Source: Heterodontus francisci
Lineage: Eukaryota
Assembly: GCF_036365525.1 (NCBI RefSeq)
Contig: NC_090418.1
Span: forward strand, 7,232,304 to 7,296,303
DNA length: 64,000 bases
Direction: 5' to 3'
The translations under genes and the position numbers were made by a program. This document shows, one piece after another, positions 1-64,000 of this stretch; within the stretch, counting starts at the first letter, position 1; each line of letters begins with the position of its first letter. Below the pieces are notes generated by a model. That model made no database searches and had not been told where the DNA came from. It saw nothing but the letters and a program-made list of their open reading frames with translations.

Positions 1-222
1 GGAGCTCAGATGTCCAACAACCACAGCCATTTTAGCCGTTATTGATAAGTCAACCCCTTCATCCCAGGAATCAGCCGAGTGAATCTCTTTTGAACTGCCT
101 CCAATGCCAGTATATCCTTTCTTAAATACGGGGACCAAAACTGTACGCAGTACTCCAGGTGCGGCCTCACCAACACCCTGTACAGTTGTAACAAGACTTC
201 CCTATTTTTAAACTCCAACCCC
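1..222 (-). mobile_element. CR1 LINE fragment
   Basis: Reverse complement encodes LYRVLVRPHLEYCVQFWSP.L.KDI.ALE.VQ.RFTR.IPG. Confidence 0.85.
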
Positions 223-1411
223 TGCTATCCTGTGAGAATGTATATAAAACATGATGGGATTAAGTCAAATTGGCCACTGTTGAATTTGCTAGCTTGATCT
301 TTGTGAGAACACAAGGGTTAAGTAAGTTAAATATATTAAATGGTCAATTCACTTGTACAAGTAAACACTTAATAGAATTCAGTATGGAATGTCCTGTGTC
401 CTGCATTCTTGATACAAGATATGGACAGTAAATGACCAAAGGCCTGGAATTACAAGAACCTCAGAAATAGGTAATAAAATGGAGTCTGTAATGACAAGAA
501 ATGAGGTGTGGGTGAGGCTGGGAATGTAGAGGTAAGTGGAATGTGTGTGTGGGTCGTACAGGCAGTGGAATGGGGTATAGGAAACAATATTGATCATGCA
601 CAGTGATCATACAGGGCAAGACCCTAATACTGACCCCCAGTGACATTGTGCTCCAGGGGAAAGTGAGGCTCAATCATGGATATGGGGGGAGGGGCAGTGG
701 AAGCGGGCTCCCTTTTCCTTTATCTGGCTCTGCAGTCCAGATAGTCGGGCCAGCTATTGGAAGAAGATCCCTCCTGAACGACTGGTCATTGATCAGTGGG
801 AACTTGGTGCAATTAAAGACCCAGACTAGGTGTGGGCAGCATCTGATTTTTACAGTAATGTTCACTGGAACTTCAGTGCTACTCTACTGGAATTCTATGT
901 AACCTAACCTAACGTGCAATCTTTCACCTTGTCGTGCATGTTTGTTGTTTAATTCTTGAAAGCCATACGATTAACGGAAAATATAGGACACCACTGTACG
1001 ATATAAAATCCAGTCAATATCCTGTGGTTTTGCACATTTGGCAAGGGGCAGAATCGCCGGGTGTTGAGGTTGGAAACTGAGGCAAACAGGACCCGAAAAT
1101 AGAGGCTGGTTTCCCCAACCCTGTTCCTGACGCTGTCTGTTTTAGGGGAGGCAGGTTTGGGGCCCAGCAGGGCTGCCCAACCCCATCAGGCCAGCAGCCA
1201 ATTAGGCCTCTTTAAGAGCCTTGTTAAGGGCAGTTAAAGGAGGCCAGATGGGATTTTCCAGTCTGCCCCCCAGTTTCCCAAAGCAATGGGTTGGGGGGGG
1301 AGTGACGCAGTTTAACTGCCTAGAGACCAGCACCCAGCAGCAGGCCTACAGGCTATCCCTACCTGCCTGCTGTGGGTGCAGCCAAAGGCCGCCCTTTAGA
1401 GCAACGGTAAA

Positions 1412-1725
1412 GGGTCAGCGATGTAGTTCCAAGGCAGGGTGATGTGTGGCTTGGAGGGGAACTTTCAGTGGTGGTGTTCCCATGCGTTTGCTGCCCTTGT
1501 CCTTCTACAGGTTTGGAAGGTGCTGTCAAGGGAGCCTTGGTGAGTTGCTGCAGTGCATCTTGTAGATGGTACACACTGCTGCCACTGTGCGTCGGTGGTG
1601 GAAGGAGTGAATGTTGAAGGTGGTAGATGGGGTGCCAATCAAGCAGGCGACTTTGTCCGGGATGGTGTCGAGCTTCTTGTTGGAACTGCACTCATCCAGG
1701 GAAGTAGAGAGTATTCCATTACACT
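1412..1725 (-). mobile_element. Same LINE family, 3' fragment
   Basis: KKLDTIPDKVACLIG...HHRRTVAAVCTIYKMH. Confidence 0.85.
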
Positions 1726-2019
1726 TGCACGGCCTCCCAAAACGCCTCACAGCCAATGAAGTACTTTTTGAAGTGTTGGCACTGGGGTAATTTAGGAAAT
1801 GCAGCAGTTATCTTGTGCACAGCAAGCTCCCACAGGCAGCAGTGTGATAATGAGCAGATCATCTGTTTTTTTTAGTGATGTTGGTTGAAGGACTAACATT
1901 TGTCCAGGACTCTGGGGGTTAACTCCCCTGCTCTTCTTCAAAATTGCTCAAAGGGATCATTTACATCCACCTGAGAGGGCAGAAGGGACCTCGGTTTAAT
2001 GTCACAAAAGCAGGGACCT

Positions 2020-3235
2020 CTGACTGTGCAGCACTCCCTTGGTACTGACCCTGCAACAGTGCAGTGCTCCCTCAGTACTGACCTTCCAACAGTGCGGCAC
2101 TCCCTCAGTACTGACCTTCCAACAGTGCGGCGCTCCCTCAGTACTGACCTTCCAACAGTGCGCACTCCCTCAGTACTGACCTTCGAACAGTGCGGCGCTC
2201 CCTCAGTACTGACCTTCCAACAGTGCGGCGCTCCCTCAGTACTGACCTTCCAACAGTGCGGCGCTCCCTCAGTAATGACCTTCCAACAGTGCAGCGCTCC
2301 CTCAGTACTGACCTTCCAACAGTGCGGCGCTCCCTCAGTACTGACCTTCCAACAGTGCGGCACTCCCTCACTACTGACCTTCCAACAGTGCGGCGCTCCC
2401 TCAGTACTGACCTTCCAACAGTGCGGCACTCCCTCACTACTGACCTTCCAACAGTGCGGCACTCCCTCAGTACTGACCTTCGAACAGTGCGGCACTCCCT
2501 CAGTACTGACCTTCGAACAGTGCGGCACTCCCTCAGTACTGACCTTCCAACAGTGCGGCACTCCCTCAGTACTGACCTTCCAACAGTGCGGCATTCCCTC
2601 AGTACTGACCCTCCGACGGGACAGCTCTTCCTCGGTACTGACCTTCCAACAGTGCGGCACTCCCTCAGTACTGACCTTCCAACAGTGCGGCATTCCCTCA
2701 GTACTGACCCTCCGACGGGACAGCTCTTCCTCGGTACTGACCTTCCAACAGTGCGGCGCTCCCTCAGTACTGACCCTCCAACAGTGCGGCGCTCCCTCAG
2801 TACTGACCTTCCAACAGTGCGGCGCTCCCTCAGTTCTGACCTTCCAACAGTGCGGCGCTCCCTCAGTACTGACCTTCCAACAGTGCGGTGCTCCCTCAGT
2901 ACTGACCTTCGAACAGTGCGGCACTCCCTCAGTCCTGACCTTCCAACAGTGCGGCACTCCCTCAGTACTGACCTTCGAACAGTGCGGCGCTCCCTCAGTA
3001 CTGACCTTCCAACAGTGCGGTGCTCCCTCAGTACTGACCTTCCAACAGTGCGGTGCTCCCTCAGTACTGACCTTCCAACAGTACGGTGCTCCGTCAGTAC
3101 TGACCTTCGAACAGTGCGGCGCTCCCTCAGTACTGACCCTCTGACAGTGCAGCACTCCCTCAGTACTGACCCTCTGACAGTGAGGCGCTCCCTCAGGACT
3201 GACCCTCTGACAGTGCTGCACTCCCTCAGTACTGG
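2020..3235. repeat. 33-bp minisatellite expanded inside a SINE
   Basis: Unit CAGTGCGGCGCTCCCTCAGTACTGACCTTCCAA, about 36 copies; explains the overlapping repetitive ORFs at 1938-3248. Confidence 0.95.
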
Positions 3236-3342
3236 CATGTCAGCCTAGATTTGGTGCTCCAGTCAAGTGGTGCTTGAACCCATGACAGAGAGCATTACCA
3301 ACTGAGCCAAGGTTAACACCTAACATTGACCGGAGTGGCCCC

Positions 3343-3765
3343 ATAGGAGCACAGGAACAAGAGGAGGCCATTCAGCCCCTCGAGCCTGTTCCTCCATTCA
3401 ATGAGATCATGGCTGATCTGTGACCTTAACTCCACATACCCCCTTTGCCTCAAGTCCCTTAATACCTTTGATTAATAAAAATCTATCAATCTCAGATTTA
3501 AAATTAACAATTGATCCAGCATCAATTGCCATATGTGGAAGAGAGTCCCAAACTTCTCCCGCCCTTTATGTGTAGAAGTGTTTCCTAATTTCACTCCTGA
3601 AAGGGCTGGCTCTAATTTTTAGACTGTACCCCCAGTCCTAGACTTCCCAACCAGCAGAAATAGGTTCTCCAGATCTACCCTATCCGTTCCCCTTAATATC
3701 TTGAAGACTTTGACCAAATCACCCCTTAACCTTCTAACTTCCAGGGAGTACAACCCTCGTTTGTG
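3343..3765 (-). mobile_element. CR1 LINE 3' end
   Basis: 3' stem-loop ggccattcagcccctcgagcctgttc and ORF2 C-terminus (HFYT..V...W.SLP). Same-family copies at 11425-11830, 20120-20700, 27303-28090, 30055-30445(+) and 43350-43945(+). Confidence 0.85.
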
Positions 3766-4237
3766 TCATTAATCTAGTCCTCAGCCTGTGCTGCCGGGAG
3801 ATGGTGACAGGAGTTATGGCACTACGGGAATCTCGCAGGAAAAAACTGCCCGTCATTTACTCTGCTGATCTCCTGTAAGCAGGCATGTACTTGCCCCTTG
3901 TTTAAGTGTCGCCGTTTCCCCTGTAAATTGGGATAGTTTTGTGAAAGAGTGAGTGACATCAATTGCTTTTAACGTGTTGTTCCCTGCTTGCGCAACAGGA
4001 AGTTGTGCAGTAGTAGGGTAGAATGATCTGAAGATAACCTTTGTTCGATGTCTCAGTGTATAACGAATGTAACAGCAGCTCCGCACTGAGGGAAACAGGT
4101 AGCAGGGTTCAGTCAAGTGATGAGGATCAGGGCAGGCTGAGGAGAGGTGAAAGGCCCATCCCTCACTGAGACTGCACGCTCTCCTCAGACTGATCTTAGT
4201 CACTAAATCGAACCAGGCAAGTGGACTTTATATCTGA

Positions 4238-4362
4238 TCTGATGAAAGTTCTGAACCGTTAATTGATTCTCTCTCCACCAATGCTGCCTGACCTGCTGAG
4301 CGCTTCCGGAATTTTCGGTTTTCACTTCAGATTTCCAGCCTCTGCCGTGTTTCGCTTTTGCA
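4238..4362 (+). mobile_element. Penelope-type terminal fragment
   Basis: ctgatgaaag...tgctgcctgacctgctgag...tcagatttccagc. Confidence 0.65.
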
Positions 4363-7244
4363 ATTAATTTATTTATTCTCAGACGGGGCTTGAGTTCTGC
4401 GTTTGGGTAACTCGTCCAGCTCCACAACCCTCCAAGATCTCTGCACTCCTGTAATTCTGGCCTCTTGCGCAGTCCCCATTTTAATTGGCGGACGTGCCTT
4501 CAGCTGCCTGGGGCCCTGAGCTCTGGAATTCCCTCGCTAAACCTCTCCGCCTCTCCCTCCTCCTTTAAGACGCTCCTTAAAACCGACCTCCTTGACCGAG
4601 CTTTTGCTCCTCTGCCCTTATATAGCCCGGTGTCAAATCCTGCCTGATATAATTCCCGTGAAGCTCCTTGGGAGGATTTACTACACTAAAGGCGCTACAC
4701 AAATGCAAATTGTTGTTGTTCAACTGACAAAGCTGAAACAATAATGCCGGCCAGTCAGCGTCGAAATGGGCCGTGATGTGACCCAGATTTTCTGCGTGAA
4801 CGTGGCTTGTGGAGTTAATACAGAATTTGTCAGCCTCAGGTCTGAGATCTCAGCTGAGCTGGAGAAAGAACCTCACAGGAGATACAGCTGGTGCAGGCGC
4901 CAAAAATACTGGCTACACCCTCCTCGTCTTACTTTCTTAACGGTGAGAAGCTGGGAGCTATGCTGGAGCAACACGATTTGGGAATCCATGCACGCCAGTC
5001 ACTAAACCCCAGTGCGCAGGATACGGGGATCAGGAGGGCAATGGAATTGAGGTGGAAGATCAGCCACGCTCTTATTAAATGGCAGAGCAGGCTAGAGGGG
5101 CCGAATGGCCTACTCCCCCTCCTATTTCTTGCACTCTTAAAATAATGATCAAAAGGGCTCGTGTAATGTTGGAACACAAAAATGGTGAGGCAATGCTTCC
5201 AAATGTTGTACAGACCCCAATTATAGAATCGTAGGATGAAACAGTACTGAAAGAGGCCATTTGGCCCATCATGCCTGTGCCAGCTCTTTCCCCATTGGCC
5301 CTGCAAAAGAATCCCCTTCAAGTCTTCACCCGATTCCCTCAGTGTGCTCATTTTTAAGGTACCGAACCTCAGAAAGGATAGAACATGATATAACATCGGC
5401 TCAGCAGGAATGATGCCAGGGCTCAAAGGATTAAGTTAGAAGGATAAACGTGGCTTGTATTCAACTGAGTTTCGAAGGTTGTGGGGTGATCTGACTGAGG
5501 TGTTCAAAATTGTAAAGAGATTCGATTTGGTAGAGAGAAACTATTTCCTCTGGTGGGGGGGGGAATCCAGAACCAAGGTGGGATAACCTTAAAATTAGAC
5601 CTGGGCCTTCTTGGTGTGAAATCAGGGAGTGGTTTTTTCGTACAAGGGGTAGTGGAATTCGGGAACTCCCTCCCACAGAAGGCAGTGGACACTGCGGGTT
5701 GGGGGGGTCAGCTGAACCTTTCAAGAATGAGATCTCTAGATTTTTTTTTAATTCTTTCATGAGATGTGGGCATCGCTGGCAAGGCCAGCATTTGTTGCCC
5801 ATCCCTAATTGCCCTTGAACTGAGAGCCTTTTCGGAGGACAGTTAAGAGTCAACCACATTGTTGTGTGTCTGGACTCCCATGTAGACCAGATCAAGTAAG
5901 GAGGGCAGATTTCCTTCCCTGAAGGGCATTAGTGAACGAGGTGGGTTTTTACGACAACAGCCGTTTCATGGCTCCATTACTGAGACTGGCTTTCAATTCC
6001 AGATTTTTTTTATTAATTGAATTTCTATTCCAGCAGCTGCCGCTGGGATTTGAACCCCTGTCCCCGGGGCAGAAGCCTGGGCCTTCAAATGACTAGTCTG
6101 GTGACACAACTGCCACGCCACCCATCTAAATTAGTGCTGGGTAAGGGTAGCGAGGGATATCGAGCAGGGGGCGGGTAAATGGAGTTGAGGTACAGATCAG
6201 CCATGATCCAATTGAATGGGTGGAACAGGCCCGAGGGGCTGAATGGCCTTATCCTGAACTACCTCATTGCCGTGCAGCAGCTGATGCTGGAATCGCATCA
6301 CATGGGCGTGTCACTGTAAATGGGAAGATGGTTGAGCGAAAGGGTTAAGCAACTTACTTGCTTGTGGCATTCTGTTTCCTGCTCAAATAACCAGTTTACT
6401 CGCAGGAAGTTGAGCAACAGAGGAAATTGGCCAGGCCTGATAAATAGTTACGGAAAATGCCTTAGCTGATGTAAAGCAAGACGCTGGGGTTGATTTTCGT
6501 TTCCCGACTGTCTCGTTCGCGTTGGCAAACAGGGGCGAGGGAGTCGGTAGATAAAAGCAATTTTCTCTTCAATATTCAGAGGGCAAATCAAACCAGAAAC
6601 GGTTCTGCTGAATGTTTTCATTGTCTGTCCCCAAATCCCAAAGGAACATTAGTGCGAGGCCTACTTCAAAACTTCAAGGTATGTGAGCAATTGGGGTGTG
6701 GATCTGAGCAGATATGGCTCCACGTTAGTGAGCTTGCTTTCTTTCACCACAAGGTCCTTTGCTTCAATCGAAGATCTTTATTGGAATCTTTAGTAATCAC
6801 ATTGGGCCTACTTTATATTAACTTTTGTTTTTATTCTGATTGGATGTGGCAAGGCCAGCATTTGTTGCCCATCCCTAATTGCCCTTGACAACTGAGTGGC
6901 TTGCTTGGCCATTTCAGAGGGCACTTAAGAGTCAACCACATTGCTGAGAGTCTGGATTCACATGTAGGCCAGACCAGGTAAGGATGGCAGATTTCCTTCC
7001 CTCAAGGACGTTAGTGAACTGGAGGGGTTTTTAACAGCTATCATCGATGATCGTTCCGTTAGCATTCAGTTAATTGCATTTATTCATTAATTGAATCCAA
7101 ACTGCTCCAGCTGCCATGGTGGGGTTTGAACCCGTGTCCCCAGGGAATTAGCCTGGGCCTCTGGATTACTGACATTACCACGACACTGCCGTCTCCCCAC
7201 TTAATTCTGCATCTCTTTCTATTCTGAGCGTGCATTATCGTTGA

Positions 7245-7750
7245 ATCATGGAATGGGACAGCACCGAAGGAGGCCATTCGACCCATCGTGCTTGTGCCGG
7301 CTCTTTGCAGGAGCTGCCCAATTAGTCCCACTCCCCCCCCACCCTCCAGCTCTTTCCCCACAGCCCTGCAAATTTTTCTTTTTCAAGTATTTATCCAATT
7401 CCCCTTTTGAAAGTTACGATTGAATCTGCTTCCACCGCCCTTTCAGGCAGCGCGTTCCAGATCACAACAACTCACTGCGTTAAAAAAAAAATTCTCCTCA
7501 TCTCCCCCCCCCCTCTGATTCTTTTGCCAATTATCTTAAATCTGTGCCCCCCCCCCACCCCGGTTACCGACCCTCCTGCCACTGGAAACAGTTTCTCCCT
7601 ATTGACTCTATCAAAGACCTTGATGAGTTTGAACACTTCTATTAAATCTTTCCTTAGCATTTCCTGCTCTATGATAAACAATCCCAGCTTCTCCAGTCTC
7701 TCCACATGACTGAAGTCCCTCATCCCTGGTACCATTCTAGTGAATCTTCG
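7245..7750 (-). mobile_element. CR1 LINE 3' fragment
   Basis: RRFTRMVPGMRDFSHVERLEKLGLF...DLIEVFK. Confidence 0.85.
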
Positions 7751-7810
7751 CACGTTGCTGTGTCACGTAGCTGGCAGATGATTGATTAATGTCTGTTCTT
7801 TGATATCTAG

Positions 7811-8338
7811 GCCGTGGCGAGCCAAGCCGCTGGCTCGTGGTCTCAGCCGGAGAGCGGAACGCAAGGGTCTGCCTCTCACCATTGTCAGTTGGATGTCGCG
7901 GAGCTGCAAGCCATTGTGTCCTTCACCGGCATCAACACCGCTAAGTTCGTGGAGGAGGTGGAGAAAGACGACAAAGTGATTCGCCGGCAGTGGAAGCGAA
8001 GCTTCAATCATCAGATGAGGAGCGAGCTGAAGAGACTAAAGACCTTTGAGAGCTTCAAGCCCTGGACCCCCCGAGGAGATGGCGAGCGCGGGTTTTAATT
8101 TCACAGGGTCGAAGTCGAGCGTGCAGTGCTTCTGCGGCGGGGGCGTTTCTGCAGCAAGAGCATCAGCAAATCGCCCAGATCGGCGCACCAGAGGTTCGAG
8201 CCGGACTGCGGCTTGGTGAAAACGTTGGATGTTGGAAACATTGCCAAGTATGCCATCCGGGTCCAGCCACCTGAGGACATTCCACTCAACCGCGCAGAGC
8301 AGTTGAGAGAGAAACAGGCCAGACGCGAGACCTTTAAA
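7811..8338 (+). pseudogene. NAIP: NAIP-like pseudogene, first coding exon (N-terminus, BIR1, start of BIR2), disrupted
   Basis: Acceptor ...tatctag|gccGTGgcg. Stitched translation FNHQMRSELKRLKTFESFKPWTP/EEMASAGFNFTGSKSSVQCFCGG/FCSKSISKSPRSAHQRFEPDCGLVKTLDVGNIAKYAIRV...EKQARRETF closely resembles mammalian NAIP as I recall it (YNSQMRSEAKRLKTF...WIPQEMAAAGFYFTG...QCFCC...HKRFHPDCGFLLNKDVGNIAKYDIRV). +1 shift near the C6 run at 8067-8072, -1 shift near 8139-8148, TAA at 8096-8098, cut by a repeat at about 8339. Confidence 0.9.
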
Positions 8339-8552
8339 TAAAAGCAAAATACTGCGGATGCTGGAAATCGGAAACAAAAACAAGAAATGCTGGAATCACT
8401 CAGCAGGTCTGGCAGCACCTGTGGAAAGAGAAGCAGAGTTAACGTTTCGGGTCAGTGGCCCTTCTTCGGAACTGACAAATATTAGAAAAGTCACAGATTA
8501 TAAGCAAGTGAGGTGGGGGTGGGGCAAGAGATAACAAAGGAGAAGGTGCAGA
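8339..8552 (-). mobile_element. Penelope-type 3' end fragment truncating the NAIP exon
   Basis: Highly similar to 17355-17525 (gtggggcaagagataacaaaggagaaggtg). Confidence 0.85.
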
Positions 8553-8999
8553 TGGGGGTTTCTTTTTACAACAATCTGATTGTCACCATTAAAGTTTACT
8601 GCATCAATTGAATTTAAATTGCCTGGGTGGGATTTGATCGCACGCCTCCTGGTCATTAGTCACAGCCTCCAGATCGCTAGCCCAGTAATATAACTGTGAT
8701 GCTGCTGTACCCCCATGCTTAGGTGATTTTAGGCCTATGGTTCCCAAATCCCTCCCCCGCTGGGGGGTTTCCTCACGCTGAGTTGTGAACTACAGGATAG
8801 AGATTTATTACAACAATGAGTCAACTCCGTTATCATTGGATCATGTGACTACCAGGGTGGTAGAACGCAAACTAGATAAACATTGATCTTTTCTAGTCTT
8901 ATGATTTCCTGTTTCCCTATGTTTCTATGGAGAGTAGACACTCTACCAGTGTCTTTTCCACGACAACATATCCAGACCTCCTTGTTTCCAAAGTCATGA

Positions 9000-9580
9000 A
9001 GGGAAGTCATGTTGAACCTTTATAAAGCTCTGGTTAGGCCCCAACTGGATTGCTGCCTCCAGTTCCGTTCACCACACTTTAGGAAGGATGTGAGGGCCCT
9101 TGAGAAGGTGCAGAGGAGATTTACCAGAATAGTTCCAGGGATGGAGGGTTTTAGTTACAAAGTTAGGTTGGAGAAGCTGGGGTTGTTCCCCTTGGAGCAA
9201 AGGAGATTGAGGGGAGATTTGATAGAGGGCGTACAAGGTTATGACAGACTTAGACAAGGTAGACCAAAAAAAAAGCAGTTCTGATTAACTGATGGTACAG
9301 GGACTTGGAGGACACAGATTTAAGACTTTGGGCAAGAGACACAGGGAAGGATGTGAGGAAGAACTTCTTAACGCAGCTAGTGGTAATGACCTGGAACTTG
9401 CTGCCTACGAGGTGGGGTTAAAGTGGAGACCAAGATTTCAAAAGGAAATTGGACGGGCACTTGAGGGCAATAAACTTGCAGGACTACGGGGATAGAGCGG
9501 GGGAGTGGGACTGACTGGGCTGCTCTGCAGAGAGCCAGCATGGACTCGATGGGCCGAATGGCCTCCTTCTATGTCATTAG
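9000..9580 (+). mobile_element. CR1 LINE 3' fragment
   Basis: MLNLYKALVRPQLDCCLQFRSPHFRKDVRALEKVQRRFTR. Confidence 0.88.
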
Positions 9581-9938
9581 GACTCTATGAACGCAGCGTG
9601 GGCAGAGAAACAGCAGAATGCAACTGCCTCGTGCCCTTTGGACCGGACTGTAATGACAATGATGATTGTTGGGAGATTGTGGTTGTCCCAACACAGTCTG
9701 GGTTGAACTCCTACTAATCATAATACTGGGGAGATTTCTTTTTGAAATGGGAGGTTTTAGAGGTGATGGCACAGTATCTTAACGGCTTTAGCCCACCCAA
9801 TCCCTCATGACATGTGAGACCCAGCAAAGAATAGAGGCAACAATGTCAAACCAGGTTCACCAAGAGTGATTGGAGTGTTGGCTGACTACACAACTATGAT
9901 TTCTCATCCAGTCATGACGTTCCTACTTGCTCAAACAG

Positions 9939-10038
9939 GCATCAAGGATAAAGTCCAGTGCTTTTCCTGTGGTGGGAGCTTAGCACACTGGGAGGAAGGG
10001 GATGATCCGTGGAAAGAGCATTCCAAATGGTTTCCAGA
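9939..10038 (+). pseudogene. NAIP: NAIP-like exon, BIR2 zinc-binding half (100 nt)
   Basis: ...caaacag|GC...CCAGA|gtaagt; translates [34 protein letters not shown], a BIR motif (CxxC...W...D.P...H..W.P) nearly identical to NAIP BIR2 as recalled ([28 protein letters not shown]). Confidence 0.92.
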
Positions 10039-11091
10039 GTAAGTTGTCTTCTTCTCCTCGGAGTTTGCATATTTGGCAGGGTAATGGGACAAAGCATTAT
10101 CCCATAGGAAAGCAGACCTTGGCCGGTCTATGATGTGATAGGGGTTAGTACTTCTGCACATGCACACCTAGAAACAGGAGCTACTGGTTCTCTAAACACT
10201 GGAGCATCAGCTCTGTGTGTTCTCTAAACTGGGAATGTTAGTGCTCTGCGTTCTCGGAACTCGGAATTATTGGCGCTGTGCATTCTCTGAGTTCAGTAAC
10301 GTTGGCGCTGAGCACTCTCTGAGCTCGGGAGCATCAGCACTGTGCCTGGCAGCTCGAAGGCCGTGTGACAGGTGGCAGAGACCTTGAATTACACTTCAGC
10401 AGAGTGGAGCAAATGACACATTCCAGGACATTCCCGTTGCGTGTGCATTGCCTTCCACGTCCTGTTGGTGGTGATGACAAATAGACTGATTCCATGGTAC
10501 AAATGAACACCACTAACTTTGGCAGTGCAATCTGTAGACCGGGTGAACTGATGACGCAAAGGACCCGTTTGCGATTGGGGCAGTGTAAGTGCGGTGATTT
10601 TTCGTTGGAGGGCAAGCAATTTCAATTGGCCTAAATTTGCCACTTCAATAGAATTGGGGTGAATTCTTTGGTGTAAAAGGGCCTCCAGTTGTTAACAAGT
10701 ATGGACCCCCTGTCTCGGTCAATCTTCGAATCTCAGAACCACTTGCATCATTCTGGGTGGCTCACTGTGCCCTCCATGCTTCCAGCTTTCACCAGGGCTC
10801 CAAAACATGGGCCTAAAGAATTAATTTCAAGCCCATGGAATCTACTGTCCAAACAGCAATTGCAATCCCTTTTGGAGGATTCAAATTAATCGCTTCCAAG
10901 AATTGGTCATAGCAACTCAGAACACCAAAGAGGACATTTCCACGGCTTCTGTCCTGTCCAGCAGTGCCTATGCGGGAAGCGTTCTCACTTCCGAGGCTGG
11001 TGGTTATGGGTTCAAATCTCACTCCAGGCACTTAAGTGCGAAAATTTGGGCTGTTACTCCAGTAATTACTGCTTTCTTTTGTGTTTCTAAG

Positions 11092-11173
11092 ATGTGCGTA
11101 TCTTCAGCGTGCAAAATCAGCACTGGAAATTGACCAGTCCGACCGCAGCTACATTGAATTTCATAGAATTAAG
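11092..11173 (+). pseudogene. NAIP: NAIP-like exon, end of BIR2 plus linker (82 nt)
   Basis: ...gtttctaag|A TGT...ATT AAG|gtaagc; phase-compatible with the previous exon; CAYLQRAKSALEIDQSDRSYIEFHRIK supplies the final BIR Cys and resembles NAIP CEFLRSKKSSEEITQYIQSY. Confidence 0.82.
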
Positions 11174-12056
11174 GTAAGCAGTTCATCAAAGCACCGAGGA
11201 GGCCATTCAGCCCACTGTGCCTGTGCTGGCTCTCTGGCGGTTCCACCTCCAAAATCCATCGCTACCATCTAGAAGGAGAAGGGCAGCAGGTGCATGGGAA
11301 CACCACCCACCCACATGTTCCCTTCTGAGTTGCACACACCATCCTGACTTGGAAGTTTATTGCAGCTGGGTCATAATCCTACAACTCCCTACCTAACAAT
11401 ACTGTGGGAGCACCTTCTGCATATAGAACATAGGAACAGGGGGAGGCCATTCAGCCCCTCGAGCCTGTTCCACCATTCAGTGAGATCATGGTTGATCTGC
11501 CAACAAACTCCATATACCCGCCTTTGCCCCCTTCAACCTTAATACCTTTGGTTAACAAAAACCTATCAATCTCTGGTTTAAAATTAACCATTGATCCAGC
11601 ATCGATTGCCATTTGAGGAAGAGAGTTCCAAACTTCTACCGCCCTTTGTGTGTAGAAGTGTTTCCTAATTTCACTCCTGAATGGTCTGGCTCTAATTTTT
11701 AGACTCTGCCCCCTAGTCCTAGACTCCCCAACCAGCGGGAATAGTTTTCTCTCGATCTACCCTATCTGTTCCCCTTAATATCTTGAAACCTTTGATCAAA
11801 TCACCCCTTAACCTTCTAAATTCCAGGGAATTTTCTATCGAGGTTCGTAATGGCTTGTGCGTGCAGCTGGGTGTCAAAACTGCACATTACATATATCTAA
11901 AGCAAAAAAAAATTAATTTGCCCTTCGCAATCTCAGGACGTTCCAAAGCGCTTTCCAGCAAGGGAAGTACTTTTGAAGTGCATTCACTGCTGTAATGTAG
12001 GAAACACAGCAGCCAATTTGCGCACAGCAAGCTCCCACAAACAGCAGTGTGATAAT

Positions 12057-12315
12057 TGCTGCGTGATTGCCTTTAAGAGTGATGTCCCTTTAAGATCTCA
12101 GTATGCCAATGCGCTAAGTACTAGGATGTAGTCATGTGACTACGAGCCAGTCTCACTCTGTTACTGTAACACCAAGAGGCAAGTCCTGTAAATAGATAGC
12201 TCTGTACTGTATAATAGTTTAGCTGTTTAATAAACCTGTTTGAGATCTTCAGTCAACTGAACTCCATGCATCTCATTAATGTTGCGTCAGACAACCTAAA
12301 AAGCTTCTCATTGCA
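12057..12315 (+). mobile_element. Probable solo LTR inserted into a SINE
   Basis: 259 bp, TG...CA ends, AATAAA at about 12229, flanked by ATAAT/GTAAT (near-perfect 5-bp TSD); the host SINE sequence gtgtgataat...ccagatcatctg is split around it. Confidence 0.65.
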
Positions 12316-13599
12316 GTAATCGCCAGATCATCTGTTTTCCCGATGGTGGTTGAGGGACGAATATTGGCTCCAGGGCAAACTTCCCCTGCTCGTCTTTGAA
12401 ATAGTGGCCACAGGATCTTTTCTTTTAATTTCACTTCGACACCTTGTTCAAAAGACAGCACCTCTGACATTGTAGCACTCCTTCAGCACTGCACTGCAGT
12501 GCCAGCCTAGATATTTGGATTTAAGTTGCTGGAGTGGGATTTGAAACCACAATCTTCAAACCCGGACACAAGAGTGATGCTAATTAAGCCATGGCTGGAA
12601 AACCACCAGACCTACTGCTTTCTCACCCAATGTATTGCTGAAGACGATTATTAATTGCACACGAATTTCTTCCGGGTTTCTTGGGTTACCGGTCCATGTC
12701 TATATTTCCCAATTTTTAATCATATTTTCGGTTAACAATTACAAAAAACGGTTAGCACTTAACGGAGCTCCATACTGCAGATTGAGTTGCAAGTTGAATA
12801 AAAATACTGCCTGGAGTTTTCACATGTTGTGCATCTGTGCTATCTGGGTGTAATCGACTGAAACAGCACAATTTAAAACGTAAGTGAGTAAAGTCCACAA
12901 CAACTTGCACTCAAGTTCCCACAATCTTTTACTTTGGTTCTTAAAGTCAATTCACCCCAAGCAGTCCCCACCCAGCAGAACTGACTGTGTGGGCCTTTCA
13001 GGGGTGTTCGTCACACTGTGCCCAGAACCTCGGGCGCACAGGCTCCCCCGGTCATATTAATCCATCATTGGTGACCTGCAGCTCCAGTCGCCAGCAGTCG
13101 ACTGAAGACTCACTCAGTTCTGCCTCCAATACTGAGGCTGCAACTGCTTTAATTGTCAGTCGTGGCTCAGTTAGCCTTAGTCAGAACTTATGGGTTCATG
13201 TCCCACTTCAGAGTCCCAGTTGACACTAAGTGGGTGCTGCACGGTTGGAGGTACTGGATAAGCTGTTAAACTGAGGCCCCAACTACCTATGAGGTAGATG
13301 TAAAATATTCCCTGACATTACCTCAAAGAAGACCAGGAGAATTCTCCCTGGTGTCCTGGCCAATACTTATCCTTCATTCCAGCATCACTACAATTGACTA
13401 TCTGTTCATTATCTCATTGTGGGAGCTTTCTGTGCACAGATTGGCTGCAGTGCTTTTTACATAACAACAGTGACTGCACTTCAAAAAGTACCTGATTTGG
13501 CACTTTGGGATATCCTGAGGTCATGAAAATATAAATGCAAGCCTTTTTTAAAAATTACTTGTAATTCAGTTTGAATAAGTTCAGTCAATTGATCTTTTT

Positions 13600-14155
13600 T
13601 TTAATTCATTCATGGGATGTGAGCACTTGTTTCCCATCCCTAATTGCCCATGAGAAGGTGGTGGTGAGCTGCCTTCTTGATCCGCTGCAGTCCATGTGGG
13701 GTAGGTACACCCACAGTGCTGTTAGGGGGAGAGTTCCAGGATTTTGACCCAGCAACAGTGAAGGAACGGCGATATAGTTCCAAGTCAGGATGGTGTGTGA
13801 CTTGAAGGGGAACTTGCAGGCGGTGGTGTTCCCATGCATCTGCTGCTCTTCTCCTTCTAGTTGGTAGAAGTCGCAGGTTTGGAAGGTGCTGTTTAAGGAG
13901 CCTTGGTGCGTTGCTGCAGTGCATCTTGTAGATGGTACACACTGCTGCCACTGTGCGTCGGTGGTGGAGGGAGTGAATGTTGAAGATGGTGGATGGGGTG
14001 CCGATCAAGCAGGCTGCGTTGTCCTGGGTGGTGTCGAGCTTCTTGAGTGTTGTTGGAGCTGCACCCATCCAGGCAAGTGGAGAGTATTCCATCACACTCC
14101 TGACTTGTAGATGGGGAGTCAGGAGGTGAGTAACTCGCTGCAGAATTCCCAATCT
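13600..14155 (-). mobile_element. Same LINE family, 3' fragment
   Basis: ORF 13640-14167 matches the 25105-25680 segment. Confidence 0.88.
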
Positions 14156-14514
14156 TCGACTTAGCATCTGGTCACCCCATCTAAAATATCATTCATTGCC
14201 CAGTCACCCATTTATTAAGAACGACACCTTCCTGAAGCACTTTGATCATCTTTTTCCGAGGTTGATGGTGTTATATCAACTTTTTTTTTTGTCCTTGAGA
14301 AAAGGATAGAGGCATCTGATTGGACTCCAAAGTAGGGGTGATGACGGAAACCTGCTGGGGAGCGAGGGTTCGAAGTTTCAGACAGAAACTGGACCTGCCC
14401 AGCTTTCCGCCTCTTTGATAAAGCACGGGATCTGAGAGGAATGAACGAGGTTTCAAATCAACAGGCCCTGCAAAGTTCCAATAGAAACGTATAAAATTCT
14501 TAGAGGCCTTGACC

Positions 14515-14965
14515 CTAACCCGTTCACCCATCACCCCCTGTGCTTGCTGACCTGTCTCAGTTCCCAGTCCACCAAGGCCTCAGTGTGAAAATTATCATCC
14601 ATGTTTACAAACCCCTCCCCCCACCCCCCCACTGCCCTATCGCTGTACCCTCCTCCAGCCCTGCAACCCTCCAAGATCTCTGCACTCCTCCAATTCTGCG
14701 CATCCTTGAGTTTTCATCACCCCACCATTGGCGGCCGTGTCTCTAGCTGCCTGAGTCCTAAGCTCTGGAATTTCCCTCCCGAAACCCTCTCCGCCCCTCT
14801 CTCCTCCTTTGAGACGCTCCTTTGAACTGACCTCTTTGACCAAGCTCTCGGTCACCTGTCCCTAATATCGCCTTATGTGGCTCGGTGCTAAACCTTGCTA
14901 CCATGACGTGCCTTGGGAGGTTTTAGTATGTTAAAGGTGCTATATAAATGTAGGTTGTTGTTGTG
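14515..14965 (+). mobile_element. L2 LINE 3' fragment
   Basis: HITPVLADL.....GGR.FS...P.LWN.LP-like translation, tail ggtgctatataaatg(ttg)n. Related fragments at 4410-4720, 19800-20100, 20760-21120, 32400-32690(-) and 47572-47880(-). Confidence 0.78.
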
Positions 14966-15115
14966 GCATCTCTCGGGGATTGAACATCCACTGTTCTTGA
15001 GGGAGGGGACAGGTGGCGATGTTTGATATTGAACTCAGAATTGCTTATTTTCAATCAAATCCACACGATTGAAAAAAGTAAGAACATCAAAATACATTCT
15101 GATTTTGTGTTGCAG

Positions 15116-15201
15116 ATGCCCATATCTTCACAGATGGGGACGGTGTAGATGATGGAAATGTGGGTGGCGGGAAATAGCAGCTTAGGGAATTATCATTCAT
15201 G
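15116..15201 (+). pseudogene. Possible degenerate NAIP-like exon (end of BIR3)
   Basis: Good acceptor ttttgtgttgcag|A TGC CCA TAT CTT (C-P-Y-L, like the BIR-terminal CPFL) in the expected phase; donor ATG|gtaaca; 86 nt, out of frame, with stops. Confidence 0.4.
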
Positions 15202-16319
15202 GTAACATTGGCTTTTCCCTTGTCCCAGAGAATGTGACATCTTACCGGGGGTTTGTGGCAACAGATGCTAATGGCCCCCAGTACTTCAGCCCATGTTCAT
15301 GTTCGGTCCTCAACAGCGAGAGTCATTCAACCTTTGCTAAATTAATTCTCAGGACATGGGCTGCTTGGCAAGGCTGGCATTCGTTGCCTGTCCGCGGGCA
15401 CAGCTGAGTATCTCGGCCGTTTTTGAGGGAGGTTAAGAGTCAACCACATTGCTGTGAGACTGGAGTGGAGTATGAGACAGAGATTTGCATTTCTATAGCA
15501 CCTCTCACAACCTCAGGGTTGTCCCGAAGCACTTTGCAACCAATGTTGTAATGCAGGAAACAAGGGTGCCAATTTGCACACAGCAAGCTCCTATAAACAT
15601 CAAGGTGTAAACGACTAGATAGTCAGTGGTAGTGATGTTGGTTGACAGAGAATTATTGGTCAGGACACCAGGGAGAACTCCACTGCTCTTCTTCAAATAG
15701 TACCATGGGAACTTTTCTATCCACTTGACACACTATCTGAATGATAGCACCTCAGTCAGTGTCAGATCAAGTTTTGTGCTAAGTCTCGGAGTGGGGCTTT
15801 AACCCACAATCACTTATACTGATTTCCACATTCTTGAACCTGAAGCCAAGTTCTCAAGCAGCCGTGGTGGGATTTGAACTCACATTCTGCAAATTGCCTG
15901 TCCGTCCGCCCCATTCTATCCATGCCGCCTCTACGGCATGCAAATGTGTTTCCGTCCAATTTACTGTTGAATGCTTCTAGTTTTATTAAATGTGTAAATT
16001 AGGGGGTCTAACGCCTGTTGAAGGAGTCCCCATTGCAATGAGCAGGATGGGATAATGGCGGCCAGCGTGGGGAGGCAGGTGGTCGGTCTCTCCTACTCAG
16101 GATTCTTCAGCACCTGCCGCGGAAGGTGGGTGGCCTTGGGATGTCTTGCGACACTTAAGGTGCTATATAAATGCAAGTCATTGTTACTGGTAATCCAGCA
16201 ATATTCTAATCGGCACGACACTTAATAAACAATCCAATTTGTACACCAGGGGGTCGCTGTTTTCCTTGGATGGCATTTTCCACACCAGCTGATTAAAGAA
16301 ATGGAATGACAACTTGGAA

Positions 16320-16778
16320 TCATAGAATCAGAGAAAGGTTACAGCGCAGAAGGAGGCCATTCTGCCCATCGTGTCCGTGCCGGCTCTCTGCAAGAGCAAC
16401 TCACCTTGTCCCAAAGATTAACGACCATTTGAGAGAAGAAATTCCTCCTCATCTCCATCTTAAATGGCTGAGCCCTTATTCTGAAACTGTGCCCCCTAGT
16501 TCCAGACTCCCCCCAACCCCCCACACTGAGGGAACACATCCTCTCGGCATCTACCCTGTCAAGCCCCCTCAGAATTTTATATGTTTCAACAAGATCACCT
16601 CTCATTCTTCGAAACTCTAATGAGTAGAGGCCCAACCTTCCTCATAAGACAACCCTTTCATCCCAAAAATCAACCTTCTCTGAACTGTCGTCCATGCAAG
16701 TATATCCTTACGTCAGGAGACCAAAACTGTACACAGTACACTAGGTGCGGTCTCACCAATGCCCTGTACAGTTGTAGT
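16320..16778 (-). mobile_element. CR1 LINE 3' fragment, host of the RTE insertion
   Basis: LYRALVRPHLVYCVQFWSP...GLYSLEFRRMRGDLVETYKIL. Confidence 0.85.
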
Positions 16779-17335
16779 CTTCCTCTTCTTTGGCCTCCTT
16801 GTCTCGAGAGACAATGGGTAAGCGCCTGGAGGTGGTCAGTGGTGTGTGGAGCAGCGCCTGGAGTGGCTATAAAGACCAATTCTAGAGTGACAGACTCTTC
16901 CACAGGTGCTGCAGATAAGATTGGTTGTCGGGGCTGTTACACAGTTGGCTCTCCCCTTGCGCTTCTGTCTTTTTTCCTGCCAATTGCAAAGTCTCGTCGA
17001 CTCGCCACTCTTTAGCCCCGCCTCTATGGCTGCCCGCCAGCTCTGGCGATCGCTGACAACTGACTCCCACGACTTGTGATCAATGTCACAGGACTTCATG
17101 TCGTGTTTGCTGACGTCTTTAAAGTGGAGACATGGATGGCCGGTGGGTCTGGTACCAGTGGCAAGCTCGCTGTACAATGTGTCTTTGGGGATCCTGCCAT
17201 CTTCCATGCGGCTCAAATGACCAAGCCATCTCAAGCGCCACTGACTCAATAGGGTGTATAAACTGGGGATGTCGGCCACCTCGAGGACTTCTGTATTGGA
17301 GATATGGTCCTGCCTTCTGATGCCAAGGATTCTCC
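16779..17335 (-). mobile_element. RTE-clade LINE 3' fragment with 8-bp TSD
   Basis: SLYTLLSQWRLRWLGHLSRMEDGRIPKDTLYSEL..G.RP.G is the characteristic RTE C-terminus; AAG-rich tail; GTTGTAGT duplicated at 16771-16778 and 17336-17343. Confidence 0.88.
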
Positions 17336-17349
17336 GTTGTAGTAAGACT

Positions 17350-19285
17350 TAAATAACCACAGAAAGTGCTGGAAAAACTCAGCAGGTCTGGCAGCATCTG
17401 TGCAGAGAGAAGCAGAGGTGACGTTTCAGGGCAGTGACCCTTCAGAACTGGCAGATATAATAAATGTAAAAGATTACAAGCAAGTAAAGCGGGGGTGGGG
17501 CAAGAGATAACAAAGGAGAAGGTGTAAATAGGACAAGGTCACAGAATAGCTGACCAGAAGGTCATGGAGCAAAGGCAAACAATATGTTAATGGTGTGGTG
17601 AAAGACAAAGCATTGGTACAGATAAGGTGTTAATGGACTGAAAATTGAACAGCCACAAGCACAAACATGAAAAAAAACAGTGGGTAAGCACAGTAGAAAC
17701 AAACTAAAATAAAATAAACACAAAAAATAAAAGAAAAAAGAAAACAAATAACTAAGGAAAAATAAAAAGGGGGGGTCCCCTTCATGCTCTGAAATTATTG
17801 AACTCAATGTTCAGTCCGGCAGGCTGTAGTGTACCTAATCGGTAGATGAGATACTGTTCCTCGGGCTTGCGTTGATGTTCACTGGAACACTGCAGCAATC
17901 CCAGGACAGAGATGTGAGCATGAGAGCAGGGGGGAGTGTTGAAATGGCAAGCAACCGGAAGCTCAGGGTCATGCTTTCGATCTGAGCGGAGGTGTTCCAC
18001 AAAGCGGTCACCCAGTCTGCGTTTGGTCTCCCCAATGTAGAGGAGACCACATTGCGAGCAGCGAATACAGTATACTACATTGAAAGAAGTACAAGTAAAT
18101 TGCTGCTTCACCTGAAAGGAGTGTTTGGGGCCTGAGATAGTGAGGAGTGAGGAGGAAATGGGCAGGTATTACACCTCCTGCGATTGCAGGGGAAGGTGAC
18201 GTGGGAAAGAGACGAGGTGGTGGGGGTAATGGAGGAGTGGACCAGGGTGTCACGGAGGGAACGATCCCTTCGGAATGCTGACAGAGGGAGGGGAAGATGC
18301 CTTTGGTAGTGGCATCACGCTGGAGGTGGCGGAAATCGCGGAGGATGATCCTTTGGATCTGGAGGCTGATGGGGTGGAAAGTGAGGACAAGGGGAACCCT
18401 GTCGCAGTTCTGGGAGGGAGGGAAAGGGGTGACGGTAGAGGTGCGGGAAATGGACCGGACACGGTTGAGGGCCCTGTCAACCACAGTGAAGGGGAATCCT
18501 TGGTTGAGGAAAAAGGAAGACATTTCAGAAGCACTGCTGTGGAAGGTTGCATCATCAGAGCAGATGCGTCGGAGACGGAGAAACTCGGAGAATAGAATGG
18601 AGTCCTTACAGGAGGTAGGGTGTGAAGAAGTGTAGTCAAGGTAGCTGTGGGAGTCAGTGGGCTTATAATGAATATTAGTAGACAGCCTATCCCCAGAGAT
18701 GGAGACAGAGAAGTCGAGAAAGGGAAGGGAAGTGTCAGAGATGGACCGTGTAAAGGTGAGAGAAGGGTGGAAATTAGAAGCAAATTTGATAAAGTTTTCC
18801 AGTTCGGGGCAGGAGCAGGAAACGGCACCGATACAGTCATCAATGTACCAGAAAAAGAGTTGGGGGAGGGGGCCTGAGTAGGACTGGAACAAAGAATGTT
18901 CCACATCCCACAAAAAGACAGGCATAACTAGGACACATGCGGGTACCCATTGCAACACCTTTTACTTGAAGGATGTGAGTGGAGTTGAAGGAGAAGTTGT
19001 TCAATGTGAGAACAAGTTCAGCCAGGCGGAGGAGGGTGGTGGTGGATGGGCACTGGGTGGGCCTCTGTTCAAGGAAAGAGTGGAGAGCCCTCAAACCGTC
19101 CTGGTGGGGGTTGGAGGTGTAGAGAGATTGGACGTCCATAGTGAAGAGGAGGCGGTTGGGGCCCAGGAGACTGGAAATTGTCAAAATGACGTGGGGCATC
19201 AGAAGAGTCACGGATGTGGGTGGGAAGAGACTGGACCAGGGGGAGAAAAGATAGAGTCAAGATAGGAAGAAATAAGTTCAGTGGA
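17350..19285 (-). mobile_element. Penelope-like element, 5'-truncated and frameshifted (RT, GIY-YIG endonuclease, 3' pseudo-LTR)
   Basis: Minus ORFs: TMDVQSLYTS..H..G, GVAMGTRM.PSYACLF, WYIDD, LPFLD, YKPTDSHSYLDY.SSHP, and NVVYCIRCSQCGLLYIGETKRRLGDRFVEH (GIY-YIG); 3' repeat ...gatgctgccagacctgctgag. Confidence 0.92.
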
Positions 19286-21124
19286 ACACTAATTACTTCT
19301 TGTAGGTGAAAGGGCAAGACAGTACAGTTGGTCTATGCTGGCCAGAGCCTGATGGTATTATTTTAGCTACAGTAAATGGTGCCCTCTGCTTGGATACTGC
19401 CTCCTCTTTTAAATCTGTTATCACCTGCATCCTCAAAAAAACCCACGTTGACCTTCTCCAGTGCACCTTCACCCCCCCTCCATGCAAACTACTGCCTCAC
19501 CTCCACCCTCCCTTTGAAGAACGAGAGACGTGTATCTATGCAGCTCCTTCCACAACCTCAGGATCTCCCAAAGCATTTTTTTGAAATGCAGACATGTAGG
19601 AACCTGGGCAGCCAATTTGCGCATAGCAAGCTCCCACAGATGTGGTGACGACCACTCCAAAGTCCTCGTGCATTTTGTCAGCACCCAAACCCGAGCCCAT
19701 CTTTCCCGCAAGCCCATGCTTCAATCTCCAATTGGGACCGCGGCCCTGCCACAGCACTGAAATGGCCCCTAGCCAAATCGTTCCCTGTTAGTGTGTCCCT
19801 GACACACTATCCTTCCTCAGCCTTCTCGACTGATCTGCAACCGTCGATATGGTTGACCACAGCATTCTCCTCCAGTGCCTCTCCTCCATGGTCCGGCTGA
19901 ATGGGACTGCCCTCAGCTGGTTCCATTCGGACCTATCTAGTCACAGCCAGAGACTTCCCAGAAATGTCTCTTCTTCCCTGTTAGTTCTCCGTTACCTATG
20001 GAGACCCCCTCCCACATTCCACCCCCCCATCCCCGCCCCACCTGGCAATCTATACTTCATCCCCTGCCAATTCTCATCTACATGCTGCCCCTCAGTAACA
20101 TCATCCAAAGACGTCGTGGCATAGGAACAGGGGTAGGCCATTCAGCCCCTCGAGCCTCTTCCACCATTCAATGAGATCACTGCTGATCCGTGACCTCACT
20201 CCAAATACCCGCCTTTTCCCCACGTCCATTCATACCTTTGGTAAACGAAAATCTATCAATCTCAGATTTAATAATAACAATTGATCCAGCATCAATTGTC
20301 ATTTGTGGAAGAGAGTTCCAAACTTCTACCACCCTTTGTGTGTAGAAGTGTTTCCTAATTTCACTCCTGAAAGGTCTGGCTCTAATTTTTAGACTCTGCC
20401 CCGTAATCCTAGACTCCCCCAACCCGAAAAATCGTTTCTCTCTATTTACCTATCTGTTTCTTTAATAACGTGAAATCTACATCAATTCCAGGGAATACAA
20501 CCCTAGTTTGTGCAATTGTTTCTTATAGCTTAACCCTTGAAGTCCAGGTATCATCCTGGTAAATCTACACTGCACTCCCTCCGAGGCTAATATACTCTTC
20601 CTAAGGTGTGTTGCCCAGAACTTCTCGCAGTAACTCCAGGTGTGGTCTAACCAGGGGCTTTGCATAGCTGAAGCAGGACTTCTACCCCCTTGTATTCTAA
20701 TCAGGATGTCACGTTCCATGTATACACTGACCGAACCCAGCTCAACTTGCACACCATCTCTCTCAACCCCTCGACTGCCTCTGTCTTCTCAGATTGTTTA
20801 TTTGGCATGCAGTCCTGACTAAGGCACAATTTTCTCCAGGTGATCATCAGGTAGAGGTACGTCAACGTCTGCGGACCCCAACCCGAGCTCAGTTCCCCAC
20901 TCAACGATTAGATCCCCCCTCCCTAGTCACTGTCTGTTGAACCTCATTGTTCAGATTCAACCTGAGCTGAGCTTCTGACTCTATATCCTCTCCTCCCTAC
21001 AGAACGCCTGTTACCACCTCCGTAACATCATCCATCTCTGCCCCTGCCTCAGTTCATCTGCTCCTGAAAACCCTCATCCAAGCTTTAGTCAACTCCAAAC
21101 CCCGAATTCCAATGTTTGCCTGGT

Positions 21125-21592
21125 AGAAAAGATTGATGGCACCAGAATTGAGAGGTTACACCTCTCAGGAAGGATTGAACAGGCAGGGACTCTTTTCTGT
21201 GGAAAAGAGAAGGCTGATGAGCATTGACCTGATAGAGGCCTTTAAAATTATAAAGGCATTTGATAGGGTCGATGTAGAGAAGATGTTTCTACTTGTGGGG
21301 GGAGACCAGCACTAGGGGGCCATCAATATAAGACAGTCACTAATAAATCCAATGGGGAATTCAGGAGAAACCTCTTTCCCCAGAGAGTGGTGAGAATGTG
21401 GAACTCGCTCCCACAGGGAGTGGTTGAGGTGAATAGTGTCTACGTTTAAGGGGAAGCTGGGTAAACACATGCGGGAGAAAGGAATAGAAGGATATGCTGA
21501 TCGGATGGGATGAAGTAGTGTGGGAGGAGGCTCGTGTGGAGCATAAACGTCAGCACGGAGCAGATGGGCCGAATGGCCTGTTTCTGTGCTGC
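21125..21592 (+). mobile_element. CR1 LINE 3' fragment
   Basis: GLFSVEKRRL...DLIEAFKIIKAFDRVD; tail gggccgaatggcctgtttctgtgctg. Similar copy at 28530-28960. Confidence 0.82.
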
Positions 21593-23464
21593 AACTTCAA
21601 AGTAAATCTATTGAGGATAAGGAAATGTGAAAGCAGTACAGTTAGATTTCAGTGTGCTGTGATCTGGAGCTTTCGGCTTCGATCATTTTGATGTTGATTC
21701 TAAGTTTGTACAACCAATGCAAAACACGGAAGCTGTGGTTTGTACAGAAATGTTCAAAAGATATCAATGTGACCACATACAGCAGTATATTTGTAGATCT
21801 TTATCATTCTGATGAACAGCATGTTCCCACACTCTGTAGGTCTCAGCTTGTCTTTAATTACAAACCCATTTTACACCATCATCCTTACATCGTGTTTGGA
21901 CACATTCTATATTCTAAAAAGAACAAGCATATATTTAAATGTTGTCTATGATGGGGTACATAACATCATTTCATAAACATAACAGCCCCTTTCCGGGTCT
22001 TAGGACATCCCAAAGCACCTTTTGAAGTGTAGACACTGTTGTAATGCAGGAAAGGCAGCAATTAATTTGTGCACAGCAAGATCCCAAAGACAGCAATGTG
22101 GAAATGACCAGATCATCTGTTTGTCGTGACCTCGGTGAGTGATTCCAGTACAGTGATTAGAGGGCTGAGTGCAGGGCAGTGATTACATTTGTGACTAAGG
22201 ACAATGATTATATCGGGGGTATATTCATTTAGTGTTTAATTGTATTGAGGTGATGGGGGATTAACTGGGGATTCACTCGAGCTCCTATTAATAGGAGCAG
22301 ACTGAAATTGTGGTTGTTGCAGTATTAAAATTTATACAAGTGTGTAAAAATTAGGTTCCTGTTCCATCCTTCACTGCCTGGCTATCTGAAATAGAACACA
22401 GGGTTCAGGACAATGATTGCACAAACTGTTCCAGAGGTCCTTCCCCCACTTGCTCTCCATGCATCCCCCCATCCCAACCCCTCGGAAAAGTGCAGCTGAT
22501 TCAAAGGCATAATCCAGGCTGACATTCTAGTGCAGTGCCATTAGTTATTGACCTCTTTGCTAAAGATGTCCTTCCTATCCACTCGATATAGACCCCTCAT
22601 AATTTAATACACCTCAAATAAATCTTCCCTCAGCCTCCTCTGTTCCAAAGGAAACAAGCCCAGCGCATGCAATCCTTTCTCCTAGCTAAAAGTTTGACAA
22701 CATCCTCATAAGTCTGCTCTGCACCCTCTCTAGTGCGATCACATCCTTCCTGTAATGTGGTGACCAGAACTGTCTGTCGCACTCTGGCTGCAGTCTAACT
22801 CGTGTTTTATATAGAAACAAAAGATAGGTCCAGAAGAGGTGTAAATGGTGATCGTAGAAAAGCAGAGAGGGAGGGAAGCATGCGGAAACATGGCAAAGAG
22901 AGTGCTCTATAGAATTCACATGTTACATGTGCTTTTATAGCTGGGAATAAATTGTCTGGCATCTTTCCTGCAATATCACCATGTGGCCCATGGAGGATGC
23001 CCACTGGGAACAAATGCACCCTCCAGGACCCCCGTCCCACTGGACCGAACTCCCACCTCACCACTCCCCTTTGCCGGGGCCTTCTGGACTGTTCCCGGCA
23101 ACCCCACCTCACTTACCTGAGGTCTGGGGTTCCACCGCTGGGCTTGGGTCCGCGGCCTTTGTAATACTAGCACTGGTCACCGCTCCTGGAGGTGTTGCCA
23201 ATATTGCTGAGCTGCCTGCCCTGTGATTGGCCGGCAGCCCCTGTGGGCAGGATCCCAATTCAGTGTGTCAAGGCACGGGGGTTCTGCCTCCTTAAACTTT
23301 GACCCCAAAAAACTGGAGGATTGCTCGGTGGGTGAGAAAAACTGCAGGGGGGGTGCGTGGGGGTTCCCTCTGACTTTTCAGCCTGGCACCAGGAGCCCCG
23401 CCTCCTGCATAAACTCCAGCCTGAAAGGCGCTATGCAAATGCAAGACCTTCTTTTCACTGAAAC

Positions 23465-23780
23465 CAAAGCGAAATACTGTGGATGCTGGAAATCTGAAAT
23501 AGAAGGAGAAAATGCTGGAAACAGGCCTGGCAGCATCTGTGGAGCAGGAAACAGAGTTGACGTTTCAGGTTGGTCAGACGTTATAAAGGTGACAGGTTTT
23601 AAGCAAGTACAGAGGCAGGGAAAGTAGGGGGGGGGGGTGTGGTTGAGGAAGAACGAAAGGGAAGGTCTGTGATAGGGTGGAAAGCAGGAGAGATTAAATG
23701 ACAAGAGGGATGATGGTGCAAGGTAAAAGGAGATGGTAACGGGACAAGTACAGAAATGAAAGATGGGTCTAGAGGAGGTG
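23465..23780 (-). mobile_element. Penelope-type 3' end fragment
   Basis: aaatactgtggatgctggaaatctgaaat...gacgtttcagg; same family of termini as 8339 and 28121. Confidence 0.7.
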
Positions 23781-25104
23781 TCAAGATTTGTCCTGCATGA
23801 ATTTCATGGGGCCTGAAGGTTAGTAAAGGAGTTGGTGATCTTAGCACTGTTGTCTCACTGGAAAACAGGACCTCAATCAGAACCCCCCGAGACTGGTTCG
23901 CATCAACAACATTCAGGTATGCAGTTCTGTGCAGACATTGTGCTGGCAATGCACTGAGCCAACAAACAGGCCATGAGAGCGCTGAACTCCCGTGCACAGA
24001 GTAGGTGCATAAGTGGCCCGCTCTCCCTTTGCAGGGTGTTCAATTTATCCATGGGCTCAGTGGGTAGCAGTCTCAGCCCTGCATCAGAAAGGCGTGGCTG
24101 TGAGTGCCGCTCCAGAGTCCTGAGCACCAAGTGTAGGCTGATGCTGCCAGTGCAGCACTGACGGAGTGCCGCACTGTCAGAGGTGCCATCTCGATGGTGA
24201 GAACATAAACCGCGTCCCTGTCTGCTCTCTCAAGTGGATGTAAAAGACCCTATGGATACTCTATTGAAGCGCAGGGAAGTCCTCCCCAGTGTCCTGGGCC
24301 AACAATCATCCCTTAACCAGGGTCACAAAAAGCAGATTATCTGGTCATTAACACATTGCTGTCTGTGGCCAAGAAAACAAAAAGAAAGACTTGAATTTCT
24401 ATAGCACCGTTCATGACTTTAGGATGTCCCAGAGCACTTCACAGCCAATAAAACACATTTGAAGTGCAGTCACTGTTGTAACATAGGAAACGTGGAAGTT
24501 AATTTGCACACAGCAAGATCCCATAAACAGCAGTGTGATAAATGACCTTTGGACCTTAATTGGCTGCCGCACATTCTTCAATTACAACAGTGACAACACT
24601 TCACAGGTACTTCCTTGGCCTTGGGAGAGGTCGGAGGTTGTCAAAGGCGCTGTTATATATGAAAGTTTTTTTTTCACCCTTCAAGGCAGCAGTTCCTGCA
24701 GCTATTTTGACCGAGGATGGCGATCTTTAATTTTTTTAATTAACTTTTGTACAAATCGGCAACCCACCTTGCAAGACACAGTTTCCTGTGAGGTCACAAA
24801 GAGTTCAGCAGGAGGCAGAAACTAGTCAGCAAGAGTCTGAAATCGAGCTCCAAAACACTCAGTTCCATTCGCGACTACTCGCTGTCTTCACCCTGACAGC
24901 AAAGGTCAAAGGTAACTCTGGTCATATGGTACCAAGAAATGTGTTGGGGAAGGGGGGCACCAAATTATCACTTGATGAATCCAGGGTGGAGGGAAGGACA
25001 AGAAACTCGTTGTCACAAATGGGGAGAGGGATTCGCATCCGAAAAATGGAATTGGATGAGAATGTGGATTAGAGGAGTACGTAAAATATCACGGGAAAGG
25101 ATGG

Positions 25105-26430
25105 TTTTTTTTTATTTGTTCATGGGATGTGGGCGATGCTGGCCAGGCCAGCATTTATTGCCCATCCTTAATTGCCCTTGAGAAGGTGGTGAACCGCTGC
25201 AGTCCATTTGGGGTAGGTACACCCACAGTGCTGTTAGGAAGGGAGTTCCAGGATTTTGACCCAGCGACAGTGAAGAAACAGCGATATAGTTCCAAGTCAG
25301 GATGGTGTGTGACTTGGAGGGGAACTTGCAGAGGGTGGTGTTCCCATGTGTTTGCTGCCCTTGTCCTTCTAGTTGGTAGAGGTCGTGGGTTTGGAAGGTG
25401 CTGTCTGAGGAGCCTTGGTGCATTGCTGCAGTGCATCTTGTAGATGGTACACACTGCTGCCACTGTGTGTCAGTGGTGGAGGGAGTGAATGTTTGTAGAT
25501 GGGGTGCCAATCAAGCGCTGCTTTGTCCTGGATGGTATTGAGCTTCTTCAGTGTTGTTGGAGCTGCACCCATCCAGGCAAGTGGAGAGTATTCCATCGCA
25601 CTCCTGACTTGTGCCTTGTAGATGGTGGACAGGCTTTGGGGAGTCAGGAGTGTGTTACTCGCCTCAGGATTCCTAGCCTCTGAGCTGCTCTTGTAGCCAC
25701 GGTATTTATATGGCTACTCCAGTTCAGTTTCTGGTCAATGGTAACCCCTAGGATGTTGATAGTGGGGGATTCAGCGATGGTAATGCTGTTGAATATCAAG
25801 GGGAGATGGTTAGATTCTCTCTTGTTGGAGATGGTCATTGTCTGGCACTTGTGTGGCGCGGATGTTACTTGCCACTTATCAGCCCAAGCCTGGATATTGT
25901 CCAGGCCTTGCTGCATTTCTACACGGACTGCTTCAGTATCTGAGGAATCACGAATGGTGCTGAACATTGTGCAATCATCAGCGAACATCCCCACTTCTGA
26001 CCTTATGATTGAAGGAAGGCCATTGATGAAGCAGCTGAAGATGGTCGGGCCTAGGACACTACCCTGAGGAACTCCTGCAGTGATGTCCTGGAGATCAGAT
26101 GATTGACCTCCAACAACCACAACCATCTTCCTTTGCGCTCGGTATGACTCCAGCCAGCAGAGGGTTTTCCCCCTGATTCCCATTGACCTCAGTTTTGCTC
26201 GGGCTCCTCGATGCCATACTCAGTCAAATGCTGCCTTGATGTCAAGGGCAGTCACTCTCACCTCACCTCTTGAGTTCAGCCCTTTTGTCCATGTTTGAAC
26301 CAAGGCTGTAATGAGGTCAGGAGCTGAGCGGTCCTGGCAGAACCCAAACTGAGCGTCACTGAGCCAGTTATTGCTAAGCAAGTGCTGCTTGATGGCACTG
26401 TTGATGACACCTTCCATCACTTTACTGATG
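25105..26430 (-). mobile_element. CR1/Jockey-group LINE 3' fragment with RT domain (second LINE family)
   Basis: AQFGF...SAPD, ALDIKAAFD, GVPQGSVLGP, FADD, ILGVTID, MEYSPLAW...KLNTIQDKA, HHRRTVAAVCTIYKMH; stops and frameshifts. Confidence 0.9.
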
Positions 26431-27609
26431 TGGAACTAGGTTAAGTCTTAAATGAAGAGCTAGCACTGATATCTTTCAGCACTGTACTTGCTATCATTCA
26501 GTGAGATACCAGCTGTGGCCTCCAACTCAACATCGCATCAGAAGGTGGGACCTTTGACAATGCAGCACGCCCTCGGTATGGCACTGGATGTTGGCCAACC
26601 TTACAGGGGGTGGTTTAATAACACCTGCCCACACCACCCAAAGCGACATTGAATCTCATGAACGCTGATGCTGAGCCCCCCTGCCATTGGTGAGGGAAGG
26701 TCTGTGCCCAGGATCACAATTAACTAAAAGCAGCCCTTATGTGCCCCAGTCCAGGAGTGCAATTTGATGCCACAACCGTCCGATCAGAGGTGGGAGCGTT
26801 ACAAGCAGTGCTACAAGAAGAGAGAAAGTTATGGAACCAAGGCAGGTAGGAGGACCTAAGATAGAGATTAGCCACAATCTAACTGAATGGTGGAACAGTC
26901 TTGAGCAGTTCTCCCCCTGTGCGGAGGAAGCAACAGCAGAGGGGGAGAGGTGGCAGGTGTTGATCACGCACTCTGGGGCCCTGACACAAACGCACCGAGA
27001 GGGCTCGTCTACATGTTACGCTTACGCAAGGCGGGAGCTGTCATGTGGGTTCACCACAGGAAAACCAGTGCCAAAGCATAGAGCAGGCATGGGGAATCTA
27101 ACCGTCACTCTTGGGCTCCTGGCTGACTGCTTTTGATGTGGTGATCTGATAGCAGAAAATCAAAGTAGGGTGTAACTCCATTCAGACAAAGCTGTGATCA
27201 CATCAATGAGCCATGTGATCATCCTCATGTTAAGAAGGTTGCATCACAGCATCAATCATCTGCACTTCCTCTCTTATACAGGCTCAGTCATGAGTCTGTA
27301 TATAGGAACAAGAGGAGGCCTTTCAGCCCCTCGAGCCTGTTCCGCCTTTCAATGAGATCATGGCTGACCGGTAACAACTCCATATACCCACCTTTGGCCC
27401 ATCTCCCTTAGTACATTTGGCTAACAAAAATCAATCTCAGATTTAAAATTAACAATTGATCCGGCATCAATTGCCATTTGTGGAAGAGAGTTCCAAACTT
27501 CTGCCACACTTTGTGTGTAGAAGTGTTTCCTAATTTCACTCCTGAAAGGTCTGGCTCTAATTTTTAGACTGTGCCCCCTCGTCCTAGACTCCCCAACCAG
27601 CGGGAGTAT

Positions 27610-27957
27610 TTTAGTTTAGTGATACAGCACTGAAACAGGCCCTTCGGCCCACCGAGTCTGTGCCGACCATCAACCACCCATTTATACTAATCCTACACTG
27701 ATTCCATATTCCGACCACATCCCCACCTGCCCCTATATTTCCCTACCACCTACCTATGCTAGGGGCAATTGCTAATGGCCAATTTAGCTATCAACCTGCA
27801 AGTCTTTGGCATGTGGGAGGAAACCGGAGCACCCGGAGGAAACCCACGCAGACACAGGGAGAACTTGCAAACTCCACACAGGCAGCACCCAGAATTGAAC
27901 CCGGGTCGCTGGAACTGTGAGGCTGCGGTGCTAACCACTGCGCCACTGTGCCACCCA
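27610..27957 (-). mobile_element. HE1-like V-SINE (tRNA-derived) inserted in a CR1 fragment
   Basis: Minus strand: A box gtggcgcagtgg, B box ggttcaattc, V-domain ctgcgtgggtttcctccgggtgctccggtttcctcccaca, CR1-like tail ggccgaagggcctgtttc. Confidence 0.85.
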
Positions 27958-28118
27958 CAGTTTCTCTCTATCTACCCTATCTTCCCCTTAATATCTTGAA
28001 AACCTCAGTCAAATCACCCCTTAACCTTCTAAATTCTAGGGAGTACAATCCTGGTTTGTGTAATCTCTCCTCGTAATTTAACCCTTGGAGTGCAGCTGTC
28101 AGGTGAAAAGTTTGGAAT

Positions 28119-28389
28119 AAAAGCAAAGTACCGCAGATGCTGGAAACCTGAAATATAAACAGAAAGTGCTGGAAATACTCAACAGGTCTGGCAGCATCTG
28201 TGGAGAGAGAAGCAGAGTTAACGTTTCAGGCCCGTGACCTTTCATCAGTCACGCTTCAGCCCTGGTTAGACCTGGAGTTACTGTGAGCAGTTCTAATGAA
28301 GGGTCACTGACTTGCAACGTTAACTCTGCTTCTCTCTCCACAGAAGCTGCCTGACCTGCTGAATATTTCCAGCACGTCCTGTTTTTATT
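28119..28389. mobile_element. Inverted pair of Penelope pseudo-LTR fragments with 13-bp TSD
   Basis: 28121-28248 and 28292-28389 are approximate reverse complements; AAAAGTTTGGAAT at 28106-28118 and 28390-28402. Confidence 0.75.
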
Positions 28390-29164
28390 AAAAGTTTGGA
28401 ATCATTGACAGACACAAGGGAGCACCGATTTAATATATTTGATGTGAAGAGGAACTGCCCCTTCAAAATATTTTCTACCTTTTACACCATCTGGGTTACT
28501 GGAACTGAAACAGACCCATGTACCTTCTTCACACTGCATAGAAACTTGGTTAAACCACAGTTGCAGTACTGTGAACAGTTCAGGTTTCTAGATTATATCA
28601 AAGATATAGAGCTAGTAGAGAAGGTGCAAAACCAATTTACTTGAATGATACAACAACTGAGGGGGTCATACCTGTTAGGAAGGTTTGAAGGGGCTGAGGT
28701 GCTTCTCCCTAGAAAAGAGAAGGCTGAGGGGTGACCTGACCTCTGTCAGGTCTTCAAGATTATGAAAGGTTTCGATAGGTTAGACGTAGAGAAAATGATT
28801 CCACTTGTGGGCGAGACCAGAACTAGGGGGCCATCAATATAAGACAGTCACTAATAAATCCAGTTCGGGAATTCAGGAGTGGTCAGAATGTGGAACTCAC
28901 TACTATAGGGAGTAGTTGAGGTGAATAAATAGATGTATTTAAGGGGAAACTAGATAAAGTCACTGCCCTGCTATATAAAGTATGAGACTGATACCTTTTT
29001 CCTGACGTCAAATAATTACACAACTTTCCCTTGGGAACTAGATTCTTTTCAAATGGACGATTTCTCCAAAGTCCAGAGTGCCCTTGACGCTGTAGTCAAC
29101 ACCCGCCAACACTGTTCCATTAAGAAACCTCAAGGGATTCCTATACTGACCGAGCCTCTATTCT

Positions 29165-29590
29165 CTAGAGTTTGGAAAAGGTGATCTCATTCAAACATAC
29201 AAATTTCTTACCGGGCTCAATACAGCAAGGATGTTTCCCTGGTTGGAGGGTGGAGGGATAGGGGTGGGTGTCGGTGATGACTAGAGTCAGGGGCCACAGT
29301 CTCGGAATAAGAGGTAGGCCTTTTTTGACTGAGACGAGGAGAAATTTCTTCACTCGGAGGGTAGTGAATCTTTGGAATTCTCTACCCCAGAGGACTGTGG
29401 AGGCTCAGTCATTGAGTATGTTCCAGACGGAGATCAATAGATCTCTAGATATTAAAGATATCAAAGGGGTATGGGGATAGTGCGAGAAAATGGCGTTGAG
29501 GTAGAAGACGAGCCATGATCTAGTTGAGTGGCGGAGCAGATTCAATGGGCCGAATGGTCTACTCCTGCTCCTATTTCCTAAGTTCTTATG
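29165..29590 (+). mobile_element. CR1 LINE 3' fragment
   Basis: TRVRGHSLGIRGRPFLTETRRNFFTRRVVNLWNSLP. Confidence 0.85.
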
Positions 29591-32161
29591 AGAATGTTCA
29601 TTGCTGTGGCCATCGACATGAAGTATACCGACAAGTGCCTGTACACCATTAACGTCAACATTGGGTCCCGTATCTGCTGGGAAGGAGAGGAGGAGCGGAA
29701 GGAGTGGCACTGATACGTTGGCAGCCAGATTGGGCCACACTAAAGGTCCTTCTCGGCACCCAGCCATTGCTCACACACCCACCTCCGCAAAATAAGCTGT
29801 GGCAAAGACCCTTCTTGAACTGAGGGAGTGGTGCGCATGAGGACTCCAACCCTCAAGATCAGTTGTAGCAGCAAATCCAATGGCACAGATAGGGCGCTGG
29901 CCTTGCCAGCCTCTTCAGACACCACCCAGATCACATGCCATGCCATGCAAGATGCTATGGCATGGAGGCTAACTGGGTCAACATCACAATCCCAAAGCAC
30001 CAACACGGCTCAATATTTGGCCTTTGGAGAGATTAAACAAGCTAAATTTCACTGAAATGTGAAAGGTTAAATGGTGATTTGATCGAAGGTTTCAAGATAT
30101 TAAGGGGAACAGGTAGGGCAGCTTGGGAGAAACCATTTCCATTGATTGGGGAGTCTAGGACTGGGGGACACAGTCTAAAAATTAGAGCCAGACTTGTAAG
30201 GTTGAAATTAGGAAATAATTCTACACACAAAGGGTGATAGAAATTTTGAACTCTCTTCCACAAATGGCAATTGATGCTGGATCAATTGTTAATTTTAAAT
30301 CTGAGATTGATAGATTTTTGTTATCCAGAGGTATTAAGGGATATGGGGCTAAGGTGGGTATATGGAGTTAGGTCACAGATCAGCCATGATCTTATTCAAT
30401 GGCGGAACAGGCTCCAGGGGCTGAATGGCCTCCAGGTTCTTATGTCTCACTTGTCCTTTCCAAAATGTCAACTGTAGAGGTCAATGGGTCCATCCGGAAG
30501 GAAGTGGTGACACCCCTGGGCAGCCACTTGTGGATTTTCAGGGTGTTGCGAGGGGTGGGTGCGGTGGTTAGACATCGACGTCAAGCCGAAGAGTAGAATC
30601 AGAAAAAAAGCAATGAAAGAAAGACAGTGGAAGGCAGTTGACGTTAATTGCATATTAATAGTGTTTAATTGTGTGCAGGTGGTTGACATTCACTTGCGTC
30701 CCATAAACAGACACAGTCTGAAACTGTGATTGCTGGGTTAGGAGATGGACGCTTGTAATGTGTATCTCTGTAAATAAAATGCTTATAAAAGTGTGTAAAT
30801 ATTGGCTCCAGTTCCATCCTTCACCAGCTGTCTTTCTGGTGTGTAACAGCAGAAAACTAAGGTGGCCGACTCAGATACGAGGTGCACACAGCAGAAGCAA
30901 TGCCACGGGGAGACCCATCAGTGATTGTCAAGTTCTTTATTAAATCCGTAAAATGGAGGGCACTGGGTTCTAGCACACTCTTCACATCCCTAAGATCCAT
31001 AAAAGCATCAAGATACATTTGCACAAATTAGACCGTCCATCACTGATTAAAGCAATGGTTCCAAAATTGACGTTCCGGGGAGGGGCTCAAAAGAGTTGAA
31101 ACATGAGCCAGGAGGCAAGAGCAAATTGCAGTTTCCATATGTGCAGTGCAGGGTGGGCTGGCTTTTTCAGCCAGGGGAGCAACGCGTGAAGAATAGACAA
31201 ACTTTGCAATGAGTAAATACCCATGTTATCAAAAGCATCATAAAATCACTCTTTACATTGAGTACTTTTATACAATGAATATTACATAGAACAAACAAAA
31301 CAAAGAACAGTACAGCACAGGAACAGGCCATTCGGCCCTCCAAGCCTGCGCCGATCGTGATGCCTGCCGAAACTAACACCTTCTCCACTTCTGGGGCCCA
31401 TATCCCCTCTATTCCCTTTCTATTCATATATTTGTCAAGATGTCTCTTCAACGTCGCTATCGTATCTGCGATGAGGGTTCCGTGATTACTAACCCATTTC
31501 AGAAGCTCTCCAGCAAACAAAATCATTTGAGACTAACTGAATTAAAGGGTAAGCTCTTTGCAATTATAATTCTGGCCTTGGTCCTCCCTACTTTGCTGCT
31601 GAGATGGACTCCATCTCGCCCCACTCCATCCAAACCAGAGCAGCGTATCAACTTTTGGCCGGAATCTGCCCGATTATGGCTCTGGAATTTCTTTAAACAC
31701 AATCCATTGAGCTCATTATGAAAGTTAGATGAAGTGGGATCTTGGCTTTGAGAAAATTGTTGGGTAACCTTCGCACCCCCCTCCCAGCGCAATGCGAATG
31801 AGACCCATCTTCTCAAATCCACTTTCCCGCCCTATTCCTTGATTCTGCTAATGTCCAAAAATCTATTGGTCTCATACACTCATCGACGGAACATCCACAG
31901 CCCTCTGGGGCACAGAATGCAAAAGATTCACAGCCCATTGAGTGAAGACATTTTTCTTCACCTCAATCCTAAACAGCAGACCCCTTCATCCTGGTGACTA
32001 TGACCCCCATAGTTCTAGACTTTCCAACCAGGGGGAAACATCCTCTCAGCTTCTACCCTGTCAAGCCTGCCAAAGAATTTTATACGTTTCAATGCAGCTC
32101 CTGTCTCTCTTTGAGGAGTGAAGCTCTTGTGGGATCGAGCACAGGAAAAGAGGAGTGTGAC

Positions 32162-32241
32162 TCATGTTAGAAGCTTCATCAGTGACAGGAGCAGGAATGT
32201 GATCCAGGCAGAGGGATGTCCACAGTGTTTAAAGGTCCCAC
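32162..32241 (-). CDS. Terminal coding exon encoding a GPI-anchor-like hydrophobic tail
   Basis: Acceptor ttttgttttcattcaaacag|GT, phase 1, in frame with the IgV exon: (G)GTFKHCGHPSAWITFLLLSLMKLLT* (TGA 32164-32162). Spliced CDS is 64+354+80=498 nt, 165 aa. Confidence 0.7.
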
Positions 32242-32864
32242 CTGTTTGAATGAAAACAAAATTAAAATTTGGAGAGTTAGAAGCGGTGTGCAGAGATAAG
32301 AACATAAGGAATAGGAGCAGGAGTAGGCCACTCGGCCCCTCAAGCCTGCTCCACCATTGAATAAGATCATGGCTGATGATAAGAAATACAAGATCATTGA
32401 CAATTTGCATTTGTCTCAGGCAGGAAAACGTCCTAGAGTGTTTCACGGGAGTGCAATCAGTCAGAACATGTCACCAGGCCACATAAGGCCAAAAATATGG
32501 TTGACAGTTTCAGGAAGGAGGGCGAGGCAGAGAGGTTTAGGGAGGGAATTCCAGAGCTTGGGACCCAGGCAGCTGAAGGCACGGCCGCCAGTGATAGAAA
32601 TCGGGGTGGCAGTGAGGAGGGGGGGGGGGGGTTCTCTGAGGGTTGTAGGGCTGAAGGAGGTTGCTGAGATAGGGAGGAATGAGGCCATGGAGGCATCGTC
32701 CTACTCTATGTTCCTCTCTGCTCCCCTGACTTGGGAGCTCCCTCAAAAACTCACTCCACAGGCCACTGCCTGGCTGCGCACTGCCCTCTAAGATAGAAGG
32801 ATGTGGGTTCAAGTCCTATCTCACTCAATTGAGGCATACAGTCCTGAGGGAGTGCTGCACTAAT

Positions 32865-33025
32865 TTACCTATCATCCCACAAGTCTTTGGTATGTGGGAG
32901 GAAACCCGAGCACCCGGATGAAACCCAAACAATCACAGGGAGAACTTGCAAACTCCACACAGACATTACCCGGAACTGAACCTGGGTCGCTGGAGCTATG
33001 AGGCTGCGGTGATAACCACTGTGCC
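32865..33025 (-). mobile_element. HE1-like V-SINE 5' fragment
   Basis: gggaggaaacccgagcacccgg...gagaacttgcaaactccacacagac. Confidence 0.75.
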
Positions 33026-33608
33026 AGTTGTGGGATTTAACTTTGATTAATTGAAAAAACAATCTGGAATTGAAAGTTGGTCTCAGTAATGGTGCCATGA
33101 AACTATCATCAATTGGTGTAAAACCCATCTGGTTCACTAATGTCCTTTAGGGAAGGAAATCCGCCGTCCTTACCTGGTCTGGCCTACATGTGACTCCAGA
33201 CCCACAGCAATGTGGTTGACTCTTAACTGCCCCCTGAAATGGCCGAGCAAGTCACTCCATTGTCAAGAGCAATTAGGGATGGGCAACCAGTGCTGGATCT
33301 TCAGCAATGCCCACATCACATGAAGGGATGAGAAAAAAAAAGTGGGCATCAAGATCCCATGCGGTTATGTTGAAGAAGAGCAAAGGAGTTCTCCTTGGTG
33401 CTCTGGCCAATATTTATCCCTCAGTTACTAGCTGGTCATTGTCACAATGCTGTTTGTAGTAGCTCACTGTGTGCAAATTGGCTGCCGGTTTTCCTACATT
33501 ACAGCAGTGACTACACCAAAGCATTTTGGAGACCTCCTGAGGTGGTGAAAAGCGCTATAGAAATGCAAGTCTGCATTCGAGACAGTGAATGAAAAGGTGT
33601 CTTCCTAC

Positions 33609-33962
33609 CTGAACTCACTGTCAGCTGCAAGTGGGCACAACATGCGGCACGACCCTCTGCTCTGACATAACAGGTGTAGTTGCCAGAGTCTGTGCTCTGC
33701 ACCTTCATGATTTGCAGGGTTGCATTCCCCGTCTGAGTCCAGGAACGAGAGATGGTCGTGCGGCTTTCAAACTTCTTGTTTTGCAACACCCAGCTGGAAT
33801 TCTCTGCATACACCATCAGAAGCTCATTGCCAAGCTCCATCTGCCAGGAGATTAAGAGCTGTCGATCGTGCTGGCTACTGCTATGGAAGATACACGGCAA
33901 GGAAACGGTATCCCCACGTTTGGCCCCCACAGGATTTTGATTTATCTCGCACTTGACGTCCT
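33609..33962 (-). CDS. IgV (V-set) domain exon, B7/butyrophilin-like
   Basis: 354-nt symmetric phase 1-1 exon (ctttccccag|AG ... TCAG|gtagga). EDVKCEINQNPVGAKRGDTVSLPCIF...ISWQ...KFESRTTI...GNATLQIMKVQSTDSGNYTCYV...LQLTVSS has the B-strand Cys, C-strand Trp, DxGxYxC and the GNAxL motif typical of B7/BTN V domains. Confidence 0.92.
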
Positions 33963-34465
33963 CTGGGGAAAGGGAACAGATAAACCCAGTCAGTATTGGA
34001 ATGGTTCCCCTACTCCTAACACTGTATAGCTGTCCCTCCATCTTACATAGCGAGTCATCATTCTATTAATCTACCCACCTCTATATCGTTCATTCTCTCT
34101 ATATCTGTCTCTCTCTTTCTGAGCAACTCTCTGTCTCACTTTACTCACTCTCTAGCTCCGTTAATACCTTAACACTGTTCGTCTGCCTCTCTCTCTCTTG
34201 CTGCCTCTCATAGTGCGTTTCTATCTATTCCTCTTGTTTTTCTCAAGCTGCCTCTCTCAATCCCTCTCTAATTCTCTTTAGCTCCATTTATCAATACTGC
34301 AGTACTTCGGTGAATAACTAATGAATGTCTTGCATCAGGTAATCTCCCCTTGAGAGCTTTGTTTAAAAATCTTTTTGTTGGATACTCGTGTTCGTGAAGG
34401 TGAGGGGTATTAGATCTGGAAAGCTGAACACAGTGGCACTTCAAGAGGTCAGTGACCTTATCAGG

Positions 34466-35711
34466 GGGCAGGTACAGCACGGGGTTAGAGACAGAATAAA
34501 GCTCCCTCTACACTGTCCCCATCAAACACTCCCAGGACAGGTACAGTACGGGGGTAAAAAAACCAAAAAAAAAACGGGGTTAGATACAGAGTAAAGCTCC
34601 CTCTACAAAAAAAAAAACGGGGTTAGATACAGAGTAAAGCTCCCTCTACACTGTCCCCATCAAACACTCCCAGGACAGGTACAGCACAGGTTAGATACAG
34701 AGTAAAGCTCCGTCTACACTGTCCCTATCAAACACTGAATGGAAAACACTTGTGGTAAACAAAGTCTTGTTGTGCAATTGTAGGAAGGAATGGAGTTGGT
34801 GTTAGATAAGTTTGAAACAAAAAAAAAAACGGGGTTAGATACAGAGTAAAGCTCCCACTACACTGTCCCCCATCAAACACTCCCAGGACAGGTACAGCAC
34901 AGGGTTAGATACGGAGTAAAGCTCCCTCTACACTGTCCCGTCAAACACTCCCAGGACAGGTACAGCACAGGTTAGATACAGAGTAAAGCTCCGTCTACAC
35001 TGTCCCTATCAAACACTGAATGGGAAAAACTTGTGGTAAACAAAGTCTTGTTATGCAATTGTAGGAAGGAATGGAGTCGGTGTTAGATAAGTTTGAAACA
35101 AAAAAAAACGGGGTTAGATACAGAGTAAAGCTCCCTCTACACTGTCCCATCAAACACTCCCAGGGCAAGTACAGCACGGGGTTAGATACAGAGTAAAGCT
35201 CCCTCTACACTGTCCCATCAAACACTCCCAGGGCAAGTACAGCACAGGGTTAGATACAGAGTAAAGCTCCCTCTACACTGTCCCATCAAACACTCCCAGG
35301 GCAAGTACAGCACGGGGTTAGATACAGAGTAAAGCTTCCTCTACACTGTCCCCATCAAACACTCACAGGACAGGTACAGCACGGAATTAAAAAAGAAAAA
35401 AAAACACCAAAAAAATTTTTAAAAGAAGAAAAAATGGGGTTAGATACAGAGTAAAGCTCCCTCTACACTGTCCCCATCAAACACTCCCAGGACAGGTACA
35501 GTACGGGGTTAGATACAGAGTAAAGCTCCCTCTACACTGTCCCCATCAAACACTCCCAGGACAGGTACAGCACGGGGTTAGATACAGAGTAAAGCTCCCT
35601 CTACACTGTCCCCATCAAACACTCCCAGGACAGGTACAGCACGGGGTTAGATACAGAGTAAAGCTCCGTCTACGCTGTCCCCATCAAACACTCCCAGGAC
35701 AGGTACAGCAC
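34466..35711. repeat. 69-bp minisatellite, left part, interrupted by five A-tailed inserts
   Basis: Unit CGGGGTTAGATACAGAGTAAAGCTCCCTCTACACTGTCCCCATCAAACACTCCCAGGACAGGTACAGCA, roughly 15 full or partial copies. Confidence 0.95.
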
Positions 35712-36395
35712 TGGGATTGGCTGGTCAATTTGGAGCACTTCCTGCCAGCAATCAGGGGGAGCAGCTGCACCTGTGTTGCAGCAATTGCAGAGTGGAGACT
35801 GGAGTAATTGGAGAAAGTGGAGAGGTGAATGCAGAGTGGAGAGAAACCATCAAGAAAGGCTGCAATTTTTCTGGAAAGGTGGGTGTCAGGGCACCTGAAA
35901 GACTCTGAAGTTTAAACTGTTTGGGGGAGGGAGAAGAGGCCTGAAGACTCAGGGGTGGGGCAGCCAAATCCAGTAGGGGCCCCTGTGTTTGTATTGGTGT
36001 TTGCACACAGGGAGCTCCCTCCCCACCCCAACTGCCTGCTCGGGACAGCTGGAGTTGCCCGGGTGAAGACTGTCTTGTTAAAATCAGAAGAGGAGAGTAC
36101 CGGGCGGCTCCAGCCGTCCCGGGCGAAGAAGCCTCCCCCAACTGGAAGACAACAAACAGTTTTGGACTAATTGTTATAAAGGTGCTCCAACTGGCAGTTG
36201 GATCAAACATCCTTTTCAGCCTTTCTCTCCCTTCCTCCACTCAGTCGCCTCAGTCACCTATCCTCCCCATTTCCTTTACCATCCTACCCCATCCTCCTCT
36301 ACTCCCACTCCACCTTGTTTAAAGTTTGCTTTTTTTTTTAAAAAATTGTGTAAATTTGTTTTGTTTCTTGGGGGTGGACGTAGCTCTTAGACCCC

Positions 36396-38435
36396 ATGGC
36401 AAGCCCCTCTTCGCCGGTGGCGGGGCCTTCCCGGTCATATGCTGCTGCGGCTGCTGCAGCTGCACCTGTTGCCCCGTCACCTTTTGCTTTATTAACAACG
36501 AAGCATGGGGTCAAGAGCTACGTCCACCCGAACATGACTATAGAGGCATGCGTGAAAGCAATGGCCGAGGTTGTCGGCCCCTCGGCCATTGTTGCAGCCT
36601 CTAAAATGTACGGGAAGGCAGTGTTTTTCCTGAAGACCGAGCGGGCGGTGTCCCTGGCTCTGAGCAAGGGGCTCACCGTGGGCGGGACCTTTCTGCCAGT
36701 GGACCCCCTGGAGGCCACTGCGCAAAGGCTCATTTTATCCAATGTCCCGCCCTTCATCCCTGGTGAGCTCCTCCTTCCCCACCTGCACCATCTGGGGGAG
36801 GTAAAGACGGGGCTCACCCCAGTCCCGCTCGGTCTTCGGGAGAACAGCCTCCGACACGTCTACTCCTTCCGCCGCCAGTTATTCATGCAGCTGGCGCGGG
36901 AGGAGGTGACAGAGGGCCACTTCAATGTAGAATTCCAGGGGACGGCCTACCGCGTCTTCTGGACCTTGGACGGGGTGCGGTGCCATGTCTGTAAGGGGGT
37001 GGGGCATGTTCGTAAGAACTGCCCCAACCTCGCGGCTGCCAACTCCAACTCAGCGGCCCAGGGTGGCGACGCTGCACCTCCTCCCACCCCCACTACACCA
37101 CCACCAGATACCATTCAGTCGGTACCGGAGGCTGTGGTTTTCACGGCCTCCGGCAGGGAGGGGGGTGACCGTCCAAGTGGAAGGAAGGCGCGGAGGAGAA
37201 ATAAACATCGAGAGGCGCGTCCCCTGGATATCGTGACACTACCCGAGCCTGAGCTCAGCCCAAGGCCCGATCTCGGGAAGTCAACTTGCCCCAGGGCTGG
37301 GCTCAGGCCCAGGGTGAATAAAAAAAAGGAGAGTGTGGAGGTGGAGGCCTCTGATGATATGGAGGTCTCTGAGCCTCCGCACACAACTGGGAAAAAGAGG
37401 AGAAGGCACCCCTCCACAGAGGTAACAAGGGGCCCTGAGGCGCAGGGCCCATCTGTTGGAGGGGAGCTGTCTCCTGTTTCGGGTCCCCAGGTTTCCCCTA
37501 CCGCCACCACCAAGGCTGCAAAGTCCGGGCAGGTGCTCCCAATTCCTCAGGATGGAGGGAAGGGGATGGCCCCGGTACATGAGGCCCCTACTGAAGGAGT
37601 AAGTGGGGCCCTGCTTGTGGTGGGGGAGCCTGGGGAAGCCGCCCATTCTGCCACTGCTACTGGGTCGGGTGTCCTGAATGAAGGGGAGGGCGAGGCCCCA
37701 GAGGGTCGGGCCTCCCAGCCGGAGTCCACCACCAACCAGGAGACACCCGACCCAGTTATAACTGAGAATGCTGCCCCACCTGCTGGGCCTGTGGGTGCTG
37801 GCGGAGCGGGAGATAGCCTCCTCCCTCCGCCTCCAATCTCGGCTCCGGCTGGTTTCCCGGAGTCGGGAACTTCTGTCTCCCCTGGACCACTCATTGCCCT
37901 GGGGACGGAGGTGGAGGGGGGTCCTGAGCCGCTGGTGCCTACAGGCTCCAGTTTCACAATAGAACCCAGAGAGGACTCCTCCGCCATCGATCCTGGGGGT
38001 GGGATCGTGACGGAGGCGGGACCAGCTGGCGCGGCCGGGACGTCCGCCCCACAGTGTGTGGTGGATGTGTTGGCCGCTGGCGGTGACGACCCGGAGGAGG
38101 ATGGGGATTCGGTGCGGGGCACGGAGGATGATCTTGATTCCATCGCCAGTGAGGTGGTGGAGTCCCTCGTGCCTCCCACCGAATCTCCTCTCATCCCCAC
38201 GGCGGAACTCCGGGATTTCCTCGCGGCTTGCAGGGGTTGCCGCAATAAAGTTCAGCTGGCCCTCGACCGTTGGTCGAATCTGGCGCTGATCATCCAGTCC
38301 GTCCGTGCCGCCCTTAAGATAGCGGGCAAGCGCGCGGACGTGAAACTGGTTGAGAGGCGCCGTTTTAATGTGTTCCTCAATGGGTTGCTGGGGGAGTGGA
38401 GGGCCAGGTGCACTTCCACTCCCTCCTCACAGTGA
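36396..38435 (+). CDS. Tx1 ORF1 protein (RNA-binding, zinc knuckle), 679 aa
   Basis: Tx1-type N-terminus (IVAASKMYGKAVFFL, LILSNVPPFI, HVYSFRRQ), CCHC knuckle CHVCKGVGHVRKNC, long Pro/Gly/Glu-rich linker. Confidence 0.92.
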   Translation: MASPSSPVAGPSRSYAAAAAAAAPVAPSPFALLTTKHGVKSYVHPNMTIEACVKAMAEVVGPSAIVAASKMYGKAVFFLKTERAVSLALSKGLTVGGTFLPVDPLEATAQRLILSNVPPFIPGELLLPHLHHLGEVKTGLTPVPLGLRENSLRHVYSFRRQLFMQLAREEVTEGHFNVEFQGTAYRVFWTLDGVRCHVCKGVGHVRKNCPNLAAANSNSAAQGGDAAPPPTPTTPPPDTIQSVPEAVVFTASGREGGDRPSGRKARRRNKHREARPLDIVTLPEPELSPRPDLGKSTCPRAGLRPRVNKKKESVEVEASDDMEVSEPPHTTGKKRRRHPSTEVTRGPEAQGPSVGGELSPVSGPQVSPTATTKAAKSGQVLPIPQDGGKGMAPVHEAPTEGVSGALLVVGEPGEAAHSATATGSGVLNEGEGEAPEGRASQPESTTNQETPDPVITENAAPPAGPVGAGGAGDSLLPPPPISAPAGFPESGTSVSPGPLIALGTEVEGGPEPLVPTGSSFTIEPREDSSAIDPGGGIVTEAGPAGAAGTSAPQCVVDVLAAGGDDPEEDGDSVRGTEDDLDSIASEVVESLVPPTESPLIPTAELRDFLAACRGCRNKVQLALDRWSNLALIIQSVRAALKIAGKRADVKLVERRRFNVFLNGLLGEWRARCTSTPSSQ

Positions 38436-38467
38436 GCTGTTGGTGACGGGTTTTAAGTACCTTTGAC

Positions 38468-41400
38468 ATGAAGATAACCATAGCCAGCCTCAACATCAAC
38501 GGCAGCAGAGGGGCTCACCGCAGATTTCACAATCTCTCAGTCCTTAGGGAAGGGAGATACGCGGTGAGCTTTCTGCAGGAAACCCACACCGTTCCGGGAG
38601 ACGAAGCCACCTGGCTCCTGGAGTGGCAGGGTGGGGTCTACATGAGTCACCTCACCCCTATTTCTAGTGGGGTGGCTATCTTGTTGGCCCCGACTTTTCA
38701 GCCGGAGATCTTGGGGGTCAAGGAGCTAGTGCCGGGCCGCTTGCTCCACCTCGCCGTTCGCCTGGGTAGCGTGCCGCTCCACTTTGTGAATGTGTACGCG
38801 CCCAGGCCCGGCGCTTTGCAAGCGCGCTTCTTTGAAGAAGTGTCCGCTCTCTTGAGCTCCATCGATAGCGGCGAGTGCATCATCCTCGGGGGGGATTTTA
38901 ACTGCACCCTGGAGGTGGGGGATCGCTCCGGTCCCCAGCGCGGCCAAGCGTCGGTGGAGAAGTTGAGGGGACTGATCAGCTCCCTTAACTTGGTGGACGT
39001 CTGGCGGAATCTCCATCCCGACTCCAGCGCCTTCACGTGGAGGTCTGGAGGAGGGGGGTCGCGAATCGACCGCCTCTACATTTCGCAGGCGTACGTCTCC
39101 CGCGTTTCGGCGGCCTCCATGCGGCTGGTGCCGTGCTCGGACCACCGCCTGGTGTGGGCGGAGTTCACTCCGCTCCGCACGCGGGCGGGGTCCGCGTACT
39201 GGCACTTTAACAACCGGCTGCTGGAGGACGTGCGATTTCGGGACTCGTTCTGTCGATTCTGGGCCGACTGGAGAAGGAAGCAGGGGGGCTTCCCCTCCTT
39301 GAGGCTATGGTGGGATGTGGGCAAGACTCACATCCGCGTCTTCTGTCAGGAGTACGCGAAGGGGTCGACCAAAAGGCGGGAAGCCGAGATCGGGCGCCTT
39401 GAGAGGGAGGTGCTCGACTTGGAATCCCGCCTCGGTCATGCCGTCGCGGACCCGGCCCTGTGGCAGGCGTACAAAGAGAAGAAGGGCGCGCTGAGGAACC
39501 TGCAGCTCATAGGGTCCCGAGGCGCGTACGTGAGGTCGCGGATTCAGATCCTGCAAGATTTGGACCGCGCCTCACCCTTCTTCTACTCGCTGGAAAAATG
39601 GCGGGGGGTCCGTAAGCAGCTCGTCGAGCTGCTGGCCGACGACGGATCCTCCATCACGGATCCGGAGGGAATGGGCCTCCTGGTCCGGACGTATTACAGT
39701 GCGTTGTTCTCTCCGGATCCGTCCAGCGAGGATGCGCGCAGAGTTTTGTGGGAGGACCTGCCGCAGGTCAGCCCGGAGGGCGCCGAAGGATTGGAGGCTC
39801 CGCTCACGTTGGCGGAGCTGACTGGCGCCCTCCACCAGCTCTCGAGGGGCAAATCCCCAGGGCTGGATGGGTTGACCGTGGAGTTCCTCAGGGCGTTCTG
39901 GGACGTCCTGGGGGACGATTACGCGCGGGTCCTGGGGGAAAGCCTGGCGACCGGGGAGATGCCCCTCTCGTGGCGCAGGGCGGTCATCGTCCTGCTGCCG
40001 AAGAGGGGCGATCTTCGCCTGCTTAAAAACTGGCGTCCGGTCTCCCTCCTCAGCACGGATTATAAGATCTTTGCCCGGGCTATGTCTACCCGCCTGGGCT
40101 CCGTGCTGGCCCACATGATCCACCCCGACCAGTCCTACACGGTCCCGGGCCGGTCCATCCAGGACAACATCCACCTGGTCCGGGACCTGATCCATCTTTC
40201 CCAGAGGACTGGTCAGTCGGTCGCCTTTCTCTCCCTCGATCAGGAGAAGGCGTTCGACAGGGTGGATCACGATTACCTTTTCGGGACTCTGCGCGCTTTC
40301 GGACTCGGGCCGCATTTCGTGGCCCGGGTCCGACTTTTATACGCCGCCGCAGAGTGTCTAGTCAAAGTTAACGGGTCCTTGACGGCGCCCCTTCGATTTG
40401 GGAGAGGAGTGCGTCAGGGGTGCCCCATGTCCGGCCAATTGTATACCATCTGCGTGGAGCCCTTCCTGTGCCTGCTTCGCAGGAGCTTGACGGGATTGGC
40501 TCTGCGCGAGCCGGCCATGCGGGTCGTCCTCTCGGCTTACGCCGACGACGTGCTCCTCGCAATCACAGATCCCGTTGACTTGCGGAGGATGCGCGACTGC
40601 CAGCAGACCTTTTCTGCCGCGTCCTCCGCGAGGATCAATTGGGAGAAATGTTCCGGACTCCTGGTTGGTCAGTGGCGGGTGGACTCCCTGCCGGAGGAGA
40701 TGACACCTTTTGCGTGGAGCACCACGCACCTCCTCTATCTGGGAGTCCACCTTAGCCCCGCTGAGGAAGCCTGGCCGGCAAACTGGCAGGAGTTGGAGGC
40801 GAAAGTCACCGCTCGGCTGGGGCGCTGGACAGGACTGCTCCGAGTGCTTTCCTACAGGGGCCGAGCGTTGGTCATAAACCAACTGGTGGCCTCCATGCTG
40901 TGGTACCGGTTGGTCACTTTGGCCCCGCCCCCTGTATTTGCCACCAAGATCCAGAAGAAACTCGTCGATTTCTTCTGGGGCAAGAGGAAACACTGGGTCT
41001 CTGCCGCGGTCCTGAGTCTCCCGATCGAGGAGGGCGGTCAGTCGCTGGTGTGCGTCCGCACCCAGGCTGCGACTCTCCGCCTTCGGACCCTGCAGAGATA
41101 CCTGTACGTCGAGCGTCCTCCCAGATGGTGTGCGCTGGCGACGTATTTTTTCCGCCAGTGTCACTGCCTTCAAGACGACACGCAGCTCCCGGTGGAGTCC
41201 GTTAGCCGCGCCTCTCTGAGGGAGTTGCCTGTCTTTTACCGGGATCTTTTCCGAGTCTGGAACATGGTCGCCTCCAGTCAGGGCGCTCCCCCGCCGGCGG
41301 AGGAGAGCGCCTCGGCTGTCCGGGCGGCCGACTCCGGGGACGGTCCGGCGGGCGGAGGAGTAGCCGAAACCCCCGGGACGCCCCTCACTGCGGGTGGCGA

Positions 41401-42205
41401 GGGGGCTCGGGAGTGCGGAGCGATCCCGGCCGAGCTGACCCCCGCTCGGCCGGAACTGCTCATCGGACCCAGGCCCCGAAACCCTCCTCGGGAGCCGGTC
41501 CCGCACAACCCGAGCCGCCTCTCGGAAATGCCCTCCGTGCCATTCCAATCGGCGCGGAGGGGTTTCCTGTACGGGCTGCTCCTGCACACTCTCCACTTCC
41601 TCGCCCTCGTCAGCCGGCCGGACACGCCCTGGCGGTCCGCGTTGCCATCTGGCGGCGAGGGGAAACCCCGATGGAGGTCTCTCTACGCGGGAGTCTTCCC
41701 CCTTTACATCGGGGACCTGGGGTGGAGGGTGCTGCACAGAGCAGTCCCGTGCAATAGGCTTTTAAGTAGGTTCACGGACTCCCAGGCCACCTGTACTTTC
41801 TGCGGCCTGGACGAGTCCGTGTTCCACATTTATACGGAGTGTGCGAGGTTGCAGCCCCTATTTGAGTATCTGAAGGGGCTGCTCCTCAAATTCTGGCTGC
41901 GCTTCAGTCCCACGCTCCTGATCTTTGGGCACCCGGTGCGGAGGGGCTCGGGCCGGGAGGAGGATCTCCTCGTCGGTCTGCTCCTGGGCCTGGCCAAGGT
42001 GGCAATTCACAGGTCCAGGTTGCGGGCCGTCGGGGGGTCCGTCCTCCCCGATTGCCTGCCCCTCTTCCGCGGTTACGTTCGCGCCCGGGTGTCCCTGGAA
42101 AAGGAGCATGCGGTGTCCGCCGGTACGCTTGAGGCCTTCCGCGACCGGTGGGCACCGCAGGGACTGGAGTGCATCGTCGACGCCGAGAATGGCATTTTAA
42201 TTTGA
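38468..42205 (+). CDS. Tx1 ORF2 protein: APE endonuclease, reverse transcriptase and C-terminal zinc finger, 1245 aa
   Basis: EN motifs SLNING, LQETH, GGDFN, SRIDR, SDH; RT motifs KSPGLDG, NWRPVSLL, LDQEKAFDRV, GVRQGCPMS, YADD, YLG; C-terminal CTFCGLDESVFHIYTEC; no stops or frameshifts. Confidence 0.96.
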   Translation: MKITIASLNINGSRGAHRRFHNLSVLREGRYAVSFLQETHTVPGDEATWLLEWQGGVYMSHLTPISSGVAILLAPTFQPEILGVKELVPGRLLHLAVRLGSVPLHFVNVYAPRPGALQARFFEEVSALLSSIDSGECIILGGDFNCTLEVGDRSGPQRGQASVEKLRGLISSLNLVDVWRNLHPDSSAFTWRSGGGGSRIDRLYISQAYVSRVSAASMRLVPCSDHRLVWAEFTPLRTRAGSAYWHFNNRLLEDVRFRDSFCRFWADWRRKQGGFPSLRLWWDVGKTHIRVFCQEYAKGSTKRREAEIGRLEREVLDLESRLGHAVADPALWQAYKEKKGALRNLQLIGSRGAYVRSRIQILQDLDRASPFFYSLEKWRGVRKQLVELLADDGSSITDPEGMGLLVRTYYSALFSPDPSSEDARRVLWEDLPQVSPEGAEGLEAPLTLAELTGALHQLSRGKSPGLDGLTVEFLRAFWDVLGDDYARVLGESLATGEMPLSWRRAVIVLLPKRGDLRLLKNWRPVSLLSTDYKIFARAMSTRLGSVLAHMIHPDQSYTVPGRSIQDNIHLVRDLIHLSQRTGQSVAFLSLDQEKAFDRVDHDYLFGTLRAFGLGPHFVARVRLLYAAAECLVKVNGSLTAPLRFGRGVRQGCPMSGQLYTICVEPFLCLLRRSLTGLALREPAMRVVLSAYADDVLLAITDPVDLRRMRDCQQTFSAASSARINWEKCSGLLVGQWRVDSLPEEMTPFAWSTTHLLYLGVHLSPAEEAWPANWQELEAKVTARLGRWTGLLRVLSYRGRALVINQLVASMLWYRLVTLAPPPVFATKIQKKLVDFFWGKRKHWVSAAVLSLPIEEGGQSLVCVRTQAATLRLRTLQRYLYVERPPRWCALATYFFRQCHCLQDDTQLPVESVSRASLRELPVFYRDLFRVWNMVASSQGAPPPAEESASAVRAADSGDGPAGGGVAETPGTPLTAGGEGARECGAIPAELTPARPELLIGPRPRNPPREPVPHNPSRLSEMPSVPFQSARRGFLYGLLLHTLHFLALVSRPDTPWRSALPSGGEGKPRWRSLYAGVFPLYIGDLGWRVLHRAVPCNRLLSRFTDSQATCTFCGLDESVFHIYTECARLQPLFEYLKGLLLKFWLRFSPTLLIFGHPVRRGSGREEDLLVGLLLGLAKVAIHRSRLRAVGGSVLPDCLPLFRGYVRARVSLEKEHAVSAGTLEAFRDRWAPQGLECIVDAENGILI

Positions 42206-42357
42206 GTTTTTTTGTTTATTTATCTGTTTTAATAAAGTTATTTTAAAACTGTAAATATGTACATAAAGGGGGCCTGAGGGATAAAGGCCCCCTCGACGTG
42301 AAAAATATAAAAGGGGCCTGGGGTATAAAGGTCACCTTGTAAAAAAAAAAAAAAAAA

Positions 42358-42851
42358 CGGGGGTTAGCTACAGAGTAAAGCTCCCTCTACACTAAAAAAA
42401 AAACAAAAAAAAAAAAAAAAAAAAAAAAAAAACGGGGTTAGATACAGAGTAAAGCTCCCTCTACACTGTCCCCATCAAACACTCCCAGGACAGGTACAGC
42501 ACGGGGTTAGATACAGAGTAAAGCTCCGTCTACGCTGTCCCCATCAAACACTCCCAGGACAGGTACAGCACGGGGTTAGATACAGAGTAAAGCTCCGTCT
42601 ACGCTGTCCCCATCAAACACTCCCAGGACAGGTACAGCACGGGGTTAGATACAGAGTAAAGCTCCCTCTACACTGTCCCCCATCAAAAAAAAAACGGGGG
42701 TTAGATACAGAGTAAAGCTCCGTCTACACTGTCCCCATCAAACACTCCCAGGACAGGTACAGCACGGGGTTAGATACAGAGTAAAGCTCCCTCTACACTG
42801 TCCCCCATCAAAAAAAAAACAGGGGTTAGATACAGAGTAAAACTCCCTCTA
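42358..42851. repeat. 69-bp minisatellite, right part, interrupted by three poly(A) tracts
   Basis: Same unit resumes at CGGGGGTTAG immediately after the Tx1 poly(A) tail. Confidence 0.95.
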
Positions 42852-43018
42852 GTTTTGCAGCTTCAGTGGGAGCTGCCAATTTCCTTTTGCAAATGCAGTG
42901 TCAGCGTGCGAACGACAGGCTCAGACTCATCGCCAGGGCAAAGCCGTGACCTTCGAACTGTCCGAGCACCGGTCACTACTGCAGGAAGGGTAGCTGGGGG
43001 AGAGCAGCTGTGCCTTAC

Positions 43019-43082
43019 CTGCAAATGAGCACTCAGCACACAAGAGGAGACTGAGAATCGCATGTAAATACATGGACATCAT
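43019..43082 (-). CDS. Signal-peptide exon of a single-IgV, probably GPI-anchored, B7/BTN-like surface protein
   Basis: Minus strand: acceptor ttctgtctccag|(43105), ATG at 43082, MMSMYLHAILSLLLCAECSFA(E), phase-1 donor GCAG|gtaagg; joins the IgV exon in frame. Confidence 0.75.
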
Positions 43083-44232
43083 CTGTTGAAGCACTGCCAC
43101 CCGACCTGGAGACAGAAAAGGAGATACCTTTGTCAGTGCAGTCTGAATCACAATTGGATTATTAAAAGCCACAGAGTTCAGTGGCAAACTATCACGTACC
43201 AGATCTCAGGAAACAATTGCAATTGCTCAGTTAGCAGTTATGAAGTGTTTTGAAAGCAAGAACGAGAAGCGGCAATGTAAATAAAATTACATTTTAAAAT
43301 GGGTGCAGGTCTTGTCACTACACAAATCTCTGAAGTTGGCAGGACAGGCTTCATAGGTGGACATGGAATACAAAAGCAAGGAAGCCAAGATCGACCTTTA
43401 TAAATCACGGATTAAGGCCCAGTTCTGGGCACCACACCTTCAGAAAGATAGATTGGCCTTGGAGGGAGCACAGTGTCGATGTACCATGATACCTGGACTC
43501 CAAGGGTTAAATTATGAGGAGCAATTACACAAACTCGGGTCTTCCTAGAATTTAGAAGGTTAAGGGGTGATTTGATCAAAGCTTTCGAGATGTTAGTGGG
43601 AACAGATAAGGTTGACAGAGAGAACCTATTTCTGCTGGTTGCGGAGTCTACGACGAGGGGGCACAGTCTAGAAATTAAAGCCAAGCCTTTCAGGAGAGAA
43701 ATTGGGAAACACTTCTACACACAAAGGGTGGTAGAAGTTTGGAACTCTCTTCTGCAAATGGCAGTTGATGCTGGATTAATTGTTAATTTTAAATCTGAGA
43801 TTGATAGATTTTTGTTAATTAAAGGTATGAATGGATATGGGGCAAAGGTGGGGTATCTGGAGCTCAGTCACTGATCAACTATGATCTAATTGAATGGAGC
43901 AACAGGCTCGAGGGGCTGAATGACCTCCTCCTTTACCTATGCTCCTGCATTTCAGAATTACCTAATTGACAGTGAAGCGTTTTGGGACATCCTACGGTGC
44001 TATAGAAATGCAAATGCTTTCTTTTCTCAATCAAGCCACCCCATGCTTTGCTCGACCCAGCAATCTCCAGCCTCAGACATAGCTATGGACATCTGAATGA
44101 GGGAGGATTCTCCAGGCTAACCTCACATGGAAGGTTGATGCAACAGGGAGGTTTGGCCCCAGATTTAACCAGTCTGGGGGCAATCACAGATCTGAATCAA
44201 CAGAAGACAAACACACTGACGAAAATACTCAC

Positions 44233-44293
44233 AAACCGATGCAACGAAGGCGATCAAACTTCAGGTAATAATGGTTTGAAGAGTTTCCTGCGA
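44233..44293 (-). other. Candidate 5'-UTR exon of the IgV gene
   Basis: Minus strand cccttttcccttcacag| ... ggttt|gtgagta in unique sequence about 1.1 kb upstream of the signal-peptide exon; supported by splice motifs only. Confidence 0.3.
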
Positions 44294-44654
44294 CTGTGAA
44301 GGGAAAAGGGAGCCTGAGAAGAAGCTCAAAGTAGCAGGAAATAAAACACCACTCAGCAACAACTGGTCTCAGTAATCAGGGAACCGCTGACTGCTATTTA
44401 TTGAGTCGTGGTTGCGTGAAACCAGCAATCACATGGTGCAGTGCATCTTTCATGTAGACGGGGAACTCTATGAGTGAACCAAGCATTCGTCAGTATTGGT
44501 TGTGTGTGGAATTATTACTGACAAACTTGGAAATATTATGGTCATTGCAACATCACGACTCATCAAAGTCAATTAGGCAGCTTCCTGTTCCCTTCCACTC
44601 TGTAAATTCGGATATTTTCATGAATATCTCTGGCTCTCTATGACAAAGGCCCAG

Positions 44655-45645
44655 GGATGTGGAAAGAGAGCAGGGCAGTGGGATTAGTTTGGGATTGTTA
44701 CAGGGCTATGGGGAGAGAGTGGGACAGTGGGACTAGTATGGGATTGATACAGGGCTATGGGGAGAGTGCGGGGCAGTTGGATTAGTTTGGGATTGATACA
44801 GGGCTATGGGGAGAGAGCAGAGCAGTGGGATTAGTTTGAGATTGATACAGGGCCATGGGGAGAGAGAGCAGGGCAGTGGGATTTGTTTGGGATTGATACA
44901 GGACTATGGGGATAGTGCGGGGCAGTGGGATTAGCTTGGGATTGATACAGGGCTATGGGGTGAGAGCGGGGCAGAGGGATTAGTTTGGGATTGATACAGG
45001 GCTATGGGGAGAGAGCGGGGCAGTGGGATTAGCTTGGGATTGATACAGGGCTATGGGGTGAGAGCGGGGCAGAGGGATTAGTTTGGGATTGATACAGGGC
45101 TATGGGGAGAGAGTGGGGCAGTGGGATTAGTTTGGGATTGATACAGGGCTATGGGGAGAGAGTGGGGCAGTGGGATTAGTTTGGGATTCATACAGGGCTA
45201 TGGGGAGAGAGTGGGGCAGTGGGATTAGTTTGGGGATTGATACAGGGCTATGGGGAGAGAGCGGGGCAGTGGGATTAGTTTGGGATTGATACAGGGCTAT
45301 GGGGTGAGAGCGGGGCAGAGGGATTAGTTTGGGATTGATACAGGGCTATGGGGAGAGAGTGGGGCAGTGGGATTAGTTTGGGATTGATACAGGGCTATGG
45401 GGAGAGAGTGGGGCAGTGGGATTAGTTTGGGATTCATACAGGGCTATGGGGAGAGAGTGGGGCAGTGGGATAAATTTGGGAATGATACAGGGCTATGGGG
45501 AGAGAGCGGGGCAGAGGGATTAGTTTGGGATTGTTACAGGGCTATGGGGAGAGAGTGGGGCAGTGGGATAAATTTGGGATTGATACAGGGCTATGGGGAG
45601 AGAGCGGGGCAGAGGGATTAGTTTGGGATTGATACAGGGCTGTGG
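44655..45645. repeat. 49-bp G-rich minisatellite, short array
   Basis: Unit GGGCTATGGGGAGAGAGTGGGGCAGTGGGATTAGTTTGGGATTGATACA, about 20 copies. Confidence 0.95.
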
Positions 45646-47074
45646 CTAAGGGGACAGTCGAGTTTGGTGCTGGAAGTTGTACAAAGTGGAAATTCGAGAT
45701 GCAAAGTCTTGCCTTTGAAACATGTTAGAAAAAGGACTCAATAGGTCTTTTTTTTTTAAATAAAGCATCAATGTGTTGCATTAAACACTGTGTCAGAGTG
45801 AGTTGGAGTTTGTCATTGAACTAACCACATATGCACTGGTTCTAATTATTTGATCGACTCAACCACATTTTTGCACTTGAGCTGCTGTCTCACAGATAAA
45901 CAGCTGACACCAGCGGAATGTATCACAAAATATCGCTTATCACTTTCATCAACAGCACTGTGTCAAGAGTAAATCATTTGGGTCACACTGTCTGTCTTTT
46001 GAAAGTTCCTATACAATCTGCTTCCACTGCCCTTTCAGGCAGCACATTCCAGATCACAACAACTTACTGTGGATAAAAAAACTCCTCGCCTCTCCCTTTG
46101 GTGCTTTTGTCAATTAACTTAAATCTGTGTCCTCTGGTTACAGACCCTCCCTCCACAGGAAACATTTCCTCCTTATTCACTCCATCGAGACCCCTCATGA
46201 TTTGGAACACCTCTATTAAATCTCCCCTTAACCTTCTCTGCTCTGAGGAGAACAATCCAGTCTCTCCATGCAATGTAGTATAAGATGACAGGCTTGAATG
46301 CACTGTGATTCTCTCTCTCCCCTTCTCTTTGCAACATCTAGATAAGTTTGCAATCAGCACTTGCTATTTTTGCACAATTTCGAGAAGGCTTATTGAAAAC
46401 GAGTTTAAGAAGTGAAGACCACAAGGGGATATCTTAAGTCTCTGCGGACAACACAGTTAAAACACCGTGACACTACAAATAGTTTCATTTCTAAAAATCT
46501 GTTAAAGAGAAAAGGCAAATGTTTTGCACAAAACCTGTGTTCATTCTGAGCTATTAAAGTAATATGCGTCAAACTGGCACCTAGGAGGCTTGTGGCTGAA
46601 ATTTAAGCAACATCGACAGGAGCACAAGTGGGCAATAAGGGATCAGCTGCTCATTACACCCCCTGCCCAATATGCCCCTTGCCTGTTATATCCCTCTCCT
46701 CTTATACCCCCCTGCTCATTACACCCTCTGACCATCATACCCCTTGTCTATTATGCAGTGCAGTAACTATATTTCACAAAATACTTCAATGATTGCGAAT
46801 TGCACTGTATAAATGCAATTCTTCTGGTTTTGTTTTCTCATTGCAGAACTGTGAGTGTCAGCCTGGATTTTTGTGTGCTCAAGCCTCTGGTGTGGGTTTC
46901 GAACCCACAGCCTCCAGAATCGCAGGCAAGAATGTTACACATTGGTGAGAGCAAAACTCATTGGAGATCGGGGTGGGGATGGAGGTTCTCTGAATAGCGT
47001 TCAAGGAGGTTAACTGGGTTCAAATGTTCCACTTTGCCAAGCAGTACAAAATGGCATTCAGGGTTATCGTCGAG

Positions 47075-47250
47075 AGGAAGGTTTCCTGGAAGTGATGGAA
47101 CTGAATGCCCAAACGTTCAGCAGCAGTAATTGTGACAACACCGCACACATGTGACCACCACATTGCGCAAACCTTTATAGCACGAGACAAATATTTTCAG
47201 ACGTTATTACGCAAAATGTTTAATTTCGCATTTGCTTCAGTTTCACTTTG
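47075..47250. promoter_or_regulatory. Candidate interferon-responsive element cluster (GAS plus ISRE-like)
   Basis: TTCCTGGAA (47083-47091) overlapping GGAAGT; AGTTTCACTTTG (47239-47250); additional AGTTTCATTTC at 46481. Motif matches only. Confidence 0.3.
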
Positions 47251-49464
47251 GAGTGCAGAAGTGGCCGGGGTTGGATTTGAACCAAATTCCCGGAGCTGAA
47301 TGGTCAGTGTCGAACCCATTCTCTGGCTGTCCACTGAGTCCAGACTCCGTCCCAACCCATAGCCTCGCACTGTCTCGTGGTGGGGGAGGGTGTGACTGCC
47401 TAGTGTGGACAGAATCAGCAGATATATGGGTCCAATTCTATGAAGGCGTATGCGCAAAGAGACAGAGAGGAAAAGGATAGCAAAAAAAGATGCCAGTAAT
47501 TCAAATTTTTAACGATAAATTCATATGGAACATCAGTGACATTCCTTAGGGCAGGGGAATGGGAATATTGCAACAACAACTTGCATTTATTTAGCGCCTT
47601 TAGCATTGTAAAATGTCCCCAAGGAGCTTCACGGGAGCAATTATCAAACAAAATTCGACACCGAGCCACATGTGGGCATTTGAGGGCAGTTTGCCAAAAG
47701 CTTGGTCAAAGAGGCAGGTTTTGAGGAGCATCTTCAAGGGGGAGAGAGAGACGGGGAGGTTTAGGGAGGGAATTCCAGGGCTTAGGGCCCAGGCAGCGGA
47801 AGGCCAATGGTGGAGCGATGGAAATCGGGGATGTGCAAGAGGGCAGAATTAGAGGAGCGTTGAGATCTTGGAGGCTTTGTAGTGGCATAAAGTCATAGCA
47901 TCATGGCGGCACAGGAGGAGGCCATTCGGCCCACTGAGTCCGTGCTGGCTCGGTGGGGTTGCAGGAGTTTGCAGAGATAGGGAGGGTGGGGGCGAGGGCT
48001 AAGCCTACAAAACTTGGCTGAGATCAGGGTGTCAGATGTGCTTCAATGGTTTAACATCCTCGGCCCCTGAGATAGATGATGTGGTTTCAAGCACCACCCC
48101 AGGACTGTCAATAGCTGCTTCATTTCAGGTGAGATGTTAAACCGAGGCCCCGTCAGTCCTCTCAGTTGGATGCAAAAGATCTCCTGGTACTATGATGAAG
48201 GAGAGCAGGGGAGAGTCTCCCCAGTGGCCTGGCTGGTATGTATCCCTCAACCAACATCAGTCAAATAGATTATCTGACTGTTCATCTGATTGCTGTTTGT
48301 GGGATCTTGATGTGCGCAGCTTAGCTGCTGCGTGTCCACAAGAGTGACTACACTTTGGAAGTGCTTAGCAAGCTGTAAGGCGTCTTTTGGAGATTTGGGT
48401 GAAAGGGGCGATGTGCAAGGGGAGCCACTATGAATGGAAGATTAATCTCCAGGGCACTGGCGTGAGAATATTGCTTCTTTCATCCTCCTTGCTGTGGTAC
48501 CACCCACCTCCCCCCCCAAGCCATTCTTGAAATGCAGCTCCATCAACCAGTCAGTCCCTCGTGTAACATCTCACAGTCAGTGCCCACCCCCTCGGCCTAT
48601 GGCGGGGGGTGTGGAGGAGTGGGTTTAATGCGTGAAGGACTCTTTTATTGGCCACCTCATCAATGGATTCTGCGGTGATGAGTTCTGCGAAATGGGAAAC
48701 TCTCTCACTGGGCCTCAATACAGCTGGCGGGAACAGAGAGGAACAGAAACCAGACGAGACTGGCACAACTTCCTGACGTAATGCCCAATTTGGTCAATCG
48801 TGCCAGTTGGCTTGAGCGTCCTTGGCGTCTTGGCCCAGGGAGGATAATATCGGACAAAGCCAGCACTCCTCATCCCCATGTGCCGAGCAATCGCTGCAAG
48901 CTGTCGGCCTGTACTCTAGTGTTGCCAACTTTAGTTAGCTATATTTGCAGAAATGTCACCACATAACCTCCCCCACATCCCCACTCGCTCCTGCCATTGG
49001 TCCGTCCTCCAGGCGCACTGCCTTCCCACGCCCAATTGGGAAGGGAATAAATGTTTGGCTACCCAATCGGATTCATCTTGGCTGTTAACAAAACAGCTCT
49101 TCCTACCCTTTCCCCGCCCCGATCTCCAACATTTTTAGAACTATGAGTCCAAAGAAATTGAAAAAGAAAACTGTCTAATGTTTCCTAAGATTTTGCTCCT
49201 GGCTGTTGCTGATATCATTGTCTCCCCTCGAAATTAATTTTCAATTCCTGGAGAGTTCCGGGCAATTCTGGAGAGTTGGTAACCCACCAGTTGGCTCTGC
49301 CGGGTTTCATAGTGGAGTCGATGTGCATCTTCTTAACCGTTACCCACGTCCCAATGCAGAAAAATGATTCCTATGTTTATGTTGCGACTCATTGTCCAAT
49401 ATCCCTAAGGCTATAGGTCATTGACCAGTTGAGAAATGAAACCCCAATAGAACTAAGTTTTTAA

Positions 49465-50350
49465 GCAAGTTATAATGAACCTGCAAGAAACACTGGTTCA
49501 GCCTCAACTGGAACGTTGTGCCCAATTCTGTGCACCGCAGTTCAGGAAGGATGTGAAGGCATTAGAGAGGCCGCAGAAAGGATTCACAAGGGTGGTACAG
49601 TGGTTAGCACCGCAGCCTCACAGCTCCAGTGACCCGGGTTCAGTTCTGGGTACTGCCTGTGTGGGAGTTTGCAAGTTCTCCCTGTGACCGCGTGGGTTCC
49701 TGCCGGGGGCTCTGGTTACCTCCCAAAGACTTGCAGGTTGATAGGTAAATTGGCCATCGTAAATTGTCCCTAGTGTAGGTAGGTGGTAGGAGAATGGTGA
49801 GGATGTGGTAGGGAATACCGGATTAATGTAGGATCAGTATAAATGGGTGGTTGTTGGTCGGCACAGACTCGGTGGGCCGAAGGGCCTGTTTCAATGCTGT
49901 ATCTCTGAAATAAAAAAAAAGAATGCTTCCAGGGATGAGGAACTTCAGTTATGTGGACAGATTGGAGAAGCTGGGGCTGCTCTACTCCGAGGAGAGAAGG
50001 TCGAGAGGAGATTTGATGGAGATGTTCAAATTCATGAGGGCCCTGGACAGTGTAGATAGAGAGAAACTGTTCCCATTGGTGGAGGGATTGAGGATTTAAG
50101 GTCATTGGCAAAAGAAGCAATGGTGACATGAGGAAAAACTTGTCTACACAGCGAGTGGTTGGGATCTGGAATGCACTGCCTGAGAGTGGGGTGGAGGCAG
50201 GTTCAATTGGGGCTTTCAAAAGGGAACTGGATAATTGAAAAGAAAAAGATTTGCAAGGCTATTGGGGACAAGGCGGAGGAGTGGGACTAGGTGAATTGCT
50301 CTTGCAGAGAACCAGCACAGACACGGCCGGCCAAATGGCCTCCTTCTGTA
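49465..50350 (+). mobile_element. CR1 LINE 3' fragment split by a SINE
   Basis: LVQPQLERCAQFCAPQFRKDVKALE...; resumes after 49920. Confidence 0.82.
49591..49920 (+). mobile_element. HE1-like V-SINE inserted in a CR1 fragment
   Basis: Same family as 27610-27957, with an A-rich tail. Confidence 0.85.
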
Positions 50351-51379
50351 GCCATTCAATGCTGCTACTGAAAGGAAGCCCACTTTCCAATTTAAAAACA
50401 AACGCTGTGGGTTTGGCTGATAAGATAGCATTTATTGGCCATCTGGTAGTGACAATCTGGAACTCTCTCCCCCCACGAAGGTCTGGGGGTGAATTGAAAA
50501 CTTCAAATCTACGCTGGATAGATTTGGGTTGGATAAGGGTATTAAGCAATATGGAACCAAGATGGATTTGAGATACAGATCAGCCATGATCTAATTGAAC
50601 GGCAGAACAGGCTCGAGGGGCTGAATGGCCTACTCTTGCTTCGATCTTCCTTCCCCCTAGTTGCCCTGAATAGGTGACGGTGAGTCATCTTCTTGAACCG
50701 CAGCTGTCCATGACGAAATGGAGCTTCTTTCATGGTGCTGGGGAGTGAATGCCAGGATACTGTCCCAATGTTGATGAAGATTCGCCAATGATACTTCCAA
50801 CTCAGGATGGCATGTGACTTGGAAAGGAACTTGAAAGCGATGGTGCTCCCATGGCGCCGATGCTCTTTGACCTCCCTGGTGTTAAAGGTCACTGGGGAGG
50901 GAGGTGCTGCCGTGGAGAGCTTGGTGACTCGCTGCAGTGTGCCCTGTACATTACACACACTCCACCATATTTACATGGGTCTTTGTCAGAGTGAGTGACC
51001 TATCAGAGAGAGTTACCATGAGGGATGTGATATACGGGGGCTGCTCATGAGGGCCTGGATGACGGGGAGTGGGATATCGGAGAATGTCACAGTTCAGGTG
51101 ATTATACACGGCAAGTATTTATTGATGGGGGCCTCAATATCTGAAAGAGAGACGTGAATAAAACAGGAATCTTTCCGTGTCGTAAAAAAACATCAGCTGC
51201 TGTTGATTCATGTAATGAAAGAGAGGGGAAGTTAAGATGTGGTGAACCATCCCTATGATTCTGTTCAGCGACACTCATGACTCAGCGTCACTGGTCTGAA
51301 CAGATGTCCTGTAACCGCAACACAATATACCTGCAGGCAGATTATTTATGGAGAGGTAAACGTGCGGTGCCTCACAGTG

Positions 51380-52475
51380 CAGTGGAACTGTACACCAGTG
51401 AGGGTCAGTGCGTGTGGAACTGTACCCCAGTGAGAGTCAGTGTGTGTGTGGAACTGTACCCCAGTGAGAGTCAGTGCGTGTGGAACTGTACACCAGTGAG
51501 AGTCAGTGCGTGTGGAACTGTACCCCAGTGAGAGTCAGTGCGTGTGGAACTGTACCCCAGTGAGAGTCAGTGTGTGTGTGGAACTGTACCCCAGTGAGAG
51601 TCAGTGTGTGTGGAACTGTACCCCAGTGAGAGTCAGTGTGTGTGTGGAACTGTACCCCAGTGAGAGTCAGTGCGTGTGGAACTGTACCCCAGTGAGAGTC
51701 AGTGTGTGTGTGGAACTGTACCCCAGTGAGAGTCAGTGTGTGTGGAACTGTACCCCAGTGAGAGTCAGTGTGTGTGTGGAACTGTACCCCAGTGAGAGTC
51801 AGTGTGTGTGGAACTGTACCCCAGTGAGAGTCAGTGTGTGTGTGGAACTGTACCCCAGTGAGAGTCAGTGTGTGTGGAACTGTACCCCAGTGAGAGTCAG
51901 TGTGTGTGTGGAACTGCACCCCAGTGAGAGTCAGTGTGTGTGGTACTGTAACCCCAGTGAGAGTCAGTGTGTGTGGAACTGTACCCCAGTGAGAGTCAGT
52001 GCGTGTGGAACTGTACCCCAATGAGAGTCAGTGTGTGTGGAAATGTACCCCAGTGAGAGTCAGTGTGTGTGTGGAACTGTACCCCAGTGAGAGTCAGTGT
52101 GTGTGGAACTGTACCCCAGTGAGAGTCAGTGTGTGTGTGGAACTGTACCCCAGTGAGAGTCAGTGTGTGTGTGGAACTGTACCCCAGTGAGAGTCAGTGT
52201 GTGTGGAACTGTACCCCAGTGAGAGTCAGTGTGTGTGGAACTGTACCCCAGTGAGAGTCAGTGCGTGTGGAACTGTACCCCAGTGAGAGTCAGTGTGTGT
52301 GGAACTGTACCCCAGTGAGAGTCAGTGCGTGTGGAACTGTACCCCAGTGAGAGTCAGTGCCTGTGGAACTGTACCCCAGTAAGAGTCAGTGCGTGTGGAA
52401 CTGTACCCCAGTGAGAGTCAGTGCGTGTGGAACTGTACCCCAGTGAGAGTTAGTGCGTGTGGAAATGTACCCCAG
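51380..52475. repeat. 32/34-bp minisatellite
   Basis: Unit GTGGAACTGTACCCCAGTGAGAGTCAGTG(C/T)GT with a variable (GT)n spacer. Confidence 0.95.
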
Positions 52476-52854
52476 TTGTTTTGCACCCATGTATATCCAG
52501 CTTCACTCTCAGACTCATATCTCCCTGCCTTCTGACGCACAGGGGTATAAAGGAGCATGGAAGTACGCAGATGTATGGAGTTAGGTTAAAGATCAGCAAT
52601 GATCTGACTGAGTGGCGTAACGGGCTCGAAGGGCTGAATGGCCTACTCCTGTCCCAATGCTGATTCATCTGCCTCTTTGAGAGATGTGGGTCATCCAGGA
52701 CTATATCTGTTTTAATTCCACACACCACATCCTGTTGATTTGATGTGGTGCACAGTACAATGCACATGACATCAGCTCAATCCATGAGCTGAACCATTTG
52801 CTCACTGTTACTGAAACTCATCAGGAGGAAGTCTGAATTAAAAAGAAAACAAAC

Positions 52855-53300
52855 ACTTGCATTTCTGTAGTGCCTTTCACAACTTAGGACATCCCAAAGC
52901 TCTTTTACAGCCAATCAGTACTTTTGTAGTGTAGTCACTGTTGTAATGTAGGAAACATGGCACCAATTTGTGCACAGCAAGCTCCCACAAACAGCAAAGC
53001 GGTCATGACTGGATCATCTGTAACTTTTAGTAATGTTGATTGAGGGGTATATATTGGCCCAGGACACCAGGAATCTCCTGCTCCTCTTTGAAATATCGAC
53101 ATGGGATCTTCGACGTCAACCTAAGAGAGCAGACGGGGCCACGGTTTACTGCCTCGTCTGAGAAACGGCACCTCCAACAGTGCAGCGCTCCCTCAGTACG
53201 GCACTGGAAGGGTCCGCCTAGATTTTTGTACTCAAATCTCTTGAGTGGGACTTGAACCCACAACAATCTGACTCGGGGGTGAGAGTGCTACCCACTGAGT
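52855..53300 (-). mobile_element. Deu-domain/L2-tailed tRNA-derived SINE (SacSINE1-like), near full length
   Basis: Minus strand: tRNA-like head (ctcagtgggtagc...gggttcaagtcccactc), core tgtttgtgggagcttgctgtgcacaaattgg, tail tagaaatgcaagt. Related copies at about 1725-3320, 11920-12560, 13160-13545, 15485-15810, 21990-22125, 24050-24540, 33345-33570 and 48080-48390. Confidence 0.75.
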
Positions 53301-53779
53301 GACCAACACAAACGTGATTCTGATAAATGGCACAGTGGCAGTCTTGTCATCAGGGTTCGGTTTATTTAGGAATCAGGCAGTGAGTACATGACACATTACA
53401 CGTGGAACAGTTGACGCACAGCCACTTTTACTGGCTATGCTCATGGTTCTCCCACTGAACAGCCAGGTGGGAGTCTGTCAATAGGGCCTATTTATTTTGG
53501 TATAAACTTATTTCTTACAAAAATCTAGATTCAAGGTTTTAGCCTGAAATATATGGTCTGTATATACAGAAGCTAAAGGGAGGAATGAGGGTGGGACAGG
53601 GGACTCCCCAACGCTCTGGTTCTCGCTTCCACTCCCCTCACCCAACACCCTAACCTAAAAGCTGGCATGCTCAGTGCCACGAGGCATAGTGGCCTCTAAG
53701 AGGGCACAGATAGGCCCCATCAGGTGTTGGTGGGTTTGTCAGGCAGAGGTCCAGGCATGGAGTCCCTGACAAGATGCAT

Positions 53780-54055
53780 AATGCAAAAAGGCTAATGGAA
53801 TGCTGGTCTTTACATCTAGAAGACTAGAATACAAGGGGGTAGAAGCCATACTTCAGCTATACAAAGCCCTGGTTAGACCACACCTGGAGTTACTGTGAGC
53901 AGGTCTGGGCACCACACTTTAGGAAGAGTATATTGGCCTTTGAGAGAGTGCAGTGTAGATTTACTAGAATGATACCTGGACTGCAAGGGTAAGCTATAAG
54001 GAACATTTACACAAACAAGGGCTATATTCCCTGGAATTTAGAAGGTTGAGGGGTG
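53780..54055 (+). mobile_element. CR1 LINE fragment
   Basis: KANGML...LEYKGVE..LQLYKALVRPHLE. Confidence 0.82.
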
Positions 54056-54255
54056 AGATGAAAGTGACTGCCCTGAACATCAAGGGAACATTTGACCGAG
54101 TATGGCATCAAGGAGCCCGAGAAAAATTGGAGTCAATGGGTATCAAGGGGAAAACTCTCCACTGGTTGGAGTCATACCTAGTGCAAGTGAAGGTGGTTGT
54201 AGTTGTTGGAGGCCAATCATTTCAGTCCTAGGACATCACTGCAGGAGTTCCTCAG
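54052..54255 (+). mobile_element. Same LINE family, internal RT fragment fused to a CR1 fragment
   Basis: VTALNIKGTFDRVWHQG...GIKGKTLHWLESYL; matches the reverse complement of 26060-26270. Confidence 0.82.
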
Positions 54256-55389
54256 TGTGTGTCTGTGTGTCTGTGTCCTGGTCACTACCCAGTGAGGACC
54301 TGCAGTCTCTGCTGCCTGGGCGCTGTCAGTATCCACCCCCTGGGCATTGCAGACTCTGCCCCCCCCCCCCCTGCCCCAGGCACTATCAGTCTCTGAGCCC
54401 CTGCTGGGCAGTCAGTCTATCTCCCCTTGCCACTCAGTCTCTACCTCCCCGGGTACTGTCGGGCTAAAATCTGCTGCCCTCAGGTGGTGAAATGAAAAGG
54501 AACTCAAACATTAAATGCAGAGCTCTGTTATTGTCTGCAGCCAGGCTCGGTGAGGGTAGAGGGGTGGATAGAGGGGAGGAGTTGGTAAGGGGAGAGGGGG
54601 AAGAGTGAGGGGAGAGAGGGGCAGCGGGAGCTGATCAACGCTCCTGACCCCATGGTGAGTGTGCGATGCTGACCCCAAGACCTGTACACGTAAACAAGGA
54701 CCCTCACTTCTGATCGAGGGGGGGAGTCAGGCAGACTCGGGCTCTGCCCAGGCTGCTCGGCAGGCAGGGTCAGTTGACGGGTCGGCTCCCCTAGGCTCAC
54801 AGCTCATCCTCCTGCGATGCCTACCCTTGCCCTTGTCTCCCAGATCCGTCAGGGAGAATACACACGCCATCCAGATGGAAAATCCGAGCCCTCCGATCAG
54901 CATCACGCTGATGACACAAAGCAGCAAGACAAAGCACCAGAGATCCATTCGCTTCCGCTCGGCTGCCTGTCCACTGCTCACTGGATAAAAGAGGACACAC
55001 AGCCATTACTGAAATCCATCTGCATGTAGTGACCAGTTGACGATTCCCACACCCCACCCCTCCTCACCCACCCTCTCCTCAGACCCCATTCCTGCTGGGG
55101 TGTCAGTTCCCCAGCCACCAGCAAAGCCTCATCCAAGGGATCCGCTCTCAACCTCCGAGGATATTCAGCCATGGTTGGCATCACAGCTGAGCCTGACGCT
55201 GTCCTGGGAGATGGTCGACGTCACTGAAGGAGTGACTGAGACATGGGTGTTTGACATCCACCTCCTCCTGACACAAGGGGGTTCAGTTGAATTGTTGTCA
55301 CCCCATATAGCCAGGCAGGAGAGACTGATAGAGCGAGGGAGGAGAGCAAGAGATGCAGAGAAAGAAAAGAGTTAAAGTGAAAGATTCAG

Positions 55390-55546
55390 NNNNNNNNNNN
55401 NNNNNNNNNNNNNNNNNNNNNNNNNNNNNNNNNNNNNNNNNNNNNNNNNNNNNNNNNNNNNNNNNNNNNNNNNNNNNNNNNNNNNNNNNNNNNNNNNNNN
55501 NNNNNNNNNNNNNNNNNNNNNNNNNNNNNNNNNNNNNNNNNNNNNN
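55390..55546. other. Assembly gap (157 N)
   Basis: Run of n characters. Confidence 1.
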
Positions 55547-56535
55547 TTCACACACACAGACAGAGACAGACAGAAACAGAAAGCGCGCAACAGAAAAGAG
55601 AGACAGACAGTGAGAGACAGGGTGCCAAATAGAGAGAGAAAGAGACACAGGAGGCACAAAGAGCGAGAGAGAGAACCTAGAGACAGACAGTGAGGGACAG
55701 AAAGGGAGACACAGAGAGAGATAGACAGAGAGAGACAGGGAGAGACAGACAGTAGGAGACAGAGAGTGCTGTCTCACTTTCTCTCTCTACCTCTGTCTCT
55801 CTCTCTCTCACTATCTTTACCTCTGTCTCTCCCTGCTTCTGTCTTATGCTGGTTCTTTTTCTGTCTGTTTATCTTTGTATCTCTTTCTCACTGTCTCGCT
55901 CTCTCTCTCAGTCTTTGTTTCTCTGTTTCTCTCTCTCTCTGCCTCTCTGCATCTCTTTCTGTCTCTCTGTGTCTCTGTCACTCTGTCCGTCTTTCTCTAT
56001 GTCTCCGTCTGTCTCTGTCTCTCTCTCTCTGCCTCTCTGTGTCTCTGTCTCTCTATCGCTGTGTCTCTTTCTCACTGTTTCTCTCCATCTCTTTCTCTCT
56101 GTCTCTCTCTCTCAGTTTTGGATCTGTGTGTGTGTGTCTCTGTTTGTCTCTCTCTGTGTCTGTGTCTCTCTATCTTTCTGTCTCTTTCTCACTCTCTCTC
56201 TCCATCTCTTTCTCTCTGTCTCTCTCTCTCAGTTTTGGATCTGTGTGTGTGTGTCTCTGTTTGTCTCTCTCTGTCTGTGTCTCTCTATCTTTCTGTCTCT
56301 TTCTCACTCTCTCTCTCCATCTCTTTCTCTCTGTCTCTCTCTCACTTTTGGATCTCTCTGTGTGCGTCTCTGTTTGTCTCTCTCTCTGTCTCTGTTTCTC
56401 CCACAGTCTTTGTTTCTCTGTCCGTCTCTCTCGCTTCCTCTGTTTCTCTCTGTCTCTCTCATACCATCTCTCTCTTTCTGTCTGTCTGTCTATCTTTGTG
56501 TTTCTTTCTCACTGTCTCTCACTCGCTCTCTGTGC
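55547..56535. repeat. Low-complexity (AG)-rich then (CT)-rich degenerate microsatellite
   Basis: Purine-rich to about 55765, pyrimidine-rich after; internal duplications of about 110 bp at 56080-56380. Confidence 0.9.
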
Positions 56536-56974
56536 CAGACGATGGCAGTATTTCCAGTATATTATTGCTTGAATAAATAGCTAATTCATGAAGAGCTCTC
56601 ACTGTCCTTGCTCTGGGAGCTCGAGGAATGAAACCAACCAGCCGGAGGGAGGAGAATTGCCGAGAAGCCTATAAAACCCATGGAATGATTGTTTGGCCCT
56701 GGTTTGATCCCCTCCTCCCCCTGAAGGTGTTTATTCTGTATTTTGATGCATTGCACTGTGTTTGTGGGGCCCATATTTCCCCCAGGGAATGATCCCAGGG
56801 TCCCTGACTGTCCTGGAGCACAGTTGGGAGGAGGGAATCCCAACTGCCCTCTGCTGGTTGTAACTATAAATTGCCTCAAATTCCCTCCTGCTGGGGAGTC
56901 AGGGCTAATCAATTTAAAATTGTCACTTAGACAATGAGAAGGGTTAGCAAAAATATTTACACAGAGGGGTAGTG

Positions 56975-59900
56975 AGATTGATACAGGGCTATGGGGAGAG
57001 AGTGGGGCAGTAGGATTGGTGGGATTGTTGCAGAGCTATTGGGAAGAGCACAGGGCAGTGGGATTACTTTGGGATTGATACTGGGCTATGGGGAGAGAGC
57101 AGGGCAGTGGGATTAGTTTGGGATTGATACAGGGCTATGGGGAGAGAGCAGGGCAGTGGGATTAGTTTGGGATTGATACAGGGCTATGGGGAGAGAGCGG
57201 GGAAGTGGGATTACTTTGGGATTGATACAGGGGTATGGGGAAAGAGTGGAGCAGTGGGATTACTTTGGGATTGATACAGGGCTATGGGGAGAGAGTGGGG
57301 CAGTGGGATTAGTTTGGGATTGTTACAGGGCTATGGGGAGAGAGTGGGGGAGTGGGATTAGTTTGGGATTGATACAGGGCTATGGGGAGAGAGCGGAGCA
57401 GTGGGATTAGTTTGGGATTGTTACAGGGCTATGGGGAGAGAGTGTGGGAGTGGGATTAGTTTGGGATTGATACAGTGCTATGGGGAGAGAGTGTGGGAGT
57501 GGGATTAGTTTGGGATTGATACAGGGCTATGGGGAGAGAATGTGGGAGTGGGATTAGTTTGGGATTGATACAGGGCTATGGGGAGAGAGTGGAGCAGTGG
57601 GATTAGTTTGGGATTGATACAGGGCTATGGGGAGAGAGTGGGGCAATGGGATTAGTTTGGGATTGATACAGGGCTATAGGGAGAGAGTGGAGCAGTGGGA
57701 TTAGTTTGGGATTGATACAGGGCTATGGGGAGAGAGTGGAGCAGTGGGATTAGTTTGGGATTGATACAGGGCTATGGGGAGAGAGTGGAGCAGTGGGATT
57801 AGTTTGGGATTGTTACAGAGCTATAGGGAGAGAGTGGAGCAGTGGGATTAGTTTGGGATTGATACAGGGCTATGGGGAGAGAGTGGAGCAGTGGGATTAG
57901 TTTGGGATTGATACAGGGCTATGGGGAGAGAGTGGGGCAATGGGATTAGTTTGGGATTGATACAGGGCTATAGGGAGAGAGTGGGGCAGTGGGATTAGTT
58001 TGGGATTGATACAGGGCTATGGGGAGAGAGTGGAGCAGTGGGATTAGTTTGGGATTGTTACAGGGCTATAGGGAGAGAGTGGAGCAGTGGGATTAGTTTG
58101 GGATTGTTACAGGGCTATAGGGAGAGAGTGGAGCAGTGGGATTAGTTTGGGATTGTTACAGGGCTATAGGGAGAGAGTGGAGCAGTGGGATTAGTTTGGG
58201 ATTGATACAGGGCTATAGGGAGAGAGTGGAGCAGTGGGATTAGGTTGGGATTGTTACAGGGCTATAGGGAGAGAGTGTGGGAGTGGGATTAGTTTGGGAT
58301 TGTTACAGGGCTATGGGGAGAGAGTGGAGCAGTGGGATTAGTTTGGGATTGATACAGGGCTATGGGGAGAGAGTGGGGCAATGGGATTAGTTTGGGATTG
58401 ATACAGGGCTATAGGGAGAGAGTGGAGCAGTGGGATTAGTTTGGGATTGATACAGGGCTATGGAGAGAGAGTGGAGCAGTGGGATTAGTTTGGGATTGTT
58501 ACAGAGCTATAGGGAGAGAGTGGAGCAGTGGGATTAGTTTGGGATTGTTACAGAGCTATAGGGAAAGAGTGGAGCAGTGGGATTAGTTTGGGATTGTTAC
58601 AGAGCTATAGGGAAAGAGTGGAGCAGTGGGATTAGTTTGGGATTGATACAGGGCTATAGGGAGAGAGTGGAGCAGTGGGATTAGTTTGGGATTGTTACAG
58701 GGCTATGGGGAGAGAGTGGAGCAGTGGGATTAGTTTGGGATTGTTACAGGGCTATAGGGAGAGAGTGGAGCAGTGGGATTAGTTTGGGATTGTTACAGAG
58801 CTATAGGGAAAGAGTGGAGCAGTGGGATTAGTTTGGGATTGATACAGGGCTATAGGGAGAGAGTGGAGCAGTGGGATTAGTTTGGGATTGTTACAGGGCT
58901 ATGGGGAGAGAGTGGAGCAGTGGGATTAGTTTGGGATTGTTACAGGGCTATAGGGAGAGAGTGGAGCAGTGGGATTAGTTTGGGATTGTTACAGGGCTAT
59001 GGGGAGAGAGTGGGGCAGTGGGATTAGTTTGGGATTGATACTGGGTTATGGGGAGAGCGTGGAGCAGTGGGATTAGTTTGGGATTGATACAGGGCTATGG
59101 GGAAAGAGTGGGGTGTGGGATTAGTTTGGGATTGATACAGGGCTATAGGGAGAGAGTGGGGCAGTGGGATTAGTTTGGGATTGATACAGGGCTGTGGGGA
59201 GAGTGCGGGGCAGTGGGATTAGTTTGGGATTGATACTGGGTTATGGGGAGAGCGTGGAGCAGTGGAATTAGTTTGGGATTGATACAGGGCTATGGGGAGA
59301 GAGTGGGGCAATGGGATTAGTTTGGGATTGATACAGGGCTATGGGGAGAGAGTGGAGCAGTGGGATTAGTTTGGGATTGATACAGGGCTATGGGGAGAGA
59401 GTGGGGCAGTGGGATTAGTTTGGGATTGATACAGGGCTATGGGGAGAGAGTGGAGCAGTGGGATTAGTTTGGGATTGATACAGGGCTATGGGGAGAGAGT
59501 GGGGCAATGGGATTAGTTTGGGATTGATACTGGGTTATGGGGAGAGAGTGGGGCAGTGGGATTAGTTTGGGATTGATACAGGGCTATGGGGAGAGAGTGG
59601 GGCAGTGGGATTAGTTTGGGATTGATACAGGGCTATGGGGAGAGAGTGGAGCAGTGGGATTAGTTTGGGATTGATACAGGGCTATGGGGAGAGAGTGGGG
59701 CAATGGGATTAGTTTGGGATTGATACTGGGTTATGGGGAGAGCGTGGAGCAGTGGGATTAGTTTGGGATTGATACAGGGCTATGGGGAGAGAGTGGGGGA
59801 GTGGGATTAGTTTGGGATTGATGCAGGGCTATGGGGAGAGAGTGGGGTGTGGGATTTGTTTTGGTTTGTTCCAGGGTTATGGGGAGAGAGTGGAGCAGTG

Positions 59901-62900
59901 GGATTAGTTTGGGATTGATACAGGGCTATGAGGAGAGAGCAAGGCAGAGGGATTAGTTTGGGATTGATACAGGGCTATGGGGAGAGAGCAGGGCAGTGGG
60001 ATTAGTTTGGGATTGATACAGGGCTGTGGGGAGAGAGTGGGGCAGTGGGATTTGTTTTCGATTGTTACAGGGCTATGGGGAGAGAGTGGGGGAGTGGGAT
60101 TAGTTTGGGATTGATACAGGGCTATGGGGGAGAGAGTGGGGCAGTGGGATTTGTTTTCGATTGTTACAGGGCTATGGGGAGAGAGTGGGGGAGTGGGATT
60201 AGTTTGGGATTGATACAGGGCTATGGGGAGAGAGTGGAGCAGTGGGATTTGTTTGGGATTGATAGTGGGGAGAGAGCAGGGCAGTGGGATTAGTGTGGGA
60301 TTGATACAGGGCTATGGGGAGAGAGCAGGGCAGTGGGATTAGTGTGGGATTGATACAGGGCTATGGGGAGAGAGCAGGGCAGTGGGATTTGTTTGGGATT
60401 GATACAGGGCTATGGGGAGAGAGTGGGGGAGTGGGATTAGTTTGGGATTGATACTGGGTTATGGGGAGAGCGTGGAGCAGTGGGATTAGTTTGGGATTGA
60501 TACAGGGCTATGGGGAAAGAGTGGGGTGTGGGATTAGTTTGGGATTGCTACTGGGTTATGGACAGAGAGTGGGGTGTGGGATTAGTTTGGGATTGATACT
60601 GGATTATGGGGAGAGCGTGGAGCAGTGGGATTAGTTTGGGATTGATACAGGGCTATGGGGAGAGAGTGGGGTGTGGGATTAGTTTGGGATTGATGCAGGA
60701 CTATGGGGAGAGAGTGGGGCAGTGGGATTAGTTTGGGCTTGATACAGGGCTATGGGGAGAGCGCGCGGCAGTGGGATTAGTTTGGGATTGATACAGGGCT
60801 ATGGGGAGAGAGTGGGGTGTGGGATTAGTTTGGGATTGATACTGGATTATGGGGAGAGCGTGGAGCAGTGGGATTAGTTTGGGCTTGATACAGGGCTATG
60901 GGGAGAGCGCGCGGCAGTGGGATTAGTTTGGGATTGATACAGGGCTATGGGGAGAGAGTGGGGTGTGGGATTAGTTTGGGATTGATGCAGGACTATGGGG
61001 AGAGAGTGGGGTGTGTAATTAGTTTGGGCTTGATACAGGACTATGGGGAGAGAGTGGGGCAGTGGGATTAGTTTGGGATTGATACAGGACTATAGGGAGA
61101 GAGCAGGGCAGTGGGATTAGTTTGGGATTGATGCAGGGCTGTGGGGAGAGAGTGGAGCAGTGGGATTAGTTTGGAATTGATACAGGGCTATAGGGAGAGA
61201 GCAGGGCAGTGGGATTTGTTTGGGATTGATACAGGGCTATGGGGAGAGAGTGGGGGAGTGGGATTAGTTTTCGATTGTTACAGGGCTATGGGGAGAGAGT
61301 GGGGGAATGGGATTAGTTTGGGATTGATACAGGGCTATGGGGAGAGAGTGGGGGAGTGGGATTAGTTTGGGATTGATACAGGGCTTTGGGGAGAGAGTGG
61401 GGCAGTGGGATTTGTTTGGGATTGATACAGGGCTATGGGGAGAGAGTGGGGGAGTGGGATTAGTTTGGGATTGATACAGGGCTTTGGGGAGAGAGTGGGG
61501 CAGTGGGATTTGTTTGGGATTGATACAGGGCTGTGGGGAGAGAGCGGGGCAGTGGGATTAGTTTGGGATTGATAGTGGGGAGAGAGTGGAGCAGTGGGAT
61601 TAGTTTGGGATTGATACAGGACTATGGGGAGAGAGCGGGGGAATGGGATTAGTTTGGGATTGATACAGGGCTATGGGGAGAGAGTGGGGGAGTGGGATTA
61701 GTTTGGGATTGCTACAGGGCTATGGGGGAGAGAGTGGGGGAGTGGGATTAGTTTGGGATTGCTACAGGGCTATGGGGGAGAGAGTGGGGGAGTGGGATTA
61801 GTTTGGGGATTGATACAGGGCTGTGGGGAGAGAGTGGGGCAATGGAATTAGTTTGGGATTGATACAGGGCTATGGGGAGAGAGCGGGGGAATGGGATTAG
61901 TTTGGGATTGATGCAGGGCTATGGGGAGAGAGCGGGGGAATGGGATTAGTTTGGGATTGATACAGGGCTATGGGGAGAGAGCGGGGGAATGGGATTAGTT
62001 TGGGATTGATGCAGGGCTATGGGGAGAGCGCGCGGCAGTGGGATTAGTTTGGGATTGATACAGGGCTATGGGGAGAGAGTGGGGTGTGGGATTAGTTTGG
62101 GATTGATGCAGGACTATGGGGAGAGAGTGGGGTGTGTAATTAGTTTGGGCTTGATACAGGACTATGGGGAGAGCGTGGAGCAGTGGGATTAGTTTGGGCT
62201 TGATACAGGGCTATGGGGAGAGCGCGCGGCAGTGGGATTAGTTTGGGATTGATACAGGGCTATGGGGAGAGAGTGGGGTGTGGGATTAGTTTGGGATTGA
62301 TGCAGGACTATGGGGAGAGAGTGGGGTGTGTAATTAGTTTGGGCTTGATACAGGACTATGGGGAGAGAGTGGGGCAGTGGGATTAGTTTGGGATTGATAC
62401 AGGACTATAGGGAGAGAGCAGGGCAGTGGGATTTGTTTGGGATTGATAGTGGGGAGAGAGCAGGGCAGTGGGATTAGTTTGGGATTGATGCAGGGCTGTG
62501 GGGAGAGAGTGGAGCAGTGGGATTAGTTTGGAATTGATACAGGGCTATAGGGAGAGAGCAGGGCAGTGGGATTTGTTTGGGATTGATACAGGGCTATGGG
62601 GAGAGAGTGGGGGAGTGGGATTAGTTTTCGATTGTTACAGGGCTATGGGGAGAGAGTGGGGGAATGGGATTAGTTTGGGATTGATACAGGGCTATGGGGA
62701 GAGAGTGGGGGAGTGGGATTAGTTTGGGATTGATACAGGGCTTTGGGGAGAGAGTGGGGCAGTGGGATTTGTTTGGGATTGATACAGGGCTATGGGGAGA
62801 GAGTGGGGGAGTGGGATTAGTTTGGGATTGATACAGGGCTTTGGGGAGAGAGTGGGGCAGTGGGATTTGTTTGGGATTGATACAGGGCTGTGGGGAGAGA

Positions 62901-63666
62901 GCGGGGCAGTGGGATTAGTTTGGGATTGATAGTGGGGAGAGAGTGGAGCAGTGGGATTAGTTTGGGATTGATACAGGACTATGGGGAGAGAGCGGGGGAA
63001 TGGGATTAGTTTGGGATTGATACAGGGCTATGGGGAGAGAGTGGGGGAGTGGGATTAGTTTGGGATTGCTACAGGGCTATGGGGGAGAGAGTGGGGGAGT
63101 GGGATTAGTTTGGGATTGCTACAGGGCTATGGGGGAGAGAGTGGGGGAGTGGGATTAGTTTGGGGATTGATACAGGGCTGTGGGGAGAGAGTGGGGCAAT
63201 GGAATTAGTTTGGGATTGATACAGGGCTGTGGGGAGAGAGTGGGGCAATGGAATTAGTTTGGGATTGATACAGGGCTATGGGGAGAGAGCGGGGGAATGG
63301 GATTAGTTTGGGATTGATACAGGGCTATGGGGAGAGAGCGGGGGAATGGGATTAGTTTGGGATTGATGCAGGGCTATGGGGAGAGAGCGGGGGAATGGGA
63401 TTAGTTTGGGATTGATGCAGGGCGGTGGGGAGAGAGCGGGGGAATGGGATTAGTTTGGGATTGATACAGGGCTGTGGGGAGAGTGTGGGGCAATGGAATT
63501 AGTTTGGGATTGATACAGGCCTATGGGGAAAGAGTGGGGGACTGGGATTAGTTTGGGATTGATACAGGACTATGGGGAGAGTGTTGCGCAGTGTGATTAG
63601 TTTGGGATTGATGCAGGCCTGTGGGGACAGAGTGGGGGAGTGGGATTAGTTTAGGATTGATACAGG
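56975..63666. repeat. 49-bp G-rich minisatellite, 6.7-kb array
   Basis: Same unit as 44655-45645, well over 100 copies, with variant blocks. Confidence 0.96.
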
Positions 63667-63893
63667 GCCCCTAACAGCTCTGGTGATTTCCTGTTCTGTT
63701 GAGCATTTGATAACTATTTGGACAGGAGAGTACCGGGATTCTTTGTTTCCTGAGCTATTGACGTTGGGTTTAGTGTGATGTGTGTTGTATCTATCAGCCA
63801 GGCTCCAGCTCATGGCCCTCATTTCCCTCTTCCCTTTACTTTTACGAGGTTCTCTGTCATTTCGTAACCAAAGAAGTGTTTACAAGAACTTAC

Positions 63894-63947
63894 CAGTTAG
63901 AACTGCAACCATTTTGGACTCATGTGTATCTGAATATTTCACATTAC
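63894..63947 (-). CDS. Candidate 54-nt internal exon of an unidentified gene
   Basis: Strong acceptor cttctttctttttacctctcag| and donor CTG|gtaagt; open in phase 1-1: (G)NVKYSDTHESKMVAVLT. Confidence 0.35.
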
Positions 63948-64000
63948 CTGAGAGGTAAAAAGAAAGAAGCCAGCTTTATATAGCACCTTGCACATCCCCC

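What the first reader, a model, noticed from the sequence alone, without database searches (positions are those of the whole stretch)
34737..35108. A 93-nt foreign A-tailed insert at the same site, not from the resident element, later duplicated
Seen: GAATGGAAAACACTTGTGG...GATAAGTTTGAAAC-A11 (34737-34829) and a near-identical copy (35018-35108) end at the canonical junction but do not match the 3' UTR of the full-length Tx1. The preceding units share the same private variants (cacaggttag, ctccgtct, ccctatc), so this is one insertion duplicated by unequal exchange. One frame reads LW*TKSCCAIVGRNGVGVR*, loosely like the resident ORF2 end RWAPQGLECIVDAENGILI*. Inference: either the 3' tip of a second Tx1 family using the same target, or a cellular RNA mobilised in trans.
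Basis: partly seen in the sequence, partly recalled or inferred. Interest (0 to 1): 0.7.

Follow-up and report, generated by a model that had tools for sequence, protein, structure and literature searches.

The report
Stray genomic snippet in Tx1 target
A 79-base piece of unrelated, apparently low-copy DNA carrying an A-tail sits exactly where a shark Tx1 jumping gene inserts, likely copied there from a cellular RNA by that element's enzyme and then duplicated: a small, probably non-functional example of a known kind of retrotransposon accident.

Summary
The insert is real: two copies (34737-34829, 35018-35108; 4 of 82 bases differ) end in an A-run at the same phase of the 69-bp repeat as the intact Tx1 element. 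They share one 5' junction, so this is one event, later duplicated.

The 'second Tx1 family' reading is not supported. No frame scores above chance against a profile of Tx1 ORF2 ends (best 3.0 bits, reached by 153 of 2000 controls; resident end 31 bits). In 1 of 4 public contig sets, one contig matched 34737-34815 (5 differences in 79). It continues with ordinary sequence, no A-run and no 69-mer. So 79 nt come from inside a longer, apparently low-copy locus, and the 14-nt A-rich tail was added.

Best reading (0.5): an A-tailed non-Tx1 RNA reverse-transcribed in trans at the Tx1 site. Rivals are capture onto an abortive A-only insertion (five such here, and the insert has no poly(A) signal) and orphan transduction. 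The donor is unidentified and RNA was not tested. The mechanism type is known from L1 and crocodilian Tx1/SINEU, so interest is modest.

The parts
34737..34815 (+). Donor-derived 79 nt, copy 1
   Evidence: matches one contig of run X2 with 5 differences and no gaps; the match stops at 34815
34816..34829 (+). A-rich tail of copy 1 (14 nt, one C), absent from the matching contig
35018..35096 (+). Donor-derived 79 nt, copy 2 (4 differences from copy 1)
35097..35108 (+). A-rich tail of copy 2
34687..34736 (+). Truncated 69-mer unit before copy 1; about 18 nt of the unit are missing at the join; same variants as 34968-35017
34968..35017 (+). Truncated 69-mer unit before copy 2
34481..35711 (+). Left part of the 69-bp tandem array (target), with three further A-only or A-rich inserts at the same phase
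35712..42357 (+). Resident full-length Tx1-clade element: ORF1 36396-38435, ORF2 38468-42205 (endonuclease + RT), short 3' UTR, A-tail; candidate source of the enzyme
42358..42851 (+). Right part of the 69-bp array, with three A-only inserts (two of them duplicates of one another)

Best explanation
A 79-nt piece of an unrelated, apparently low-copy genomic locus sits with an added A-tail at the Tx1 insertion site of a 69-bp repeat, likely because Tx1 ORF2 protein nicked the target and reverse-transcribed an A-tailed non-Tx1 RNA in trans. Steps: (1) every A-tailed insert in the two array halves ends at one phase of the unit (shown), so the endonuclease nicks there (inferred); (2) priming on an A-tail and copying of 14 tail bases plus 79 nt (structure shown, RNA template inferred); (3) early stop and end-joining with about 18 nt of target missing (structure shown, mechanism inferred); (4) later duplication of the block by unequal exchange in the array (shared junction and variants shown, mechanism inferred). 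It is most likely non-functional.
For: Nine A-run junctions in the arrays all end at (C/T)[A]GGGG(G)TTAG. They make seven independent events, one being the intact Tx1. The one outside match continues without an A-run, so the tail is not encoded at that locus. Only 1 contig was laid in 4 runs, 630 nt long at depth 7.7, which is not the pattern of a young many-copy element end. There is no Tx1 ORF2-end signal and no Rfam match over the insert. Precedent: Tx1-Mar is inferred to trans-mobilise SINEU into its own target (PMC4494074). 5'-truncated L1 insertions show 0-20 bp target-site deletions (PMC11702581).
Against: None of 13 poly(A)-signal hexamers (list recalled) occurs in either copy, whereas the resident UTR has several, so this does not look like an ordinary mRNA end. 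Five of seven independent events at this site are A-only or A-rich, which gives a ready alternative source for the tail. There is no target-site duplication. No RNA run was laid, so transcription and tailing of the donor are untested. The donor was seen in 1 of 4 runs only, in an organism that may not be the window's species. No control lay of a true Tx1 3' end was possible (one call). Which enzyme acted is inferred from the site alone.
Confidence: 0.5

Rival explanations
1. The tail and the 79 nt have different sources. An abortive A-only Tx1 insertion picked up the 79 nt at its 5' join by template switching or end-joining capture of an RNA or DNA fragment, or a fragment was later patched into a unit that already had an A-run.
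For: Five A-only or A-rich events lie at the same site, three with missing target as here. There is no poly(A) signal in the insert. Two-template and templated insertions are described for L1 (passages of PMC11702581; PMC13174262; bioRxiv 2024.08.27.596794).
Against: The templated insertions in bioRxiv 2024.08.27.596794 typically come from within 15 bp of the site, whereas this donor is nowhere else in the 64 kb. It needs two steps instead of one.
Confidence: 0.27
2. Orphan 3' transduction: a Tx1 copy upstream of the donor locus read through into flanking DNA, was tailed there, and only the last 79 nt were copied.
For: This gives target-site specificity without needing trans action. Orphan transductions are a common L1 product (705 in the cohort of bioRxiv 2024.08.27.596794).
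Against: There is no poly(A) signal where the read-through would end. Nothing positive was seen: the matching contig holds only about 5 nt upstream of the insert start (inferred from record positions 547-625 of 630).
Confidence: 0.13
3. The insert is the 5'-truncated 3' tip of a second Tx1 (or other L1-clade) family that uses the same target.
For: It has an A-tail at the Tx1 site. Each of the three forward frames has a loose resemblance to ORF2 ends by eye. Several Tx1 families can share one target (PMC4494074).
Against: The best frame scores 3.0 bits against 8-45 bits for the 63 sequences of the profile; 153 of 2000 window controls and 133 of 2000 shuffles reach it. Allowing frameshifts adds nothing (29 of 400 and 46 of 400 controls reach it). 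The one matching contig has neither A-run nor target after the match.
Confidence: 0.07

Closest known systems
SINEU families mobilised by crocodilian Tx1-Mar (Kojima 2015, PMC4494074; passages and sections 15, 16, 19 read)
   Same: Non-Tx1 sequence placed at the preferred target of a Tx1-clade element, with trans action inferred from the shared target
   Different: SINEUs are many-copy families with U1/U2 snRNA heads. This is one event duplicated in place, with no Rfam match and an apparently low-copy donor.
L1 processed pseudogenes, orphan transductions and solitary poly(A) insertions (bioRxiv 2024.08.27.596794 and PMC11702581; passages read)
   Same: A-tailed, severely 5'-truncated copy of non-element sequence at the endonuclease site, with a short target deletion and A-only events beside it
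   Different: Site-specific Tx1 in a shark-like genome rather than mammalian L1; target is a 69-bp tandem repeat; no poly(A) signal; parent transcript unknown.
Xenopus laevis Tx1L (inserts in Tx1D; statement read in PMC4494074)
   Same: Resident ORF2 is 50% identical over 100% of its length to the Xenopus Tx1 149-kDa protein; both sit in a repeat target
   Different: This concerns the presumed helper element, not the insert; the target sequence differs.

Membership tests
5'-truncated Tx1-clade copy | Similarity to the ORF2 C-terminus or the 3' UTR of a Tx1 element | tested here: not met
   3' UTRs of other families were not available, only the resident's
5'-truncated Tx1-clade copy | Other genomic copies end at the same base in an A-tail and target | tested here: not met
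   1 contig in 4 runs, continuing without A-run; host genome not held, so weak for absence
5'-truncated Tx1-clade copy | A-tail at the family's target phase | tested here: met
Retrocopy (processed pseudogene fragment) | A-tail not encoded at the parent locus | tested here: met
   one contig of one organism
Retrocopy (processed pseudogene fragment) | Insertion at the endonuclease site of a LINE | tested here: met
   same phase as the full-length element and five other events; nicking itself not shown
Retrocopy (processed pseudogene fragment) | Target-site duplication | tested here: not met
   about 18 nt of the unit missing; the register is ambiguous in a tandem array; short deletions are known for truncated L1
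Retrocopy (processed pseudogene fragment) | Poly(A) signal shortly before the tail | tested here: not met
   0 of 13 hexamers in either copy; 4 donor differences were not listed, so the donor's own signal is unseen
Retrocopy (processed pseudogene fragment) | Matches the 3' end of a transcript | not tested
Retrocopy (processed pseudogene fragment) | Intron loss | not testable with these tools
   79 nt matching without gaps
SINE (SINEU-like) | Small-RNA-derived head | tested here: not met
   no Rfam match over the insert up to E 10; no unusual fold, z 0.34
SINE (SINEU-like) | Many independent insertions | tested here: not met
   two copies share one junction; 1 contig in 4 runs
Orphan 3' transduction | Source element upstream of the donor locus | not testable with these tools
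   contig ends about 5 nt upstream; no host genome

The most novel reading that the evidence does not exclude
This shark Tx1 needs little more than an A-tail to prime, so the 69-bp arrays work genome-wide as traps that collect A-only stubs and 3' ends of germline RNAs, including RNAs tailed without a poly(A) signal. The arrays would be a readable fossil record of what a site-specific LINE enzyme grabs in trans.
Probability: 0.25. Interest if true: 0.55.

Novelty: new member of a known kind. Interest (0 to 1): 0.3.

Why it matters
The insert itself is probably non-functional. If confirmed, it shows a site-specific Tx1 enzyme copying non-element, low-copy sequence into its target, i.e. relaxed template choice in a vertebrate Tx1. 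So far I found that inferred only for SINEU in crocodilians. Because all events fall at one phase of a known repeat, a census of junctions in one assembly would measure cis preference directly. I found no paper on this for sharks in the held library (searches returned 0; one search returned 5 general papers, one of them read in passages). Repbase and most subscription journals were not searched.

Tried and rejected
Host genome search: none held.

Exact scans with insert motifs: 0 hits in metagenome contigs, viral contigs and prokaryote genomes. Scans for the A-run/69-mer junction, meant as a census of other inserts: 0 hits in all three collections. These collections are not shark genomes, so the blanks say little.

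Run search: best share 0.49. That equals the share of words lacking any donor base (172 of 342, 0.50), so shares were not used as evidence. Runs X3, X13 and X14 gave 0 contigs, which the tool says can be false.

Coding-donor idea: the one listed difference in the contig (34782) falls in the stop of the frame starting at 34739, and by hand that frame shows no stop in the 30 loose letters. But the peptide read with X found nothing in Pfam, PDB, the protein collection or 272 Tx1-related proteins (best E 2.2). About 36 open codons arise by chance in roughly 18% of frames (hand estimate). Left open; no language-model look-up of this peptide was obtained.

Local templated copy: no third match in the window. 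Structured RNA: none. Unit-derived peptides next to Tx1 in fetched proteins: 0 of 270. Earlier scan notes by sequence or place: none. Terminal inverted repeats around the array: none among the 25 longest of 66 pairs shown. The hit at 12743 to my junction pattern has no 69-mer behind it and was dropped from the count (10 hits, 9 kept).

Full report
Observation. The two inserts are at the stated coordinates. Copy 1 is 34737-34818 plus A11; copy 2 is 35018-35099 plus A9. They differ at 4 of 82 bases (95% interval about 1-12%). They lie 281 nt apart, start after the same base of a truncated unit, and the 50 nt before them are identical. Two of the three 'private' variants are private; CTCCGTCT also occurs in 4 other units. 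One insertion followed by a block duplication is therefore well supported; unequal exchange is the inferred mechanism. There is no third copy in the window and no likeness to the resident element (176 of 200 shuffles score as well against the whole element, 139 of 200 against its 3' end).

Setting. The insert lies in a 69-bp tandem array (23 unit matches, none expected by chance). The array is split by a full-length element at 35712-42357 with two intact ORFs. ORF2 has endonuclease and RT domains and is 50% identical over its full length to the Xenopus Tx1 149-kDa protein. It is 93% identical (325 of 350) to part of a protein named for Heterodontus francisci, so the window is shark-like. No whole genome is held.

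Junction census. My junction pattern gave 10 hits; 9 lie in the arrays, and 1 at 12743 has no unit behind it and was dropped. All nine end at the same phase of the unit, within one or two bases. Two pairs are duplicates, leaving seven events: one full-length Tx1, five A-only or A-rich stubs, and this insert. Three of the stubs lack part of the unit before the tail, as does the insert (about 18 nt). In a tandem array this could equally be read in another register. The site thus behaves as a repeatedly used target (phase shown; nicking by Tx1 inferred).

Is it a second Tx1 end? I collected relatives of the ORF2 C-terminus; 64 of 270 proteins reached the end. A profile from 63 ends (the resident among them) gave the resident end 31.1 bits. 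153 of 2000 window stretches and 133 of 2000 shuffles reached 3.0; for copy 2, 397 and 390 of 2000 reached its best. A second profile without the resident, allowing frameshifts, gave 11.5 against 35.6, reached by 29 of 400 and 46 of 400 controls. The resemblance is at chance level. A very divergent family or a pure 3' UTR is not excluded by this test.

Where does it come from? The run search listed 24 runs with a best share of 0.49, which repeat-only words explain. I laid 4 of the 24 (X2, X3, X13, X14; contigs of four organisms) on 34737-34829 at 80% likeness. One contig of X2, 630 nt at depth 7.7, matched 34737-34815 with 5 differences and no gaps. It then ran on for at least 255 letters, of which the 30 shown hold no A-run and no 69-mer. 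The other three runs gave 0, which the tool warns may be false. So the donor-derived part is 79 nt from inside a longer sequence, and the last 14 nt are an added tail. A single long contig in a run whose records average under 100 nt suggests low copy number; this is an inference, with no depth baseline and no control lay. Organism A probably is not the window's individual, since no contig at 99% or better was laid. What the donor is remains unknown: protein, family, structure and RNA-family searches were blank.

Mechanism. Most likely (0.5), Tx1 ORF2 protein primed at its target on the A-tail of a non-Tx1 RNA, copied 93 nt, stopped, and the ends were joined with loss of target; the array later duplicated the block. 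Shown: the tail at the shared phase, a donor without tail, the truncated unit, the duplication. Inferred: RNA template, enzyme identity, trans action. Against it, neither copy has any of 13 poly(A)-signal hexamers (list recalled) while the resident UTR has several, and A-only stubs are the commonest event here. Capture onto such a stub (0.27) and orphan transduction (0.13) remain live; a second Tx1 family is at 0.07.

Comparison with what is known. Kojima 2015 (PMC4494074; passages and sections 15, 16, 19 read; supplements not opened) infers that Tx1-Mar mobilises SINEU into its own target, and lists Tx1 families that target transposons, microsatellites, snRNA genes and satellites. For L1, passages of bioRxiv 2024.08.27.596794 (its supplements are closed) list orphan transductions, processed pseudogenes, solitary poly(A) tracts and templated insertions. 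Passages of PMC11702581 give 0-20 bp target deletions for truncated insertions and two-RNA insertions. Passages of PMC13174262 cover template switching, and passages of PMC3747384 cover relaxed versus stringent RNA recognition. The insert works like a truncated retrocopy. I do not file it as a processed pseudogene, because target duplication and poly(A) signal were tested and not met and the parent transcript is untested. It is not a SINE. Searches for the unit sequence, for Tx1 with cartilaginous tandem repeats and for Tx1 retrocopies in sharks returned 0 papers. Other papers were seen as search listings only. An earlier AI note (e1-7940688) reports another shark-like Tx1 aimed at a repeat; I did not check it.

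Verdict. Real, not the end of a second Tx1 family on present evidence, and most likely a one-off capture of unrelated sequence by Tx1 machinery. It is a new instance of a known kind, interest 0.3. The bolder reading, that these arrays trap RNA ends genome-wide, has probability about 0.25 and is directly testable by a junction census.

Noticed in passing
window 35712-42357: Full-length Tx1-clade element with both ORFs intact, inserted nearly blunt in a 69-bp tandem repeat; I found no paper naming this target.
   Followed up: partly
window 34556-34574, 34607-34617, 42394-42432, 42685-42694, 42810-42819: A-only stubs at the target phase, several with part of the unit missing; no partial Tx1 3' UTR copies are present in these arrays.
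   Followed up: partly
window 35385-35434: 50-nt A-rich insert at the target phase that contains ATTAAA near its start; either a decayed tail or a second foreign 3' end.
   Followed up: no
run X2, record 1: The matching contig appears to end only about 5 nt upstream of the insert's 5' junction; unexplained, possibly chance.
   Followed up: no
window 35438-35711: The 69-bp unit is 23 codons and one + frame stays open across all units; a likely source of spurious gene calls.
   Followed up: no
window 36372-36388 and 36513-36529: Perfect 17-nt inverted repeat bracketing the ORF1 start codon of the resident element.
   Followed up: no
window 44665-45645, 56976-63668, 2026-3234, 51382-52476: Other minisatellites: two arrays of one 49-bp unit with strong G skew, a 33-bp array and a 32/33-bp array.
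   Followed up: no
window 34744-34750: Copy 1 repeats the last 7 nt of the preceding unit 7 nt into the insert; copy 2 does not. Possibly chance.
   Followed up: no

Follow-up and report, generated by a model that had tools for sequence, protein, structure and literature searches.

A 69-bp minisatellite array that is the target of a Tx1-like LINE carries several A-tracts without an element body, each preceded by a partial repeat unit. These tracts are likely products of the LINE's target-primed reverse transcription (TPRT), and the partial units of 32-47 nt are likely copies of the array's own RNA rather than target-site duplications (TSDs). We tentatively favor, as the most plausible reading, that the long partial units arose by 3′ transduction of read-through target RNA and that the short ones flank true solo-poly(A) insertions. 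Solo-poly(A) insertion and transduction are both already known; what is unusual is how densely they occur in an array that the element itself targets. All positions refer to the window, i.e. the whole stretch of 64,000 nucleotides of Heterodontus francisci contig NC_090418.1 that was analysed, and all features described lie on its plus strand.

The full-length LINE (35712..42340), both of whose ORFs are intact, is Tx1-like by sequence, its ORF2 having both an APE endonuclease and a reverse transcriptase and lying nearer to Tx1 than to L1. ORF2 (38468..42205; 1245 aa) contains the endonuclease (PF03372 at 6-226), the reverse transcriptase (PF00078 at 511-762) and a C-terminal CCHC motif, and aligns over its full length with Xenopus Tx1 ORF2 with 650 of 1301 columns identical (50%) and 1343 bits, as against 268 bits for mammalian L1 ORF2p; a search of viral contigs with ORF2 gave no confirmed locus. 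ORF1 (36396..38435; 679 aa) has one CCHC knuckle, as read from the sequence, and relatives in sturgeon and turtles, and did not match any family in a Pfam search. The 3′ UTR forms two tandem hairpins (42267-42293 and 42311-42338, within 42267..42338), the second of which contains a TATAAA (42324-42329) that ends 11 nt before the element's own A17 tail (42341..42357). Hairpin 1 can be aligned to phases 2-32 of the unit with 21 of 31 columns matching (empirical p ~0.014), and the similarity of hairpin 2 to the unit is no better than chance. At most 2 nt of target are duplicated at the 5′ junction, which is also present, as a loose end, in another sample (X5).

The LINE divides the array into a left part (34466..35711) and a right part (42433..42851), whose last unit stops at phase 31 and leaves a final 32-nt remnant (42820-42851). 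The unit carries an AGTAAA hexamer at phase 16-21 (35519..35524 in the reference unit 35504-35572), replaced by AATAAA in the unit at 34480. Plus-strand runs of at least 7 A number 12 in the 1,761 bp of the array and 12 in the remaining 62,239 bp of the window. The predicted fold of the unit is unremarkable (z -0.57), and an Rfam search gave three matches, all at chance level and none close to the gathering score, ruling out a known RNA gene as the target. Scanned as a pattern against viral contigs, metagenome contigs and prokaryote genomes, the unit gave 0 stretches. Its open frame, used as a protein query, gave one match, a Scyliorhinus torazame gene model, and 11 representatives, of which two of the five examined (P0121 and P0126) are unit-like; none of the five has scars. 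In a putative RNA run (X7) the unit is covered and its flank uncovered, a mere hint of array transcription.

All six body-less A-tracts of the original prediction are present, each behind a partial unit. A 7-nt partial (34549-34555) precedes A7 CC A10 (34556-34574; the whole scar 34549..34574) and forms the first half of a double tail with the adjoining scar (34575..34617), in which a 32-nt partial identical to the downstream unit precedes A11 (34607-34617) and ends 11 nt after AGTAAA, at a point that also mirrors the nick site on the top strand. A 3-nt partial is followed by a 50-nt mixed A-rich tract (35385-35434; scar 35382..35434), likely an old decayed tail. Directly 3′ of the LINE, a 36-nt partial ending 14 nt past AGTAAA is followed by A10 C A28 (42394-42432; scar 42358..42432), giving another double tail. 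In the scar at 42640..42694 a 45-nt partial ends 24 nt past AGTAAA and its A10 (42685-42694) begins at the unit's own AAA; the scar at 42765..42819, with a 45-nt partial and A10 at 42810-42819, is its duplicate. These last two lie in a 125-bp block that is itself duplicated with two differences between copies, so that the six interruptions amount to five independent events, or five of the seven independent inserts in the array. The duplicated blocks of 125 bp and ~280 bp imply that ordinary unequal exchange also remodels the array, and most units are scarless and likely originated in this way.

TPRT is the likely source because the 3′ junction is shared: one and the same unit position comes immediately after each of the nine array tracts (six without a body, the LINE's tail, and two tails that follow an 80-nt foreign piece). 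The body-less tracts thus stand at the insertion site of an intact Tx1-like LINE, as solitary poly(A) insertions do, and such inserts arising by severe 5′ truncation, the origin first proposed, are a described class. An intact target follows each scar, in line with the proposed regeneration of the target. For target specificity, which has been called where >20% of flanks carry the same repeat (PMC4494074), all nine tails share one site, with just one LINE copy complete. An extra G follows the tracts in two independent cases, too thin to use. The remark that slippage would find no A-run in the intact unit is correct for the 3′ side; for the 5′ side it is not, since a native AAA (phase 45-47) opens the tracts at 42685 and 42810 and a native A (phase 33) opens the one at 34607.

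We think it very improbable, and the least probable of the readings considered, that the tracts are assembly errors or polymerase slippage. Homopolymers are error-prone and the window's own tracts are known from the assembly alone, but a shared 3′ phase in nine of nine tracts is hard to reconcile with error, and slippage cannot delete 22-37 nt of a unit and reset its phase. For the class as a whole, an assembly artefact is contradicted by similar junctions in independent short-read contigs: one sample shows them in two of its runs, a second species in a single contig.

The partial units (7, 32, 3, 36, 45 and 45 nt in order of position) had been taken as TSDs of variable length, each event adding a partial unit. 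A partial of p nt in a tandem array is indistinguishable from a deletion of 69-p nt or from transduced target RNA; as the three look alike, a given scar may mark either gain or loss of array. Copies can nonetheless be compared with their putative templates. For the five A-only partials compared (the 3-nt one being left out), differences from the downstream unit number 1/7, 0/32, 2/36, 3/46 and 2/32 columns, although several diagnostic differences are homopolymer lengths and potential read errors; the last comparison concerns the 45-nt partial above the final remnant, where only 32 nt of unit are left downstream. The unit-versus-unit background averages 2.5 differences per 45 nt (120 pairs), about the level at which the partials depart from their downstream units, which counts for transduction; that adjacent full units differ too, at 0-6 positions per 45 nt, counts against it, like the potential read errors. 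The TSD interpretation survives for the 32-nt partial at 34607 and probably for the 3- and 7-nt ones, and very long TSDs are on record, for example 126 bp in R9 (PMC6895275). As an account of every scar it is unlikely: differences number two or three at 42358 and 42640 and four to six at the two body-bearing inserts, a 45-nt partial sits above a 32-nt remnant, the usual TSD of APE LINEs is 10-20 bp, and the intact LINE duplicates at most 2 nt.

We hypothesize that transcription would ignore the weak signal of the element, run on through its encoded tail and reach the following unit, and that the read-through RNA would be cut and tailed 11-24 nt after the unit's AGTAAA. ORF2p would nick its usual site and copy the new tail, the partial unit, and then the old tail and the element. 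Complete copying would give LINE-A(n)-partial-A(n)-target, as at 42341-42432, copying halted in the old tail would give A(n)-partial-A(n), as at 34556-34617, and annealing of the cDNA to the homologous target end would leave a seamless partial-A(n), as at 42685. For the partials of 3-12 nt the original suggestion would hold, namely short TSDs flanking solo poly(A). Tailed target RNA is a putative intermediate of this scheme.

The spacing between signal and tail fits this scheme. According to PMC12421377 the cut typically falls 10-30 nt downstream of the poly(A) signal, and AGUAAA ranks third in frequency among human hexamers; the end of AGTAAA lies 11, 14 and 24 nt before the tract in the three independent long A-only partials (3/3 within the 10-30 nt range before the second tail), and TATAAA 11 nt before the LINE's own tail. 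Ends falling within phases 31-51 would have a chance of 0.04-0.06 for the three window events and of 0.05 for four of five distinct sites were ends uniform, both being post hoc estimates. The two double tails, behind the LINE and at 34556-34617, have the expected shape, which two separate events would also give. Such 3′ transduction is reported in PMC7265360 for the site-specific elements R7Ag and R1Bm. Among Logan contigs, four of the 15 joints shown (of 92) link a unit to an A-run and target, at unit phases 37, 44, 44-47 and 12, and in 14 contigs of run X1 a unit breaks off near phase 32-35, after which come A9 and a mixed A-rich stretch. Several observations speak against transduction: of the four A-run joints, three carry the flag 'between: not known'; a DNA cut at phase 32 would account equally for the 32-nt partial, which is identical to its downstream unit; two samples and two species share a non-A junction at phase 32, and the window's array itself stops at phase 31; the AGTAAA signal does not account for phases 3, 7 and 12; and by eye the unit has no U/GU-rich downstream element.

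Two further inserts in the left array part resemble orphan transductions. In 34687..34829 a 49-nt partial with four variants is followed by ~80 nt of DNA foreign to the element (34736-34814) and an A-rich tail; 34968..35108 is a second copy, its foreign piece differing at 4 of 83 positions and its partial identical. The foreign piece resembles one 630-nt Logan contig (5 differences in 84), a candidate donor, which has no A-run in the 546 nt by which it continues past the match, suggesting that ends of non-element RNA get tailed and inserted here. Unlike the long A-only partials, the piece lacks a signal 10-30 nt before its tail, with none of 12 tested poly(A) hexamers in its last 45 nt. A 13-nt match at 46338 was rejected, as it does not extend and 35% of 307 control windows score equally. 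The window's two exact copies of the piece have no contigs of their own in run X1; as evidence of polymorphism this was dropped because contigs drop and merge variants. The contigs also break off within the array, where an empty allele would have to be sought.

The chief competitor to transduction, possible if less probable, combines solo-poly(A) insertion with a top-strand cut by ORF2p near phase 32, which mirrors its initial nick. If this second cut fell in the downstream unit, a 33-nt duplication, trimmed to 1-32 nt, would result; if it fell in the upstream unit, up to 36 nt would be deleted and partly refilled, and the refilled end would join the poly(T) cDNA where the unit has native A's (phases 32-47). 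Most long partials would then be old units minus their ends, and the array would shrink, not grow. Truncation accounts for the differences between partials and downstream units, and the tracts at 42685 and 34607 do begin at native A's. Phase 32 is the most recurrent unit end and ranks first of 69 in top-strand likeness to the bottom-strand nick context at four of four window sizes; this likeness is no stronger than in shuffled units (p 0.20-0.48), and in the ranking for a nick before A, phases 35 and 44 come only at 30-50 of 69 and phase 37 at 8-15. According to PMC1919474 the sites at which the R1Bm endonuclease cleaves the two strands are related in sequence, and PMC4494074 describes both duplication and truncation of the target by Tx1-mobilised SINEU-2. 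Target deletions by L1 are rare, however (350 of 8,673 calls, PMC12016303), neither the events in the window nor the 15 joints shown include a clear short deletion (an end at phase 48-68 with a long A-run), and each of the two double tails would need two events. It is very unlikely that the scars are longer inserts whose bodies were later lost by recombination between native A's and the tail: A microhomology exists at 42685/42810 and 34607 and the duplicated 125-bp block attests to unequal exchange, but the tract at 42394 has no microhomology, the ends have no ground for avoiding phase 19-21, and one large deletion would be required per scar.

If transduction is correct, the array receives copies of its own pieces from the site-specific LINE that targets it, offering a traceable RNA route to minisatellite change, and long 'TSDs' in tandem targets can be disguised transductions. 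An extension that we regard as rather unlikely is that the 69-bp repeat serves as template as well as target, a self-templating satellite: as the first 32 nt of the unit carry a poly(A) signal and resemble a 3′ hairpin of the LINE, array RNA would be tailed and rewritten into the array by the Tx1 reverse transcriptase, and the LINE's two hairpins, with an A-rich spacer between them, would be old captured target copies. If the second-cut account is correct instead, the scars map second-strand cleavage by an APE-type LINE, described as poorly understood in PMC6895275. With either reading, abortive integration leaves a natural record in a high-copy array whose insertion site is fixed.

The LINE resembles Tx1 (Tx1L of Xenopus laevis) and other members of the Tx1 clade (Keno, Kibi, Koshi and Tx1-Mar) in having two ORFs with APE and RT, a poly(A) tail and a fixed site in a multicopy target. 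Unlike the known Tx1 clade elements found in the literature, its target is a 69-bp minisatellite, though the tree legend in PMC4494074 includes satellites among its target labels; no description of a shark Tx1 family at this repeat turned up in the papers searched. Body-less A-tracts at the endonuclease site recall the solitary poly(A) inserts of human L1, of which 157 are reported (10.1101/2024.08.27.596794), yet these make up 2% of somatic L1 events compared with five of seven independent inserts here, where the flanks mostly fail the TSD test. Double tails enclosing a flank, a new tail 10-30 nt past a signal (here behind the long A-only partials), and a foreign piece with its own tail are familiar from 3′ transduction (partnered and orphan in L1, and read-through in R1Bm and R7Ag); in this array the flank is the target repeat itself, so that a transduced piece would be disguised as a TSD and could join seamlessly. 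Expansion of HSATII through RNA-derived DNA also copies repeat RNA back into its own array, as described in PMC12112567; the array studied here differs in its A-tract scars, its fixed site and the involvement of an identified site-specific LINE.

The array of 69-bp units (34466-42851) is split by a 6.6-kb LINE, whose body (35712-42340) is followed by a tail at 42341-42357; the first whole unit carries the canonical AATAAA at 34495-34500 instead of AGTAAA. Both reading frames of the LINE are open (ORF1, 679 aa; ORF2, 1245 aa), and ORF2, with APE endonuclease and RT domains, is 50% identical to Xenopus Tx1 ORF2 over its full length, scores 268 bits against L1 ORF2p and shares 93% identity with a Heterodontus francisci gene model across 28% of ORF2. 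The LINE has the tested sequence features of the Tx1 clade and, judging by these features rather than by a tree, would operate like Tx1. A unit-like peptide is present within one Scyliorhinus torazame gene model, which together with the H. francisci match makes a shark the likely host. Literature searches, with Repbase and subscription papers lying outside their scope, returned no description of this LINE family or of the 69-bp repeat. Contigs containing the unit number 13,075 in sequencing run X1 versus 24 in run X10 from a second species, which hints at much greater abundance or diversity of the repeat in the species that the window comes from. The window also holds four other minisatellite arrays (2026-3234, 44665-45645, 51382-52476 and 56976-63668; units of 33, 49, 32/66 and 49 bp); two of them share the 49-bp unit, one with 137 copies, and no A- or T-run of at least 7 is found within the four.

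Six A-tracts without an element body start at 34556, 34607, 35385, 42394, 42685 and 42810. Together with the LINE tail and the tails of two copies of a foreign piece, an approximately 80-nt stretch of non-element DNA at the LINE's target site (34736-34829 and 35017-35108, A-tails included), all nine tracts stop directly before the identical unit position, and there are 12 A-runs of at least 7 in the 1,761 bp of array versus 12 in the remaining 62,239 bp. The original prediction took the body-less tracts for six separate insertions; all six are present, but the tracts at 42685 and 42810, which start at an AAA native to the unit, lie within a duplicated 125-bp block and represent one event. The two foreign pieces likewise sit within a block, about 280 bp long, that has been duplicated. 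Since duplicated blocks count as single events, the independent inserts number seven, of which five are A-only. Units whose opening G-run is longer by one base (34549, 42358, 42695 and 42820) are seen only next to A-tracts.

We found 24 sequencing runs, all as contigs, and compared four of them with 34300-34900. One X1 contig matches the unique flank together with the first unit (34300-34518) with 0 differences; X1 is possibly the source sample. Among 15 of 92 joints listed, four connect a unit with an A-run and the target, the junctions falling at phases (positions within the unit) 37 in X1 and 44, 44-47 and 12 in X7, and a fifth, at phase 65 with A4, is ambiguous. Among 24 of 522 loose-end rows listed, one comprises 14 X1 contigs that end near phase 32-35 in A9, continuing as mixed A-rich letters. 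A 67-nt X10 contig, as inferred from five gaps and one A-to-T change, carries a partial unit, a short tract and the target; this species also carries part of the stretch (share 0.46). Because similar junctions stand in X1, X7 and X10 contigs, the scar class is, on contig sequence, genomic and recurrent, a conclusion on the class rather than on each of the window's tracts. We conclude that the tracts are real and probably scars left by target-primed reverse transcription (TPRT); artefact or slippage is highly improbable, and later deletion of element bodies that left their tails is scarcely more credible. A non-A sequence following phase 32, absent from the window, is identical in two samples and two species (loose ends 34606 and 34649; X1, X5 and X10), and could represent either a sister element's 5' end or the point where the repeat naturally stops.

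If the partial unit preceding a tract were a target-site duplication (TSD), as originally predicted, it should show no differences from the unit that follows the tract. The partials at 34549, 34575, 42358 and 42640 show 1 difference in 7, 0 in 32, 2 in 36 and 3 in 46, respectively, that at 42765 shows 2 in 32 (the partial has 45 nt, but the remnant behind its tract has 32), and those of the body-bearing copies show 6 in 51 and 4 in 50. As a baseline, unrelated full units average 2.5 differences per 45 nt (120 pairs) and neighbouring full units differ by 0-6 (nine pairs). Homopolymer lengths account for some of the differences, but other units share the C/G variant at phase 27, which is therefore real. 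The identity test thus eliminates TSDs for most long partials, so that the TSD reading is mostly wrong and its extension to all partials quite unlikely. The full-length LINE has at most 2 nt duplicated; its 5' junction, also seen in one contig of a second sample (X5), may have been inherited from a co-transcribed master copy. There is a loose resemblance between the LINE's first bases (35711-35720) and the beginning of the target unit. When units stand in tandem, a p-nt partial fits three origins equally well, namely a p-nt TSD, loss of 69-p nt or transduction of target RNA, and the partials may stem from either transduction or truncation.

We tentatively lean towards 3' transduction of read-through target RNA for the long partials. 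Transcription would read through from the LINE into the next unit, the RNA would be tailed after AGTAAA (phases 16-21) and undergo TPRT at the usual site, and its 5' end would join within the old tail or through homology to the target. Three independent long A-only partials stop 11, 14 and 24 nt past AGTAAA, two of the three ends lying at CA, and the LINE's own tail begins 11 nt past TATAAA; the clustering of partial ends has a post hoc p of about 0.05. Passages of PMC12421377 give AGUAAA as the third most frequent human poly(A) signal and place signals 10-30 nt before the cut, and those of PMC6616101 place it at -23 +/- 4.6 in Xenopus tropicalis, where cuts favour YA. Two long partials have a tail on either side, one of them immediately after the LINE, an arrangement with the shape of partnered 3' transduction as outlined in part of PMC3649969. 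The foreign piece, with 5 differences in 84 from a 630-nt X1 contig that extends 546 nt beyond the match without an A-run or tail, resembles an orphan transduction. Counting against transduction, no U-rich downstream element is visible by eye in the unit, and none of 12 signal hexamers occurs in the last 45 nt of the foreign piece before its tail. A close rival, possible although doubtful, is a second cut, made in the top strand near phase 32 and followed by trimming or fill-in, around solo poly(A) inserts, which could yield all observed partial ends and would mean that the array mostly loses sequence. On the top strand, phase 32 comes closest to the context of the bottom-strand nick (rank 1 of 69 with each of four window sizes), but the resemblance does not exceed that seen in shuffled units (p 0.20-0.48). 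Excerpts of PMC1919474 describe cutting of both strands at related sequences by the R1Bm endonuclease, and those of PMC4494074 both duplications and truncations by Tx1-mobilised SINEU-2. Neither transduction nor a second cut explains the non-A phase-32 junction common to two species, or the array end at phase 31.

Two tandem 3'-UTR hairpins of the LINE (42267-42338) flank an A-rich spacer in a region with a z-score of -2.65. Hairpin 1 agrees with unit phases 2-32 in 21 of 31 aligned columns, and the alignment keeps the register of both the insertion site and the commonest scar end; 18 of 1,289 windows in the LINE and 83 of 6,213 in the flanks reach this score. Hairpin 2 is similar to hairpin 1, and its likeness to the unit is not beyond chance. 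If the likeness of hairpin 1 is real, the LINE 3' end would have grown by target-piece capture, making the repeat a template for its own parasite, which we consider unlikely.

Solitary poly(A) tracts through severe 5' truncation are known in L1 (157 events, 2%; 10.1101/2024.08.27.596794), and 3' transduction is reported for R7Ag and R1Bm (in sections of PMC7265360). Two points are unusual against these accounts: unlike in L1, five of the seven inserts are A-only, and unlike in known 3' transduction, the would-be transduced flank is the target repeat itself.

What the first reader, a model, noticed from the sequence alone, without database searches (positions are those of the whole stretch)
34466..42851. 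Sequence-specific Tx1 retrotransposon targeting a 69-bp minisatellite, with the array logging repeated insertions
Seen: an intact 6.6-kb Tx1 element is inserted at ...GGTACAGCAC^GGGGTTAG... of the 69-bp unit. Eight other A-tailed interruptions (34556-34574, 34607-34617, 34737-34829, 35018-35108, 35385-35434, 42394-42432, 42685-42694, 42810-42819) end at the same register, immediately 5' of (C)GGGGTTAGATAC. Their 5' junctions vary, from a few to about 50 nt further into the unit. Established: target-primed reverse transcription gives a fixed poly(A)/3' junction at the first nick and a variable 5' junction. Tx1-clade elements are often target-specific (U2 snRNA, 5S rDNA, tRNA arrays, TC/TTC microsatellites, Tx1D/Tx2D). 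Inference: this family's APE endonuclease recognises a complex minisatellite, a target I do not know to be described. The array would then be a renewable landing pad that preserves a record of at least 6-7 independent events (two pairs look like later duplications). An intact site-specific element could also be of interest for targeted integration.
Basis: partly seen in the sequence, partly recalled or inferred. Interest (0 to 1): 0.92.

Follow-up and report, generated by a model that had tools for sequence, protein, structure and literature searches.

The report
Shark Tx1 retrotransposon targeting a minisatellite
An intact jumping gene of the frog-Tx1 group, plus several other poly(A)-tailed RNA copies, all entered one 69-bp tandem repeat at the same nucleotide and in the same direction; this is the known site-specific habit of the Tx1 group, here with a target I could not find described.

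Summary
A 69-bp tandem array (34469-35711 and 42358-42851) is split by a 6,646-bp non-LTR element with two open reading frames. Eight further A-rich interruptions lie in the array.

Every interruption ends with an A-run followed by C(69)-GGGG(1-4) of the unit. All have the same orientation. Their 5' junctions vary (unit phase 0 to 50). I count 5 to 7 independent events. Four other minisatellites in the window (about 10 kb) have no such interruption.

ORF2 (APE endonuclease plus reverse transcriptase) is 50% identical over its full length to Xenopus Tx1L and groups with it in a tree.

**Best reading:** a target-specific Tx1-clade LINE whose endonuclease nicks the bottom strand at the CpG unit boundary. 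The same machinery also carries other poly(A) RNAs to that site.

**Not tested:** specificity across the genome. A few contig joints fit the rule.

The scan has seen the same thing before: about ten unchecked notes from other pieces of this shark genome, one of them followed up.

Tx1 elements that target repeats, satellites included, are already known (Kojima 2015). This is therefore a new member of a known kind, not a new principle.

The parts
34469..35711 (+). Left part of the 69-bp minisatellite array (about 15 units with 68-70-bp variants), carrying five short A-tailed interruptions
34556..34574 (+). Interruption E1: A7-CC-A10. The upstream flank runs to unit phase 5, giving a 6-bp duplication CGGGG(G)T
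34575..34607 (+). 33-nt partial unit (phase 69 to 32) held between two A-runs. It is identical to the start of the next unit
   Evidence: (43-bp period, 100% match)
34608..34617 (+). Interruption E2: A10 after unit phase 32, followed by C-GGGG
34737..34829 (+). Interruption E3: 93-nt A-tailed 3' end of an RNA unrelated to this Tx1. The 5' junction is at phase 50. The flanking partial units differ at 5 or more sites, so this is an 18-bp target deletion, not a duplication
35018..35108 (+). Duplicate of E3 (95.6% identical) inside a ~281-bp repeated block of the array
35385..35434 (+). Interruption E4: 50-nt degenerate A-rich tract. The 5' junction is at phase 2. It is followed by T-GGGG (CpG decay of C69)
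35712..42357 (+). Full-length Tx1-clade non-LTR retrotransposon, 6,646 bp: 5' UTR 35712-36395, 3' UTR 42206-42340, A17 tail 42341-42357. The upstream flank ends exactly at unit phase 69
36396..38435 (+). ORF1, 679 aa, open. It has one CCHC zinc knuckle (CHVCKGVGHVRKNC) and no Pfam match
38468..42205 (+). ORF2, 1,245 aa, open. APE endonuclease at aa 6-226 (nt 38483-39145), reverse transcriptase at aa 511-762 (nt 39998-40753) with YADD, and a C-terminal Cys/His motif shared with Tx1L
42358..42393 (+). 36-nt partial unit (phase 69 to 34) between the element's A17 and the next A-run. It differs from the next local unit by one extra G and one A-to-C change
42394..42432 (+). Interruption E6: A10-C-A28, followed by C-GGGG
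42433..42851 (+). Right part of the 69-bp array, ending at unit phase 30
42685..42694 (+). Interruption E7: A-run after unit phase 46, followed by C-G-GGGG
42810..42819 (+). Duplicate of E7 within a 125-bp repeat, followed by C-A-GGGG

Best explanation
This is an intact, probably recently active member of a high-copy Tx1-clade LINE family of a shark. The family integrates sequence-specifically into a dispersed 69-bp minisatellite.

**Inferred mechanism**
1. The APE-type endonuclease of ORF2 nicks the bottom strand of the unit. The nick lies opposite the A68/C69 step (bottom strand 5'-CTAACCCCG^T-3'), at the CpG that joins two units.
2. The freed 3'-OH primes reverse transcription on the poly(A) tail. 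Every insertion therefore ends as A(n)-C-GGGGTTAG.
3. Second-strand cleavage and 5' joining are imprecise. They give duplications of 1-6 bp or losses of tens of bp, and frequent 5' truncation down to the bare tail.
4. The machinery recognises poly(A), so it also carries other polyadenylated RNAs to the same site.
5. Neighbouring units stay intact, so the array remains a target.

**Shown:** the anatomy, the clade membership, and the shared phase and orientation of 5 to 7 events in this array.

**Inferred:** that the endonuclease is what determines the site, and that the rule holds across the genome.
For: **The element**
- 6,646 bp with two open ORFs. EN and RT domains are intact, with catalytic motifs aligned to Tx1L and human L1-EN.
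- ORF2 is 50% identical over 100% of its length to Xenopus Tx1L. It groups with Tx1L, sturgeon and turtle elements (SH-aLRT 100).

**The insertion into the array**
- The unit is continuous across the element: phase 69 on the left, C69-GGGG on the right. It therefore entered a pre-existing array.

**The other interruptions**
- All eight share the 3' junction and the strand. Their contents differ: bare tails, a 93-nt foreign RNA end, a 50-nt A-rich tract. Their 5' phases differ too.
- They are enriched about 20-fold over the window background. Four other arrays have none.

**Contig joints from the same organism**
- A variant element with a short 3' UTR, joined as A5-C-AGGGTTAG.
- A 5'-truncated copy starting at 42050, joined after unit phase 1.
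- Units cut at phase 29/30 and at phase 38, each followed by an A-run and then C-(A)GGGG.

**Family size and age**
- More than 40,000 contigs of the source organism lie on the stretch. About 10,000 of them are at least 99% alike.

**Established knowledge**
- Tx1L-EN nicks almost only at its expected target site in vitro (PMC1950540).
- Many Tx1 families prefer a particular target (PMC4494074).
Against: **Limits of the evidence**
- Read laying dropped 42333-42442 as a repeat. Copies with unrelated flanks would not have been seen.
- One contig joint (42293 to 42646, with TTAATAAA between) does not fit the canonical phase.

**Weak points in the mechanism**
- The beta-hairpin loop linked to target choice in L1-EN and Tx1L-EN is short and glycine-rich here (WRSGGGG against VRVRDGHVSQ in Tx1L). 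It gives no clue to a long recognition site.
- Some events in the array are not independent. Two are duplicate pairs, and two A-tract pairs may be single events.
Confidence: 0.8

Rival explanations
1. Homing by RNA-target pairing rather than by endonuclease specificity. Transcripts of resident copies read through the element's weak TATAAA signal into the downstream unit. They are polyadenylated after that unit's AGTAAA hexamer (phase 15-20), at about phase 32-34. The carried 33-36 nt of target sequence then pairs with the nicked target and fixes the junction. When priming instead starts on the terminal tail, the carried piece is inserted too, which gives the 'A-run, partial unit, A-run' sandwiches.
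For: - Two sandwiches have the same build: 34556-34617 and 42341-42432.
- The partial units end 12-14 nt after AGTAAA.
- The piece behind the full-length copy differs from the local unit at 2 of 36 positions, although the element and its A39 tract look young. That suggests a foreign donor locus.
- Nine contigs of the source organism show a unit cut at phase 32 and followed by poly(A) (loose end at 42672).
- Read-through pairing is an established aid to precise insertion for R1 and R2 (discussed in PMC4494074).
Against: - Foreign RNAs that cannot carry target sequence (the 93-nt insert) still land at the same nucleotide.
- The 5' phases seen in all are 0, 2, 5, 29/30, 32, 34, 38, 46 and 50. They are spread out, not clustered at one cleavage site.
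- The first sandwich piece is identical to the next unit, including equal A10 runs. A plain tandem duplication or a target-site duplication would also explain it.
- Sequential insertions that sandwich a duplication are documented for Tx1-Mar and SINEU-3 (PMC4494074).
Confidence: 0.1
2. One or two insertions spread within the array by unequal crossing-over or gene conversion. On this view the shared junction reflects common descent, not repeated targeting.
For: - Two interruption pairs are clearly duplicates.
- The array has higher-order periods of 125 bp and about 281 bp.
- A 43-bp block is repeated exactly.
Against: - After the duplicates are removed, the interruptions differ in content (6.6-kb element, 93-nt foreign RNA, A-rich 50-mer, bare tails). 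They also differ in 5' break point (phases 0, 2, 5, 32, 34, 46, 50).
- Contig joints from elsewhere in the genome show further forms.
- Unchecked notes from about ten other windows describe the same junction.
Confidence: 0.05
3. Endonuclease-independent capture of cDNAs at a recurrent break or structure-prone point of the repeat (the G-run/CpG boundary).
For: - The site is a CpG next to a G4 run.
- Endonuclease-independent LINE insertion at existing lesions is known for L1 (own knowledge).
Against: - The orientation is strictly single and the 3' junction is exact to the nucleotide in every event.
- An intact endonuclease is encoded, with its catalytic residues conserved.
- The closest characterised relative has a demonstrably site-specific endonuclease (PMC1950540).
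Confidence: 0.03

Closest known systems
Tx1L / Tx1D of Xenopus laevis (founder of the Tx1 clade)
   Same: - Same subgroup in the ORF2 tree, with 50% identity end to end.
- Two ORFs, an APE-type EN, a poly(A) tail.
- Insertion at one defined position of a multicopy repeated sequence.
- The Tx1L endonuclease is site-specific in vitro (PMC1950540).
   Different: - The Tx1L target lies in Tx1D, a non-autonomous piggyBac-type DNA transposon (PMC4494074). From my own knowledge, it lies within the ~400-bp internal tandem repeats of Tx1D.
- Here the target is a free-standing 69-bp minisatellite. I found no terminal inverted repeats within 2 kb.
- The target sequences are unrelated.
- The EN hairpin loop is 4 residues shorter and differs in sequence.
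Tx1-Mar with SINEU-3 in crocodilians (Kojima 2015, PMC4494074)
   Same: - A Tx1 family with a preferred position in an abundant interspersed repeat.
- Other RNAs mobilised in trans share the target.
- Tandem insertions are separated by a short piece of target.
   Different: - The target there is a Mariner DNA transposon, with a regular 16-bp duplication.
- That group clusters with Keno, not with Tx1L.
- Here the duplications and deletions are irregular.
Kibi, Koshi and related Tx1 families of microsatellites; Tx1 families marked 'Sat' in Fig. 3 of PMC4494074
   Same: Tx1-clade elements that use tandem repeats as a renewable target.
   Different: - Kibi and Koshi use 2-4-bp units, where phase is almost meaningless. 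Here one nucleotide of a complex 69-bp unit is used.
- I could not see which families carry the 'Sat' label or what their satellites are. The figure and supplement are not held.
R1, R2, TRAS and SART (site-specific LINEs of rDNA and telomeric repeats)
   Same: A fixed first nick in a tandemly repeated host sequence, with the possible use of read-through target RNA for precise junctions.
   Different: They belong to other clades (R1; the RLE-bearing R2). Their targets are functional host repeats, not an anonymous minisatellite.
L1 3' transduction and L1-mediated processed pseudogenes
   Same: - Read-through into the downstream flank with a second poly(A) tail is a possible reading of the two sandwiches.
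- Poly(A) RNAs are mobilised in trans.
   Different: L1 has only a loose TTTT/A site. Here the trans-mobilised copies inherit a single-nucleotide target.

Membership tests
Tx1 clade of non-LTR retrotransposons | ORF2 with an N-terminal APE-type endonuclease followed by a reverse transcriptase | tested here: met
   - Pfam Exo_endo_phos at aa 6-226 (E 1.5e-16) and RVT_1 at aa 511-762 (E 7e-38).
- The EN aligns over its whole length with human L1-EN structures (E 3e-20).
Tx1 clade of non-LTR retrotransposons | ORF2 groups phylogenetically with Tx1L rather than with other L1-like lineages | tested here: met
   - 50% identity over 1,301 aligned columns to YTX2_XENLA.
- Forms a clade with Tx1L, Acipenser and Caretta elements (SH-aLRT 100) in a quick tree of 24 rows.
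- Caveats: no named Keno, Mutsu, Dewa, Kibi or Koshi sequences were available, and the tree has no L1 outgroup.
Tx1 clade of non-LTR retrotransposons | Upstream ORF1 with a nucleic-acid-binding zinc knuckle; poly(A) 3' end | tested here: inconclusive
   - One CCHC motif was seen by eye in the 679-aa ORF1, but there is no Pfam hit.
- ORF1 was not compared with Tx1 ORF1.
- An A17 tail is present.
Target-specific LINE (criterion of PMC4494074: one kind of sequence in more than 20% of the flanks of a family) | Most or many genomic copies are flanked by the same sequence at the same position | not testable with these tools
   **What was tried**
- Scans of three public collections found no copy of the unit.
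- Read laying skipped the junction.

**Partial evidence**
- 5 to 7 events in this array.
- Four fitting contig joints and one that does not fit.
- Unchecked notes from other windows.
Target-specific LINE | Fixed 3' junction and single orientation relative to the target | tested here: met
   All nine junctions in the array read A-run / C69 (T once) / GGGG, and all are on the + strand.
Known small-RNA-gene targets of Tx1 (U2, U5, 5S, tRNA) | The target unit is, or derives from, such a gene | tested here: not met
   - Rfam found no family in 34300-36400 apart from two sub-threshold miRNA matches inside the element's 5' UTR.
- No tRNA was found in the window.
3' transduction | Downstream flank of a donor copy carried between the element's tail and a second tail, with a poly(A) signal inside it | tested here: inconclusive
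   - The structure is present twice. AGTAAA lies 12-14 nt before the second tail.
- One carried piece differs from the local unit and the other does not.
- A donor locus cannot be sought with these tools.

The most novel reading that the evidence does not exclude
The repeat may be more than a passive landing pad.
- Each unit would supply the polyadenylation signal (AGTAAA) for the element inserted upstream of it.
- The read-through tag of 33-36 nt would help the RNA find the next unit.
- Polyadenylated transcripts of the array itself (units cut at phases 30-46 plus a tail) would be copied back into arrays by the Tx1 machinery.

On this reading the LINE partly builds and spreads its own target minisatellite.
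Probability: 0.2. Interest if true: 0.65.

Novelty: new member of a known kind. Interest (0 to 1): 0.42.

Why it matters
- It adds a cartilaginous-fish family, with a complex 69-bp unit as its target, to the catalogue of site-specific APE-type LINEs.
- The copy here has both reading frames open. The family has many near-identical fragments. The endonuclease and its target could therefore be tested directly with an oligonucleotide duplex.
- APE-type endonucleases with long recognition sites are few. How they read sequence is poorly understood, and the short glycine-rich hairpin loop here suggests that other surfaces do the reading.
- For genome annotation: A-tailed fragments inside this very abundant shark repeat are insertion scars of one system, and processed gene copies may collect there.
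- It does not change the known picture of Tx1 biology.

Tried and rejected
**Routes to other copies that failed**
I tried the window's ORF2 and the 93%-identical Heterodontus francisci fragment.
- Exact-pattern scans for the unit core found nothing in the metagenome, prokaryote-genome or viral collections.
- I tried to sample 5' junctions through predicted proteins, because the array's frame 1 is open and runs 31 codons into the element. No candidate was found.
- A HMMER search of 1.84 billion representatives with four translated units gave 11 weak hits. Only two carry recognisable units, and none carries a junction.
- Read laying treated 42333-42442 as a repeat and dropped rows there. No table of flanks could be made. 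It covered only the 3' part of the element, so the 5' junction was not sampled.

**Ideas tested and dropped**
- The array is the inside of a DNA transposon, as with Tx1D. I found no inverted repeat between 2-kb flanks, and the immediate flanks are unique in the window. This is inconclusive beyond 2 kb.
- The unit derives from an snRNA, tRNA or 5S gene. Not supported.
- The 93-nt insert is a truncated copy of this Tx1. Rejected: it has no similarity to the element.
- The long 5' offsets are target-site duplications. Rejected for the 93-nt insert, where the flanks differ at 5 or more of 51 sites. Left undecided for the others.

**Literature**
- Full-text searches for the unit sequence returned nothing.
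- Searches for Tx1 in sharks returned nothing relevant.
- Repbase and Dfam cannot be consulted here.
- The original Tx1 papers (PMC362770, PMC85248) are not held.


Full report
**What is there**

Between 34469 and 42851 lies a tandem array of a 69-bp unit. I number the unit from phase 1 (first G of GGGGTTAGATAC) to phase 69 (last C of GGTACAGCAC). A 25-nt core of the unit occurs 23 times with up to 3 mismatches, always on the + strand. It occurs nowhere else in the 64-kb window, and shuffles give 0.

The array is split by a 6,646-bp insert (35712-42357) that is unique in the window. The insert has these parts:
- a 684-nt leader
- ORF1, 679 aa (36396-38435)
- ORF2, 1,245 aa (38468-42205)
- a 135-nt 3' UTR
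- an A17 tail

**What the element is**

ORF2 carries an APE-type endonuclease (aa 6-226) and a reverse transcriptase (aa 511-762).
- It aligns end to end with the Xenopus laevis Tx1L ORF2 at 50% identity. The alignment includes the QETH, GDFN and SDH endonuclease motifs, YADD, and a C-terminal Cys/His motif.
- The EN domain matches human L1-EN structures over its whole length.
- In a quick maximum-likelihood tree of 24 ORF2 proteins it falls in a fully supported clade with Tx1L, a sturgeon element and sea-turtle elements. Teleost elements of 35-41% identity fall outside.
- The nearest database proteins are fragments from Heterodontus francisci (93%) and Hemitrygon akajei (74%). The host is therefore a cartilaginous fish.
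- ORF1 has one CCHC knuckle and no Pfam match.

Membership of the Tx1 clade is met on the features I could test.

**The junctions**

The unit is continuous across the element. The left flank ends at phase 69. After the tail come C69, one extra G, and GGGGTTAG. The element therefore entered an existing array, with a duplication of at most 1-2 bp.

Each ends with an A-run followed by C69 and then GGGG. Once the C is a T, and once an A sits in the extra-base position between C69 and GGGG. Both are the changes expected from decay of the C69-G1 CpG.

Their left edges differ:

| Unit phase of 5' junction | Interruption |
|---|---|
| 5 | 34556-34574 |
| 32 | 34608-34617 |
| 50 | 34737-34829 and its copy 35018-35108 |
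| 2 | 35385-35434 |
| 34 | 42394-42432 |
| 46 | 42685-42694 and its copy 42810-42819 |

Their contents differ too:
- bare tails
- a degenerate A-rich 50-mer
- a 93-nt A-tailed end of an RNA with no similarity to this element

**Is it more than chance?**

- A- or T-runs of 8 or more occur at 0.25 per kb outside the array and 5.2 per kb inside it (Poisson P = 1e-9).
- All nine runs in the array are A-runs on the + strand.
- Four other minisatellites in the same window have none. These have units of 33, 49 and 32/66 bp and total about 10 kb. Tandem repeats as such are therefore not the attraction.
- With the two evident duplicate pairs removed, seven events remain. If the two 'A-run, partial unit, A-run' pairs are single events, five remain.
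- Five events sharing one of 69 phases and one strand has P of about 3e-9.

**Duplication or deletion at the 5' side**

In a tandem array, a flank that runs on to phase x can mean a duplication of x+1 bp or a loss of 68-x bp.
- For the 93-nt insert, the partial unit before it and the unit after it differ at 5 or more of 51 positions. This is a deletion of 18 bp.
- For 34575-34607, the two copies are identical.
- For 42358-42393, they differ at 2 of 36 positions.
- For the phase-46 event, they differ at 2 of 47.

A fixed 3' junction with irregular 5' joining, often at A-containing positions, is the signature of target-primed reverse transcription.

**Evidence from outside the window**

I could not fetch other copies:
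- Three collection scans for the unit found nothing.
- Two protein-based attempts to sample junctions failed.

Contigs of four public runs were laid on 37000-42950.

*Copy number and spread across species*
- The element is very high-copy in the source organism: 40,408 contigs laid, 10,087 of them at least 99% alike.
- It is also abundant in a second organism.
- It is present at low depth but up to 99.8% identity in a third.
- The 69-mer is far more abundant still in the first two.

*Junction forms*

The tool skipped 42333-42442 as a repeat, so no unbiased flank table exists. Among the few joints printed, four are new forms that fit the rule:
- a variant with a short 3' UTR joined as A5-C-AGGGTTAG
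- a 5'-truncated copy beginning at 42050, joined after phase 1
- a unit cut at phase 29/30, followed by an A-run and C-(A)GGGG
- a unit cut at phase 38, followed by an A-run and C-(A)GGGG

One joint (42293 to 42646) does not fit.

*Possible RNA runs*

Four of the listed runs are labelled 'RNA?', which is the tool's guess. I laid one of them (X5). It covers all of the element, so expression is possible but not shown.

*Earlier notes of this scan*

About ten notes from other pieces of the same genome describe Tx1 copies and tailed inserts at one nucleotide of a 67-72-bp repeat. One mentions retrocopies of host mRNAs. One follow-up report reached the same reading. These are unchecked leads, not support.

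**Mechanism**

I take the endonuclease to nick the bottom strand opposite A68/C69, and the poly(A) tail to be copied from that primer. Reasons:
- The closest characterised relative, Tx1L, has an endonuclease that nicks almost only at its expected target site in vitro (PMC1950540).
- Foreign poly(A) RNAs land at the same nucleotide. This argues for the protein choosing the site, not the RNA.

The hairpin loop that influences target choice in L1-EN and Tx1L-EN is short and glycine-rich here. Which surface reads the target is open.

**An unresolved detail**

Twice, an insertion's A-run is followed by a 33-36-nt partial unit and a second A-run (34556-34617; 42341-42432).

One reading is that two insertions followed each other, the first having duplicated the site. 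This is described for SINEU-3 and Tx1-Mar (PMC4494074).

The other reading is a single RNA that read through the element's weak TATAAA signal and was polyadenylated 12-14 nt after the unit's AGTAAA.
- In favour: the piece behind the full-length copy differs from the local unit, and nine contigs show a unit cut at phase 32 followed by poly(A).
- Against: the wide spread of 5' phases, and the exact 43-bp repeat at the first sandwich.

I leave it open.

**Comparison and novelty**

Target-specific insertion is the hallmark of the Tx1 clade. Known targets (PMC4494074) are:
- Tx1D
- U2, U5, 5S and tRNA genes
- (TC)n, (TTC)n, (TTCC)n and (TTTC)n microsatellites
- Mariner and Harbinger transposons and LTR elements
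- 'Sat' (satellites), listed in the legend of that paper's Fig. 3

The 69-mer is not a recognisable RNA gene. I found no terminal inverted repeats around the array. Its sequence is absent from the searchable literature. Repbase and Dfam could not be checked.

I therefore file it as a new member of a known kind. It is a clean and probably active example with an unusually informative array, and it does not establish a new principle.

Noticed in passing
window 2026-3234; 44665-45645; 51382-52476; 56976-63668: Four other minisatellite arrays: 33-bp x37, 49-bp x20, 32/66-bp x34, and 49-bp x137 (the two 49-bp arrays are the same family). None has poly(A)-type interruptions. The window is unusually rich in tandem repeats.
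   Followed up: partly
window 42206-42340: The element's 3' UTR holds two similar hairpins (GGGGGCC...GGCCCCC stems with 9-nt loops). The fold z-score is -2.65. It may be a recognition structure for the reverse transcriptase.
   Followed up: partly
window 43421-43946 and 3345-3770, 11426-11827, 20119-20622, 27302-27601, 30063-30433: A dispersed repeat of about 400-530 bp, 78-84% identical between copies, on both strands. It is probably a SINE or another transposon and is unrelated to the finding.
   Followed up: no
window 35436-35711 (frame 1) and protein P0125: One reading frame of the 69-bp unit has no stop codon (23 aa per unit). A 454-aa cytokine-receptor-like database protein contains one unit-like stretch (80% identity over 30 aa). 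Units can therefore end up in annotated exons.
   Followed up: partly
window 37866-42174, run X11 (organism C): A different coded organism holds contigs of this element at up to 99.8% identity (1,541 bp with 3 differences) but at low depth. It is either a very close relative, a recent transfer, or cross-contamination.
   Followed up: no
window 55390-55546 and 55552-56531: An assembly gap (157 N) lies directly beside a ~1-kb CT-rich low-complexity tract.
   Followed up: no
window 34687, 34901, 34968, 35246, 35435, 42821: The unit boundary C69-G1 is a CpG. Several units read CA or TG there, as expected from methyl-CpG decay. The target site itself may therefore be methylated in the germ line.
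   Followed up: partly
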